DNA from: Macrostomum lignano
Lineage: Eukaryota
Direction of reading: 5' to 3'
Length of the DNA: 64,000 nt
Assembly: GCA_002269645.1 (NCBI GenBank)
Contig: NIVC01000544.1
Location: forward strand, 186,001-250,000
Part shown: one piece after another, positions 1 to 64,000 of the stretch
How the letters are laid out: every line of letters starts with the position of its first letter
Position numbering within the stretch: the first letter of the stretch is position 1
Translations under genes and position numbers: made by a program
The notes under the pieces: generated by a model
What the model saw: the letters and a program-made list of their open reading frames with translations, nothing else
Databases searched by the model: none
What the model was told of the DNA's origin: nothing

Positions 1-65
1 CAGTTAGTTAGTCAGTCAGTTAGTCAGTCAGTCAGTCAGTCAGTCAGTCAGTCAGTCAGTCAGTC

Positions 66-128
<63 letters not shown>

Positions 129-998
129 CAGTCAGTCAGTTAGTCAGTTAGTTAGTTAGTTAGTCAGTCAGTCAGTTAGTTTGTTAGTCAGTCAGTCAGT
201 TAGTCAGTTAGTTAGTTAGTTAGATAGTCAGTCAGTCAGTTAGTTTGTTAGTCAGTCAGTCAGTTAGTTAGTTAGTTAGTCAGTTAGATAGTTAGTCATT
301 CAGTCAGTCAGTTAGTTAGTTAGTTAGTTAGTCAGTCAGTCAGTTAGTTAGTTAGTTAGTCAGTCAGTTAGTTAGTTAGTTAGTCAGTTAGATAGTTAGT
401 CAGTCAGTTAGTTAGTTAGTTAGTCAGTCAGTCAGTTAGTTTGTTAGTCAGTCAGTCAGTTAGTCAGTTAGTTAGTTAGTTAGTTAGTCAGTCAGTCAGT
501 TAGTTTGTTAGTCAGTCAATCAGTCAGTCAGCCAGTCAGTCAGTCAGTCAGTCAGTCAGTCAGTCAGTCAGTCAGTCAGTCAGTTAGTTAGTCAGTCAGT
601 TAGTCAGTCAGTCAGTCAGTCAGTCAGTCAGTTAGTTAGTCAGTCAGTTAGTCAGTCAGTCAGTCAGTCAGTCAGTCAGTCAGTTAGTTAGTTAGTTAGT
701 TAGTTAGTCAGTCAGTCAGTTAGTTTGTTAGTCAGTCAGTCAGTTAGTCAGTTAGTTAGTTAGTTAGTTAGTCAGTCAGTCAGTTAGTTTGTTAGTCAGT
801 CAGTCAGTTAGTTTGTTAGTTAGTCAGTCAGTTAGTTAGTTAGTTAGTTAGTCAGTTAGATAGTTAGTCATTCAGTCAGTCAGTTAGTTAGTTAGTTAGT
901 TAGTCAGTCAGTCAGTTAGTTAGTTAGTTAGTCAGTCAGTTAGTTATTTAGTTAGTCAGTTAGATAGTTAGTCAGTCAGTTAGTTAGTTAGTCAGTTA
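1..998. repeat. (CAGT/TAGT)n tetranucleotide microsatellite, probably intronic
   Basis: Continuous mixed cagt/tagt units up to position ~998. Confidence 0.97.
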
Positions 999-1052
999 GT
1001 GTCACGCAAATTGAGAAACTCAAACGTACTACATGTAGATGCACATCTGCAG

Positions 1053-4000
1053 GTAAAACACGAATCCGGAGGCCGTGTGCTTATCTTCGACATGCTAGTA
1101 ATCAGCCGGGCGAACCTGGGCAGCACCGGCCTGTACACCTGCCAGTTTCGCGGCAAAATGCGAGCCCGATTCGTTGTTACCGTAGTTGCCGGAGGCGTGG
1201 AACCCTACCGAGAGTTCGAGCCCGGCTCTGGACGTAGTTTGCAGCCGAAACTGCTGTCTAAAGGCAACTTGGAGGTCTACACTCGATGGATGGATCAGAC
1301 TAGGTGTGAAAAATATCTTCATATCTAAATGTACCTAAGAATGAACGTGCTTTTGGTGGATGTCTCACTTCGCGACTCTATGCATATGGTTCTTTTAACA
1401 AGTATACTATCACAAAGACGTTACAAGAATTAGTAACTTCATCCTAAAAAATGAAATGGCACTGATCTATCAAATGAAATGGCACTGATCTATCAAATGA
1501 AATGGCACTGATCTATCAAATAAAATGGCACTGATCTATCAAATGAAATGGCACTGATCTATCAAATGAAATGGCACTAATATATCAAATGAAATGGCAC
1601 TGATCTATCAAATGAAATGGCACTAATATATCAATTGAAAAGGCACTGATCTATCAAATGAAATGGCACTGATCTATCAAATGAAATGGCACTAATATAT
1701 CAAATGAAATGGCACTGATCTATCAAATGAAATGGCACTGATCTATCAAATGAAATGGCACTAATATATCAAATGAAATGGCACTGATCTATCAAATGAA
1801 ATGGCACTAATATATCAAATGAAATGGCACTAATATATCAAATGAAAAGGCACTGATCTATCAAATGAAATGGCACTAATATATCAAATGAAATGGCACT
1901 GATCTATCAAATGAAATGGCACTAATATATCAAATGAAATGGCACTAATATATCAAATGAAATGGCACTAATATATCAAATGAAATGGCACTAATATATC
2001 AAATGAAATGGCACTAATATATCAAATGAAATGGCACTAATATATCAAATGAAATGGCACTAATATATCAAATGAAATGGGACTGATCTATCAAATGAAA
2101 TGGCACTGATCTATCAAATGAAATGGCACTGATCTATCAAATGAAATGGCACTGATCTATCAAATGAAATGGCACTGATCTATCAAATGAAATGGCACCA
2201 CATCAAATAAAAAGGCACCCCATCAAATGAAATGGCACCACATCAAATAAAAAGGCACCCCATCAAATGAAATGGCACCACATCAAATAAAAAGGCACCC
2301 AACTCAAATCAAACAGTCTAATAATGAATCCTGTAACCTGATTAATCGCAGGTCCTTGCTGCTTCAAATACCCAACAGTCCGATAGTCAACGGCACCGTT
2401 AGCGCTTATAACCTGAGCATCACCTGGGGCATTTGCTACGTGAAGCAGCTGGACGCTGACAGACCAGTGGTACCCGAGGGCAACCCCCTGCTCAAGCTGA
2501 TACCTCAGGGCCTGCCTTGCCGTTCGCACCTGCTGCCAGTCAGCGTCCGCTCGTTGCGCTCGGTGATCAAACGGCCGAGTGAGACGCGCAAGATTCGAAC
2601 TCACGTACGCGTGCACTTTAGCGAGTTCAGCTTTGGCCTGACGGAGACCAAGTACACCACAGTGTCGCCACCGCCTCTGTCAGTGGAGTCTAGCCTCATT
2701 AAAAGAAGCTTTATGATAGCTAAACAGGTATATTTTGCATAGTTTAAATTTGTTTTAATATTTTTCAACTCTATCGAAAGTCAAGGCCGCTGTAAACCCC
2801 TGGTTGTGAGCGTGTGCATGCGTACGTATGACGTCTGCGCGGTATCGGCCCTGGTTGCCTAGGTCTCTTGGTGGGCACCCCTGTCTCTTGGTGGGCGCCC
2901 CTGTCTTTTGGTGGGCGTCCCTGTCTCTTGGTGGGCGCCCCTGTCTCTTGGTGGGCGCCCCTGTCTCTTGGTGGCCGCCCCGGTCTCTTGGTGGGCGCCC
3001 CTGTCTCTTGGTGGCCGCCCCTGTCTCTTGGTGGGCGCCCCTGTCTCCTGGTGGATGCTACGCCAAAGAGTTGACAAAAGTCGAACTCCTGGCATTCGTT
3101 GAGCTTGCAGACTACCTTCTAATTTTATTTTACTCAATCAACTGAACCTTGCAGGGAGAATTTGTCAGCCTGCAGTGCCCGCTGACCCGAACTCTCAGAA
3201 CCCTGATCGCCTGGTTTACCCTGCCGAACGACACCGAACGATTGCGAATTGAAACGGCCGAGATTGTGGCCGGAATCATGGATCCATATAGTCTGCGCGA
3301 GAACAGCAGTGGGAGGGTAAGGCATGCATAATGATAGGCCAATATCAAAGTCATACGTACAAAGGCTGGACTCGGGATTTTCTTAGACAGTTAATGCTAA
3401 TTAACCGGCTTTTGGCTCTACATGGTGTATCGATCCGTTCAATAGAACAAAATATAACAGATCTTATAGTGTTGAATCAAGAGTAATAATAATATAATTG
3501 GTTATACCTGACCTAATAGCCAGATGCACAACCGGCAGCTCAGCCGCAGCTATTGCGCGGCGCATCTGAAGGCTGCGTACGGCTGTTCAGTCCAAGGACT
3601 GGGGGGTCGCCACACACACCTTCAATTACTGGGTGAACTGAAGCAATGCAGAGTGAAGTGTCTTGTTCAAGGAAACAAACTGTTCCGAGTGGGTCGAGAA
3701 TCGAAACCCCGACCTTTCAGGCGTGAGTCCGACGCTCTAACCACTCGGCTACAACCTTAATTGTCGCAGGCACTCATTTTGGCGCCCTTAAGCAAAATTG
3801 ATTTCCGTAACGGGTCACAATTAAGGTGGGGCGGGGGGGACAAAGCATTGAATTGGCAATGCCCCCCCCCCTGGTGGCGAAGCCACTGCGCATAATCCTT
3901 TAAACCAAAGCATCATCCGTCTAGTTTTAGCAGTGCGTTCCTATAAATGATCCATCATCATACGAGCCGTATAAACGCGAACCGCCCACCGCGTACGCAG

Positions 4001-4270
4001 GTCTTCACCGACCCGGGCGGCAATTTGAACATTGCCGACGTGAAAAAGACCCAAGATCAGCGGAAATACTACTGCCTGCACAAGGGCCGCGTGGTTGGCT
4101 ACGTTAATTTGATAATCCGCCACGCCAAAGAGGAGAGCCATATCATGTACATCACTTCGCTAGTGATGAACGTGCTGAGAGTGGCGTCGCCGCTGGTCAT
4201 AACGGCTAGTATTATTTTTCTCACTTTGGTCAGTGCTTCGAACATGTTCGAGCCGCAAGTGCCGTGGTAA
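1053..4270 (+). CDS. 3' part of an Ig-superfamily single-pass membrane protein (two Ig-like domains plus C-terminal TM; FAM187-like). 5' exons lie outside the window
   Basis: Exons 1053-1303, 2352-2727, 3155-3316 and 4001-4270 have GT-AG ends and matching phases (2,0,0). Ig motifs: STGLYTC, then GEFVSLQC...IAW...KYYC. Hydrophobic C-terminal segment. The GICY...LPCRS linker is reminiscent of FAM187 (from memory, unverified). Confidence 0.75.
1450..2300. repeat. 23-bp minisatellite (atcaaatgaaatggcactgatct) in an intron of the Ig gene
   Basis: About 35 tandem units. Confidence 0.95.
2862..3052. repeat. 20-bp minisatellite (ctgtctcttggtgggcgccc), intronic
   Basis: About 9 tandem units. Confidence 0.95.
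3484..3756 (-). mobile_element. tRNA-derived SINE (MetaSINE-like core)
   Basis: Reverse complement starts ggttgtagccgagtggttagagcg (A box) ...ggtttcgattc (B box), then ccttgaacaagacactt...cttcagttcaccca. Homologous copies at ~4480-4690 and 13388-13801; (att)n-like tail. Confidence 0.8.
3765..3888 (+). mobile_element. Right-end fragment of the hAT-like MITE family seen at 60304-63721
   Basis: gcaggcactcatttttggcgcc...gatttccgtaacgggtcacaa...ggacaaagcattg...ggtggcgaagccactg matches the right part of the large element. Confidence 0.65.
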
Positions 4271-4479
4271 ATTTTGGTCCAAATTAGCCAATTTCCTTTT
4301 ATACAACTCTTTTTTATTAGTCTTCCATAACTTGTAGTACATTAATGCAATGCACTAAACAGAATTGTCTAGGATAATGTATGTACACGTAATTATAAAG
4401 AACACAATGCCAAATGTCGTCTTTAAAACACGTTTTAAACTGAAAAATAAACGAACGGTAACTGTGTGAATAATAACAA

Positions 4480-4850
4480 TAAAAGTAATTATTGATTGCT
4501 CCTACTCTAATGAGCATGCAGATGTGCAACCGACAGCTCAGCAGCTATTGCGCGGTGCATTTGAAGGCTGCGTACGGCTGTTCAGTCCAAGGACTGTGTG
4601 GGGGGCCGGGGTCGCCACACACACCCTCAATTACCCCAGCTAATCGGCACCCAGCGGCACCCAGTAGAACTGAAGCAATGCAGAGTCAATACGGATCAAT
4701 ACATGTAGCTATTGTTTCGTATCCGTGTATTTCGATTTATGGTGGGGGGACAAAGCCAAATGATTCTACATGTACATGTACATGACTAAATTCATAGATG
4801 TGCATTATTTTGAGAATCGGTGTTGTTAGCACTCATTTTGGCGCCCTGAA
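4480..4850. mobile_element. SINE fragment (~4480-4690) followed by a left-part fragment of the hAT-like MITE (~4733-4850)
   Basis: cagctattgcgcggtgcatttgaaggctgcgtacggctgttcagtcc is shared with 3540-3600. atttatggtggggggac...acatgtacatgactaaattc...tcggtgttgttagcactcattttggcgcc is shared with 60320-60430. Confidence 0.7.
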
Positions 4851-4877
4851 CAACAAAAACAGAATACGTAGTTAGCA

Positions 4878-7335
4878 TCACAGGGCGCGCCTCAAGGCCA
4901 GGTCGGGTCGCGAACGAACGCCACGCCGCCGGCCGAATCCGGGGCGCCGGTGTTAGAGTTTAGGATCTCCGCGTTTTAGGGTCTCCGGCCCGGAGATCAC
5001 AAACTGAAAATTGTGTCATTGTAACTTTCAATAGGCTTTGCACATTTTGGAGATCAGCTTTGTACTCATATTTTATGGGTGGCGAGAAGCGCTGTAAACA
5101 TTTATATTGGGCAGATGATAAGAAAGGTTTGTGCTGTGTGATTTTCGTCGATTTCTGCATTTCAAAGCTTGATGGCTTCGCTCAATCAAATATTTTTCTA
5201 CGTCCTAAACAATGAATACACGCAGGTACCAGCCAGATTGGACGCCAAAGATAAGGCCAACTTAAAAAGACGTATTAGAGAAAAGAGCAAGCGTTTCTCC
5301 ATCCATGACGGAGCGCTTTACTACAGGGTGACTAATAAGGACGACAGTCAGCGAATGCGGCCTGAAAGACCATCGCAGAGTACTTTTCACAGAGGAAGAG
5401 GTACGGGATAAGATCCGCAGCCTTCACTCGCAAGGAAGTCACGTGGGTGTCAACAGCACAGTGAGCCTTTTTACTGCACGATACTATGCTGACATCCCCG
5501 TCACACCGATTGCCAAGGCAGTGGTCGAGTCTTGTGACAGGTGCGAGCTGGTCACACCGTGGGAGCAGCTGGGGTTCAGGATCTGAAGCGAGGGGACAGA
5601 GTTAGGCTTCGCAATCTTCGCAGGGACGATCGGAAGGGTGGTAAGATGCGATACACTTGGAGTCAGCAAGTCTACATCGTGACCAGGTGTCTTGGTCAAA
5701 ACGTGTACAGGCTAGGAGGACTAACCAGGTGTGTCAATGGGAAACACCTCAAGAGATGCTTCCTCCAAGCACCGGCTGAAAGTGCATCACCGGTTTTTCA
5801 CTAAGCGGACATTTACTTCATTACTTTAACAGTAAACAGTTTTCCATTTAAATACACAGTTGTGCGAGCATATACGTATAAAACTAATGCTACGTTGATG
5901 ATAAAAATGCCTTTCCACTTCTTATACATGTACGCGTTCAATACCATGACCATTGGTTTTACACAAATGGGGGGGAGATCGGAAACCGGAGATCCTAAAC
6001 CAGGACTTGTTTTTGCGGCCCTGACGGAGAGCTAAACTGGTTTAGAGTCTCCTGGGGGGAGATCAGAAACTGGTTTAAGATCTCCGGGTGCGGAGACCTG
6101 AAAATGCCCCGGAGACCCTTAAACGGTTTCAGATCTCCTACCCCGGAGACCCATAACCATTAGAAGTCTCCAGGGGAGATCCTAAACGGTTTAGGGTCTC
6201 CGGGCGGAGATCCTAAACCGTTTAGGGTCTCCGCCCCGGACACCCTAAACTGACCGGACCCCCGGAGATCCTAAACCATAACACCGGCGTCAGCCAGCAG
6301 GCAGTCGACGAAACGCCGAGTGCGCGCCTGCCCCCGCCGGTAGCGTGCCTGCAGCATGAGCAGCAGCACCTCCTGCACCGGCTCTGGGCAGTACGGCTCA
6401 GCGCGGATGATGTGGCCTGCCAGCTGGAGTCGCCGACGGCGCAACAGGTCGCTTGGACGGACCAGGCTGGCGCGGCGATACAAAGCCGCGTTGGTCACGC
6501 GCTCGTAGCCGATCTTGAAGGCGGCGCGCAGCAGGCCAGCGTGCGCCACGTCAACTTGCTGCTCGAGCGACTCCGTCAGCGTCCAGGTCTCGGCGTTGTA
6601 CAGCAGGACGGTCTCGATCACCGCCTGGAACAACGCCGCCCTCTGGCGGTCAGGTAAGGCCTCGGACTGCAGGACTGCCCTCACAGGACGAAAGGCAGCC
6701 CAGGCAAGCCCGCGGCGACGCCGCAAATCCTCGCGGACGCAGGGAACCAGACCGCCGAGGTAGACGAACTGCTGACAACGCGGAAGCTCTGTCGTCTGTC
6801 CATCAGCGCCTCGGCACCAAATCGCAGCCTCGATGTCGTCCGGCACGTAGAGCACGACGGTCTTCTGCGTGTTGACCACCAGGCCGAGACTCGCCGCAAC
6901 AGCAACTAGCTTGTCCAGTTGTCGCTTTGGCGCCCTTGACAATTGAGGACAACGGGGCGAGATCGTCGTCGTAGCCAAGCACGCTGAGCCGCCTCTCCGG
7001 TTGACGTCGACCCTCGCGTCGCCGCAACAGAAAGCCATCGTCGTTGGTAGGAAGAGCGGTCCGCAGCGCCGAGTCAAGCACCAGAACGAACAAGAACGGC
7101 GCAAGCGTATCTCCCAGAAGCACCCCGGAGGATGTCTCAAAGAAGTCCGATAGGCCGTCCGGTGTTGAAACAGCAGCTTTCGTATCACGGTACATCGCCA
7201 TGATGGCGGAAATCAGCTGCTCTGGCACGCTGTACGCACGGAGCACCTTTGGAAGCACAGACCTGACGACCGAGTCGAAATTAATGCTTTCTTGCAATCT
7301 ATGAAGATAACAATCAGGATCGACTGGCGGCCTGA
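4878..7335 (-). mobile_element. 5'-truncated, frameshifted non-LTR retrotransposon (RTE-like clade) RT and C-terminal region, interrupted by a Ginger insertion
   Basis: Motifs FIDCKKA..FDSV, GVLLGDTLAPFLFVLVLD, LGYDDDLA, GLVVNTQKT, FVYLGG, LLYNAETWTLT and RRLQLAGH. The reading frame LLADAG resumes as APDSAGG...TWP* on the far side of the insertion (4950 down to ~4885). Confidence 0.9.
4951..6283 (+). mobile_element. Non-autonomous Ginger (GIN1-type integrase) DNA transposon with the DDE core deleted
   Basis: Ends tgttagagtttaggatctccg / cggagatcctaaaccataaca; 4-bp TSD ccgg (4947-4950 and 6284-6287). HHCC motif HSQGSH...CDRC then PWEQLG. C-terminal GDRVRLRN..RRDDRKGGKM...VNGKHLK. Subterminal ggagatcc repeats. 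Confidence 0.85.
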
Positions 7336-8473
7336 AGTAAAACTATTTATTACTACGAGGGGTCACAAGGTGGGGGGTAGCTAACTCAAATGCGACATAA
7401 TCAATTCTAGTTTAGCGGCAACAAGACAAATAAGCCGCGAAATGTCATGCAATTGAGAGTTTAAAAAAAGCCCAAGTAAACTACATCTAGTCAGTCATTT
7501 TAAGTAGCAGACTCGCTCGTTGCTGTCCCCATGCAGCGGATATTCTGGCTGGTTCGGCAACAGCATATCTATATTGTTGTGTTGGAGCTGTCGCACTTGG
7601 TTTGGCCTTTTAAGTAGTGGTTGGGTCACCATCATAGACCCGAAAAATCTCGACACCGGAAAAGTTTTAGCACCGCAAAAACCAAAGTAGTTTGGAGTTA
7701 CGATAGGTCGGGTTTTCGATGCTAGATCCCCTGAATTTTATGCACTTGAGATCGAGGGCTATGTACTCGTATGTTGAAATGGAGTTGGATTTTGTGCTAT
7801 TCGACCGGAAAAAATCTATATAACAGGCATATATACTCAAAGATCATCTGAAGTAAGTCAGTGATAACGTACACACATATAGTAACAACGTACATGGTCT
7901 AGGCACTCTGCACTATAACCTTTATAACTTCCTAAGGTTGATCAGCTACTACGGCATCACGTCTGCGTGAGAAGCCTGCTGCATATTCTCTCTGTCTGTC
8001 CAGTTTTAATTAAACATTCATCGCTTTGTAAGACAGTAAATGTTGGCTTGAGTTTAGCTTGGCAAAGCGAATGCTTAATGTCTCATACGTTTTATGTAGC
8101 CATACGCTACATGTAGTGTAGGTAGAACTAGAGAGACATGTTAAATATAGTGTAGTGCCATATACGAGTATAAAAGTCTGTCTGAAGTGGCACATAGCGA
8201 GTGAGTTGAGCTTTCGTCGCCTATAGTCGGTTTATATAAAGTCAGCACACTTGGAACAAGAGTTTTGCTTGCTGATTACACTGTGTAATACTTTCGCTCA
8301 GCTTCGTTGAATTCAACTCGCGTCTAAAAGATAAAGAAACCTCCGAGCTAGATTATTATTAAAGCAGCAGTCCGTAGGCTCTGTTATAACCAATTCGTTC
8401 GGAGCAGCGTATTCAAGTGAAGTCATTGCCAGTTCTGCGACTGTCTTAACAAAACACACGATCACAAGCGACA

Positions 8474-8989
8474 ATGCCGCAAGAATTAGACAACAACGCT
8501 AAGTTAAACTCGCTAAACACTACCGTAGGCTTCTGCCTACCGCAGCAGCGGAGGACAACAAGTTTAGAGACGAAACAGCAGCAATTGTTCGATCATCGTC
8601 GAATAGTGTTTCTCTGCGATTCTGGAGCAACTTATAGGCCAGACAATCGAACCATGAGACCCCGGCAATCAGGATCTGACGAAAATTTGCACTGGTCTGA
8701 CGCCGCGGCCGAAATGCCTGTAGCAACCACGTCGCCAAGAATGCTAGTACAGCAAGCCCTGACTGCGGCTAGCCTAGCACTTGAAGCTTCTTCAAGAAAG
8801 ACGCGAAAACAGCGGGAGCAGCAGCAAAGAGCTAAGCCAAGCAATGCCAAGAACGACAACAACCAACAGAAGACTGTATCCTTTCACCCGTCTGTACAAG
8901 TTGGATTAAGCTACGCAGCTGAAAGGGCGGCGGCAAGAAAGGCCGCAGCTCGAAACCTGCTGCCACCAATTCCAGTGAGAAAAGTCTAG
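8474..8989 (+). CDS. Intronless 171-aa ORF of unknown function
   Basis: ATG-to-stop ORF in non-repetitive, relatively GC-rich sequence. No family recognised; contains KTVSF. Confidence 0.4.
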   Translation: MPQELDNNAKLNSLNTTVGFCLPQQRRTTSLETKQQQLFDHRRIVFLCDSGATYRPDNRTMRPRQSGSDENLHWSDAAAEMPVATTSPRMLVQQALTAASLALEASSRKTRKQREQQQRAKPSNAKNDNNQQKTVSFHPSVQVGLSYAAERAAARKAAARNLLPPIPVRKV

Positions 8990-9023
8990 CAAGAACTGAT
9001 GTAAAAATATGCTCATGACCGAC

Positions 9024-9465
9024 CACAGATACTAGAATAGATGGGCCACTCAGCACAGTTGCGTGTAAGCTACCTGGTACTTTCAGTTCAGTAGTAAGTT
9101 AAACGGAAGCATTTTAATGTATTTTTAAAGCCAAAGCTCTTACCCCCTAGTTCAAACCCTCCAACCGCGCCTTTCCGCCCCGCATCGCCCCCCCCCCAAT
9201 CCAATTTTTATTGCCGTTCTCGGAATTCTAGCCTAAAGCTGCCATGTACATTTCAGTGGACTGGCCAATGTACATTATTGCTGAACCAATTAGCAAGCTG
9301 TTTACGCCTGCAAGCTTGGACTTCCTACTTATCAAAGTCATTTCAGCTGCCTTTATTCCTATAAAATAGATTACGCATTCGTCTTTGCTACTGAACTGAA
9401 AGTACAAAGCTATTTTGCTAAGTATATATGTCTGAGTGGCCCATCTAGTTATTTTAGTATCTGTG
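9024..9465. mobile_element. MITE with CACAG termini and 8-bp TSD (P-element-like or hAT-like)
   Basis: TIRs cacagatacta...tagatgggccactcag / ctgagtggcccatcta...tagtatctgtg; direct repeat tgaccgac at 9016-9023 and 9466-9473; second copy at 31163-31792. Confidence 0.8.
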
Positions 9466-9939
9466 TGACCGACTTGTGCACTGTTCTGCTACTTGTGTAA
9501 AATCTTAAAGACGGCAAAACTTCACAATAATTTGATACGCATGTCACCGCCAACTGCTTCAGACAAGCTGGTCTGTTCAAAACGTACACAAGTTTTTATT
9601 TATTTCTGCAATACAAACTATATATTGTATGCTATGATATGCAAGCATAAATATAATGAACCATATTACAAGAAAGGCATGATGTTTGCGATTTAGTTAT
9701 GACATCGGTTGGGAGTCAACAAATTGTTAATACGCTCTTGTTTCAAATAATTTACAATTGATTCAATCTAATTGTTGTTAAACTATTATAGTTCTAAAAA
9801 AGACATGTACATTGTAGGTACAGCGCACTGGAAAAATAAGCGTATGGATAATATGAGAATTTAGGTTAGGGCTTTGAATTCTATTTTATCCGCAGTCCAA
9901 TGACTGGCGGTGAAATACTGGTAGAGAGAATCTCACTTT

Positions 9940-12140
9940 TCCAGGATGTCTACCTGGGAATCTGACTCTCCCAACCTGACTACATGTACCTGAGAATCTG
10001 ACTCTCCCAGTATGACTACCTGAGAATCTAACTCTCCCAACCTGACTACCTGAGAATCTGACTCTCCCAACCTGACTACCTGAGAATCTGACTCTCCCAG
10101 TCCCAGGATGACTACCTGAGAATCTGACTCTCCCAACCTGACTACCTGAGAATCTGACTCTCCCAACCTGACTACCTGAGAATCTGACTCTCCCAGTCCC
10201 AGGATGACTACCTGAGAATCTGACTCTCCCAACCTGACTACATGTACCTGAGAATCTGACTCTCCCAGGATGACTACCTGAGAATCTGACTCTCCCAACC
10301 TGACTACCTGAGAATCTGACTCTCCCAACCTGACTACCTGAGAATCTGACTCTCCCAGTCCCAGGATGACTACCTGAGAATCTGACTCTCCCAACCTGAC
10401 TACCTGAGAATCTGACTCTCCCAGTCCCAGGATGACTACCTGAGAATCTGACTCTCCCAGGATGACTACCTGAGAATCTGACTCTCCCAACCTGACTACC
10501 TGAGAATCTGACTCTCCCAGTCCCAGGATGACTACCTGAGAATCTGACTCTCCCAACCTGACTACATGTACCTGAGAATCTGACTCTCCCAGGATGACTA
10601 CCTGAGAATCTGACTCTCCCAACCTGACTACCTGAGAATCTGACTCTCCCAACCTGACTACCTGAGAATCTGACTCTCCCAGTCCCAGGATGACTACCTG
10701 AGAATCTGACTCTCCCAACCTGACTACATGAGAATCTGACTCTCCCAACCTGACTACCTGAGAATCTGACTCTTCCAGGATGACTACCTGAGAATCTGAC
10801 TCTCCCAGGATGACTACCTGAGAATCTGACTCTCCCAGGATGACTACCTGAGAATCTGACACTCCCAACCTAACTACCTGAGAATCTGACTCTCCCAACC
10901 TGACTACCTGAGAATCTGACTCTCCCAGGATGACTACATGAGAATCTGACTCTCCCAACCTGACTACATGTACCTGAGAATCTGACTCTCTCAGGATGAC
11001 TACCTGAGAATCTGACTCTCCCAACCTGACTACCTGAGAATCTGACTCTCCCAACCTGACTACCTGAGAATCTGACTCTCCCAGTCCCAGGATGACTACC
11101 TGAGAATCTGACTCTCCCAACCTGACTACATGTACCTGAGAATCTGACTCTCCCAGGATGACTACCTGAGAATCTGACTCTCCCAGGATGACTACCTGAG
11201 AATCTGACTCTCCCAGGATGACTACCTGAGAATCTGACTCTCCCAGGATGACTACCTGAGAATCTGACTCTCCCAGGATGACTACCTGAGAATCTGACTC
11301 TCCCAGGATGACTACCTGAGAATCTGACTCTCCCAACCTGACTACCTGAGAATCTGACTCTCCCAACCTGACTACCTGAGAATCTGACTCTCCCAGGATG
11401 ACTACCTGAGAATCTGACTCTCCCAACCTGACTACATGTACATGAGAATCTGACTCTCTCAGGATGACTACCTGAGAATCTGACTCTCCCAGGATGACTA
11501 CCTGAGAATCTGACTCTCCCAACCTGACTACATGTACCTGAGAATCTGACTCTCTCAGGATGACTACCTGAGAATCTGACTCTCCCAGGATGACTACCTG
11601 AGAATCTGACTCTCCCAACCTGACTACCTGAGAATCTGACTCTCCCAACCTGACTACCTGAGAATCTGACTCTCCCAACCTGACTACCTGAGAATCTGAC
11701 TCTCCCAACCTGACTACCTGAGAATCTGACTCTCCCAGGATGACTACCTGAGAATCTGACTCTCCCAGGATGACTACCTGAGAATCTGACTCTCCCAGGA
11801 TGACTACCTGAGAATCTGACTCTCCCAGGATGACTACTTGAGAATCTGACTCTCCTAGGATGACTAACTGAGAATCTGACTCCCTCAGGATGTCTACCTG
11901 AGAATCTGACTCCTTCAGGATGTCTACCTGAGAATCTGACTCTCCCAACCTGACTACCTGAGAATCTGACTCTCCCAGGATGACTACCTGCTGAGAATCT
12001 GACTCTCCCAGAATGACTACCTGCTGAGAATCTGACTCTCCCAGAATGACTACCTGCTGAGAATCTGACTCTCCCAGGATGACTAACTGAGAATCTGACT
12101 CTCCCAGGATGACTAACTGAGAATCTGACTCTCCCAAGCC
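9940..12140. repeat. 30-bp minisatellite (ctgagaatctgactctcccaggatgactac) with +3 and +6 variants
   Basis: About 70 tandem units; source of the 759-aa GESDSQVVIL ORF. Confidence 0.95.
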
Positions 12141-12243
12141 AAGATGACTAACTAAAAACCAAAAGTTAGAAATTAAAACCCTGCAGAAAAAGGAGAATTC
12201 ATAGACTAACAACTACAAATTACGCTGCTATTAAAAAAGCTCT

Positions 12244-14137
12244 TTACTCGACTTCACCCAGCAACGGCCTGTGATACAGACTAACCCGTTTAGCCGTATA
12301 CAACGAGTGCAATGCAAATCTTTGCATATCGACCGTCTTAAAACCGTTTCTTAATCCGAGTCTAATCAGCGGCAGAGATGCCCGCAGAATGGGGGCCACC
12401 TCCTCTGTCGGCAGTGCATCAAGCTGGGACACTGTCAGCCAATCAACCTTGGAAATCTCATCTGGACACGGCTTCAACTCGCCTCGCCGCTGTCCATCAA
12501 GACTCAGTCGGCACAGCACATAAAAATCTGACCGATTAAAAGCCATCGGATGCCAGTGATGATGACGAAAGGCCAGCACAGACTCGAATCGCGCCGCGAT
12601 GCCGGTTTCTTCCGCGACTTCGCGAACAGCCGCGTCGCCAATTTCTTCGCCTAGATCGGCGACACCGCCTGGTAGTTTCCATGGCGACTGGTGAGGCTTC
12701 TTGGTCTGGGCGCCCTGCGAGAGAGGCAATGATGACTGAATGACTTACCTGTGAAAGAAACCATTAAGCAAAATTAACGCAATTTGGGGTAAACGGCAGG
12801 AGTAACTATGACTGTCTTATAAAGGCAAAATGCTTTGTCATCTAATTAGTACTACGTCTATTCTTTGGGGTGGGCATTTTTGCGACTTACCCTTGGTTGG
12901 CCGCCAAATCGGTCGGCCGGATCGGCCGACTGTTGCGCATGTATGGCACTATTACGCCCGTAGTGGCAAACATTAAAATAGAAATTATAATTTATCTCTA
13001 ACCTGTTTAGGCGGCAACCGATGCTCGCGGACGCACAGCAACGAATCGCCATCAATGAGCAAGCCTGCAACCCCGAGCTGATGCGTGCCAAACCGAGGCA
13101 CTTTACTTGGCCGTCCTGGCCTCAGCCATTTCACCAGAGTCGCGTAGTAGCCTTCGGCGTGATGATAACGGAAGCCGTCGACAGCCAGATGTGTAGTTAA
13201 ACTGCTCAGATGGAGAGGCACTCGAACCCAGGCTGCCGGAGCTACTGTTAAACTGTTAGAGACCGCGTCTGGCTTGTGATGGTAAGAAATAAGGTCGACC
13301 TTTTGTACTTTGTTGTTCATCATCACAAATTTTTATTAAACGATTTTCTTTAATGATCTTTGAGTTCATTTATATTTTTTTACAAAATTAATAATAATAA
13401 TAATAATAATTGATTACACCTGCCCCAATTCGGCAAGATGTGCAAACGACAGTTCTGAATGCTGCGTACGGCTGTTCAGCAAGTACTTCGGCTGGGGGGT
13501 CGCCACACACGCCCTCAATTACCCCAACCCCCTCGGGGTAGCCTAGTGGTTAGAGCGTCAAGGGCCCACTCGGAACAATCTGTGTCCTTGAGCACCACGT
13601 ACACTTAACTCTTGCATTGCTTCAGTTCACCCAGCTGTAATATGGGTGCCAGCATTAGCTGGGGTAATTGAAGGTCTGTGTGGCGACCCCCCCCCCCAGT
13701 CATTGGACTGAACAGCCGTACGCAGCCTTCAGACCTTCAGGCTACACAACTGGCCCAATTGGGGCAGGTGTAATCAATTATTATTATTATTATTATTATT
13801 ACACCAAACTTCAACTACGTATGAATATCACGTAGGTAGAATTAACAGGCGATAGTGTTACAAAGTACACTTTAAATTTTGATAGCAACCACTTCGATGA
13901 ATACCCACCTCTTATATGCTCCATAACTAGATCTTCATCAGTGCCCTCGTTAACAGCCGACAGGTCTAGCATAACGCCGCCATATCGATCCGTTGTCATA
14001 GCAACACCAGAAGCGTACGTTAACAACCGTTTGTTATAATTGCTATTGCTAACAGCTACAGGTGTTGACTGTGCAAGTCTTGTTAGAAAATTTGCAGATC
14101 CAATAAGTCTGCAGCAACGCAGCATCAGACTGTGCAT
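12244..14137 (-). CDS. NUDT6: Nudix hydrolase 6 ortholog with a mitochondrial-type presequence
   Basis: Exons 14137-13909, 13268-13003, optional 39-nt 12929-12891, and 12714-12244, phases consistent. Motifs DRYGGV, AWVRVP, GFRYHHAEG, WKLPGG..D.GEEI..AAVREVAEETG (Nudix box), FRHHH, SDFYVLCRL. Confidence 0.92.
13388..13801. mobile_element. Two SINE copies head-to-head in NUDT6 intron 1
   Basis: Left arm aataataattgattacacctgccccaatt is the reverse complement of right arm aattggggcaggtgtaatcaattattatt. Central tRNA head gggtagcctagtggttagagcg and core cttcagttcacccagctgtaatatgggtgcc. Confidence 0.8.
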
Positions 14138-14276
14138 CTTTCCGAGCCCTTTTGACTGATTTAAAGCAGCATGCAGTGATGAAAAAGGGAATTTTGTAGC
14201 TTTTGTAGAGTTACGTCACGTGTTAAGCAAATTGTAGGACAACTGGACTCTATGGACTGTGTATGCAGACTAGCTT

Positions 14277-14992
14277 CAGACAGACAGACAGACAGAAAGA
14301 CAGGCACAAAGGCAGACAGACAGAACACACAAACAAGACATAGACGGACAGAGACAAGATACAGACAGACAGACAGACAGGCACAAAGACCGACAGACAA
14401 AACACACAAACAAGACATAGACACAGACAAGATACAGACAGACAGACAGACACAGGCAGACAGACACAGACACACAGACAAGACACAAGCAGACAGACAG
14501 ACAGACAAGACACAGGCAGACAGACAAGACAAGGACAGACACAGACAGACAGACAGACAAGACACAGACAGACAGACACAGACAGACAGACACAGACAGA
14601 CAGACAGACAGACAGACAAGACACAGACAGACATAGACAGACAGGACACAGACAGACGGACAGACAAGACACAGACAGACACAGACAAGACACAGGCAGA
14701 CAGACAGACAGACAAGACACAGACAGACACAGACAAGACACAGGCAGGCAGACAGACAGACAAGACACAGACAGACACAGACAAGACACAGGCAGACAGA
14801 CAGACAGACAAGACGCAGACAGACATAGACAAGACACAGGCAGACAGACAAGACACAGACAGACACACAAAGACAGACAGACAAGACACAGGCAGACAGA
14901 CAGACAGACAAGACATAGACAGACACACAAAGACAGACAGACAAGACACAGGCAGACAGACAGACACACAGACAAGACACAGAGACAGACAG
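14277..14992. repeat. Degenerate (ACAG)n microsatellite
   Basis: acag-based units between COA8 and NUDT6. Confidence 0.95.
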
Positions 14993-15175
14993 ATTTTAAA
15001 GCTTATGGTTAAACCTGGTGGAAGTTCTGTACAATCCATAATGAAGCACAAAAAAACAAAATGCCAACCAAAATCATTTACAGAATGCAATATACAATCA
15101 TGAATGTATTTTTGTTAAAATTGATTATTAACACACTTTGAGTATGCAGTAGTTGATACAGTTCAATGCGAAGTT

Positions 15176-15646
15176 CTACTTAGACATCCGCCTGGGTAAA
15201 TAAAGTTTAGCCTGAGCAACAAACAGCCCGAGCAGAGTTCGATACCACAATCGGTTAAACTCGTACTGACCCTGGCGAGTCTGCTCAAGAAACTGCCTAT
15301 AGAACTCGGCCATCTGGTCCGGCATCAGCTGCTCCTCGGGTGCAAACGCCAGCTCAGTTCGTTTGATAATCGAGAATCTGTCTTTAGCCAGCTTGAATGC
15401 CTGATTGTGCGCCGCCCAGTGCTTGTGGCAAAGGTCGAACGCGGCCAGGCGTTTATCGCGATAGCACCTGGCCTGGATGTCTCTTAACTCGTCACTGATT
15501 TTCACATCAACCGGCCGGATGCAAGATCGAGGATCTGGCGGGCCTACACTTTCCGATATGCGATTATTCGATCTCAAAGATGATGACGATGAAGAGGATA
15601 ACAAGCGGCGGCTAATGCTGCTTAGACAGACGCGACTCAACCTCAT
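15176..15646 (-). CDS. COA8: Cytochrome c oxidase assembly factor 8 (APOPT1), intronless
   Basis: Presequence MRLSRVCLSSISRRLL; GPPDPRSCIRP, HWAAHNQAFKLAKDRF, MAEFYRQFL, YEFNRLWY. First ATG at 15646. Confidence 0.88.
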   Translation of the reverse strand: MRLSRVCLSSISRRLLSSSSSSSLRSNNRISESVGPPDPRSCIRPVDVKISDELRDIQARCYRDKRLAAFDLCHKHWAAHNQAFKLAKDRFSIIKRTELAFAPEEQLMPDQMAEFYRQFLEQTRQGQYEFNRLWYRTLLGLFVAQAKLYLPRRMSK

Positions 15647-15804
15647 TGCCAGCAAGATTTGGAAAGAAACAGATCATTAGCTAAACTAATCATTAATATA
15701 TATATATATTGTTTGTAAGCTTTTGTCTATGGCCAAAAACATCTCATCCACAGAGAGTATTTTTAACACTTGAGACGAGCGTACGACAAGGGATAGAAAG
15801 TGTA

Positions 15805-15845
15805 ACACAGACAGACAAATTCACACTTTGACAGATGGACAGTCT

Positions 15846-15888
<43 letters not shown>

Positions 15889-16168
15889 CCTATGACAAAC
15901 AGACAGACAGACAGACCTATGACAGACAGACAGACAGACAGACCCTATGACAAACAGACAGACCTATGACAGACAGACAGACAGACCCTATGACAAACAG
16001 ACAGACCTATGACAGACAGACAGACAGACCCTATGACAAACAGACAGACCTATGACAGACAGACAGACAGACCCTATGACAAACAGACAGACCTATGACA
16101 GACAGACAGACAGACCCTATGACAAACAGACAGACCTATGACAGACAGACAGACAGACCCTATGACAA

Positions 16169-16210
<42 letters not shown>

Positions 16211-16220
16211 CCTATGACAA

Positions 16221-16292
<72 letters not shown>

Positions 16293-16357
16293 ACCCTATG
16301 ACAAACAGACAGACAGACAGACAGAGACAGACAGACAGACAGACAGACAGACCCTAT

Positions 16358-16388
<31 letters not shown>

Positions 16389-16398
16389 CCTATGACAA

Positions 16399-16444
<46 letters not shown>

Positions 16445-16458
16445 CCTATGACAAACAG

Positions 16459-16492
<34 letters not shown>

Positions 16493-16497
16493 CCTAT

Positions 16498-16536
<39 letters not shown>

Positions 16537-16564
16537 CCTATGACAAACAGACAGACAGACAGAC

Positions 16565-16607
<43 letters not shown>

Positions 16608-16710
16608 TACAGGCAGACAGACAGATAGACACAGGAACAACCAGACAGATAGATAGACAGATAGACAGACAGATACTGTGACAGTCAGGCAGACAGACAG
16701 ACGAGTTCAA
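15805..16710. repeat. (ACAG)n microsatellite punctuated by ccctatgacaa
   Basis: Visible tandem structure. Confidence 0.95.
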
Positions 16711-17552
16711 CTAGAAGAAAACTTACACTAAACAGTTCTACAGCTCTTAATCATAGTAAAAAAACTAATAAAAGTACATAATACGTAGACAAATGATTCA
16801 CTTTTACTGTATCTTAAAATAATAAATAAGCAAAGCGAAACATGCTGAAAATATAAGATGCGATTGAAAGAAAGATTCAAATAATTTATTGTCATTTATT
16901 TTAATGCAACGCAAAACTTCTATAAAAATTTGAACCGCTTTAAAAAATACATTCTAATTTTCTAATTTAAATTTGAAAAAGGAAAGATGTATGAGTCAAG
17001 ACACGCCAAAACTTGAAAATGATTTTATACTGTAAAAGTCATTATTAAGTAATGATTGTCCTGTATAAATATTTCACACAAATATTTCATTGGCTTGCAC
17101 TGTAACTTAGCTGGAAAAAACTTCAGCCTTTGAATGTTGCCGAGTATACACATATAATATAGCACCCTATCCAATAAAAAGGTATAACAAATACCGTTTA
17201 AAAATATTAAAACAATAAAATAGCCGAGTTGAGCAGAAATTGAAAGCAGGCGCTGTGCGAATTAATCAATAAGTGGAACTTAATATTGCCTATGTACATA
17301 AGTAAAACATCAAAAAAATGAGTAAACATCTATTTTTAATTAAATTGTCAAGTCAAGGCAAAGGCGATTGAATAATAAAAAACAAAGCTTTTAAATAATC
17401 AGCACAAAACGCACTCTCTTACACACGCTCAGTTCAAAAGTTAGAAACAAAAAACACAGTACGAGCGTAGGTATGGCGCATGGCTCAAAACTAGTGAATT
17501 TCAATTAGTGGGGGTGGGCTGAGTGCATATAAGAAAGGAGCGCGTGAATAAG

Positions 17553-18030
17553 GATTGAAGAGCCAATCAGAAGGCAGCGAGGGAGAGAGATAAGAATAAC
17601 AAGACTGAACTGGACTAAGGGAGAGAAAAACAGAGTAAAAAGAGACGATGGGGGTGGAGCGCGCGACTGAGGAAACAGGCGAGATTGAAGAGCCAATCAG
17701 AAGGCAGCGAGGGAGAGAGATAAGAATAACAAGACTGAACTGGACTAAGGGAGAGAAAAACAGAGTAAAAAGAGACGATGGGGGTGGAGCGCGCGACTGA
17801 GGAAACAGGCGAGATTGAAGAGCCAATCAGAAGGCAGCGAGGGAGAGAGATAAGAATAACAAGACTGAACTGGACTAAGGGAGAGAAAAACAGAGTAAAA
17901 AGAAACGTTGGGGGTGGAGCGCGCGACTGAGGAAACAGGCGAGATTGAAGAGCCAATCAGAAGGCAGCGAGGGAGAGAGATAAGAATAACAAGACTGAAC
18001 TGGAAAGAGGGGAGAGAAAACAGAGCAAAC
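17553..18030. repeat. 130-bp tandem repeat, about 3.6 copies
   Basis: gattgaagagccaatcag recurs at 17553, 17683, 17813 and 17943. Confidence 0.93.
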
Positions 18031-18183
18031 ACAGATGAGCTGTAAAAATGACTAAAAAATTCGTGACATCGTGCACACCCGCCCCGAATGAAATGTATCG
18101 AACCAGCTGGAGTCGTGGCACTGATTAATTTTGTAATAACATTAGAAAATTGGCAATATTGAGCAGAGTCAAATAATAAGCAA

Positions 18184-19657
18184 TCAACTATTGTTCTTTC
18201 TCAAGTACAGCACCATTATAGCAGTGGTGGCAACCACGGAGCCGATGCTGAAACCGGCAAAAAAGATGGCGGCATGACCCCAGTGGCGTCTGGCCTCGCT
18301 AAAAATCCTAGCAGCCAGGCTAAGCACGCGACACCTGCCCAGATAGAGCAGAAAGTACTTTATTAGACGCAAACAATCGGCCTGGGGATTCTGGTTAATA
18401 GCCGATCGAAGCACACCAGGCAACAAGTGGGCTACAAAGAACTGGACCCGGACTAGGCCATTCAAGTCGTAGCTGCGGTGGAATTCCGTCTCTAGCTGGT
18501 TCACGAGGCGCGCGTACCTGAGCAATGGATAGAATGCATCCTATAGTAGAGCAAGTATTTTAAGAAAATGGCTGGGGTATCTGGGATGGTGGCCCAGCAA
18601 CTGAGAATCTGGGAGGCTGGCCCAGCAACTGAGGATCTGGAAGGCTGGCCCAGCAACTGAGGATCTGGAAGGCTGGCCCAGCAACTGAAGATCTGGGAGG
18701 CTGGTGGCCCAGCAACTGAGGATCTGGGAGGCTGGCCCAACAACTGAGGATCTGAGAGGCTGGCCCAGCGACTGAGGATCTGGGAGGCTGGCCCAGCGAC
18801 TGAGGATCTGGGAGGCTGGCCCAGCAACTGAGAATCTGGGATGGTGGCCCAGCAACTGAGTATCTGGGAGGCTGGCCCAGCAACTGAGGATCTGGAAGGC
18901 TGGCCCAGCAACTGAGGATCTGGGAGGCTGGCCCAGCAACTGAGGATCTGGAAGGCTGGCCCAGCAACTGAGGATCTGGGAGGCTGGCCCAGCAACTGAG
19001 GATCTGGGAGGCTGGCCCAGCGACTGAGGATCTGGGAGGCTGGCCCAACAACTGAGGATCTGGAAGGCTGGCCCAGCAACTGGGGATCTGGAAGGCTGGC
19101 CCAGCAACTGAGGATCTGGAAGGCTGGCCCAGCAACTGAGGATCTGGAAGGCTGGCTCAGCAACTGAGGATCTGGAAGGCTGGCCCAGCAACTGGGGATC
19201 TGGAAGGCTGGCCCAGCAACTGAGGATCTGGAAGGCTGGCCCAGCAACTGGGGATCTGGAAGGCTGCCCTAAAAGTCTTGTGAACTCACGTGATTCGCTG
19301 CTGATTAAACTGATCAGCCAAGGTGCGCAACCGCCCAGCCTCCTGCGTGGAGGCAAAATCGGCGGCATACCGCCTGAGCTGCAGTCCGACATCGCTGTTT
19401 CGAAGGCTTGCCTGAGCTCTGTCCACAAAATCAGGCGGAGCGTTCACCGTTTCTTGGGCGGCCACGGTAGTGAGCGTGTTAATATTGATGTCTGGCACCT
19501 CTTGGGCTGCAGTGCTGGTCAGGAGACCAGTGGTGGCTTCTAGCACGTGCTGCTCAACAGGGTTGAGCTCGTTATAATCGTACTCTGGCACCGTTGGAAC
19601 AGTCTGGTCCGCTTCCTCTTCTGCTACGTAGGACTGCTGAGTGGATTTCTTTTCCAT
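18184..19657 (-). CDS. Divergent Bcl-2-family (Bax-like) protein A with C-terminal TM anchor
   Basis: Exons 19657-19290 and 18517-18184 (phase 2). BH3-like VGLQLRRYAADF; core LETEFHRSYDLNGLVRVQFFVAHLL; tail anchor followed by RKNNS. Aligns by eye with paralog B. Confidence 0.65.
18575..19268. repeat. 28-bp minisatellite (tgggaggctggcccagcaactgaggatc), array 1, in the gene A intron
   Basis: About 24 units; same unit found at four other sites. Confidence 0.95.
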
Positions 19658-19744
19658 AATTGTATTGCTGTTTATAGGCATTAAATACAATAGTTGTTGG
19701 CCTGAAAACTGGGATTCTATTTTATGACTTTAATCTGAGATCTC

Positions 19745-20692
19745 TGTCTGGATTGGGGATCTGGGATTTTAAGACTGGATTGGGGATATGGGATCTTAAG
19801 ACTGGATTAGGGATCTGGGATCTTAAGACTGGATTGGGGATCTGGGATTTTAAGACTGGATTAGGGATATGGGATCTTAAGACTGGATTAGGGATATGGG
19901 ATCTTAAGACTGTATTGGGGATATGGGATCTTAAGACTGGATTGGGGATCTGGGGCTCAGTCTGTATTTGAGATCTGGGATCTCAAGACTGGATTGGGGA
20001 TCTGGGATTTTAAGACTGGATTGAGGATCTGGGATCTCAGTCTGGATTGGGGATCTGGGATCTTAAGACTTTATTGGGGATATGGGATCTTAAGACTGGA
20101 TTGGGGATATGGGATCTTAAGACTGGATTGGGGATATGGGATCTTAAGACTGGATTGGGGATATGGGATCTTAAGACTGTATTGAGATGGGATTGTAAGA
20201 CTGTATTAGGGATATGGGATCTTAAGACTGTATTGGAGATGGGATCTTAAGACTGTATTGGGGATCTGGGATCTCAGTCTGGATTGGGGATCTGGGATCT
20301 TAAGACTGGATTGGGGATCTGGGATCTTAAGACTGTATTGTGGATCTGGGATCTCAGTCTGGATTGGGGATCTGGGATCTTAAGACTGGATTGGGGATCT
20401 GGGATCTTAAGACTGTATTGTGGATCTGGGATCTCAGTCTGGATTGGGGATCTGGGATCTTAAGACTGGATTGGGGTTCTGGGATCTTAAGACTGTATTG
20501 TGGATCTGGGATCTCAGTCTGGATTGGGGATCTGGGATCTTAAGACTGGATTGGGGTTCTGGGATCTTAAGACTGTATTGTGGATCTGGGATCTCAGTCT
20601 GGATTGGGGATCTGGGATCTTAAGACTGGATTTGGGATCTGGGATCTTAAGACTGAATTTGGGATCTGGGATTTGGGATCTTAGACTGTATT
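19745..20692. repeat. 27-bp minisatellite (gggatcttaagactggattggggatct) with an 80-bp higher-order unit
   Basis: Tandem units; 80-bp periodicity at ~20260-20620. Confidence 0.93.
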
Positions 20693-21264
20693 AAATTTGC
20701 AAACGTCAGATGCCGTAATACCTTTAAGCAAAAGCAAGAAAACCTCAATTGGTAAAGGTAAACGGCTGGAAAACAGATAGCTCGTTAACAGCAAAGAAAA
20801 CAATGACTTCTTTATATTTGTATTTTTTGCTCAGTTAAAAAGCAAATGAAAGTACAGAATAACATTTTTATTAAAATGTTAAAATTACTGACAGTAGCAA
20901 AAATTGCACTTTAGTAGCAAGAGAATTACATAATAAGTCAAATATACGCTCGTATATATTTGCACATGAAGGAAGTATAATATAAAAGTCAACTCATGAT
21001 CGTTAGCTCGTATAAATCATTTTGGCCGAGTTTTCGCACCAATTCAAAATTTTGGCAGATATTTAACAAATTCTGAATAGCAAAATTGAAAAAAAGTAAA
21101 AAAATACAAGTTACCCTGTTATTTGTTAGAACTAGATAAGTGACAAGTGGAAAAACAGATTAATTAATTAATAATTAAACTTGATTATAACAAAACTTTT
21201 AGCTTTTTTAAAAACTTGAATAAACATGCGATATGCGATAGCTTTGTAAAGTTCTGACTCAGAA

Positions 21265-21985
21265 TCTTTCTGACACACTCAAATGGCGCTTTCTGACACC
21301 TTCAACTGGAGCTTTCTGACACCTTCAACTGGAGCTTTCTGACACACTCAAATGGCGCTTTCTGACACCTTCAACTGGAGCTTTCTGACACACTCAAATG
21401 GCGCTTTCTGACACACTCAACTGGAGCTTTCTGACACACTCAAATGGCGCTTTCTGACACACTCAAATGGCGCTTTCTGACACCTTCAACTGGAGCTTTC
21501 TGACACACTCAAATGGCGCTTTCTGACACCTTCAACTGGAGCTTTCTGACACACTCAAATGGCGCTTTCTGACACATTCAAATAGAGCTTTCTGACACAC
21601 TCAAATGGCGCTTTCTGACACACACACGAATGGCGCTTTCTGAAACACGAATGGCGCTTTCTGACACAATCAAATGGCGCTTTCTGACACACTTAAATGA
21701 CGCTGATACACTCAAATGGCGCTTTCTGACACCTTAAAATGGCGCTTTCTGACACCTTCAAGCAACGTTTTCTGACACTAAAATGGCGCTTTCTGACACA
21801 CACTCAAAATGGCGCTTTCTGACACACACTCAAAATGGCGCTTTCTGACACACACTCAAAATGGCGCTTTCTGACACACACTCAAAATGGCGCTTTCTGA
21901 CACACACTCAAAATGGCGCTTTCTGACACACACTCAAAATGGCGCTTTCTGACACACACTCAAAATGACGCTTTCTGACACACTC
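21265..21985. repeat. ~23-bp minisatellite (ctttctgacacactcaaatggcg)
   Basis: About 30 tandem units directly 3' of gene B. Confidence 0.93.
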
Positions 21986-22095
21986 AAAATATATGGCGCT
22001 CTCTGTTTCGACTATAGCAGTCCATGCACCATGCCCGATGCCAAACAACAATATTGCCAGTATAATACCGATGAAAAGACAGTTTATAACCAACC

Positions 22096-23696
22096 TCACT
22101 TATCAATATTCCGCAGTACAAAATAGCCAACAACGGCGCAGGCGGCAGAAGCCACGGCAAGACCGGACAAAAAACCCAACAGAGCTTCCTGACGCCTCTG
22201 GCTAAGATTTCGAAACATATTAGCCAGAAACTTGATCAGGTTAGCCAGCAGATAGGTTAGGAAAGCAAACATGAGCTGTTTGCATAGATCCTTGAACACG
22301 GATTCGCCGCCTTCAAAGTAGGCACGCTGCAACAGCCTAGCAACAAAATGGAACAGAGCTACGAACGATTCCACATTGTAGCCGGAGTGGAACAGCTGTT
22401 CGAGAATGTCAGTGAAGCTATGGGGATTGCTAGACAGCTCCGATAGGTTCACGCTGGCGGCCAGCTGATCCGCCTGGGTGCCTTGGCGAGAGGCGCGGAA
22501 CTCGTCGGCGAGTCGGGACATCTCCTGCCCAAGGCTGCTGCTGCTCAGCTGGGTGCCCAGTGGGGACCGGAGCAGGTTGTTCACCTATAGAGTTTTTTGT
22601 TCATTGGTCGCGTGACACAAGAAGCTAATAAGAGTACAACTGGGAGGATTTGGGAGGCTGGTCCAGCAACTGAGGATCTGGGACGCTGGCCCAGCAACTT
22701 AGGATCTGGGAGGCTGGCCCAGCAACTGAGGATCTGGGAGGCTGGCCCAGCAACTGAGGATCTGGGAGGCTGGTGGCCCAGAAATTGAGGATTTGGGAGG
22801 CTGGTGCAGCAACTGAGGATCTGGGACGCTGGCCCAGCAACTGAGGATCTGGGAGGCTGGCCCAGCAACTGAGGATCTGGGAGGCTGGCCCAGAGACTGA
22901 AACTCTGGGAGGCTGGCCCAGTAACTGAAGATCTGGGAGGCTGGTGGCCCAGCAACTGAGGATCTGGGAGGCTGGCCCAGCAACTGAGGATCTGGGAGGC
23001 TGGCCCAGCAACTGAGGATCTGGGAGGCTGGCCCAGCAACTGGGGATCTGGGATGCAGGCCCAGCAACTTAGGATCTGGGAGGCTGGCCCAGCAACTGAG
23101 GATCTGGGAGGCTGGTGGCCCAGAAATTGAGGATTTGGGAGGCTGGCCCAGCAACTGAGGATCTGGGAGGCTGGCCCAGAGACTGAAACTCTGGGAGGCT
23201 GGCCCAGTAACTGAAGATCTTGGATGCTGGTGGCCCAGAAATTGAGGATCTGGGAGGCTGACTCAGCAACTGGGGATCTGGAAGGCTGGCCCAGCAACAG
23301 AGGATTTGGGAGGCTGGCCCAGCAACTGGGGATCTGGGAGGCTGGCCCAGCAACTGAGGATCTGGGATTCTGGCTCAATACTAAGGATCTGGGAGGTGTG
23401 GCGGTTGGCTAACACGCAGATATCATCATTCAACTAGGTTGTCAGGTCACCTCGTTAGAGTCGCCCAGCAGCTCCCTGCTTGCAGACTCCGCCACAGCCT
23501 CGGCCTCGTGATTGACATCCGGCGGCAGCGGCATGTTCTCCAGATTGTAGCGGAGCAAATCGTAGCTCATGCTGAACGCGGTTCGCTCCTCGGTTTCTAA
23601 ATTTTCGAAACTCGGCAATCTTGGAGTCGAAGTCTCCGACAGATTGACATCGCCGTGGCTCGTACCGGTTGCAGCCTCTTTCGAGTCTTTAACCAT
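22096..23696 (-). CDS. Divergent Bcl-2-family (Bax-like) protein B with C-terminal TM anchor
   Basis: Exons 23696-23451 and 22584-22096 (phase 0). BH3-like LGQEMSRLADEF; FTDILEQLFHSGYNVESFVALFHFVARLLQRA; TM GFLSGLAVASAACAVVGYFVL followed by RNIDK. Confidence 0.72.
22640..23395. repeat. 28-bp minisatellite, array 2, in the gene B intron
   Basis: Same unit as 18575-19268. Confidence 0.95.
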
Positions 23697-23874
23697 TGCT
23701 CTACTTAATAATTAATTAATTAATGCTTCTAATGTGTTTTACGCTGAAGTGTCAGCAAAGGGAACAGTAGAAGTTTAATTTGAATTTTATATTAATATAA
23801 AAAAATATATATATGTGCCATCGATATTAGCTACTTGTAGTACTAGGATGTGCAAACGTGCTAACATAGTTCAG

Positions 23875-24820
23875 ATCTTGGTGAAAAGAATTTTGGAGGA
23901 GAATCTCGGTGGGGGAATCTTGATGGGGGAGTTTTGGTGGAGAGAATCTTGGTGGGGGGATCTTGATGGGGGAATCTTGATGGGTGAATCTTGGTGGAGA
24001 GAATCTTGGTGGAGAGAAGCTTGGTGAAGAATCCTTGTGGGGACATTTTTAGTGAGAAGAGTCTTGGTGCGAGAATCTTGGTGGTTAGTTGTGGTGGGGG
24101 AATATTGGGGCAGAGAATCTTGATGGCTAGTTTTGGTGGGGGAATATTGGGAGAGAGAATCTTGATGGGTAGTTTTGGTGGGGGAATATTGGGAGAGAGA
24201 ATCTTGATGGGTAGTTTTGGTGGGGGAATATTGGGGGAGAGAATCTTGGTGGGTAGTTTTGGTGGGGGAATATTGGGGGAGAGAATCTTGGTGGGTAGTT
24301 TTGGTGGGGGAATATTGGGGGAGAGAATCTTGATGGGTAGTTTTGGTGGGGGAATATTGGGAGAGAATCTTGGTGGGTAGTTTTGGTGGGGGAATATTGG
24401 GAGAGAGAATCTTGATGGGGAGAATCTTGGTGGGGAGAGTCTTGGTGGGGAGAGTCTTGGCGGGGGAGAATCTTGGTGGGGAGAGTCTTGGTGGGGGAGA
24501 ATCTTGGTGGGGAGAGTCTTGGTGGGGAGAATCTTGGTGGGGAGAGTCTTGGTGGGGAGAGTCTTGGTGGGGGAGAGTCTTGGTGGGGAGAATCTTGTTG
24601 GGGAGAGTCTTGGTGGGGGAGAGTCTTGGTGGGGAGTGTCTTGGTGGGGGAGAATCTTGGTGGGTAGAGTCTTGGTGGGGAGAGTCTTGGTGGGGGAGAA
24701 TCTTGGTGGGGAGAATCTTGGTGGGGAGAGTCTTGGTGGGGAGAGTCTTGGTGGGGAGAGTCTTGGTGGGGGAGAATCTTGGTGGGGAGAATCTTGGTGG
24801 GGAGAATCTTGGTGAATTCT
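23875..24820. repeat. G-rich compound minisatellite (42-bp units, then 15-16-bp gagaatcttggtggg units)
   Basis: Tandem units visible; related array at 27555-27930. Confidence 0.92.
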
Positions 24821-25639
24821 TGATGGACAATCGTGGTTGTCTGCGATTCACAGCCATTAAGGGCCAGCCCCCAAGGCACACAGAGTGTACATTCCTGACG
24901 ATTAGATAGTCAGGGCCTGTGTACACCCAGTGTGAGCGTGTGAATGAGTGTGTGACTGCATACAGTATTGGCTTAGCCTGAATGTGCTCAGAAGTCAGCT
25001 GAATGGGCAGAATTGGCTCAGCGGGTAACTGACTGCGGGTAGATGTCGAAGAAGGCGTGTCAAGATGTGGCTAGGATGTGTACAAGCGTATAAATTCAGT
25101 AAGAATTAACATTTTTAAGTATAATAAAGCTGTATTTAATATATTTAAAAATGATACTTTTACTACCTGGACTTCAAGCAATAATTAATTAAGGCGACAA
25201 AACTGATTTCAGCTTTAAAATCTATCAGATAAAAAACCGATACTTTATTAGAATTTGGACAAATTATTTTATAAAAAACACTATTGAAGTTATTGAAGCG
25301 AAATTCTATCACAAAATAGGCACCCGGTGTACGCATTGCATAGAAATGAAACACATCATATTTATTCACTTTAAAAGCGCACATTTGATAAGTTGATGAA
25401 GTTAGTCTAAACTGGAAAAGTGGCATCACTGGCATTGTTTTGGCAACTGCCGCATATCAGAGGCAGCAGTTGACCCCCGCAGCCAGCCATGGACCCCTGG
25501 GCTAGCTCACACAGGGTTCACAGCGGGTGCAGTTTCGACTATTGCTCTGCATTGTCTCAGGCAGTGTGTACACTCTGTTCAAAGTTAGAATTGGTCAACT
25601 TATTTAGAGACAAATGAGATGAGTATTGGAATGAGTAGA

Positions 25640-26850
25640 TAGGAGAGGAAAGGAGAGAGGAGATAAGAGAAGAGGAGAGAGGAGAGGAGAGGGGAGAAGA
25701 GAGGAGATAAGAGGAGAGGAGAGGAGAGGAGAGGGGAGAGCAGAGCAGGGATTAGAGGGAGTGAGGAGAGGAGAGGAGAGGAGAGGGGAGAGCAGAGCAG
25801 GGATTAGAGGGAGTGAGGAGAGGAGAGGAGAGGGGAGAGCAGAGCAGGGATTAGAGGGAGTGAGGAGAGGAGAGGAGAGGGGAGAGCAGAGCAGGGATTA
25901 GAGGGAGTGAGGAGAGGAGAGGAGAGGAGAGGGGAGAGCAGAGCAGGGATTAGAGGGAGTGAGGAGAGGAGAGGAGAGGGGAGAGCAGAGCAGGGATTAG
26001 AGGGAGTGAGGAGAGGAGAGGAGAGGAGAGGGGAGAGCAGAGCAGGGATTAGAGGGAGTGAGGAGAGGAGAGGAGAGGGGAGAGCAGAGCAGGGATTAGA
26101 GGGAGTGAGGAGAGGAGAGGAGAGGAGAGGGGAGAGCAGAGCAGGGATTAGAGGGAGTGAGGAGAGGAGAGGAGAGGAGAGGGGAGAGCAGAGCAGGGAT
26201 TAGAGGGAGTGAGGAGAGGAGAGGAGAGGGGAGAGCAGAGCAGGGATTAGAGGGAGTGAGGAGAGGAGAGGAGAGGAGAGGGGAGAGCAGAGCAGGGATT
26301 AGAGGGAGTGAGGAGAGGAGAGGAGAGGAGAGGGGAGAGCAGAGCAGGGATTAGAGGGAGTGAGGAGAGGAGAGGAGAGGGGAGAGCAGAGCAGGGATTA
26401 GAGGGAGTGAGGAGAGGAGAGGAGAGGGGAGAGCAGAGCAGGGATTAGAGGGAGTGAGGAGAGGAGAGGAGAGGGGAGAGCAGAGCAGGGATTAGAGGGA
26501 GTGAGGAGAGGAGAGGAGAGGGGAGAGCAGAGCAGGGATTAGAGGGAGTGAGGAGAGGAGAGGAGAGGGGAGAGCAGAGCAGGGATTAGAGGGAGTGAGG
26601 AGAGGAGAGGAGAGGGGAGAGCAGAGCAGGGATTAGAGGGAGTGAGGAGAGGAGAGGAGAGGGGAGAGCAGAGCAGGGATTAGAGGGAGTGAGGAGAGGA
26701 GAGGAGAGGAGAGGAGAGAGCAGAGCAGGGATTAGAGGGGAGTGAGGAGAGGAGAGGAGAGGGGAGAGCAGAGCAGGGATTAGAGGGAGTGAGGAGAGGA
26801 GAGGAGAGGGGAGAGCAGAGCAGGGATTAGAGGGAGTGAGGAGAGGAGAG
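25640..26850. repeat. 47/52-bp purine-rich minisatellite (gagcagagcagggattagagggagtgag(gagag)n)
   Basis: About 23 tandem units. Confidence 0.95.
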
Positions 26851-27554
26851 GTTGGAGAAGAAAAAGAGAGAAGAGAGCTGGCAAGAGCCACACAGGTTAG
26901 GCGGGCCATGATTGCTATTGTACTGACTCAAAGGACCCCCGAGGGTCGGATAGAGAGGCTTCGCTGACCGCATGTGACCGCCCATAAGGGTTGGCCCCGC
27001 ACTGGAGAGACCAACGCAAGACAAGTGGAAGCGAACCTTTTGAATATTATGATTTTTCACGCCGTAAGCATAGTAAATGATCAATTCAGCTACAAAGGCA
27101 TCAGACATAGGCGCCAGGTGACCAGGCTCCAATACGAGCATCGCAGGCCAGTTTCGGTGAGTAGGAATGCGGCAGATCCCTGAGCAGCGGGTGCAGCCGA
27201 AGCCCAGACAGAGTCTCATTAAACAGAAGGTGCGAAGGCACAAATGCGCTGATGTACAGGCGGTGTCGCTGTGGATCCGACAGTCGAAGCCGACTAACGG
27301 CCGTTCGCAACTGACCGGCCAGATGTCCGACTGCGTCCGATTCTGTCCGGCAGTAGATGTTCAGCACCAGGTGGAGCCCGCCAACCGGTACTGAGGTCCA
27401 GTTGGCTATGCTGACACCGGTTACTTCACCGGTGGGCACCAGGCCAGGCTATGAGTAACTGGCCATCACCTGGGGCGCGGGTTTGGGATAAATTTTATTT
27501 AATTAAACTATTGTTTTCGTATCGCCTAATTGCTTAAAGCAACTAAACAGCTCT

Positions 27555-27930
27555 TTGGGAGAATTTGGTGGGGAGAATCTTGGTAGAGAGAATCTTGGTA
27601 AGGAGAATCTTGATGGGGAGAATCTTGGTGGAGAGAATCTTGGCAAGGAGAATCTTGATGGGGAGAATCTTGGTGGGGAGAATCTTGGTAAGGAGAATCT
27701 TGGTGGGGAGAATCTTGGCAAGGAGAATCTTGATGGGGAGAATCTTGGTGGGGAGAATCTTGATGGGGAGAATCTTGGTGGAGAGAATCTTGGTAAGGAG
27801 AATCTTGGTAAGGAGAATCTTGGTGGGGAGAATCTTGGTGGAGAGAATCTTGGTAAGGAGAATCTTGGTGCGGGATCTTATAGGGGGATCTTAGTGGAAG
27901 AATCTTGGTGAGGAGAATCTTGGTAGGTCT
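27555..27930. repeat. 15-bp minisatellite (gagaatcttggtggg) in copy C intron 2
   Basis: About 24 units. Confidence 0.93.
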
Positions 27931-28529
27931 AATGTCTTAGTCTTGGTCTATAGTGTATATGGTAATGATTGGTCGTCATCCAATTGGTTTCCATGAAAAA
28001 GTACTTCAAGTGTTACCTGATGCAGATAGTTATTCCATATTTTCAGATTCCCTGTAGACATTACAAGGGACTCCTTGGCAATGAGAATGTGTTGGTCAGG
28101 TTTAAACAACCGGTTCTCAGTGCTACTGCAAACAGACTCTGAGCTGAGAAACTGGACAGGATCGGACACTGGCACCGGCTCGCCTTGTCGCGGTTCGCTA
28201 GCCGCAAATCTCGTTGCCAAATTTTCCCAATAATCCGCTGTACATTCAAATCCTAATTGTTGATTGTGTAGCACTACTTTTAGTAGGTGTTGACGATTCT
28301 CAAAGAATTTTCTATTATAAACTGGAAGGCTGTAGACACCGCAACAGCCGGCTAGGCTATGCAGACGGGGCTGCAGATGCTCCAATAGAGCTCGAGTGGC
28401 GTAAGACATCAGGCCGAAATCCCTGACACCTGCTACAGTTCGACCACCGCCGAACGACAGATTGCGACCGCCTTCGTTCACGATTGCGTAGGCAAATGTG
28501 AGCTGCAGGGTTTAGAGGGGACACTGAGC

Positions 28530-29125
28530 CATAGAGCCATGTACATTAGAGATAGGGCCATAGACTAATGCTGTGTACTGAATGTACATTAGAGATAGAA
28601 CCATAGACTAATGCTGTATACTGAATGTCCATTAGAGATAGGGCCATAGACTAATGCTGTGTATTGAATGTACATTAGAGATAGAACCATAGACTAATGC
28701 TGTATACTGAATGTCCATTAGAGATAGGGCCATAGACTAATGCTGTGTACTGAATGTACATTAGAGATAGAACCATAGACTAATGCTGTGTACTGAATGT
28801 CCATTTGAGATAGGGCCAGACTGGTGCTGTGTACTGAATGTACATTAGAGATAGGGCCAGACTGGTGCTGTGTACTGAATGTACATTAGAGATAAAGCCA
28901 TAGGCTAATTCTGTGTACTGAATGTACATTAGGGACACAGAGCCATAGACTGGTGCTGTGTACTGAATGTACATTAGGGACACAGAGCCATAGACTGGTG
29001 CTGTGTACTGAATGTACATTAGGGACACAGAACCATAGCTAATAATGTGCACTGAATGTACAATAAGGACACAAAGCCATAGACTAATGCATTGCACTGA
29101 ATGTACAATAGGGACACGCAAGACA
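28530..29125. repeat. 43-bp minisatellite in copy C intron 1
   Basis: ccatagactaatgctgtgtactgaatgtacattagagatag repeats about 13 times. Confidence 0.93.
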
Positions 29126-31162
29126 CCATAAACTGCAAAACAAGAGCACAGACATAAACGCAAAATACAGAATGTACTTTGATTATTTAGCTCATGACTT
29201 ACAATTTTATTATTAACGGTATCAACAGCCACAATTCCGTAGCGATCATCGTGCCTGATAATTTCATCATAATAATCCTGCATATAGTCAAGTCCGTAGT
29301 GAATATCCGGTTCAATTTTCAACACTTCCGCTTTATCCGCCAGAGTGGCCAAACGAAATTGTAAATTCTCTTTCGGTATGGGAAATTTTTTAAATTTCTC
29401 CTCTAAATTGGCCTGCATGCTGATTTGGCTCAGCGAGGTGACTCGACGCTGGCCAGCCGTGGACAAGAAGCGGCGAGTGCAGAGAGCGGCGACTGATGAC
29501 ATGCTTGCCATTGCGCTGGAATTTTTATTAAGAAACGACGAAAAATACTGTTAGCTACATGCAACCTACTAATAGTAGAAAGAATAGTAAAACACTAGGC
29601 AAAACTCATTCCTATGCGTAGCCAACGGGATTTTATCTCAGTGGAATCCCCCAGTAGAATTCACCATGGGGTTCCTATCCATGGATTTCCCTCAAAGGAA
29701 CCACTAATTTAGTGGAATCCCCCCAGCTAAATCACTCTACTTCTGTAGAACTTTTCTGTGGCATTCCAGCTGTTGAAATACGCTGCACACAAACTACTAA
29801 CAGCAGATTAGTAAAGAATATATATACACTAAAAAAACAGAACATTTTATTTTAGGATTAATTAAATAAAATTGTGCAGAACAGACGTTTCAAACATAAC
29901 AATAATTCTTAAAATTTCAGAAAAAAACTTCCCTGTTTCGCTTCGATAGCTTTTAAACTGAACTAATTTGAAAACCGTTCACGAACTACTTGAAATCTTT
30001 GTGCTACCAGGTAAATTGAGAACAAGATTAACTAACTACAAGTAATAAGCTAGGATAATATAAAAATCGTTTGAAATACGAGTATAATAGAAATATCAGA
30101 AGACAGGGGAAAGACATGACAGACGAGCACAACCGCTGATACTGACAACAGATTAACCGCTGTTATTAAAATAAACTTCATCTGTATCGATAAGCTCTAT
30201 CAATTAAACTTGTTCATTTTCAAACAAAACTGATACAGACACCAGCTACGAGAATTTGCTTATAAACTACTTTTAAGTTAGTAGTACGACACTAAGATAA
30301 TATCCTAAAATTGATATAAATAAACCGACTGTTCTTGGACATTTTTGTGAGCTAAGACAATTTACTATCTACTCCGTTTGGTTTTGTCTCGCATAGAGAC
30401 GCCTAACCGCAGTACCCCTGTGAAACTTGTCTCTGCCTGGCTGAAAAGCTTGTAATGAGTGAGTAGGCTGGGTTGGAGGGTAATAGTGGATCGGGAAGGG
30501 CTGAGGGTAGCTGTATAGGAAGGCAGGCCTATACCTGTACCAGTTGGTGCTCTGACGGTCCCCCTCGGAATGCTCTCTGAGCGTACAGCCAGCGACCCTA
30601 TTAAAGCTGGAGTGTGCCAGAACCAGGACTGAGTCTGACCAGGACGAGACCGTTGGCACGGTCACTATAGAAATGGTGGGTTGGCGAAGCAAAGGGTGAA
30701 ACAGTCCCGGCGATTAGCCCTCCTGCCGCTTCAAAGATAAGAGACTGTCTTGGCAAGAGTTCCCGGGGTTTAGTTGGGGGGGGGGGGAGGCTCCTTCGGG
30801 TTGCCACGGCCGTGGGGGCGGTCATATAACCGGTTTATTTGGCATTACTAACCCGGAGAAGGCACGGGCTTCCCTGATTGGTTCTCTTAATCCCCTCTGG
30901 CCCCGGGGAGGTTTTGATTTGAGCTTGGCTTAACGCCCCGAAGGCAGGGGGTAGGGCCCGCCCTTTGCCCGACTGGTGAGCCTGCTCAGCTTGTTGGCCA
31001 GTCACTCTCACTCTAGCTTAGGAACCTTGTGTACAGTTGAACACTCCCAATCTGGAGCTGGAACCCAATATTCTCTAGTGGCGTAAGAGCCTGTTCAATG
31101 GCTGAGGCGCCGAAATTACTTATTTAGTAGTAGTAGTACTATCTACTCGATAGACTATCTAT

Positions 31163-31792
31163 ACAGATACTAGATTAACTAGATGGGCCACTCAGCACAT
31201 TTGCGTGTAAGCTACTTTCAGTTCAGTAGTAGGATTAACAGAGCATTTTAATGTATTTTTAAAGCCAAGGCTCATTTATTGGCTCCCACCCCCCGAGCTT
31301 AAACTCTCCAACCGCGCCTTTCCGCAATATCCTCCCATACATGCGCAACTTTGGGAATCACCCGGCCGTTTCTATTGGCAACACATATATGTAAGTCGCT
31401 ATTGGCTGAGAGCAGTCACGTGACTACTATTCCGTCCGATAGCGACTTACGTGTGTGTGTTGCCAATAGAAACGGCCGAGTGAATCCCAAGGTTGCGCCC
31501 AAGCATGCCCCCATCCGACCCAATTTTTATTGCCGTTCTCGGAATTCCAGCCTAAAGCTGCCATGATGTACATTCCAGTGGACTGGCTAATGTACATTAT
31601 TGCTGAACAAATTAGCAAGTTGTTTACGCCTGCAAGCTTGGGCTTTCTAAACTTATCAGTCATTTCAGCTGCCTTGTTTTTATAGAGTAGCTTATGTATT
31701 CCTCTTTGCTACTGAACTGAAAGTTAAGTTAACTGAAAGCTGTTTTATTAAGTATATGCCTGAGTGGCCCATCTAGTTATTTTAGTATCTGT
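31163..31792. mobile_element. Second, longer copy of the 9024-9465 MITE family with an internal palindrome
   Basis: TIRs acagatacta..aactagatgggccactcag / ctgagtggcccatctagtt..tagtatctgt; internal sequence homologous to the 9-kb copy; no clean TSD seen. Confidence 0.8.
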
Positions 31793-31802
31793 TGTCTAGT
31801 AC

Positions 31803-31952
31803 GACTGTGAAATTGTCACTGACAGACTGTGAAATTGTCACTGACAGACTGTGAAATTGTCACTGACAGACTGTGAAATTGTCACTGACAGACTGTGAAA
31901 TTGTCACTGACAGACTGTGAAATTGTCACTGACAGACTGTGAAATTGTCACT
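31803..31952. repeat. 22-bp perfect tandem repeat (gactgtgaaattgtcactgaca), about 7 copies
   Basis: Period 22 with near-identical units. Confidence 0.95.
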
Positions 31953-32036
31953 GGAAGCCAAATGCCGTATGCTGGTAGACCTAAAAAACCAGTAAAAATT
32001 CAATCTGAAAAAATCACTCAACAGTGCTTAACAATG

Positions 32037-33109
32037 TCAGACAAAGGTTCCGGGAGACCAGGCCACAATACGAGCATCGCAGGCCAGTTTCGGTGAGTAG
32101 GAATGCGGCAGATCCCTGAGCAGCGGGTGCAGCCGAAGCCCAGACAGAGTCTCATTAAACAGAAGGTGCGAAGGCACAAATGCGCTGATGTACAGGCGGT
32201 GCCGCTGTGGATCCGACAGTCGAAGCCGACTAACGGCCGTTCGCAACTGACCGGCCAGATGTCCGACTGCGTCCGATTCTGTCCGGCAGTAGATGTTCAG
32301 CACCAGGTGGAGCCCGCCAACCGGTACTGAGGTCCAGTTGGCTATGCTAACACCGGTTACTTCACCGGTGGGCACCAGGCCGGGCTCCGAGTAACTGGCC
32401 ATCACCTGGGGCGCGGTTTTGGTGACAAATGTGACAGTTGGTCATTATTGGAGTGACAGATGTGACAGCTGGTCATTATTAGAGCGACAGACGTGACAGC
32501 CGGTCATTATAACAGTGACAAATTTGAGTGACATAGAAAATTAATAAAGCAATATAAACTAACCTGATGCAGAAATTTTCTCCAAATAAGCAGATTGCCT
32601 CTAGAGATTGTCAGCGGTTCCTTAGCAACAAGTATATACTGTTGAGGCTTCAACAGGCGGTTCTCTGTACTGCTGCAGACCGACTCTGAGCACAAGAAGT
32701 CAACAGGATTGGACACTAAGTGAGGCTCCTCTAGACTAGAGGAAGGCCCAGTAGCAAATCTATTAGCTAAAGCAGCCAGGTAGTCGGCCGAGCATTCAAA
32801 TCCCAGCTGCTGGTTGAGCAGCACAACTCTAGTTGTCAGGTCACCGCCCAGCTGATCGAAATAACGCCTAGTATAAGTTGGCAGACTATAGACTCCGCAG
32901 CACATTACAACAGGGTGCAGGCGCGGTTTTAACATTTCAAACAGTGCTTGTGAACTTCGAGCTGCCAACGAGTAGGCGCGAAAGTCCTTGACTGTGCGGC
33001 CGCCACCGTAGGACAAGTTACGGCCTTCGTGGTTAACGATAGCGTAGCCGAATGACAACTGCGGTGATTATAATGGATGGGGCACGTCTTATTAAATAGA
33101 TATATAGAT

Positions 33110-33182
<73 letters not shown>

Positions 33183-33687
33183 GATAGATAGATAGATCGT
33201 CTCTACACATCTATCTCGTAAATAACCTCGTATCAGGATAGATAGTCAGTCAGTCAGTGAGTGAGTGAGTCAGTCAGTCAGTACTCACAACTCTATTGCT
33301 GGCCTTATCAACAGTCACAATGCCGGTCCGGTGTTGGCTGCTCACAATATACTCATAGTAGTCAGGCAAATAGTCAAGGCCATAGTGAATATCTGGCTCA
33401 ATGCTGAGCACCTGATCTCTGTCGTCTAGAGTAGCTAAACGTAACTGCAAATTCTCTCTTGGAATAGGCAGACGAGACCATCGTTCGCGTAGAATATCTT
33501 GTCGTTTAGCGTTAACAGAGACTGGCTGCTTTGATGAGCTCTCCCTATTATTGGCAAATGCGGTAGTAGTATTACTTTTAGTAGAATATAAAATACACTG
33601 CTGCGTTGTCGAAGTCTTCGTTCTCATATAGAATGACAAAGTCAGTAGGAAGTTCGGACTAGGAGTCACTCGGTTCCAAGGCTTCAT
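32037..33687 (-). CDS. GNAT acetyltransferase, NAT16/histidine N-acetyltransferase-like, copy D (intact)
   Basis: Exons 33687-33289, 33058-32564 and 32405-32037, with the same intron positions as copy C. Motifs LQLRLATLDDRDQV..I..DIHYGLDYLPDYY and YAIVNHEGR...GGGRT...FR. Confidence 0.78.
33100..33280. repeat. (GATA)n and (CAGT)n microsatellites in copy D intron 1
   Basis: Direct reading. Confidence 0.95.
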
Positions 33688-33994
33688 TTCATTAATTTAA
33701 ATTGCTTAAATAAGTAAAATAGATAGATGGTTACATGTAACAGGCCCTAATGAACACGTATGGAGGCTTGCTGTTTATCTTATCAAAATTTTCATTGGTA
33801 CAACGCATTTTATTTCGGTACACTAAACTCTGCCTGAGAATTATTAGAGCCTAAGTATTACAAATAACAGTAAATTGTTACATTTATAATAGGCTGAATT
33901 GCATATTTATTGCACAGTAATAAAGTATTGCTAAGTTTATTAAATCAAGTTAAATATGTGTACTGATGGCTCTATGCAGGCATTGAAAATTCAC

Positions 33995-34620
33995 TCGCCA
34001 AGTCTATCTAGATATTGAAGAGCCACTCGCTAAGTCTATCTAGACATTTAAATTCACTCGCTAAGTCTATCTAGATATTGAAGAGCCACTCGCTAAGTCT
34101 ATCTAGACATTTAAAGCCACTCGCTAAGTCTATCTAGATATTGAAGAGCCACTCGCTAAGTCTATCTAGACATTTAAAGCCACTCGCTAAGTCTATCTAG
34201 ATATTGAAGAGCCACTCGCTAAGTCTATCTAGACATTTAAAGCCACTCGCTAAGTCTATCTAGATATTGAAGAGCCACTCGCTAAGTCTATCTAGACATT
34301 TAAATTCACTCGCTAAGTCTATCTAGATATTGAAGAGCCACTCGCTAAGTCTATCTAGACATTTAAATTCACTCGCTAAGTCTATCTAGATATTGAAGAG
34401 CCACTCGCTAAGTCTATCTAGACATTTAAAGCCACTCGCTAAGTCTATTTAGACATTTAAAGCCACTCGTTAAGCCTATCTAGATATTGAAGAGTCACTC
34501 GCTAAGTCTATCTAGATATTGAAGAGCCACTCGCTAAGCCTATCTAGACATTTAAAGCCACTCGCTAAGCCTATCTAGATATTGAAGAGTCACTCGCTAA
34601 GCCTATCTAGATATTGAATA
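33995..34620. repeat. 31/32-bp alternating minisatellite (gccactcgctaagtctatctaga...)
   Basis: Two variants (tattgaaga / catttaaa) alternate, giving a 63-bp dimer. Confidence 0.93.
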
Positions 34621-35559
34621 CCGCTCTCTAAAGTACATCGCTATCATGCAGGAAAAATGAAAAAAAAACGAAAAGAACAATGAAAATTGTACCAACAGTT
34701 ATTACAGAGCAAAAACTAGCCGAGGTACTTAAGTGGCTAATATTATAATTATTATATTGAAAAATTTCACTGAATACGCTAAATTCAAAACATGCAGATA
34801 AAACAAAAAATAGATTTAGATATTTAATTTATAGCAAATATGCCGATCTGTTACCAACTGTGTTCTCTCTATATGAATCTAAACCAGAATCAACACTTTT
34901 ACAAAAAAAAGTTATTTACGCATATATTTATTATAGGTAAAAAACACAGAACAGCACTCACTACTAAAGTCACAGCGGCAGACGAAACAAAAATTTCACC
35001 CTCTGAGAGAGAATTCAGTAAAGTAGCAAAAAGTGTCATGCACGAACAAATATTCGAGTGGCTCGTAGTATTTTTCAAAACACACAATGAATATATGAAT
35101 AGTTTGGTAGGGTTTCGCAGAAATATATTATTTAAACTTGGTACAAAACGTATCCATATGCACAAGGGTAACCGCGCAAAAAAAGAACAACACACAACTT
35201 CAGCTGTTTCAAACTGCATGCAAAATAAAACAAATACAATTATGAAAGCTATTAATCTGTGAATTGATGAGAAAGTTATTAACAAATACGCTCGATTTAA
35301 AATTGAAATCAGCTGCAGATCAGAGCAAGGCAGTAAAGGGAAAGACTGTAATAAATACATATTTATTTTACTTTTTAGTTACTTTCTGTATTAGTAACAA
35401 ATTTTAAATCAAATGTGAATAAAAACTTTGCGATTACGGCCTGAAGTTAAGCAGACAGAGAGGGTAAGAGAGTGTAAAAAATCTGCGAGAGGCCATAGCT
35501 CTCTATGAGAAGCTACAGAAATCTAGCAGGGCATGGATGTCTAGATGGTATAGGGCATC

Positions 35560-36150
35560 TAGGACAGAGCAAAGAGACCTAGGAGAGGGGATAGATATAT
35601 TTAGGGGAGAGTATAGACATCTAAGAGAGGATAGAGACCTAGGAGAGGGTATAGACATCTAACAGAGGGTATAGACATCTAACAGGGTATAGACAGGTAA
35701 CTAGGATAGGGTATGGACAGGCACCTAGGATAGGGTATATACATTTAACAGAGGGTATAGACATCTAACAGAGGGTACATACATCTAACAGGGTATAGAC
35801 AGGTACCTAGGATAGAGTATATACATTTAACAGAGGGTATAGACATCTAGCAGAGGATATAGACATAACTGAGAGTATAGACATCTAACAGAGGGTATAG
35901 ACATCTAACATAGGGTATAGACAGGCAACCAGGACAGGGTATAGACAGGCACCTAGGATAGGGTATAGGCATTTAACCAGGGATATAGACATCTAGCAGA
36001 GGATATAGACACATAACTGAGAGTATAGACATCAACAAATGGTATAGACTCATAGGAGAGGGCATAGACACCCAGAAGGAGAGGGCATAGACATCTAACA
36101 GAGTATACCTGTGGTAGATACCGAGGAGAGGGTATAGACATCTGGGAGGG
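35560..36150. repeat. Degenerate ~20-bp minisatellite (agagggtatagacatctaac)
   Basis: Diverged tandem units. Confidence 0.85.
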
Positions 36151-36759
36151 TATGGTAAGCTAGAAGCTAGTTACATAAATTGAGTCGAGAGAGAGAGAGT
36201 TTAGAAATTGAGTGGAGTAGACAAATCATAAAATGAAGCGAATTGTTATTTTAGCAGTACAAGAACCTTCGATACGAAGGTTCACAACCCTGGATAAAGA
36301 GTTGAAAAAAAACACAACAAAATTGATTTGTTATAAATATACATCACACGAGAACATATCGTATTATACGCAAAAAAACTTAAGCGGTTTAAAGCGGTGA
36401 AAACTAAAAACAATGTGAACGAAAAAATAAAATTACATTCGATGGACAAGTACGGTTTGTGACAACAGGATTTTGCAGAAAACTGAAAAAATTATTTTAA
36501 AGTTTTTTATTGCCGATTCTGATTTTACCAGACTTGCTTAAACAGCGTTATTGCATTTTTAAAAAAAACTTTAAAGAACAAGGCTTGGTGTGACAAAAAA
36601 CAGGAAATATAAAAATGGTTCGGCTGCTTGAAGACTTGCGCACGCAAAAGTGCAATGCTGATGAAATTTATATTACGATGTATATAGCAAGACGCAAAAA
36701 TACGCGATATACAACTTGTACTTCTTGTAAGTTGTAAAGTTAGGATGTTGTCTTTTTGA

Positions 36760-37215
36760 AAGTACACTGGGGCTGAGTGGGGTTTGCGGATAGAAGGCAC
36801 TGTACATTAGGGCAGAGAGGGGTTTGCGGGGAGGAAGCAGTGTACATTGGGGCTGAGCGGGGGGTTGCGGGAAAGAGGCAGTGTACATTGGGGCTGAGTG
36901 GGGGGTTGCGGGAAAGAGGCAGTGTACATTGAGGCTGAGTGGGGGGTTGCGGGAAAGAGGCAGTGTACATTGGGGCTGAGTGGGGGTCGCGGGAAAGAGG
37001 CAGTGTACATTGGGGCTGAGTGGGGGTTGCGGAAAAGAGGCAATGTACATTGGGGCTGTGTGGGTGGTCGGGAAAGAGGCAGTGTACATTGGGGCTTTGT
37101 GGGGTGGTCGGGAAAGAGGCAGTGTACATTGGGGCTGAGTGGGGGTTGCGGGGAGGAGGCAGGCAGTGCACATTGGGACTGAGTGGGGGTTGCGGGGAGG
37201 AGGCAGTGTACATCA
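36760..37215. repeat. ~40-bp G-rich minisatellite (ggcagtgtacattggggctgagtgggggttgcggg...)
   Basis: About 11 units. Confidence 0.92.
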
Positions 37216-37664
37216 GTACATTTTCATTGTTGTGTAAGTTTGATTTTTCGAATGAATAAACACAGTATGTTTCGATATTTACTAAACTGCAATTTCAGAT
37301 AGTTTAACAAATTCAAGATTAAAAATTCACTAACAAAACAAAAAATTCTGTATCAGAACTACTATTACGAATAAAAAAAGTTCATCCATACTAAAATAAG
37401 TGAAGCGAGATCACAACAGGTTTGAAAAAAGAACGCGCACAAATCCTTAGAGAAAATGCTCGCGTTTTCTAAACGAGAATAACAAAACATAGAATAATTT
37501 TATTTGTGCCAGATTGCAAATAGGTTGCGCTGTATTATAGCATAGGTATTTATCATATTTACAATATCAAGTGTGTCGTTATAAAATTATGAAAAAACTA
37601 CTATCATAATTTATTTAAGCGAAATGGTAAACAAAAAAACGTTCTTGCGGTTCAAGTATTTTAA

Positions 37665-40600
37665 TCACAGTAGCGTGGCACGAGCCTGCTGCTGCTGCTG
37701 CTGCTGCTGCTGATGCCCAGGCGGTAACAATTGAATTCCACCGTTGCCACTAACGCTGACGCTGCCGTTGCCATGGTGATAGTATTTTTTACCGTTGCTA
37801 CTATTAGTAGTAGCATATCCGCGTTGTTGCTGCTGTTGATGATGAAATCCGTTACTGTTAGATTCGGCCTTCTGAGATGAACTGCTTGAGACCACCCAGA
37901 CTACAATTTTATCCTCCCAAACTGGAACTACTTGATTGTCGTCGGCAACTTCCATTTTTGTTGGCTTTTGTAGCTGTTGCTGCTGCTGCTGTTGCGGCAC
38001 CTTGAACAGGTAGCGCCAAGGACTGAATGCGGGCCCACCGGGCTGCTGCTGATGCTGAGAAGAATTTGGCGGAAGCTGGATGCAACGTTTGATGTCGCCC
38101 AGTGTTACCTGTAGATTTGTTTGTAAATTTATTAATATTTTTCTCATTTATATTAGAGATTAAGGCAACTAAAAATACAATTAACAATAACTGCATGAAG
38201 AGAAGATCGAGCAGCAGGACCTGGTGAGGAAGCTGAATGAATAGATGATGAAGATTTGTGACCTGGTGATGAAGCTGAATGAATAGATAATGTAGCTGTG
38301 TTACCTGGTGATGAAGTTGAATGAATAGATGATGAAGCTTTGTTACCTGGTGATGAAGCTGAATGAATAGATAATGTAGCTGTGTTACCTGGTGATGAAG
38401 TTGAATGAATAGATGATGAAGCTTTGTTACCTGGTGATGAAGCTGAATGAATAGATAATGTAGCTGTGTTACCTGGTGATGAAGCTGAATGAATAGATAA
38501 TGTAGCTGTGTTACCTGGTGATGAAGCTGAATGAATAGATGATGTAGCTGTGTTACCTGGTGATGAAGTTGAATGAATAGATAATGTAGCTGTGTTACCT
38601 GGTGATGAAGCTGAATGAATAGATAATGTAGCTGTGTTACCTGGTGATGAAGTTGAATGAATAGATAATGTAGCTGTGTTACCTGGTGATGAAGTTGAAT
38701 GAATAGATAATGTAGCTGTGTTACCTGGTGATGAAGTTGAATGAATAGATAATGTAGCTGTGTTACCTGGTGATGAAGCTGAATGAATAGATGATGAAGC
38801 TGTGTTACCTGGTGATGAAGCTGAATGAATAGATGATGAAGCTTTGTTACCTGGTGATGAAGCTGAATGAATAGATGATGAAGCTTTGTTACCTGGTGAT
38901 GAAGCTGAATGAATAGATAATGTAGCTGTGTTACCTGGTGATGAAGCTGAATGAATAGATGATGAAGCTTTGTTACCTGGTGATGAAGCTGAATGAATAG
39001 ATAATGTAGCTGTGTTACCTGGTGATGAAGTTGAATGAATAGATGATGAAGCTTTGTTACCTGGTGATGAAGCTGAATGAATAGATAATGTAGCTGTGTT
39101 ACCTGGTGATGAAGTTGAATGAATAGATGATGAAGCTTTGTTACCTGGTGATGAAGCTGAATGAATAGATAATGTAGCTGTGTTACCTGGTGATGAAGCT
39201 GAATGAATAGATGATGAAGCGGTATGACCATATGATGAAGCTGTATGAACCAGTGATGATGAAGCTGTGTGAAATTGTGATGATGAAGCTGTATGAAATA
39301 GTGATGATGAAGCTGTATGACCTGGTGATGATGAAGCTGTATGATCAAGTGAGGATGAAGCTGAATGGCTACTAGATAATAAAGCTGGATTATGAGATGA
39401 TAAAGCCGTAGAAGCCACAGGTGATGATGACGCCAATTAACAATGATAAAACGGTATGATAGAATTAAATAAAAATCTTTGTGACTGAATGACACAACAG
39501 CTGCGGTGAATTCTTACCTGCCCAATGGGCTTAGGTATATTAAGCAGGTAAGGCGCGGCACTCCGCTCAGTATAGTACAGACACCTGGTACTAACTGGGC
39601 CACTAGTACAACTACTGCCAATTGCCGAACCAGTAGTATCTGGCACATCTAATCGATGTATAGGAAAACCAGGCACAGCAGACAGTGGCAATCGTTTTAA
39701 TTGCATTTTACGTTGCTGTGGAGTTAAACTTTGCTGACTAGCCGATGTAGTAGCGCTAGAATTAGCTGAGGACAGGTGCAAAGCGTGCTCCAGGGTGTCT
39801 AGCACCACCTGTGAACCGGTGTCGCCAGGTGGCAGAGCCAATCTCAACCGGCTGATGCACTGGGCAGCCACGGCTGCCTCGGATCCGGCAGAGTCGCCGA
39901 CAGAATGAGCAGCACCAGCGCCAGCAGTGGAAGTAGTAGCAGACTCAGAATTTGAGCATTTCAATCGATCCAACTCGCTGCTCAGAGCGGCGACGCACTG
40001 CTGATGCTCAGCTACTAGGCGGCGAAGTCGTTCATTGTCGTTACGAGCGGCGGCGGCTTCGCGTTCGGCCATTTCGCGACGCTGTTCGCTGTAGCGCAGA
40101 GTGTATTGCAGCTCTTCGACCTTGGAGAGTTGGGGATGGAGTTCGAGTAGCATTGTACATAACCGTGAGGGATTATGACTTGATTGGGGAGATGGAATCT
40201 ATGGTTCAAGAATTCAGAATCAAGACTCTTGCACTTCAGGATCATGACTCTTGAACTTAAGGACCAAGAGTATCGAAGCTCAGGGATCAAGACTCTTAGA
40301 CTCCAGGACCAATACTCTTAGACTTCAAGATTCATACTCTTAGACTTCAGGATTCATACTATTAGACTTCAGGATTCATACTATAAGACTTCAGGATTCA
40401 TACTATTTGACTTCAGGATAAAGACTCCCAGGCTTCAGGATACAGACCCTCAGGCAGTCAGGCTTCAGGATCAAGAGCCTCATGCTTCAGGATCAAGACT
40501 CTCAGACTTCAGGATCAAGAGCCTCATGCTTCAGGATCAAGACTCTCAGACTTCAGGATCAAGAATCTCATGCTTCAGGATCAAGAATCTCATGCTTCAA

Positions 40601-41968
40601 GATCAAGAGCCTCCGACTTCAGGATCAAGAGCCTCATGCTTCAGGATCAAGAATCTCATGCTTCAGGATCAAGAGCTTCATGCTTCAGGATCAAGAATCT
40701 CATGCTTCAGGATCAAGAGCCTCCGACTTCAGGATCAAGAGCCTCATGCTTCAGGATCAAGAATCTCATGCTTCAGGATCAAGAGCCTCATGCTTCAGGA
40801 TCAAGAATCTCAAGCTTCAGGATCAAGAGCCTCATGCTTCAGGATCAAGAATCTCAAGCTTCAGGATCAAGAGCCTCATGCTTCAGGATCAAGAGCCTCA
40901 TGCTTCAGGATCAAGACTCTCAGACTTCAGGATCAAGAATCTCAGGCTTCAGGATAAAGACTTCCAGGCTTTAGGATGAAGACTTTTAGGCTTTAAGACA
41001 CAGACTCTCAGGCTTCAGAAACAGGCTCGGGAATAGAATCAGAGCTTTAAGCAAGGCGCTGCAGTGTTTAACACAAGGATTTTAGGGTTCAGAATGATGG
41101 AATCTCGACAGAAATCAAACAAATCTACCTTTAGCGTCAGTTCATCCACCGTCTGCTGCTGTTGCTCCTGTTGCTCCTGCTGGTGCATCTTGTCGCCGCT
41201 GCCGCAGAAACAGCCGTCCATTCCTGAATGATTCGACGAACAGTTGGATTCCGCAGACATTGGAGAAGCTGCACCAGACGACAGAGCGTCCTGCAACCGT
41301 AGTATAAGGCTGCGCATCTCTTTCAATTCACTTCTGGCCTCTTCCAATTCGCTGCCATTGCCGCTAGCAGACGAGGCCGCTGTAGAACCGGAGCCTAGCA
41401 ACTGAGCAGTAGGTGAGCTGGCATGAGAACCGGCAGATATTGTAGGCGTAGCTCCGTGTCTGGGACTGTTGCAGCCGCTAGATAGCCAACCGGAAGCTGG
41501 CGTCTCTTCGCCATTATTATTATGATTATGATTATTAGCCGATGACAGCTTCTTTCTAGCTCGGGACAGAGTAGCTCCGTCAGCGGCTTGTTGCTGTTGA
41601 GCGGCCTGCTTTTGATGTCGAACAGAAGCTGGCTTATAGTGAGCAGCTAATGCCAAGATTAATCTCATAACAGCTTTAACATCGCCTGACATGACTGCGC
41701 GCGGTTCAATGCGATGCATTCTGATTCGGCGGGATCGCATGAAATCCAGTACTACTAGGATGTTCTGCTCTCGATCGTAGTCGTCTATGGGATACCAGAT
41801 GATGTCTTCTAGTTTAACGCCGGCAACAGTTTCAATTAAGACTGCTAGGCTAGTGCCGTTTAATATGCTGGGATCTGTTAGATCTTTTACTGGCGGATAG
41901 CCTGGTCGCTTCTTCAACTGACTGTTCACCCAGGCTGTGTAGGATGGCACCTGTTGGCTCCAGTCCAT
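37665..41968 (-). CDS. DIXDC1: Dixin (CH domain, coiled coil, DIX domain)
   Basis: Exons 41968-41129, 40198-39518 and 38108-37665 (phase 0). CH: SYTAWVNSQLKKRP...IRMH....MRLILALAAHYKP. DIX: TRCLYYTERS..PYLLNIPK..QVTLGDIK...YLFK...VPVWEDKIVVWV. Confidence 0.92.
38215..39430. repeat. 42-bp minisatellite in DIXDC1 intron 2
   Basis: ggtgatgaagctgaatgaatagat(a/g)atg(t/a)agct(g/t)tgttacct repeats about 24 times, then degenerates. Confidence 0.95.
40215..41020. repeat. 22-bp minisatellite (caggatcaagagcctcatgctt) in DIXDC1 intron 1
   Basis: Tandem units. Confidence 0.93.
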
Positions 41969-42127
41969 GATTGAGCGGCGCCTTTGACGTATGGATTATT
42001 TTTGGATAAATTGACTTTTAGGTATCTTGTATTGATCTCGGCAGGAACAGTTGGGTCAAGTATCAATGGTTATGACGCAATATACTTTATACATTTGTCT
42101 ATAAAACTATAGCCTTGTGAAAATTGC

Positions 42128-42468
42128 TGTATTGATTAAGGTCTAGGCTCCTGCTGACTAGCATATGTACATTGGCTGGATTGATTAGGGTCTAGGCTCC
42201 TGCTGACTAGCATATGTACATTGGCTGGATTGATTAGGGTCTAGGCTCCTGCTGACTAGCATATGTACATTGGCTGGATTGATTAGGGTCTAGGCTCCTG
42301 CTGACTAGCATATGTACATTGGCTGGATTGATTAGGGTCTAGGCTCCTGCTGACTAGCATATGTACATTGGCTGGATTGATTAGGGTCTAGGCTCCTGCT
42401 GACTAGCATATGTACATTGGCTGGATTGATTAGGGTCTAGACTCCTGCTGACTAGCATATGTACATTG
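42128..42468. repeat. 49-bp tandem repeat, 7 copies, upstream of DIXDC1
   Basis: gattagggtctaggctcctgctgactagcatatgtacattggctggatt, near-perfect copies. Confidence 0.95.
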
Positions 42469-42884
42469 CACGATTACTAGAATGAGTAGATGTAATTTTT
42501 AGGGTAACAGCAGTTAACAAACAACTGTTTACAGCTACAACTGCACAAAAAATAATAAAGAAAAGCATTGTAAGAGTTTTTTTGTATTATGAGGCCACTA
42601 ATTACAATTGAAAATCAAGCAATGCTTTAAGATTTTGATTGAAAACAGAAAACCCTACTTCGCGATGAGAAAATACTACTAACTTTCGAAATAGTCTACT
42701 TTTTAAGTAGAAACAATGACTTCGCGGAATATTTAGGTGCAAAACGTTTGAGGAAAATTAAAAACACAGGTGACAAACAAACTGGGTAAAAATATCTTAT
42801 CTAAACGAAATAAAAAATCAATGATGTATAGTTGACAATCATGATTAATCCTTAAACGAAGTTGATGTGGCTTGAAGAATATAC

Positions 42885-43615
42885 GGCTGGTGGGCCAGCA
42901 ACTGAGGATTTGGGAGGCTAGCTCAGCAACTGAGGATCTGGGAGGCTGGTGCCCCAGCAACTAAGGATCTAGGAGGCTGGCCCAGGAACTGAGGATCTGG
43001 GAGGCTGGCCCAGCAACTGAGGATCTGGGAGGCTGGACCAGTACTGAGGATCTGGGAGGCTGGCCCAGAAACTGAGGATCTGAGAGGCTGGACCAGTACT
43101 GAGGATCAGGGAGGCTGCCCAGCAACTGAGGATCAGGGAGGCTGGCCCAGCAACTGAGGATCAGGGAGGCTGGCCCAGCAACTGAGGATCTAGGAGGCTG
43201 GCCCAGCGACTGAGGATCTAGGAGGCTGGCCCAGCAACTGAGGATCTGGGAGGCTGGACCAGTACTGAGGATCTGGGAGGCTGGCCCAGAAACTGAGGAT
43301 CTGAGAGGCTGGACCAGTACTGAGGATCAGGGAGGCTGGCCCAGCAACTGAGGATCAGGGAGGCTGGCCCAGCAACTGAGGATCAGGGAGGCTGGCCCAG
43401 CAACTGAGGATCAGGGAGGCTGGCCCAGCAACTGAGGATCTAGGAGGCTGGCCCAGCGACTGAGGATCTAGGAGGCTGGCCCAGCAACTGACGATTCGGG
43501 AGGCGGGCCCAGCAACTGAGGATCTGGGAGGCTGGCCCAGCAACTGAGGATCTGGGAGGCTGGCCTAGCAACTGAGGATCTGGGAGGCTGGCCCAGAAAC
43601 TGAGGATCTGGCCAG
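42885..43615. repeat. 28-bp minisatellite, array 3 (intergenic)
   Basis: Same unit as arrays 1 and 2. Confidence 0.95.
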
Positions 43616-44305
43616 AAGGAAGCCAGCTCATTAACTTACAAATTGGAGAATATTTGTATCAAAATTACAAACAAAAATATTCGTAAACACAGTAGCAAAT
43701 TTTACACATCGATAATGACTTGTTTGAAAATTTTGTACTGGCATAGGGGACAATGTAATCATACACAATAATGTAGAGAAAAGACAGCAACACAGACAGC
43801 ACAAAGACCGGGATGTAAAAGTATGCACGAAAAATATTATAAATAGCGAAACCGATTTCCTACACGACTTCACTCTCTCAGACAGAATAAATCCATCTAC
43901 TTCTGTCTAAAAGTATTTCCGTTTAATTTTATCTTAGATGGAAAATGCATCTAATGTTACTAAATAAATATGTGTGAAATTTATGCAAATTTTCAACTTT
44001 CAAACAGCTCTAGTCCACTCTCCGATTGTCTATGGCTAAAAGCCAAACACAGTGTCGAAAAACTCGTCTACAGTTGTCATCCCGCACTGAAACTTCAATT
44101 CGTCACAAATCGATGATTAGATATTACATAAGTAGTATGTTATGTAAATACCTTGAACCAAAAAACATTAATATAAATAAACAGAGTAAGCTTTTAACTG
44201 AAATGAATTACGATGAATTTTTAGAATAGACGACATCATTAAGTTTTGCTGCTGGTTACAAAAGTACTGTTAAAGTGCACTAAAGAATCACTAGACAGAC
44301 TGGGT

Positions 44306-47300
44306 CTACACTCGAACCCAGCTCTTGCCAACTGAGTAGTATATTGCGCCCAGTTTAGCAGGCTCAACGCCCATTCGATAGGCCAATAGAATGAGTGCAT
44401 TGAGTCCGCACACGGCCAGGAATCCGTGGGTGATCCACCGCCTCGGCGACGTCATCACGGCGGCATCCGCGATGGCCACGTGACCGAATTGTTTCACCCG
44501 TTCGGCGAATTCGATGTCCTCGAGAAAGGGCCAGTCACGGTAGCCGCCAGACATGGTGTAGTAGTAGGCGTGGATGAACAGACCCTGCGGGGAGAGAGAG
44601 CGGGTGGCAAGTAATACCGGTACTACAGATGCATTTAAACAGCCTTACTCTGTTGCTGGGCCAGCCTCCCAGATTCTGTTGCTGGGCCAGCCTCCCAGAT
44701 TCTTTGTTGCTGGGCCAGCCTCCCAGATTCTCTGTTGCTGGGCTAGCCTCCCAGATTCTCTGTTGCTGGGCCAGCCTTCCAGATCCTCAGTTGCTGGGCC
44801 ACCAGGCTCCCAGATCCTCAGTTGCTGGGCCACCAGGCTCTCAGATCCTGAGTTGCTGGGCCAGCCTCCCAGATTCTCTGTTGCTGGGCCAGCCTCCCAG
44901 ATTCTCTGTTGCTGGGCCAGCCTCCAAGATCCTCAGTTGCTGGGCCACCAGGCTCCCAGATGCTCAGTTGCTGGGCCACCAGGCTCCCAGATCCTCAGTT
45001 GCTGGGCCACCAGGCTCCCAGATCCTCAGTTGCTGGGCCAGCCTCCTGGATCGTCAGTTGCTGGGCCAGCCTCCCAAATCCCGGTTTCTGGGTTAACCTC
45101 TCAGATTACCGGCCGCTCACCTGACTGCCAATAGGCATCTCGTACCGCCTGCACCTCCAATTAGTGTGCAGCTCCAGCAGCAGGGTTCTCAAAGCCCACG
45201 GTATGTCCTTAGTGAAGCACATCTCGTTAGGCAGCTTCAAATGGAAGGTGAACGCCCCGGCAACAATACCGGGCTTGCTCAGCGAGTGCACGATGACGTC
45301 ATCCCAGTTCTCAGGCAGCGAGCTGTCGGCATGCAGCACCAGATAGTAGGCGCCGCGGGCGAATTGAAGGCCGTAGCGAATCATTTGCCCGCGGCCGGTC
45401 GGCAGACTGTCAGGCAGGCGGCGCACCTCGATGCTGACTTTGCGCAGCTGGGCTCGCGGCAAACAGGTGCTGGCCCGGTGGCGTACGAACTCGCGAATCA
45501 CCTGGGGAATAATGGTAATAGATAAGTCAGATAGAAAGCGATGTGAATAATGATAACCGAATGGACTATGATTATGACACAGTAGACTATTATGATGATA
45601 TACTAGACTTTGATGACCCACTAGATTATGATGATGACCCAATAGACTATGATGATGACCCACTAGACTATGATGATGACCCATTAGACTATGATGATGA
45701 CCCAATAGACTATGATGATGACCCACTAGACTATGATGATGACCCAATAGACTATGATGATGACCCACTAGACTATGATGATGACCCACTAGATTATGAT
45801 GATGACCCACTAGACTATGATGATGACCCACTAGACTATGATGATGACCCACTAGACTATGATGATGACCCACTAGACTATGATGATGACCCACTAGACT
45901 ATGATGATGACCCACTAGACTATGATGATGACCCAATAGACTATGATGATGACCCACTAGACTATGATGATGACCCACTAGACTATGATGATGACCCATT
46001 AGACTATGATGATGACCCAATAGACTATGATGATGACCCACTAGACTATGATGATGACCCACTAGACTATGATGATGACCCACTAGACTATGATGATGAC
46101 CCACTAGACTATGATGATGACCCACTAGACTATGGTGATGATCCACTAGACTATGATGACCCACCAGACTTTGATGACCCACTAGACTTTGATGACCTAC
46201 TAGACTTTGATAACCCACTAGACTATGGTGATGACCCAACAGACGATGATGATGACCCATTAGACCAATACAAGTAATTTAATAGAAAAAATTCAAAGCA
46301 TGTTTTACAATTTAAAAACTTTTGCCTACTGCATACGCGGGTATTCAACAAACCTGCACAGTACCATCCACAGATCTGCCATCAACGATAACGATTTGTA
46401 GGTGTCGTTTCTTAGAAAAATTAAATAACAAATTCCGCAACGAAGTCTCAATATGATCGGCCTCGTTTCGAGCAGGAATGAGAACGGTCACGGTGTCGCT
46501 CATGAACAGGCAACTAGGGATGCCCAGCTCTGTCTCAACCAGGCCCAAATCGTCAATCGTGTCAAGATCACGTAAAATCGGCCGCAGGGAGGCGCAGACG
46601 ATGTCCAGCAGCAGAGCGTTAGCAAACTGCAAATGGGGAGAGGGAATTTCTGTCTGTGAGACTGCGTCAAAACGAATGGGGACCTGAGACTGCGGCACAA
46701 GCAGTTAATGATCTGGGAGGCTCGCCCAGCAACTGAGGATCTGGGAGGCTGGCCCAGCAACTGAGGATCTGGGAGGCTGGTGGCCCAGCAACTGAGGATC
46801 TGGGAGGCTGGCCCAGCAACTGAGGATCTGGGAGGCTGGCCCAGCAACTCAGGGTCTGGGAGGCTGGTGGCCCAGCAACTCAGGGTCTGGGAGGCTGGTG
46901 GCCCAGCAACTCAGGGTCTGGGAGGCTGGTGGCCCAGCAACTGAGGATCTGGGAGGCTAGTGGCCCAGCAACTCAGGGTCTGGGAGGCTGGTGGCCCAGC
47001 AACTCAGGGTCTGGGAGGCTGGTGGCCCAGCAACTCAGGATCTGGGAGGCTGGTGGCCCAGCAACTGAGGATCTCGGAGGCTTGGCCAGCATATCGGAAA
47101 TATTGGAAAAGTGAACAACTGTAGCACACATAATTTAAATCAAAATGGGACAGTCCTGAGAAAGTGGCGTGATTTGAATCTACGCACCGAATAGGACAAG
47201 AGCATACTTAACCAACTCAAAAATAAGATAAGCCAAAATTAATTTGAAGTTTATATGTCAAAATAAGGTCATTTGCAAGTTATTCTCTTAGGCCATGTAA

Positions 47301-47967
47301 TACTAGTAGTAAGATCTGAGCTGCTATTACAATTTAAAAAATCCTAACCACCTAGTCAAGTCTAGGCTGCCCCCAAATGTTTTCAAGCAGGAATCGTTTC
47401 TTTTTGAGGGCACGCGGGCCCTGGGTCTAAATTAGAGAAAAAAGCTTAAATGGGTACAATGTTGAATTCAGCTGCTCAGACTTCAGAGGCTATAAAAAGT
47501 GCAACAGCAAGGTTTGCGATTGTTTTTCCTAGATAAGGCAAAATGCACCTATACACAGAAGTAATTCAATCTGCTGTGTCTGCTGACTGTCTGCTTTGAG
47601 AAAAGCGACTCCAGTCAGGTAGAAACGACTTGGCTGGAGACATGGGGCTTGATTTTTTGAGAGAAACTAACACGATTTATTTTTGATTGGTTGTCTCGTT
47701 AAAAGCGATTCAAAATAAAAAAATTGAAGAGAGATGAGGGAGAGAGAGAGAGAGAGGGAAAGAGAGAGAGGATGAGGGAGAGGAAGAGAAGCAGGGGTGA
47801 GGGGAGGGGGAGACGAAGAGAGGGAGAGGGAGAGACGCGGAGCTAGAGAAGAGAGAGACGGAGAGAGAAGAAAGAGGCGGAGAGAAAGGTGGAGAGAGGG
47901 GGAGAGACGCGGAGAGGGAGAGGGAAAGGGAGAGAGAGAGAGAGGCGGAGAGAAAGAGAGACGGAGA

Positions 47968-48012
<45 letters not shown>

Positions 48013-48032
48013 GAGAGAAAGAGAGACGGAGA

Positions 48033-48095
<63 letters not shown>

Positions 48096-51000
48096 GGCGC
48101 CTCCAATCTCAGGCACTGACACGGTGAAAAGGACTGAAATAAGTCAATTTTATTTGAGTAGCCAGAGAGGAGGGCGCCTCCAATCTCAGGCACTGACACG
48201 GTGAAAAGGACTGAAATAAGTCAATTTTATTTGAGTAGCCAGAGAGGGAGGCGCCTCCAATCTCAGGCACTGACACGGTGAAAAGGACTGAAATAAGTCA
48301 ATTTTATTTGAGTAGCCAGAGAGGAGGGCGCCTCCAATCTCAGGCACTGACACGGTGAAAAGGACTGAAATAAGTCAATTTTATTTGAGTAGCCGCGGAG
48401 AGGGAGAGGGAAAGGGAGAGAGGCGGGGAGAGAGAGGGAGAGGGAAAGGGAGAGAGGCGGGGAGAGAGAGGGAGAGGGAAAGGGAGAGAGGCGGGGAGAG
48501 AGAGGGAGAGGGAAAGGGAGAGAGGCGGGGAGAGAGAGGGAGAGGGAAAGGGAGAGAGGCGGGGAGAGAGAGGGAGAGGGAAAGGGAGAGAGGCGGGGAG
48601 AGAGAGGGAGAGGGAAAGGGAGAGAGGCGGGGAGAGAGAGGGAGAGGGAAAAGGAGAGAGGCGGGGAGAGAGAGGGAGAGGGAAAAGGAGAGAGGCGGGG
48701 AGAGAGAGGGAGAGGGAAAGGGAGAGAGGCGGGGAGAGAGAAGGAGAGGGAAAGGGAGAGAGGCGGGGAGAGAGAAGGAGAGGGAAAAGGAGAGAGGCGG
48801 GGAGAGAGAAGGAGAGGGAAAGGGAGAGAGGCGGGGAGAGAGAAGGAGAGGGAAAAGGAGAGAGGCGGGGAGAGAGAAGGAGAGGGAAAGGGAGAGAGGC
48901 GGGGAGAGAGAGGGAGAGGGAAAGGGAGAGAGGCGGGGAGAGAGAGGGAGAGGGAAAGGGAGAGAGGCGGGGAGAGAGAGGGAGAGGGAAAAGGAGAGAG
49001 GCGGGGAGAGAGAGGGAGAGGGAAAAGGAGAGAGGCGGGGAGAGAGAGGGAGAGGGAAAGGGAGAGAGGCGGGGAGAGAGAAGGAGAGGGAAAGGGAGAG
49101 AGGCGGGGAGAGAGAGGGAGAGGGAAAAGGAGAGAGGCGGGGAGAGAGAAGGAGAGGGAAAGGGAGAGAGGCGGGGAGAGAGAGGGAGAGAGGCGGAGAG
49201 AAAGAGAGACGGAGAAGGGAGAGAGAGAGGGGGGGGAAGAGGGAGATCGAGGGAGAGAGTGAAAGGGTAGAGGGCGGAGGGGAGACAGGCAACGATAGTG
49301 GAGAGGTATGGAGAGGTCAGTAGCAAATCAGTTGTAAATAAAGGAGCTACACAAAATCTTAAAAAAAAACAATAGCACTGCAATAGTAAGCGGGTTGAGA
49401 GATATTAAAACGTCAGTCAGCCAGAAACTCGTTTTTTACCCAGCGAAGTTAAGCCTGACTGAATCAGCGATATGCATACCGGTAGTTAAGAAGAAAGAAA
49501 GGATCCGGTATTAACACTCACCTGACAGTCGAACACGGTGCTAGAGCCCCACAGTATGTTGCGGAACAGGCAGTTAAGATGACGCCGCACAGGCCTCCTA
49601 CTAGCCGCAAGCAGGTAGAGCCCGCCGCTGCCAGTCTTGCCCAGTACGAGGCCGGCGCCGGAGTCCAAACAGCGGAGAGCTTGCATAGCGTGCTGATCGG
49701 ATAGGGCGGGAACATCCGAGCTTAGTAGGACCACCTGCGGACAAGGTTGAGGATACGATGTCAAGTTTCTCACCAAAGAACCAAGTCTCAAGGGGGGGGG
49801 GGCGTTAGAAGAAAGCAATTCTTAGGGAGAGATGCCGTTGACGAGAATCCAGTCTTAGGGAGAGATTCTCTTAAAGAGAAGTAAATTCTAATAATGAGAA
49901 TCAAGTCTCAGGGGGGATTCTAATGATGAGAATCAAGTCTCATAGGGGAATTCTAATGATGATAATCAAGTCTTATGGGGAGATTCTAATGATGAGAATC
50001 AAGTCTTTTAGGGAGATTTCTAATGATGAGAATCAAGTCTTGGGGGGGATTAATTCTAATGATGAGAATTAAGTCTAAGGGTGGATTCTGATGATGAGAA
50101 ACAAGTCTCAGAGGGGGGAGATTCTAATGATGAGAATCAAGTCTTATGGGGAGATTCTAATGATGAGAATCAAGTCTTATGGGGAGATTCTATGATGAGA
50201 ATCAAGTCTTATGGGGAGATTCTGATGATGAGAATCAAGTCTCGGAGGGAGAGATTCTAATGATGAGAATCAAGTCTCGGAGGGAGAGATTCTAATGATG
50301 AGAATCAAGTCTAAGGGGGGATTCTGATGATGAGAATCAAGTCTTATGGGGAGATTCTATGATGAGAATCAAGTCTTATGGGGAGATTCTGATGATGAGA
50401 ATCAAGTCTCGGAGGGAGAGATTCTAATGATGAGAATCAAGTCTAAGGGGGGATTCTGATGATGAGAATCAAGTCTTATGGGGAGATTCTATGATGAGAA
50501 TCAAGTCTTATGGGGAGATTCTGATGATGAGAATCAAGTCTTATGGGGAGATTCTATGATGAGAATCAAGTCTTATGGGGAGATTCTGATGATGAGAATC
50601 AAGTCTCGGAGGGAGAGATTCTAATGATGAGAATCAAGTCTCGGAGGGAGAGATTCTAATGATGAGAATCAAGTCTCGGAGGGAGAGATTCTAATGATGA
50701 GAATCAAGTCTTATGGGGAGATTCTGATGATGAGAATCAAGTCTCGGAGGGAGAGATTCTAATGATGAGAATCAAGTCTCGGAGGGAGAGATTCTAATGA
50801 TGAGAATCAATTCTCGGGGGAGAGATTCTAATGATGAGAATCAAGTCTAAGGGGGGATTCTGATGATGAGAATCAAGTCTTATGGGGAGATTCTAATGAT
50901 GAGAATCAAGTCTCAGGGGGGGTCTAATGGTGAGAATGAAGTCTAAGGGGCAGAGATTCTAATGATGAGAATCAAGTCTCAGTGGGGGTTCTAATGGTGA

Positions 51001-53754
51001 GAATCAAGTTTAAGGGGGGGGGGGATTCTGATGATGAGAATCAAGTCTCGGAGGGAGAGATTCTAATGATGAGAATCAAGTCTCAGAGGGAGAGATTCTA
51101 ATAATGAGAAGCAATTCTCAGGTGGAATTCTGATGATAAGCAATTCTCAGGGAGAGACTCTCTTGATGGGAATCAAGTCTCAGGGAGAGATTCTCTGGGA
51201 GGGAAGTAGCTCTCAGTGGAGGGAAGATTCTCATGGAGAAAAGCTTTTAGATTCTCAATTTTCGTTGTCACGTCTCGTTGGGAGATGCTGCTCATGATCA
51301 CTTAATTTAGGAAGTAGAAAACGACACAAGCATAAACAACAACCAGCAGAACGACCTGATCGTAACCGCGTCCAAACAGATTCCACAAGGCCGACTCCAG
51401 CGTGGCTCCGATGGTGCACCCGGACTGCGGCAGAGGCGCAGCGGCACCAGCACTGCCAGCCGACGAAGAGGACAGAGCGAAACCGTTTGAGTCGTACTTG
51501 GCGTGCCCGTTCCTATGACGCCTTGGCTGCGGGCCCAGGTGAGCGATACGACAGGGGGCTCCGTTGGGATCTGAAATAAGTAGGGGTTGTACTTTTGTTT
51601 TTTACACAGATCCTCCAAAATGTAATACATAGGAGCATAGGACCCCATAGGTGACATGCACAGGAGAGAACATTTAGGTGAAATACTTCAGGAATTAACA
51701 ACCTTCAGGAAGTACATCATCGGATTTAACAACCTTGAGGAAGTACATCATCGGATTTAACAACCTTCAGGAAGTACATCATTGGAATTAACAACCTTCA
51801 GGAAGTACATCATTGGATTTAACAACCTTCAGGAAGTACATCATCAGATTTAACAACTTTCAGGAAGCACATTTAACAACCTTCAGGAAGTACATCATCG
51901 GATTTAACAACCTTCAGGAAGTACATCATCAGATATAAAAAAACCTTCAGGAAGTACATCATCAGATTTATAACAACTTTCAGGAAGTACATCATCGGAT
52001 TTAACAACCTTCAGGAAGTACATCATCGGATTTAACAACCTTCAGGAAGTACATCATTGGAATTAACAACCTTCAGGAAGTACATCATTGGATTTAACAA
52101 CCTTCAGGAAGTACATCATCAGATTTAACAGCTTTCAGAAAGCACATTTAACAACCTTCAGGAAGTACATCATCGGATTTAACAACCTTCAGGAAGTACA
52201 TCATCAGATATAAAAAACCTTCAGGAAGTACATCATCAGATTTATAACAACTTTCAGGAAGTAGATCATCAAATTTAACAACCTTCAGGAAGTTCACTAT
52301 CAGATTTAACAACTTCAGGAAGTACATCATCAGCTTTAACAACCTTAAGGAAGTACATCATCAGATATAAAAAACCTTCAGGAAGTACACTATCAGATTT
52401 AACAACATCCAAGAAGTACTACATCATCAGATTTAATAACCTTCAGGAAGTACATCATCAGATTTATAACAACCTTCAGGAAGTAGACCATCAGATTTAA
52501 TAACTTCAGGAAGTACATCATCAAATTTAACAACCTTCAGGAAGTTCACTATCAGATTTAACAACTTCAGGAAGTACATCATCAGCTTTAACAACCTTAA
52601 GGAAGTACATCATCAGATATAAAAAAACTTCAGGAAGTACACTATCAGATTTAACAACATCCAAGAAGTACTACATCATCAGATTTAATAACCTTCAGGA
52701 AGTACATCATCAGATTTATAACAACCTTCAGGAAGTAGACCATCAGATTTAATAACTTCAGGAAGTACATCATCAGCTTTAACAACCTTCAGGAAGTACA
52801 TCATCAGATGCAATGCAACAACCTTCAGGAAGCACGATGTACACTACGCGACATTTGGTCAAGTAAGCAAGTACATTAAAAGTGCTCCTCAATAAGGTAC
52901 AGCTTTAGGAGGATTCGAGAAGAGTCGAATAGAAGCCAAACTAAACCAGCAATAAACGCATCTCACTAACCATGCTTAGCAGATTGGTACGGGGGCGAAT
53001 CTCTAGATTTAAGTTGCTCCAAATAGCGCTCAAAAGCGCCAAATTCCATAGCATCTTCAACGCAGAAGCAATCATCTTCTGTATCGTCCATACCGTCCGC
53101 ACCATTCCAGATCTCCGGCTCTGGAGCGTTGTTAAAGTGCAACCCATCCTCGGACGAAACATCGTCCACCTGGCCTTCTCCAATTCGGCCATTATTAGTT
53201 GCTAAGCGACCATTTCTATCTCTACCATTGCTATTAGAATTAACAGAAGACGATTTAGATTGGGAAAATTCTACATGCCTATCGATGCATTCCATCCATA
53301 ACTGTACCGGGCGGTTACACACGGTGGCTTCGCAGACCACATGGCACTGGTCTTTATAGGCTATGTAGATATCAGTGTCAGTCAAACGATGACGCAATGG
53401 TTGCAATCTGCGTATTAGACTCTCTGATAGCACTCGCATCACCAAGGCGGAGTTGCTCGGCCCTATATAGGGTATTAGACGTGATTTAGTTCGACCAGGA
53501 TATGGCAGTCGAGTGAACACAACGATAGCCCTTCGAGATCTCTGAGTATTGTGAAACAGTTTCGCTACAGACTGAACCAGCGGAGCAAGAAATTGCAGAG
53601 TAACCAGCCAATTTAACAGCTGCACTGGCCAGCGACAAACGTGACCAGCCACTCTGACAGCGATGCGAATGGTTTCTATAGCAACTAGCCAGATTAGCAG
53701 CGCATAGGTGTGCAGCATGCTGCGCTTTCGTCTGAGCATAGAACCGTGCAGCAT
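44306..53754 (-). CDS. Fused DUF2064 (TIGR04282-like) and GT2 (TIGR04283-like) transferase, about 733 aa, 6 exons
   Basis: Exons 53754-52971, 51570-51356, 49734-49522, 46683-46354, 45501-45121 and 44584-44306 total 2202 nt in one open frame. N-half motifs: FTRLPYPGRTKSRL, PQSGCTIGATLESA, VVLLSSDVP, LVLGKTGSGGLYLL, ILWGSS, RDLDTIDDL. C-half motifs: VLIPARNEA, IVDGRSVDGT, GRGQMI..G, LVLHADSSLP, AGAF, PIGSQGLF, GGY.DWPFLEDIEF, TSPRRW, GVEPAKL..YY. Start codon uncertain (53754, 53736 or 53718). Confidence 0.88.
44645..45080. repeat. 28-bp minisatellite, array 4, in reverse orientation, in the last intron of the fusion gene
   Basis: ctcagttgctgggccagcctcccagatc units. Confidence 0.93.
45560..46262. 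repeat. 21-bp minisatellite (atgatgatgacccactagact) in fusion-gene intron 4
   Basis: About 32 units. Confidence 0.95.
46705..47095. repeat. 28/31-bp minisatellite, array 5, in fusion-gene intron 3
   Basis: Same unit as arrays 1-4. Confidence 0.93.
47725..49255. repeat. GA-rich microsatellite and ~30-bp polypurine minisatellite, enclosing a 77-bp repeat x4 (48090-48395)
   Basis: (GA)n runs; gagaggcggggagagagagggagagggaaagg units; ggcgcctccaatctcaggcactgac occurs four times. Confidence 0.93.
49790..51240. repeat. ~33-bp minisatellite (gattctaatgatgagaatcaagtc...) in fusion-gene intron 2
   Basis: About 40 units. Confidence 0.93.
51690..52830. repeat. 31-bp minisatellite (aacaaccttcaggaagtacatcatcggattt) in fusion-gene intron 1
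   Basis: About 36 units. Confidence 0.93.
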
Positions 53755-56700
53755 GTTTGAAAACAAAATAAACTAATCAAGTTAGATTAGATTGATGCCT
53801 GTAATTTGAATCTTGGCTGACAATGCTGCAAAATAATTCGGGTGGAGGGGGGGTTAAACTGACTATGGATTTGAACTGATGAAAATATGTAATGAACTTG
53901 TATGCAATGGTGGGCTCAGCACGCCTGTGTAGTGAGACAAACCAGGCTTACAAGCTAAGGTCTGCAACCCTGAACACCTGTACCCCCTCTATTCTGGTGC
54001 AGGAATAGCAGGAGAACTCGCCCCTGACTCACAAGCCAACCCAGGGGTTCACATTCCACATTTGCTCAGGGCACCTCTAGGGCTGCTGGACTTGGATTCT
54101 GTCTTGGCCATATTGGGTATGGATGCCCAGAAGCAAACCTGTGTGTATCAAGGTATCTCTAGCTATGGCTCTGAAGAATCAGGAATCACCCTCTGACCTT
54201 AACAGGGTATGCAGCCAGTTTGCAGGTTCTAGAGATAGCCTTCCTGTCGCCCTTAAGGGCCCAGTGTAGTACTGAGCTAATGGATTTAAGGTATGGCTTC
54301 TAGTTTTTCCAAGTTTCTCAGTTGCTAGTGGTCATACCAGTAAGGGCCACAGATACTACAATAACTAGATAAGCAACTTAGGCATTTATATATATATATT
54401 TAGTAACACAGCATTTTTACTTTTAGTTCAGTTGCAATAAAGAACACATTTAAGCTATTTCAGAAAAATAAAGGTACCTAAAATGACTAAACTATAAAAT
54501 TGAAAGTTTTTCATTTCTACAAATATTACTCATATTACTTCTTTTTAGTCATATAATTTTGACCATAGATAGCTATTTTGAGTTTCTTAATCTTATAAAG
54601 GTCTTGGTTAAGGGCTAAATAATATCATATTTTTTTAGTTTTTTAAGACTTAAGATCTATACTATTAAGACAATTGAGATTTGACCAAGATTTAAGATTA
54701 AGCCTAATTAGTATCTAGTAGGTCTATTTATATTATTATATCTATTAATGCTAATATTATTTTTTTAATATATACAATGATGATAATAGAAGGAAACCAA
54801 TGACTATTTAATATTGAGCTTGTTAATAACTTCATATATTTATTTAAACCCTTTAAAATGAAAACTTTTTTGAAAATGAAACCTAGCCTAGGCCTATATG
54901 AATATAAACTTACAAAAATTATGCAAAACAAGCTACAACTACAACATTGTTGTTTTAGTCAAGAAACAACTAAATAAACTTATCTATTGCATTTACTTTA
55001 TAAGAGAAAAAATGAAATTAAAGCCTAATGGTTAAAGTCTAAAAGCATTGGTTTTAGGCCTACTTTTAGTTGAACATAAGAAGCATATTGTCTCAAATCT
55101 TATCATATTGTCTTGAATCTTAATCTAGAACAAAATCTCAATATCAGCCACCTATTATAAAAAGAAAAATATAATGTTCCATCTATATTATAATGGCACT
55201 GCCGGATTTGTAGCCATTAGAAAGGGGTTCCGGTGCAAGAACTCTAGCCATTGCCCTTTGTTAGCTTGCTATATATATAGGTTGGGTATAACTTTTTAAG
55301 GCTTTCACTAATTTTCAAACTAGCCAAAGCCTAGACTAAAGTAGGTCTATATTTTTAATTTTAGGCCTTAGCCTACTTTTATCTTTTAATGAGACTTGAA
55401 TAAAATGGAAAAATAGTAGGCCTAGCCCTAGCTAGACTATTTAAATATTAGTAGACTAGCTATACTAGCTTTAGTAGACTACTAAAAATAGGCCTAACTT
55501 TCCAAAAATCACATTGGAGTCTCCAGGCTAAACAATAGTAATGAATAGGGGCCTAAAAAGACTAAAGAGGTCAAAAAGATCTTAGCCCTAATCTTGATCT
55601 TGTCTTAGGCCTATTTAAGTCCTCTTGAAAATAGACTTCTTGTTTTAGATTTATCATTTATATTAAAAGATTTAAGAGTTTTTTATCTAGAATTCCACTC
55701 CCTTCCCTAGCAACATTTTACTAATTAACTCTAGTAGCTTTGTTCGTACATACACATCAGTACTGCAAGTGGAAGACTAGTGTAGGCCTAGAATATTAGG
55801 CATAGCTTTGTTATGTATGTTATTCACGTCATTAGTCATTTAAACTTAACTCAAGAAGTCACCGACAGTTCATTTATCACCCATGGAGTACATGCATAGT
55901 ATTTGGAGGTCTAATGATCCTAAGGATTTATATATGGCTAGATTTTTCGACCTGGCTGGGCACCTAAACTGGACATGCGTAGGGTGCGTGTATGCAAAAT
56001 TTTCTAGACTTAAAATTAAATGCGAAGTGTGCACTTTGATAAAAATTAACGCAAAACTGCTCCGGGCCGTGACTTTGTTTATTATGCTCATTATAAGTAA
56101 ATATTAAAGTATTTAGCCTAAAAAACGTTAGAGTTACACTAAAAGTTATATAACTTCACTGTTTTAAACTATAATTATTGCCAATTCAGACAGTTTTTGT
56201 CGGCATGCTATGTTATAGAAAGCGTTGTACTAAATTTAACCTGCTCAAAAAGGCAGCTTTTAAAAATATATTCGTCGTACTCGTAGACTTCATTGTTGTT
56301 ATTGTAAATGTAATTGCTTTGGGCCTTTACTTTGATCCTCTCGCTTTTCTCCAAAAAGTAAAAATCAAATTTTTTTTCGTTTAGATCAGCAACTTTTTTC
56401 TCCATTTGCTTTAATGGATTTTTTGCGAATGATAGGACTCTTACTGTTAGTGTTAGGCTTACTTAATATAGGCCTTGTCATACTCGTACTCTCTCAGGAT
56501 TTCTGTATTAAAAACAAGTAGCTTAAGCTTTACCCAACTATTTTTATGTGAGGTATATAGACAAATCTTAAATCCGATTTTATTGTACCTTGTATTGTTC
56601 TTTATTTCAGCTAGGCATCATACATAGCATCACATCATATCTATCTTGCATCTAATCCAGACTAGAGAATAGATTAGTATAATTTGATCTTATAGTTTTA

Positions 56701-57769
56701 CTTTTGATTTTTTTTTCAATATTAAACTATGTCGAGTTTCACTCAATGTTGCACTTTTAGCCCTATTATTGTACTTAATATATTTTTCAATTTAGATATA
56801 GTTACCCATTGGATTGCATTGATTGAAAACATAAAACTTCCTTATCTATTCTGCATGTTTATCAGACTAGACTTTAAGTTTAACAGTCAGTCAATTAATT
56901 TTCTTGCGATCGAACTATATAAGATGTAAATAAGTTAAACTACAACACACTAGTACAATCTGTGTGCAATGTTTGATTTATAATATTTTACTTAAAGGCA
57001 ATAAAACTAAGGTAATATTGATTAAAATAAGTAATCAAGTAACTTTCCAATCATAAATATTATAAATTGAAAATTGCAACATTGGATTAGCCTTTATATT
57101 TCTCAAGCCTAATGCTTTCTATTCAGTAATTAAGAAATTTGGTATTGAATTACTTATAAATTATTATTTTAAATCATACATAACTGTTACTAATTGTAGC
57201 CATAACAAGGCTCGCGTACCAGTAAAATTTTATGATAGACTAGCATCGTTTTTAGATTTTACCATTACAAAAAACAGACCTCTTGCAGTGTACAGTTTTT
57301 GCAGCAGTATAAGCAAACAGCATCTTGTGGCGAATCATAAGTTCGTAAAAATCTTGTAATGATTAATCAGAAACTAATTAAGAGGAAGTGACGCCCAAAG
57401 TTGACATTCAATACTTTGATAGCCGCCTATCTTTAGAGATGTCCAATGTGGGCATTTAGCTGACTGAATTATAATGACTAATTGGCCCCATCGTACGTCG
57501 ACCTGTGATAATCGGCACTCTTATCAGTTCCAATGGACAAGATCAAACCAGAGCCAGAACGTGTGCACCCACACACCCACAGACACACGCAGCTAAGCAT
57601 AATGCAGAATGAAGTCGCCTTGGCAAAGGAATTGTGTCTAATTTTAGTCATGCTATAGCTAAACACTAAAGAGGTAACAGAATCTCTATCGTTCCTTTAT
57701 CCAACCCGCGTATGTTCTATACGCAATCTCTTATCTACGAATTAAGCTAAGTCCCTCTATTTGCCCAGA

Positions 57770-57890
57770 CCCAATGGCGCTTTGCCTGCATTTCTAATGC
57801 TCTGCGCGTAAACGCGTGCGTAACACCCAATTCCAAGCCAAACCGCGGCCAATGAGGCGTGGAAAAAAATGTTCGCATCGGCCAATCGAT
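57770..57890 (+). promoter_or_regulatory. Cluster of CCAAT boxes upstream of the C2CD2-like gene
   Basis: ccaat at 57771, 57849 and 57882; the last two are ggccaat 33 bp apart, in a CpG-rich patch about 350 bp before the ATG. Confidence 0.4.
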
Positions 57891-58221
57891 GCCCATGCAG
57901 TCCGTTACATCCCCGGCGAGCTTATTTAAACAAAATTGTAGGCGTTTATAGCAGAAGAGTTTTCTAATTGTCCAATAACCGATACTAGAATAGCTTGAAA
58001 TATTTCAGCTTTTCCCTGACAAGCTACACCGCATGAGAAGACCTGCAATAAGAACTCAACGGCTATAGAAACCCATTTTTTCGCAATTTCTCCGCAAACA
58101 TGACTGGATAGATTTTATTTAGCAACGCCTCCCATTGAGAGAAGAGCCAAAGTCTTCTCTTGTTCGAGATTTTGTTTTGCTCTGTTTTTCTTTTTCCGTC
58201 ATTGTTGAACCAAGCACCGGC

Positions 58222-58695
58222 ATGGCCGACATCACGATGCAACTCATCTGGTACCGGCTGAACGAACTCTATAATAGTACGTCGGAACAACTGGCCGGCA
58301 CAGATCTGGCTAAATTAGACGTCCTTGACCTGCTGTTTGTCGGCTGGTGCCTATTCGGCATTCTAGCCGTTGTCATAATCAATTTTATCTACGAATTGGT
58401 TCATCCAAAGCAGCAACAACAGAAACAGACGGTTGGCAATAAGAAACAGGAGAGCCAGCAGGAGACGCCAGTGTTTCTGCGATCCAAACAGACTCCGGCT
58501 GTTCAGCAGAATGGGCCGCTGAGCTCCATCGACGAGTTGATTGAACCGAACTCATCAGGCGCAGAGTCCTGCTGCTGGCTCAACACTCTGGTTGCTTGGC
58601 TGTTTCTAAATAGAAGCTGCGCTCCAGCCCTGCTAGAGGCCTGGCTCAGCGCACTGAACTATGCGCTGTCCAAAGAGAAACAATTTGATGGACGA
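58222..58695 (+). CDS. First coding exon of a C2CD2/C2CD2L (TMEM24)-like SMP lipid-transfer protein; remainder not found in the window
   Basis: N-terminal TM LLFVGWCLFGILAVVIINFIY, then AESCCWLNTLVAWLF...LLEAWLSALN; donor cga|gtgagt at 58695/58696. Confidence 0.65.
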
Positions 58696-58849
58696 GTGAG
58701 TGTCACGAATATTAATTAGCCTTGTCTGTTTTGTTTATCGTATCGGGTTTTTTTCAGTTTGCAACCAACTCTATCTTATGGTTCTGTTTCTGATTGTCAG
58801 ATTTTCATTTCTTTTAGTTCAGGTTTCTCCACATTGATCTAGTTTGATT

Positions 58850-59400
58850 CTGGTTCATCAAGTTTGATTCTCGTTCATTGAGTTTGATTCCGGTTCATCA
58901 AGTTTGATTCTGGTTCATCAAGTTTGATTCTGGTTCATCAAGTTTGATTCCGGTTCATCAAGTTTGATTCCGGTTCATCAAGTTTGATTCTGGTTCATCA
59001 AGTTTGATTCTTGTTCATTAAGTTTGATTCTTGTTCATCAAGTTTGATTCTGGTTCATCAAGTTTGATTCCAGTTCATCAAATTTGATTCTGGTTCATCA
59101 AGTTTGATTAAGGTCCATCAAGTTTGATTCCGGTTCATCATGTTTGATTCTGGTTCATCAAGTTTGATTAAGGTCCATCAAGTTTGATTCTGGTTCATCA
59201 AGTTTGATTCCGGTTCATCAAGTTTGATTCTTGTTCATTAAGTTTGATTCTTGTTCATCAAGTTTGATTCTGGTTCATCAAGTTTGATTCCAGTTCATCA
59301 AGTTTGATTCCGGTTCATCAAATTTGATTCCGGTTCATCAAGTTTGATTCCGGTTTATCAAGTTTGTTTCCGGTTCATTTAAAAGTTTATCGTCGGTTCA
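58850..59400. repeat. 20-bp minisatellite (aagtttgattctggttcatc), intronic
   Basis: About 26 units. Confidence 0.95.
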
Positions 59401-60303
59401 TCCAGATTGCTTTCGACTTCTCTATATATTGCCTTCTATTTGGCTTCCATCTAATTTATTCATTATGTTTCTGAAAAGTATTCTTTTCAAACGTATTTTT
59501 AAGCTAGATCCTAATCTGGTTGATTGCAAAAGCTAGAATAGATTAAATTCTTAATCCGGCCTGAAATAAAGAATCCTTAACAAGAATTAGGTACACGTTT
59601 ATTACAGCGTGCTAATATTCTTCCACATGCACCCTGTTACCATGCATAATTAACTAGGTTGCCACCAGATAAACTCTCCAATACTGTACGTGCGTAGTTC
59701 TGATAGAAAGAAAACGAACTTAAAAGAGTTTTCAAATGCGTCTTTTAGCTCATCAATATAGCTCGTACATGATAAACAGTCCTTGAAAATCCTTTTTTTG
59801 CTTTAAGGTTCTAATTTTTTGTGGCCTTTGCTTCCATCAGCTTCAAGCTTCGCAGTTCTATAATGCAGAAGTTGTTTCTATATAGGGCTAACAGTACGCA
59901 GTATGTATAAGTCAAGTTTTAGTCAAGTTCACTGCGTTGGGAAACTGGCCCAAACAGCTAGTTGATTTTGGTTTGGCTCTGTCCGAATCTTGATTTGCCT
60001 GATTGGGAAGGCAGGAGGGAAAGCAGCGGTCGGTGCAAGGTTTGGGGGAATCTGGATTTGCAAGATTTGCTTGTCCTTCGCTGCCCTCTGCTTTGCCTAA
60101 GCCAAGAAGACTTAAAGCACCAGAACCAGAAGCAGAAGCAAACAGCAGACCGTGCATTTTCAATTATTATTCAATATTTCAATTTTTTTCGAACTAGGCA
60201 TCAAAGAGTTTTGATGTAGAAAAGTCAATATTAGCTTCATAAGTGTGTTGGCTCAGAATTAAATGATTGTTTTACTCAAAGACGATAATTACTTATGGAC
60301 TAC

Positions 60304-63300
60304 CAGGGGCGTCGCCATGGATTTTATGGTGGGGGGGCAGAGCAAAGAATTTTAGATATACATGTACATGACTAAATTCCTATGTACATTATTTTGAAAG
60401 TCGGTGTTGTCAGCGCTCATTTTGGCGCCACAGGCACTCATTTTAGCGCCACAGGCACTCATTTTAGCGCCACAATCACTCATTTCAGCGCCGCAGGCAC
60501 TCATTTTTAGCGCCACAGGTACTCATTTTAGCGCCGCAGGCACTCATTTCAGCGCCGCAGGCACTCATTTTAGCGCCGCAGGCACTCATTTTAGCGCCAC
60601 AGGCACTCATTTTGGCGCCACAGGCACTCATTTTAGCGCCGCAGGCACTCATTTTGGCGCCACAGGCACTCATTTTGGCGCCACAGGCACTCATTTTAGC
60701 GCCTCAGGCACTCATTTTAGCGCCACAGGCACTCATTTTAGCGCCACAGGCACTCATTTTAGCGCCGCAGGCACTCATTTTAGCGCCACAGGCACTCATT
60801 TTAGCGCCGCAGGCACTCATTTTGGCGCCACAGGCACTCATTTTAGCGCCACAGGTACTCATTTTAGCGCCGCAGGCACTCATTTCAGCGCCGCAGGCAC
60901 TCATTTTTAGCGCCATAGGTACTCATTTTAGCGCCGCAGGCACTCATTTCAGCGCCGCAGGCACTCATTTTAGCGCCGCAGGCACTCATTTTGGCGCCAC
61001 AGGCACTCATTTTAGCGCCGCAGGCACTCATTTTAGCGCCTCAGGCACTCATTTTAGCGCCACAGGCACTCATTTTAGCGCCACAGGCACTCATTTTAGC
61101 GCCGCAGGCACTCATTTTAGCGACACAGGCACTCATTTTGGCGCCACAGGCACTCATTTTAGCGCCTCAGGCACTCATTTTAGCGCCACAGGCACTCATT
61201 TTAGCGAAGCAGGCACTCATTTTGGCGCCACAGGCACTCATTTTAGCGCCACAATCACTCATTTTAGCGCCTCAGGCACTCATTTTAGCGCCACAGGCAC
61301 TCATTTTAGCGCCGCAGGCACTCATTTTAGCGCCGCAGGCACTCATTTTAGCGCCACAGGCACTCATTTTAGCGCCGCAGGCACTCATTTTAGCGCCGCA
61401 GGCACTCATTTTAGCGCCTCAGGCACTCATTTTAGCGCCTCAGGCACTCATTTTAGCGCCACAGGCACTCATTTTAGCGCCACAGGCACTCATTTTAGCG
61501 CCGCAGGCACTCATTTTAGCGCAACAGGCACTCATTTTGGCGCCACAGGCACTCATTTTAGCGCCTCAGGCACTCATTTTAGCGCCACAGGCACTCATTT
61601 TAGCGAAGCAGGCACTCATTTTGGCGCCACAGGCACTCATTTTAGCGCCACAATCACTCATTTTAGCGCCTCAGGCACTCATTTTAGCGCCACAGGCACT
61701 CATTCTAGCGCCGCAGGCACTCATTTTAGCGCCGCAGGCACTCATTTTAGCGCCGCAGGCACTCATTTTAGCGCCTCAGGCACTCATTTTAGCGCCACAG
61801 GCACTCATTTTAGCGCCGCAGGCACTCATTTTGGCGCCACAGGCACTCATTTTAGCGCCACAATCACTCATTTTAGCGCCTCAGGCACTCATTTTAGCGC
61901 CACAGGCACTCACTTTAGCGCCGCAGGCACTCATTTCAGCGCCGCAGGCACTCATTTTTAGCGCCATAGGTACTCATTTTAGCGCCGCAGGCACTCATTT
62001 TAGCGCCGCAGGCACTCATTTTAGCGCCGCAGGCACTCATTTTGGCGCCACAGGCACTCATTTTAGCGCCGCAGGCACTCATTTTAGCGCCTCAGGCACT
62101 CATTTTAGCGCCACAGGCACTCATTTTAGCGCCACAGGCACTCATTCTAGCGCCGCAGGCACTCATTTTAGCGACACAGGCACTCATTTTGGCGCCACAG
62201 GCACTCATTTTAGCGCCTCAGGCACTCATTTTAGCGCCACAGGCACTCATTTTAGCGCCGCAGGCACTCATTTTGGCGCCACAGGCACTCATTTTAGCGC
62301 CACAATCACTCATTTTAGCGCCGCAGGCACTCATTTTAGCGCCACAGGCACTCACTTTAGCGCCGCAGGCACTCATTTTAGCGCCGCAGGCACTCATTTT
62401 AGCGCCGCAGGCACTCATTTTAGCGCCGCAGGCACTCATTTTAGCGCCGCAGGCACTCATTTTAGCGCCGCAGGCACTCATTTTAGCGCCACAGGCACTC
62501 ATTTTAGCGCCGCAGGCACTCATTTTAGCGCCGCAGGCACTCATTTTAGCGCCTCAGGCACGCATTTTAGCGCCGCAGGCACTCATTTTAGCGCCACAGG
62601 CACTCATTTTAGCGCCACAGGCACTCACTTTAGCGCCGCAGGCACTCATTTTAGCGCAACAGGCACTCATTTTAGCGCCGCAGGCACTCAGTTTAGCGCC
62701 GCAGGCACTCATTTTAGCGCCGCAGGCACTCATTTTAGCGCCGCAGGCACTCATTTTAGCGCCACAGGCACTCATTTTAGCGCCTCAGGCACTCATTTTA
62801 GCGCCACAGGCACTCATTTTAGCGCCGCAGGCACTCATTTTGGCGCCACAGGCACTCATTTTAGCGCCACAGGTACTCATTTTAGCGCCGCAGGCACTCA
62901 TTTTAGCGCCACAGGCACTCATTTTAGCGCCGCAGGCACTCATTTTAGCGCCGCAGGCACTCATTTTAGCGCCGCAGGCACTCATTTTAGCGCCACAGGC
63001 ACTCATTTTAGCGCCGCAGGCACTCATTTTAGCGCCACAGGCACTCATTTTAGCGCCACAGGCACTCACTTTAGCGCCGCAGGCACTCATTTTAGCGCCG
63101 CAGGCACTCATTTTAGCGCCGCAGGCACTCATTTTAGCGCCGCAGGCACTCATTTTAGCGCCGCAGGCACTCATTTTAGCGCCACAGGCACTCATTTTAG
63201 CGCCACAGGCACTCATTTTAGCGCCGCAGGCACTCATTTTAGCGCCGCAGGCACTCATTGTAGCGCCTCAGGCACTCATTTTAGCGCCGCAGGCACTCAT

Positions 63301-63721
63301 TTTAGCGCCACAGGCACTCATTTTGGCGCCACAGGCACTCACTTTAGCGCCGCAGGCACTCATTTTAGCGCCGCAGGCACTCATTTTAGCGCCGCAGGCA
63401 CTCATTTTAGCGCCGCAGGCACTCATTTTAGCGCCGCAGGCACTCATTTTAGCGCCGCAGGCACTCATTTTAGCGCCACAGGCACTCATTTTAGCGCCGC
63501 AGGCACTCATTTTAGCGCCACAGGCACTCATTCTAGCGCCGCAGGTACTCATTCTAGCGCCGCAGGTGCTATATTTAAGTGCCCAGAAACAAAATTATTG
63601 ATTTCCACAACGGGTCACAAGGTGGGGTTGGTGGACAAAGCATTGTAATGTCCCCCATAGCTTTTACTGGGGGGGGGTACATGTCCCCCTTGTCTCCCCC
63701 CCCTCCGTGGCGACGCCCCTA
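60304..63721. mobile_element. hAT-like MITE expanded by a ~3.1-kb internal 21-bp minisatellite (gcactcattttagcgccgcag)
   Basis: Ends caggggcgtcgccatgg / ccgtggcgacgccccta; flanking direct repeat tggactac (60296-60303 and 63722-63729; atggactac if read as 9 bp); array ~60415-63570. Confidence 0.85.
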
Positions 63722-63775
63722 TGGACTACTCAAGTAGAAGAAGAAAGAAAGATGGATGCTACACTCATTTTTCTT

Positions 63776-63946
63776 TAAAAAACTAACGAAAATTCAATTC
63801 AGACAATTAAGACTGGGGAAAATTTTGTCTATGGCTAAACCTTGCTTCGGTGGCAGAATTTTTTGAACTGGGGTTGGTTTCTATTGATTTTCCGTAAGCG
63901 TTGCCCCAGTCTGAATTGTCTGGATTGAATTTTCGCTAGTTTTTTA
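63776..63946. mobile_element. Small MITE or hairpin element with ~41-bp inverted arms
   Basis: aaaaactaacgaaaattcaattcagacaattaagactgggg versus ccccagtctgaattgtctggattgaattttcgctagttttt. Confidence 0.7.
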
Positions 63947-64000
63947 GAACTGGACTTTGATAAAAGTTGAACGTGAAAAGGTGTAGTGCATTTAGTATGT

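What the first reader, a model, noticed from the sequence alone, without database searches (positions are those of the whole stretch)
44306..53754. Intron-containing animal gene fusing two bacterial arsenosugar/selenodomain-associated transferase families
Seen: six exons splice into one ~733-aa ORF, with a DUF2064 N-half and a GT2 C-half joined within exon 4 (RDLDTIDDL...VLIPARNEA). Established: TIGR04282 (DUF2064, related in fold to CofC/MobA nucleotidyltransferases) and TIGR04283 are mainly prokaryotic families. They cluster with the radical-SAM enzyme ArsS, and are annotated as rSAM/selenodomain-associated or arsenosugar-biosynthesis glycosyltransferases largely on gene-neighbourhood grounds. 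Inference: the animal may encode a bifunctional activate-and-transfer enzyme for arsenosugar or other metalloid-sugar chemistry, products in marine animals usually attributed to diet. Five spliceosomal introns argue against contamination and for an old, domesticated gene (horizontal transfer or patchy retention). Animal-specific additions are a hydrophobic N-terminal segment and a long low-complexity insert in DUF2064. Two consensus-like positions differ: GSGG for DGG, and GSQ for GDQ.
Basis: partly seen in the sequence, partly recalled or inferred. Interest (0 to 1): 0.85.

Follow-up and report, generated by a model that had tools for sequence, protein, structure and literature searches.

The report
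Flatworm copy of bacterial-type two-domain transferase
This is a real, intron-containing flatworm (Macrostomum) gene for a two-domain sugar-transferase of bacterial type. The gene proves to be ancient and widespread in marine animals, from sponges to amphioxus, its function is unknown, and the flatworm copy is unusually altered.

Summary
On the minus strand, six GT-AG exons (53754-44306) splice into one ORF that joins a DUF2064/TIGR04282 domain to a GT2/TIGR04283 domain, and the junction lies inside exon 4. The product is best modelled as 714 aa (acceptor at 46626), not ~733.

The window comes from Macrostomum lignano or a very close relative. Its nearest database protein is the 714-aa BOX15_Mlig000337g1.

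- The fusion is not an animal invention. Hundreds of bacterial proteins have the same domain order.
- The gene is not flatworm-specific. Orthologues occur in sponge, molluscs, annelid, nemerteans, brachiopod, priapulid, echinoderms, hemichordates and amphioxus, plus a few marine protists.
- Sponge, scallop and amphioxus share 8-10 intron positions, so the gene is ancestral to animals.

The flatworm copy is highly derived.
- None of its introns sits at an ancestral position.
- It has a ~165-aa disordered insert.
- It scores below both NCBIfam cut-offs.
- It alone, of 150 homologues, lacks both near-invariant Asp residues (DGG→SGG, GDQ→GSQ).
- It is still under purifying selection (dN/dS 0.11).

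The arsenosugar idea rests on ArsS lying near the gene in only 10 of 83 bacterial loci. No animal ArsS could be tested. Function remains unknown. A membrane-anchored activate-then-transfer enzyme is the best guess.

The parts
52971..53754 (-). Exon 1 (784 nt, ends in phase 1). Contains the ATG at 53754, an N-terminal hydrophobic region (aa 1-71, two predicted helices), the first part of DUF2064 with the FTRLPYPGRTKSRL motif (aa 73-134) and the start of the disordered insert.
   Evidence: TIGR04282 profile positions 1-58 match here. AF2 helices 7-37 and 42-71. Donor is GTTAGT.
51571..52970 (-). Intron 1, mostly a 31-bp minisatellite (about 36 copies).
51356..51570 (-). Exon 2 (215 nt). Contains the rest of the Macrostomum-specific low-complexity insert, then DUF2064 resumes (QSGCTIGATLESALWNLFGRGYDQ).
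   Evidence: Acceptor TTTCAG, donor GTCGTT.
49735..51355 (-). Intron 2, with a 35-bp minisatellite (about 39 copies). Its first 12 nt (GTCGTTCTGCTG) encode the same VVLL as the first 12 nt of exon 3.
49522..49734 (-). Exon 3 (213 nt), the DUF2064 core (VVLLSSDVP...GKTGSGGLYLL...ILWGSSTVFDCQ). Codon 49629-49627 is Ser369, where 146 of 149 homologues have Asp (DGG motif).
46627..49521 (-). Intron 3, containing AG-rich 34-bp, 77-bp and 31-bp tandem arrays. An alternative in-frame acceptor at 46690/46689 would add 21 aa.
   Evidence: P0001 uses the 46626 acceptor.
46354..46626 (-). Exon 4 (273 nt). Contains the C-terminal end of DUF2064 (RDLDTIDDL), a short linker and the start of GT2 (VLIPARNEA...VDGRSVDGT). 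The domain junction lies inside this one exon.
45502..46353 (-). Intron 4, a 21-bp minisatellite (about 35 copies). It reads as a His-rich pseudo-ORF.
45121..45501 (-). Exon 5 (381 nt), the GT2 core with the HAD (DXD-equivalent) motif. Codon 45126-45124 is Ser621, where 146 of 149 homologues have Asp (YGDQ motif).
44585..45120 (-). Intron 5, a 28-bp minisatellite. The same unit family occurs in intron 3 and elsewhere in the window.
44306..44584 (-). Exon 6 (279 nt including the TAG stop). It is the GT2 C-terminal part, with the LEDIEF (probable catalytic base) and TSPRRW motifs.
   Evidence: TIGR04283 profile positions 152-221, 59.8 bits on this exon alone..
41042..41968 (-). First coding exon of the downstream neighbour, a calponin-homology-domain gene. 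The synteny is conserved with both M. lignano Mlig_3_7 contigs. Given as context, not part of the gene.

Best explanation
What it is. The locus is a functional Macrostomum gene. It is the flatworm orthologue of an uncharacterised gene that was already present, with introns, in the last common ancestor of sponges and bilaterians. That gene survives mainly in marine invertebrates and a few marine protists.

Protein anatomy.
- An N-terminal membrane-association region comes first.
- Next is a DUF2064/TIGR04282 domain. It has the MobA/CofC-like nucleotidyltransferase fold and a PGxxKTRL phosphate-binding motif.
- Last is a GT2/TIGR04283 GT-A glycosyltransferase domain.
- The two-domain arrangement was inherited ready-made from bacteria, where the same fusion is common.

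Most likely mechanism (inferred, not shown).
- Domain 1 uses an NTP to activate a phosphorylated sugar-like substrate to an NDP derivative.
- Domain 2, an inverting GT2, transfers that moiety to an acceptor.
- In most animal orthologues a TM helix is followed by a basic cluster. This points to the catalytic domains working on the cytosolic face of a membrane.
- The substrate is unknown. The only pointer is the bacterial neighbourhood: ArsS in a minority of loci, and more often a DedA/VTT membrane protein and a flavoprotein disulfide reductase.

The Macrostomum copy is strongly derived.
- All ancestral introns are replaced by five introns at new positions.
- It carries a ~165-aa disordered insert.
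- It differs at 11 of 61 near-invariant positions, including Asp to Ser in both family signature motifs.
- Purifying selection is nevertheless strong. The protein therefore still does something, probably with altered substrate handling, or with reduced or lost catalysis in one or both domains.
For: Shown:
- Gene model and frame. The structure is identical in two Mlig_3_7 contigs.
- Family hits.
- The DUF2064 domain aligns with PDB 3CGX by sequence and by fold (TMt 0.74). The C-terminal half matches GT-A GT2 enzymes such as 6P61 (TMt 0.78), SpsA, TarS/TarP and WrtF.
- The AF2 model has pLDDT above 90 across both domains, and the insert is disordered.
- The fusion is widespread. Nearly all of the top 150 of 8828 hits cover query residues ~308-706 within one 430-530-aa protein.
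- The closest relatives are all animals on chromosome-scale assemblies. Each half separately has its best hits in animals.
- Amphioxus, sponge and scallop share 8-10 intron positions and phases. Macrostomum shares none.
- Amphioxus, sea urchin and Vitrella pass both NCBIfam cut-offs. Macrostomum fails both.
- dN/dS is 0.107 between the window copy and the Mlig_3_7 copies (29 synonymous and 10 non-synonymous differences). Exons are 96-99% identical and introns about 88-91%.
- Residues kept: K90/R92, D340, D424/D426, D486/D491, H552xD554, E644-D645, S668xR670. Residues lost: D369, D621, G338, Y372, G488, Q535, F550.
- A TM helix followed by a basic cluster is present in most animal orthologues and absent in bacteria.
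- Bacterial context: a bona fide ArsS (TIGR04167, 367.7 bits) lies immediately upstream in L003 and within 10 kb in 10 of 83 loci. DedA/VTT is present in 18 loci, a Pyr_redox_2 flavoprotein in 18 (and fused in P0108), and DUF547 in 8.

Inferred: the nucleotidyltransferase and inverting-transfer chemistry, from the established properties of the MobA/CofC and GT2 folds.
Against: - No member of TIGR04282 or TIGR04283 has, to my knowledge, a biochemically demonstrated reaction. A full-text search for DUF2064 found no paper.
- DUF2064 itself has a GT-A-like fold. The whole model also matches two-GT-A-domain enzymes such as K4CP, LARGE1 and LH3. Both domains could therefore be glycosyltransferases rather than activator plus transferase.
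- Macrostomum lacks two Asp residues that are conserved in 146 of 149 homologues, so catalysis may be impaired.
- Its N-terminus has charges inside the hydrophobic stretch and basic residues before it. It is a less canonical anchor than in other animals.
- In the neighbour-joining bootstrap, Macrostomum sits among the eukaryotic sequences in only 70 of 100 replicates. The eukaryotic clade is recovered in about 20 of 100.
- No transcript data were examined here.
Confidence: 0.6

Rival explanations
1. The enzyme makes arsenosugars or other metalloid sugars endogenously in the animal. It would act downstream of an ArsS-type radical-SAM enzyme: activate 5-deoxy-5-dimethylarsinoyl-ribose, then transfer it to glycerol or a similar acceptor.
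For: - NCBIfam names both families 'arsenosugar biosynthesis glycosyltransferase'.
- A true ArsS (367.7 bits, cut-off 300) sits directly upstream of the fused gene in L003. It is adjacent or within 10 kb in loci from six or more phyla.
- An inverting GT2 would give the beta-riboside linkage found in arsenosugars (established chemistry, inference).
- Almost all eukaryotic carriers are marine.
Against: - Only 10 of 83 bacterial loci have ArsS within 10 kb. DedA/VTT and a flavoprotein reductase are more frequent neighbours.
- None of the multi-domain bacterial forms examined is fused to a radical-SAM domain.
- No ArsS-like sequence was found in the window or in the Macrostomum, amphioxus or sponge loci.
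- No paper linking these families to a demonstrated arsenosugar step was found.
- Macrostomum has lost two signature Asp residues.
- Whether animals encode ArsS at all could not be tested.
Confidence: 0.15
2. In Macrostomum specifically, the protein is a pseudoenzyme or has taken on a new function. One or both active sites would be dead, and the protein would be kept for binding, scaffolding or a different reaction.
For: - Of 150 homologues, it alone lacks both D369 and D621.
- It differs at 11 of 61 near-invariant positions, against a median of 2.
- It scores below both NCBIfam cut-offs, while other animals pass.
- It carries a large disordered insert.
- dN/dS of 0.107 nevertheless shows retained function.
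Against: - The core GT-A catalytic set is kept: D486, HxD, ED and SxRRW. So are the nucleotidyltransferase residues K/R (aa 90/92), D340 and DxD (aa 424/426).
- Ser can sometimes substitute for Asp in hydrogen-bonding roles.
- Flatworm proteins are generally fast-evolving (my own knowledge).
Confidence: 0.25
3. The module handles a 5-deoxy-5-thio (or seleno) pentose derived from methylthioadenosine or another SAM by-product, rather than arsenic. It would build a glycoconjugate or lipid-linked sugar, by analogy with the mycobacterial methylthioxylose pathway.
For: - Some bacterial forms are GT87-GT2-DUF2064-GT2 or GT2-DUF2064-GT2 fusions.
- In M. tuberculosis, the GT2 MtxS (Rv0539) makes decaprenyl-phospho-methylthioxylose, and MtxT (Rv0541c) transfers it (PMC12088412, PMC8780516).
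- DedA-family neighbours are frequent. DedA proteins have been linked to polyprenyl-phosphate recycling (my own knowledge).
Against: - That the intervening gene Rv0540 is a DUF2064 protein is only my recollection. It could not be verified here.
- The structural neighbours of the GT2 domain are not the polyprenyl-phosphate GT2s.
- There is no direct evidence in any animal.
Confidence: 0.1
4. The locus is bacterial contamination, a recent flatworm-specific horizontal transfer, or two separate genes wrongly merged.
For: - Both domains belong to families that are mainly prokaryotic.
- Bacterial fused proteins are 40-43% identical to the amphioxus orthologue.
Against: - There are five spliceosomal introns full of Macrostomum-type minisatellites.
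- The flanking genes are animal genes.
- The gene is present with conserved synteny on two other M. lignano contigs.
- Orthologues across Metazoa share intron positions.
- The domain junction lies inside exon 4, and every orthologue is fused.
Confidence: 0.02

Closest known systems
Bacterial fused TIGR04282+TIGR04283 proteins. IMG calls them 'rSAM/selenodomain-associated transferase 2/transferase 1' and NCBI calls them 'TIGR04283 family arsenosugar biosynthesis glycosyltransferase'. An example is P0265 from a Desulfobacterales-like metagenome contig.
   Same: - Same two domains in the same order, with a short linker.
- Same conserved motifs: PGxxKTRL, GSDxP, DVDxxxDL, NEA, VDGGSxDxT, LHAD, MED, TSxRRW.
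- 28-35% identity to the Macrostomum protein.
   Different: - The bacterial proteins are about 450 aa, with no N-terminal hydrophobic region and no insert.
- They keep DGGYYL and YGDQ and pass both NCBIfam cut-offs (262 and 213 bits).
- They are sometimes encoded directly after ArsS.
- The Macrostomum protein is 714 aa and spliced, has SGG and GSQ, and scores 147.5 and 80.4 bits.
The uncharacterised metazoan orthologue group. Examples are Branchiostoma floridae XP_035676070.1, Sycon ciliatum XP_065183132.1, Mizuhopecten XP_021354888.1, Lytechinus XP_041458696.1 and Magallana gigas XP_019918188.3.
   Same: - Same architecture.
- They are the best database hits for each half of the Macrostomum protein.
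- They have an added N-terminal hydrophobic segment.
- They are nuclear, intron-containing genes.
   Different: - The other animals' proteins are 490-555 aa and lack the insert.
- They keep both signature Asp residues and differ at only 0-5 of the 61 conserved positions.
- They share a set of 9-10 intron positions that Macrostomum lacks entirely.
- Their N-terminus is a cleaner TM helix followed by a basic cluster.
PDB 3CGX, a putative nucleotide-diphospho-sugar transferase (DUF2064) from Desulfovibrio G20. More distantly, CofC/MobA nucleotidyltransferases.
   Same: - The fold and sequence match the N-terminal domain (phmmer E 2.7e-9; Foldseek E 8.8e-13, TMt 0.74).
- There is a weak CofC HMM hit (TIGR03552).
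   Different: - 3CGX is a single-domain protein with no assigned reaction.
- It has DGG where Macrostomum has SGG.
- CofC/MobA similarity is at fold level only.
GT-A fold GT2 glycosyltransferases with solved structures: Leptospira 6P61, SpsA (1QG8/1H7L), TarS/TarP, the WrtF fucosyltransferase and PcManGT (6YV7).
   Same: - GT-A fold.
- An N-terminal nucleotide-binding Asp, a DXD-type motif (here HAD), and an acidic residue about 90 residues downstream (ED) as the likely catalytic base.
   Different: - Sequence identity is only 12-21%.
- Their donors and acceptors differ from one another and say nothing about this protein's substrate.

Membership tests
TIGR04283 (NCBIfam equivalog, GT2) | Whole-protein HMM score at or above the curated cut-off of 182 bits | tested here: not met
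   147.5 bits, profile positions 2-221 of 221. Amphioxus scores 221.5, sea urchin 191.3 and Vitrella 194.9, all passing. Sycon scores 177.2, just below.
TIGR04283 (NCBIfam equivalog, GT2) | GT-A fold with a nucleotide-binding Asp, the LHAD (DXD-type) motif, the ED motif and the TSxRRW motif | tested here: met
   The motifs VDGRSVDGT, LVLHADSS, LEDIEF and TSPRRW are present. H552 and D554 are invariant in all 149 homologues. The fold matches GT2 structures. PF00535 scores 44.8 against a cut-off of 23.3.
TIGR04283 (NCBIfam equivalog, GT2) | Near-invariant YGDQ motif (Asp in 146 of 149 homologues) | tested here: not met
   The motif is IGSQ, with Ser621 at codon 45126-45124.
TIGR04282 / PF09837 (DUF2064) | HMM score above threshold | tested here: inconclusive
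   Pfam PF09837 scores 41.9 against a gathering cut-off of 25.8, so that test is met. NCBIfam TIGR04282 scores 80.4 against a curated cut-off of 134, so that test is not met. The match is split in two by the insert.
TIGR04282 / PF09837 (DUF2064) | N-terminal F(T/S)RxPxPGxxKTRL motif, the GSDxP motif and the C-terminal DxDxxxDL motif | tested here: met
   FTRLPYPGRTKSRL and RDLDTIDDL are present. SSDVP keeps the Asp but has G338S.
TIGR04282 / PF09837 (DUF2064) | Near-invariant DGGYYL motif (Asp in 146 of 149 homologues) | tested here: not met
   The motif is SGGLYL, with Ser369 at codon 49629-49627. The alignment to 3CGX confirms the register.
TIGR04282 / PF09837 (DUF2064) | Fold of the solved family member 3CGX | tested here: met
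   3CGX is the top Foldseek hit, with E 8.8e-13 and TM (target-normalised) 0.74. The model has pLDDT above 90 in this domain.
Metazoan DUF2064-GT2 orthologue group | Closest relatives of both halves are animal proteins, and the protein nests among them in a tree | tested here: met
   The ten best hits after the M. lignano protein itself are all animals. Each half separately ranks animals first. In the neighbour-joining bootstrap it nests among eukaryotic sequences in 70 of 100 replicates, which is only moderate support.
Metazoan DUF2064-GT2 orthologue group | The shared ancestral intron set (9-10 positions and phases common to sponge, scallop and amphioxus) | tested here: not met
   Macrostomum's five introns fall at alignment columns 1531, 1649, 1817, 2276 and 2500. 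None coincides with the shared set 1294, 1660, 1762, 1852, 2147, 2339, ~2451, 2494, (2529) and 2605. This is read as intron turnover, not as evidence against orthology.
Metazoan DUF2064-GT2 orthologue group | N-terminal TM helix followed by a basic cluster just before the DUF2064 domain | tested here: inconclusive
   Macrostomum has a hydrophobic N-terminal region of about 70 aa (maximum Kyte-Doolittle 19-residue mean 1.85). It contains internal charges, and the basic cluster RRKR precedes it. Most other animals have a clean helix followed by a K/R run.
ArsS-linked (arsenosugar) pathway | Co-occurrence with an ArsS (TIGR04167) radical-SAM partner | not testable with these tools
   No ArsS-like sequence was found in the 64-kb window or in L001, L002, L007 or L008 (tblastn). 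The animal genomes as a whole could not be searched. In bacteria, ArsS lies within 10 kb in 10 of 83 loci.
ArsS-linked (arsenosugar) pathway | Demonstrated activity on an organoarsenic sugar | not testable with these tools
   The literature searches found no biochemical characterisation of either family.

The most novel reading that the evidence does not exclude
Marine animals from sponges to amphioxus, plus some marine protists, have vertically kept a bacterial-type activate-and-transfer enzyme. In bacteria this enzyme is wired to the radical-SAM enzyme ArsS. If the link holds, these animals themselves would build 5-deoxy-5-(arsenic, sulfur or selenium)-pentose glycoconjugates such as arsenosugars, which are normally credited to algae and diet. 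In Macrostomum, Asp is replaced by Ser in both domains. That would be consistent with both domains recognising the same group on one shared substrate, and with that group having changed in this lineage.
Probability: 0.12. Interest if true: 0.85.

Novelty: new variant of a known kind. Interest (0 to 1): 0.55.

Why it matters
No member of this enzyme family has a demonstrated reaction. Even so, the family is named for arsenosugar synthesis in bacterial annotation.

This work shows that a bona fide orthologue group exists across marine Metazoa. It has ancestral introns and an added membrane anchor. That gives tractable animals (oyster, sea urchin, amphioxus, Macrostomum with RNAi and transgenesis) in which to ask what the family does. 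It also makes the old question of whether marine animals make any of their own organoarsenic, or related, sugars directly testable.

It corrects the picture for this locus as well. The fusion is inherited, not invented. The flatworm copy is the odd one out. It is therefore a natural experiment on which residues are essential.

If the arsenic link fails, the result is still an uncharacterised, deeply conserved animal enzyme. It appeared in no vertebrate, arthropod or nematode among the homologues I identified.

Tried and rejected
- The first full-length homologue search was swamped by the low-complexity insert and returned only the M. lignano protein. I solved this with the exhaustive representative search and by re-querying with the amphioxus orthologue.
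- Model A (735 aa, acceptor at 46689) was rejected in favour of model B (714 aa). Model B matches the public annotation and the family spacing.
- Contamination, recent HGT and two separate genes were all rejected.
- Shared introns between Macrostomum and other animals were looked for and none was found. Two of its five introns lie within 3-6 codons of ancestral sites, but that is about what chance would give.
- The ArsS neighbourhood test gave only 10 of 83 loci. PHP and EEP phosphoesterases were seen next to the gene in the first three loci, but tblastn at E 1e-10 did not recover them broadly. The test may be too insensitive for such divergent proteins.
- Literature searches for DUF2064, the TIGR accession numbers, and ArsS together with arsenobetaine found nothing relevant.
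- The Rv0540 = DUF2064 lead could not be verified because Angala et al. 2017 is not in the held library.
- Neighbour-joining with bootstrap does not resolve whether eukaryotes acquired the gene once or several times.
- I ran no further search on ArsS. Only the best 120 hits are listed, and bacterial ArsS would fill that list, so it could not have shown presence or absence in animals.


Full report
**1. What is in the sequence**

The feature lies on the minus strand. Three-frame translation and inspection of the junctions give six exons. Every intron starts with GT and ends with AG.

| Exon | Coordinates |
|---|---|
| 1 | 53754-52971 |
| 2 | 51570-51356 |
| 3 | 49734-49522 |
| 4 | 46626-46354 |
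| 5 | 45501-45121 |
| 6 | 44584-44306 |

Exon 4 has two in-frame acceptors.
- Position 46626 gives 714 aa.
- The 714-aa form equals the public protein P0001, 'hypothetical protein BOX15_Mlig000337g1 [Macrostomum lignano]'.
- It also gives the same 29-residue spacing between the conserved Trp and the DxD motif as the amphioxus orthologue.
- I therefore prefer 714 aa.

The domain junction (RDLDTIDDL ... VLIPARNEA) lies inside exon 4. The two halves cannot be an artefactual merger of neighbouring genes.

**2. Organism and genomic context**

P0001 is encoded on two contigs of assembly GCA_002269645.1. Both have the same six exons and a CH/DIX-domain gene downstream. The window has the same CH-domain neighbour at 41042-41968, plus NUDIX, COA8 and Bcl-2-like exons.
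- Exons are 96-99% identical to those contigs, while introns and flanks are about 88-91% identical.
- Between the copies there are 29 synonymous and 10 non-synonymous differences, giving dN/dS = 0.107.
- The window therefore holds a diverged paralogue or homeologue (or a very close species' copy) of a gene under purifying selection.
- All five introns consist largely of minisatellites with 21-35-bp units.

**3. Family assignment**

| Model | Score (bits) | Cut-off |
|---|---|---|
| PF09837 (DUF2064) | 41.9 | 25.8 (Pfam gathering) |
| PF00535 (GT2) | 44.8 | 23.3 (Pfam gathering) |
| TIGR04283 | 147.5 | 182 (NCBIfam curated) |
| TIGR04282 | 80.4 | 134 (NCBIfam curated) |

The Pfam models are passed. 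The two TIGR models are the best NCBIfam matches, but both fall below their curated cut-offs.

Structure supports both assignments.
- The N-terminal half aligns to PDB 3CGX, a DUF2064 structure.
- An AlphaFold2 model built on 60 homologues is confident over both domains (409 residues with pLDDT of 90 or more) and disordered over residues 137-302.
- Foldseek returns 3CGX first (TMt 0.74), followed by GT-A GT2 enzymes (6P61 with TMt 0.78, SpsA, TarS/TarP, WrtF). It also returns two-GT-A-domain enzymes such as chondroitin polymerase.

**4. The fusion is not an animal invention**

An exhaustive phmmer search of 1.84 billion representatives gave 8828 hits, 205 of them at E of 1e-30 or better.
- Nearly all of the top 150 cover query residues ~308-706 within a single 430-530-aa protein.
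- Many are bacterial: Desulfobacterota, Cyanobacteria, Planctomycetota, Verrucomicrobiota and others.
- These are already annotated as 'rSAM/selenodomain-associated transferase 2/transferase 1', or as a 'TIGR04283 family arsenosugar biosynthesis glycosyltransferase'.
- Longer bacterial forms are GT2-DUF2064-GT2, GT87-GT2-DUF2064-GT2 or Pyr_redox_2-DUF2064-GT2.

**5. The gene is ancient in animals**

The ten best hits after P0001 (33-38% identity) are all animals on chromosome-scale assemblies: Branchiostoma, Owenia, Priapulus, Mizuhopecten, Magallana, Mytilus, Lytechinus, Solemya, Lingula and Ptychodera.
- Further members are Tubulanus, Lineus, Haliotis, Patella, Liolophura, Dreissena, Asterias, Acanthaster, Apostichopus, crinoids, a brittle star, Glandiceps and the sponge Sycon.
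- The protists Diplonema, Ploeotia and Vitrella also carry it.
- All of these proteins are 'uncharacterized'. Some Branchiostoma lanceolatum copies are labelled 'DPM1'.
- Each half of the Macrostomum protein separately has its best hits in animals.

I reconstructed exact exon structures for three animals.
- They were amphioxus (9 introns), Sycon (10 introns) and scallop (10 introns).
- Eight positions coincide exactly in alignment column and phase across all three.
- The rest coincide within a few columns.
- The gene therefore already had these introns in the sponge-bilaterian ancestor.
- Macrostomum shares none of them. Its five introns are at new positions.

Amphioxus, sea urchin and Vitrella pass both NCBIfam cut-offs.

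The neighbour-joining bootstrap is weak on deep nodes.
- Macrostomum nests among eukaryotic sequences in 70 of 100 replicates.
- A single eukaryotic clade is recovered in only about 20 of 100.
- One versus several transfers from bacteria into eukaryotes remains open.

**6. How derived the flatworm copy is**

Among 149 homologues, 61 alignment columns are at least 90% conserved.
- Macrostomum differs at 11 of them.
- The median is 2, and the ten closest animal orthologues differ at 0-5.
- The changes include D369S (DGGYYL to SGGLYL) and D621S (YGDQ to IGSQ). Each Asp is present in 146 of 149 homologues.
- Macrostomum is the only one of the 150 sequences lacking both.
- Other changes are G338S, Y372L, G488R, Q535M and F550V.

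Residues that are kept:
- the PGxxKTRL motif (K90, R92), D340 and D424/D426 in domain 1;
- D486/D491, H552xD554, E644-D645 and S668xR670 in domain 2.

The E644-D645 pair lies about 91 residues after the DXD-type motif. This is the spacing of the catalytic base in SpsA-type GT2 enzymes (my own knowledge of those structures). The classical GT-A catalytic set is therefore intact. The lost Asp residues look like family-specific substrate contacts. This last point is inference.

The 165-aa insert is unique to Macrostomum. Other animal proteins are 490-555 aa long.

**7. Animal-lineage addition**

Most animal orthologues start with a ~20-residue hydrophobic helix, followed directly by a K/R cluster and then the DUF2064 domain. 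Bacterial proteins lack this.
- By the positive-inside rule, this predicts an N-out, C-in anchor with both catalytic domains in the cytosol (inference).
- Macrostomum has a longer and less canonical hydrophobic region. It forms two predicted helices and contains internal charges.

**8. Functional clues from bacteria**

In one Desulfobacterales-like contig the gene directly follows a bona fide ArsS (TIGR04167, 367.7 bits against a cut-off of 300). An EEP phosphoesterase and a PHP protein lie nearby. Two other contigs have a PHP protein next door.

Across 83 loci from different species, the recurrent neighbours were as follows.

| Neighbour | Loci (of 83) | Note |
|---|---|---|
| DedA/VTT membrane protein | 18 | |
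| Pyr_redox_2 flavoprotein | 18 | also found fused, in P0108 |
| ArsS (within 10 kb) | 10 | in six or more phyla, usually immediately upstream on the same strand |
| DUF547 | 8 | |

The ArsS link is real, but it holds in a minority of loci.
- No ArsS, PHP or EEP homologue is present in the window or in the four animal loci fetched.
- Whole animal genomes could not be searched.
- No paper describing a reaction for either family was found.

**9. Most likely mechanism**

By homology, domain 1 is an NTP-dependent nucleotidyltransferase. It has the MobA/CofC-like fold and a K/R phosphate-binding motif. It would convert a phosphorylated sugar-like substrate into an NDP derivative. Domain 2 is an inverting GT2 that would transfer that moiety to an acceptor. 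Fusing the two would channel the intermediate. In animals this would happen on the cytosolic face of a membrane.
- The fold, motifs, fusion, conservation and selection are shown here.
- The chemistry and the substrate are inferred.

The Macrostomum enzyme either handles an altered substrate or has reduced or lost catalysis. Purifying selection says it is not a pseudogene.

Rival readings:
- the arsenosugar pathway (about 0.15);
- a Macrostomum-specific pseudoenzyme or new function (about 0.25, compatible with the main reading);
- a methylthio-pentose-type glycoconjugate pathway like mycobacterial MTX (about 0.1). This rests partly on an unverified recollection that Rv0540 is a DUF2064 protein. 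The roles of MtxS and MtxT are documented in PMC12088412 and PMC8780516;
- contamination, recent HGT or two genes (rejected).

**10. Novelty and verdict**

The gene is already in public databases as a hypothetical protein. The fused family is known in bacteria, so this is not a new kind of system.

What appears to be undescribed:
- the existence of a vertically inherited, membrane-anchored metazoan branch of this family;
- the strongly derived state of the flatworm copy.

I rate it a new variant of a known kind, with interest 0.55. It is worth following because it gives animal models for a family with no known reaction. It also makes the question of endogenous organoarsenic-sugar synthesis in marine animals testable. 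The arsenic link itself is weak at present.

Noticed in passing
window 49723-49745 and 51344-51367 (minus strand): The first 12 nt of intron 2 (GTCGTTCTGCTG, which would read VVLL) nearly repeat the first 12 nt of exon 3 (GTGGTCCTACTA, VVLL). Both are preceded by CAG. This is the signature expected if the intron arose by tandem duplication of an AG|GT-containing exon segment. With only 8 of 12 matches it could also be chance.
   Followed up: partly
window 44585-45120, 45502-46353, 46627-49521, 49735-51355, 51571-52970: Every intron of the gene is filled mainly with minisatellite arrays (units of 21, 28, 31, 34, 35 and 77 bp, plus an AG run). Array lengths differ between the window and the two Mlig_3_7 copies. 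Intron 1, for example, is 1400 nt here against about 2300-2700 nt there.
   Followed up: partly
window 18501-19428, 22581-23378, 42961-43631, 44648-45106, 46710-47082: One 28-31-bp repeat family (unit about CTCAGTTGCTGGGCCAGCCTCCCAGATC) is dispersed across the window, in both orientations. It lies inside introns and between genes, and it creates long spurious ORFs of the 'LGQPPRSSVAGPASQILSCWAS' type.
   Followed up: no
window 46627-46689: An in-frame alternative 3' splice site lies 63 nt upstream of the annotated exon-4 acceptor. It would add 21 aa (SQVPIRFDAVSQTEIPSPHLQ) between the DUF2064 core and its C-terminal DxD motif. It could be an alternative isoform or unused.
   Followed up: partly
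window 27948-29511 and 32507-33687 (minus strand): Two neighbouring ORF pairs look like a tandem duplication of one gene (for example ...EGRNLSYGGGRTV... and ...LQLRLATLDDRDQVLSIEPDIHYGLDY...). Pfam gave no hit for the ORFs tested.
   Followed up: no
window 9933-12212, 14161-15103, 23871-24926, 37909-39495, 60404-63648: Several very long tandem arrays read as open frames of hundreds of codons on one or both strands. The window is unusually rich in satellites. A reverse-transcriptase-like fragment lies at 6271-7297.
   Followed up: no
L003, L015, L022, L027, L041, L042, L046, L050, L066, L083 and others (bacterial loci): The most frequent conserved neighbours of the bacterial DUF2064/GT2 genes are a DedA/VTT-family membrane protein and a ~500-aa Pyr_redox_2 flavoprotein (18 loci each). 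DUF547 follows (8 loci). One protein (P0108, Verrucomicrobiota) fuses the flavoprotein to DUF2064-GT2. This hints at a redox partner that the 'arsenosugar' label does not explain.
   Followed up: partly
P0141 (Phycisphaerae), P0085, P0031, P0034, P0067, P0078: There are larger bacterial fusions, GT2-DUF2064-GT2 and GT87-GT2-DUF2064-GT2. They suggest a three- or four-enzyme glycoconjugate pathway, with a membrane GT-C-type transferase at the end.
   Followed up: partly
P0196, P0199 (Branchiostoma lanceolatum); P0003, P0197, P0200: Amphioxus has at least three paralogues of the gene. Two B. lanceolatum models are named 'DPM1' in the source annotation, which looks like a mis-transfer from a generic GT2 similarity.
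   Followed up: no
P0207 (Dreissena polymorpha): Nearly all eukaryotic carriers are marine. The freshwater zebra mussel also has an orthologue, so strict restriction to marine habitats does not hold.
   Followed up: no
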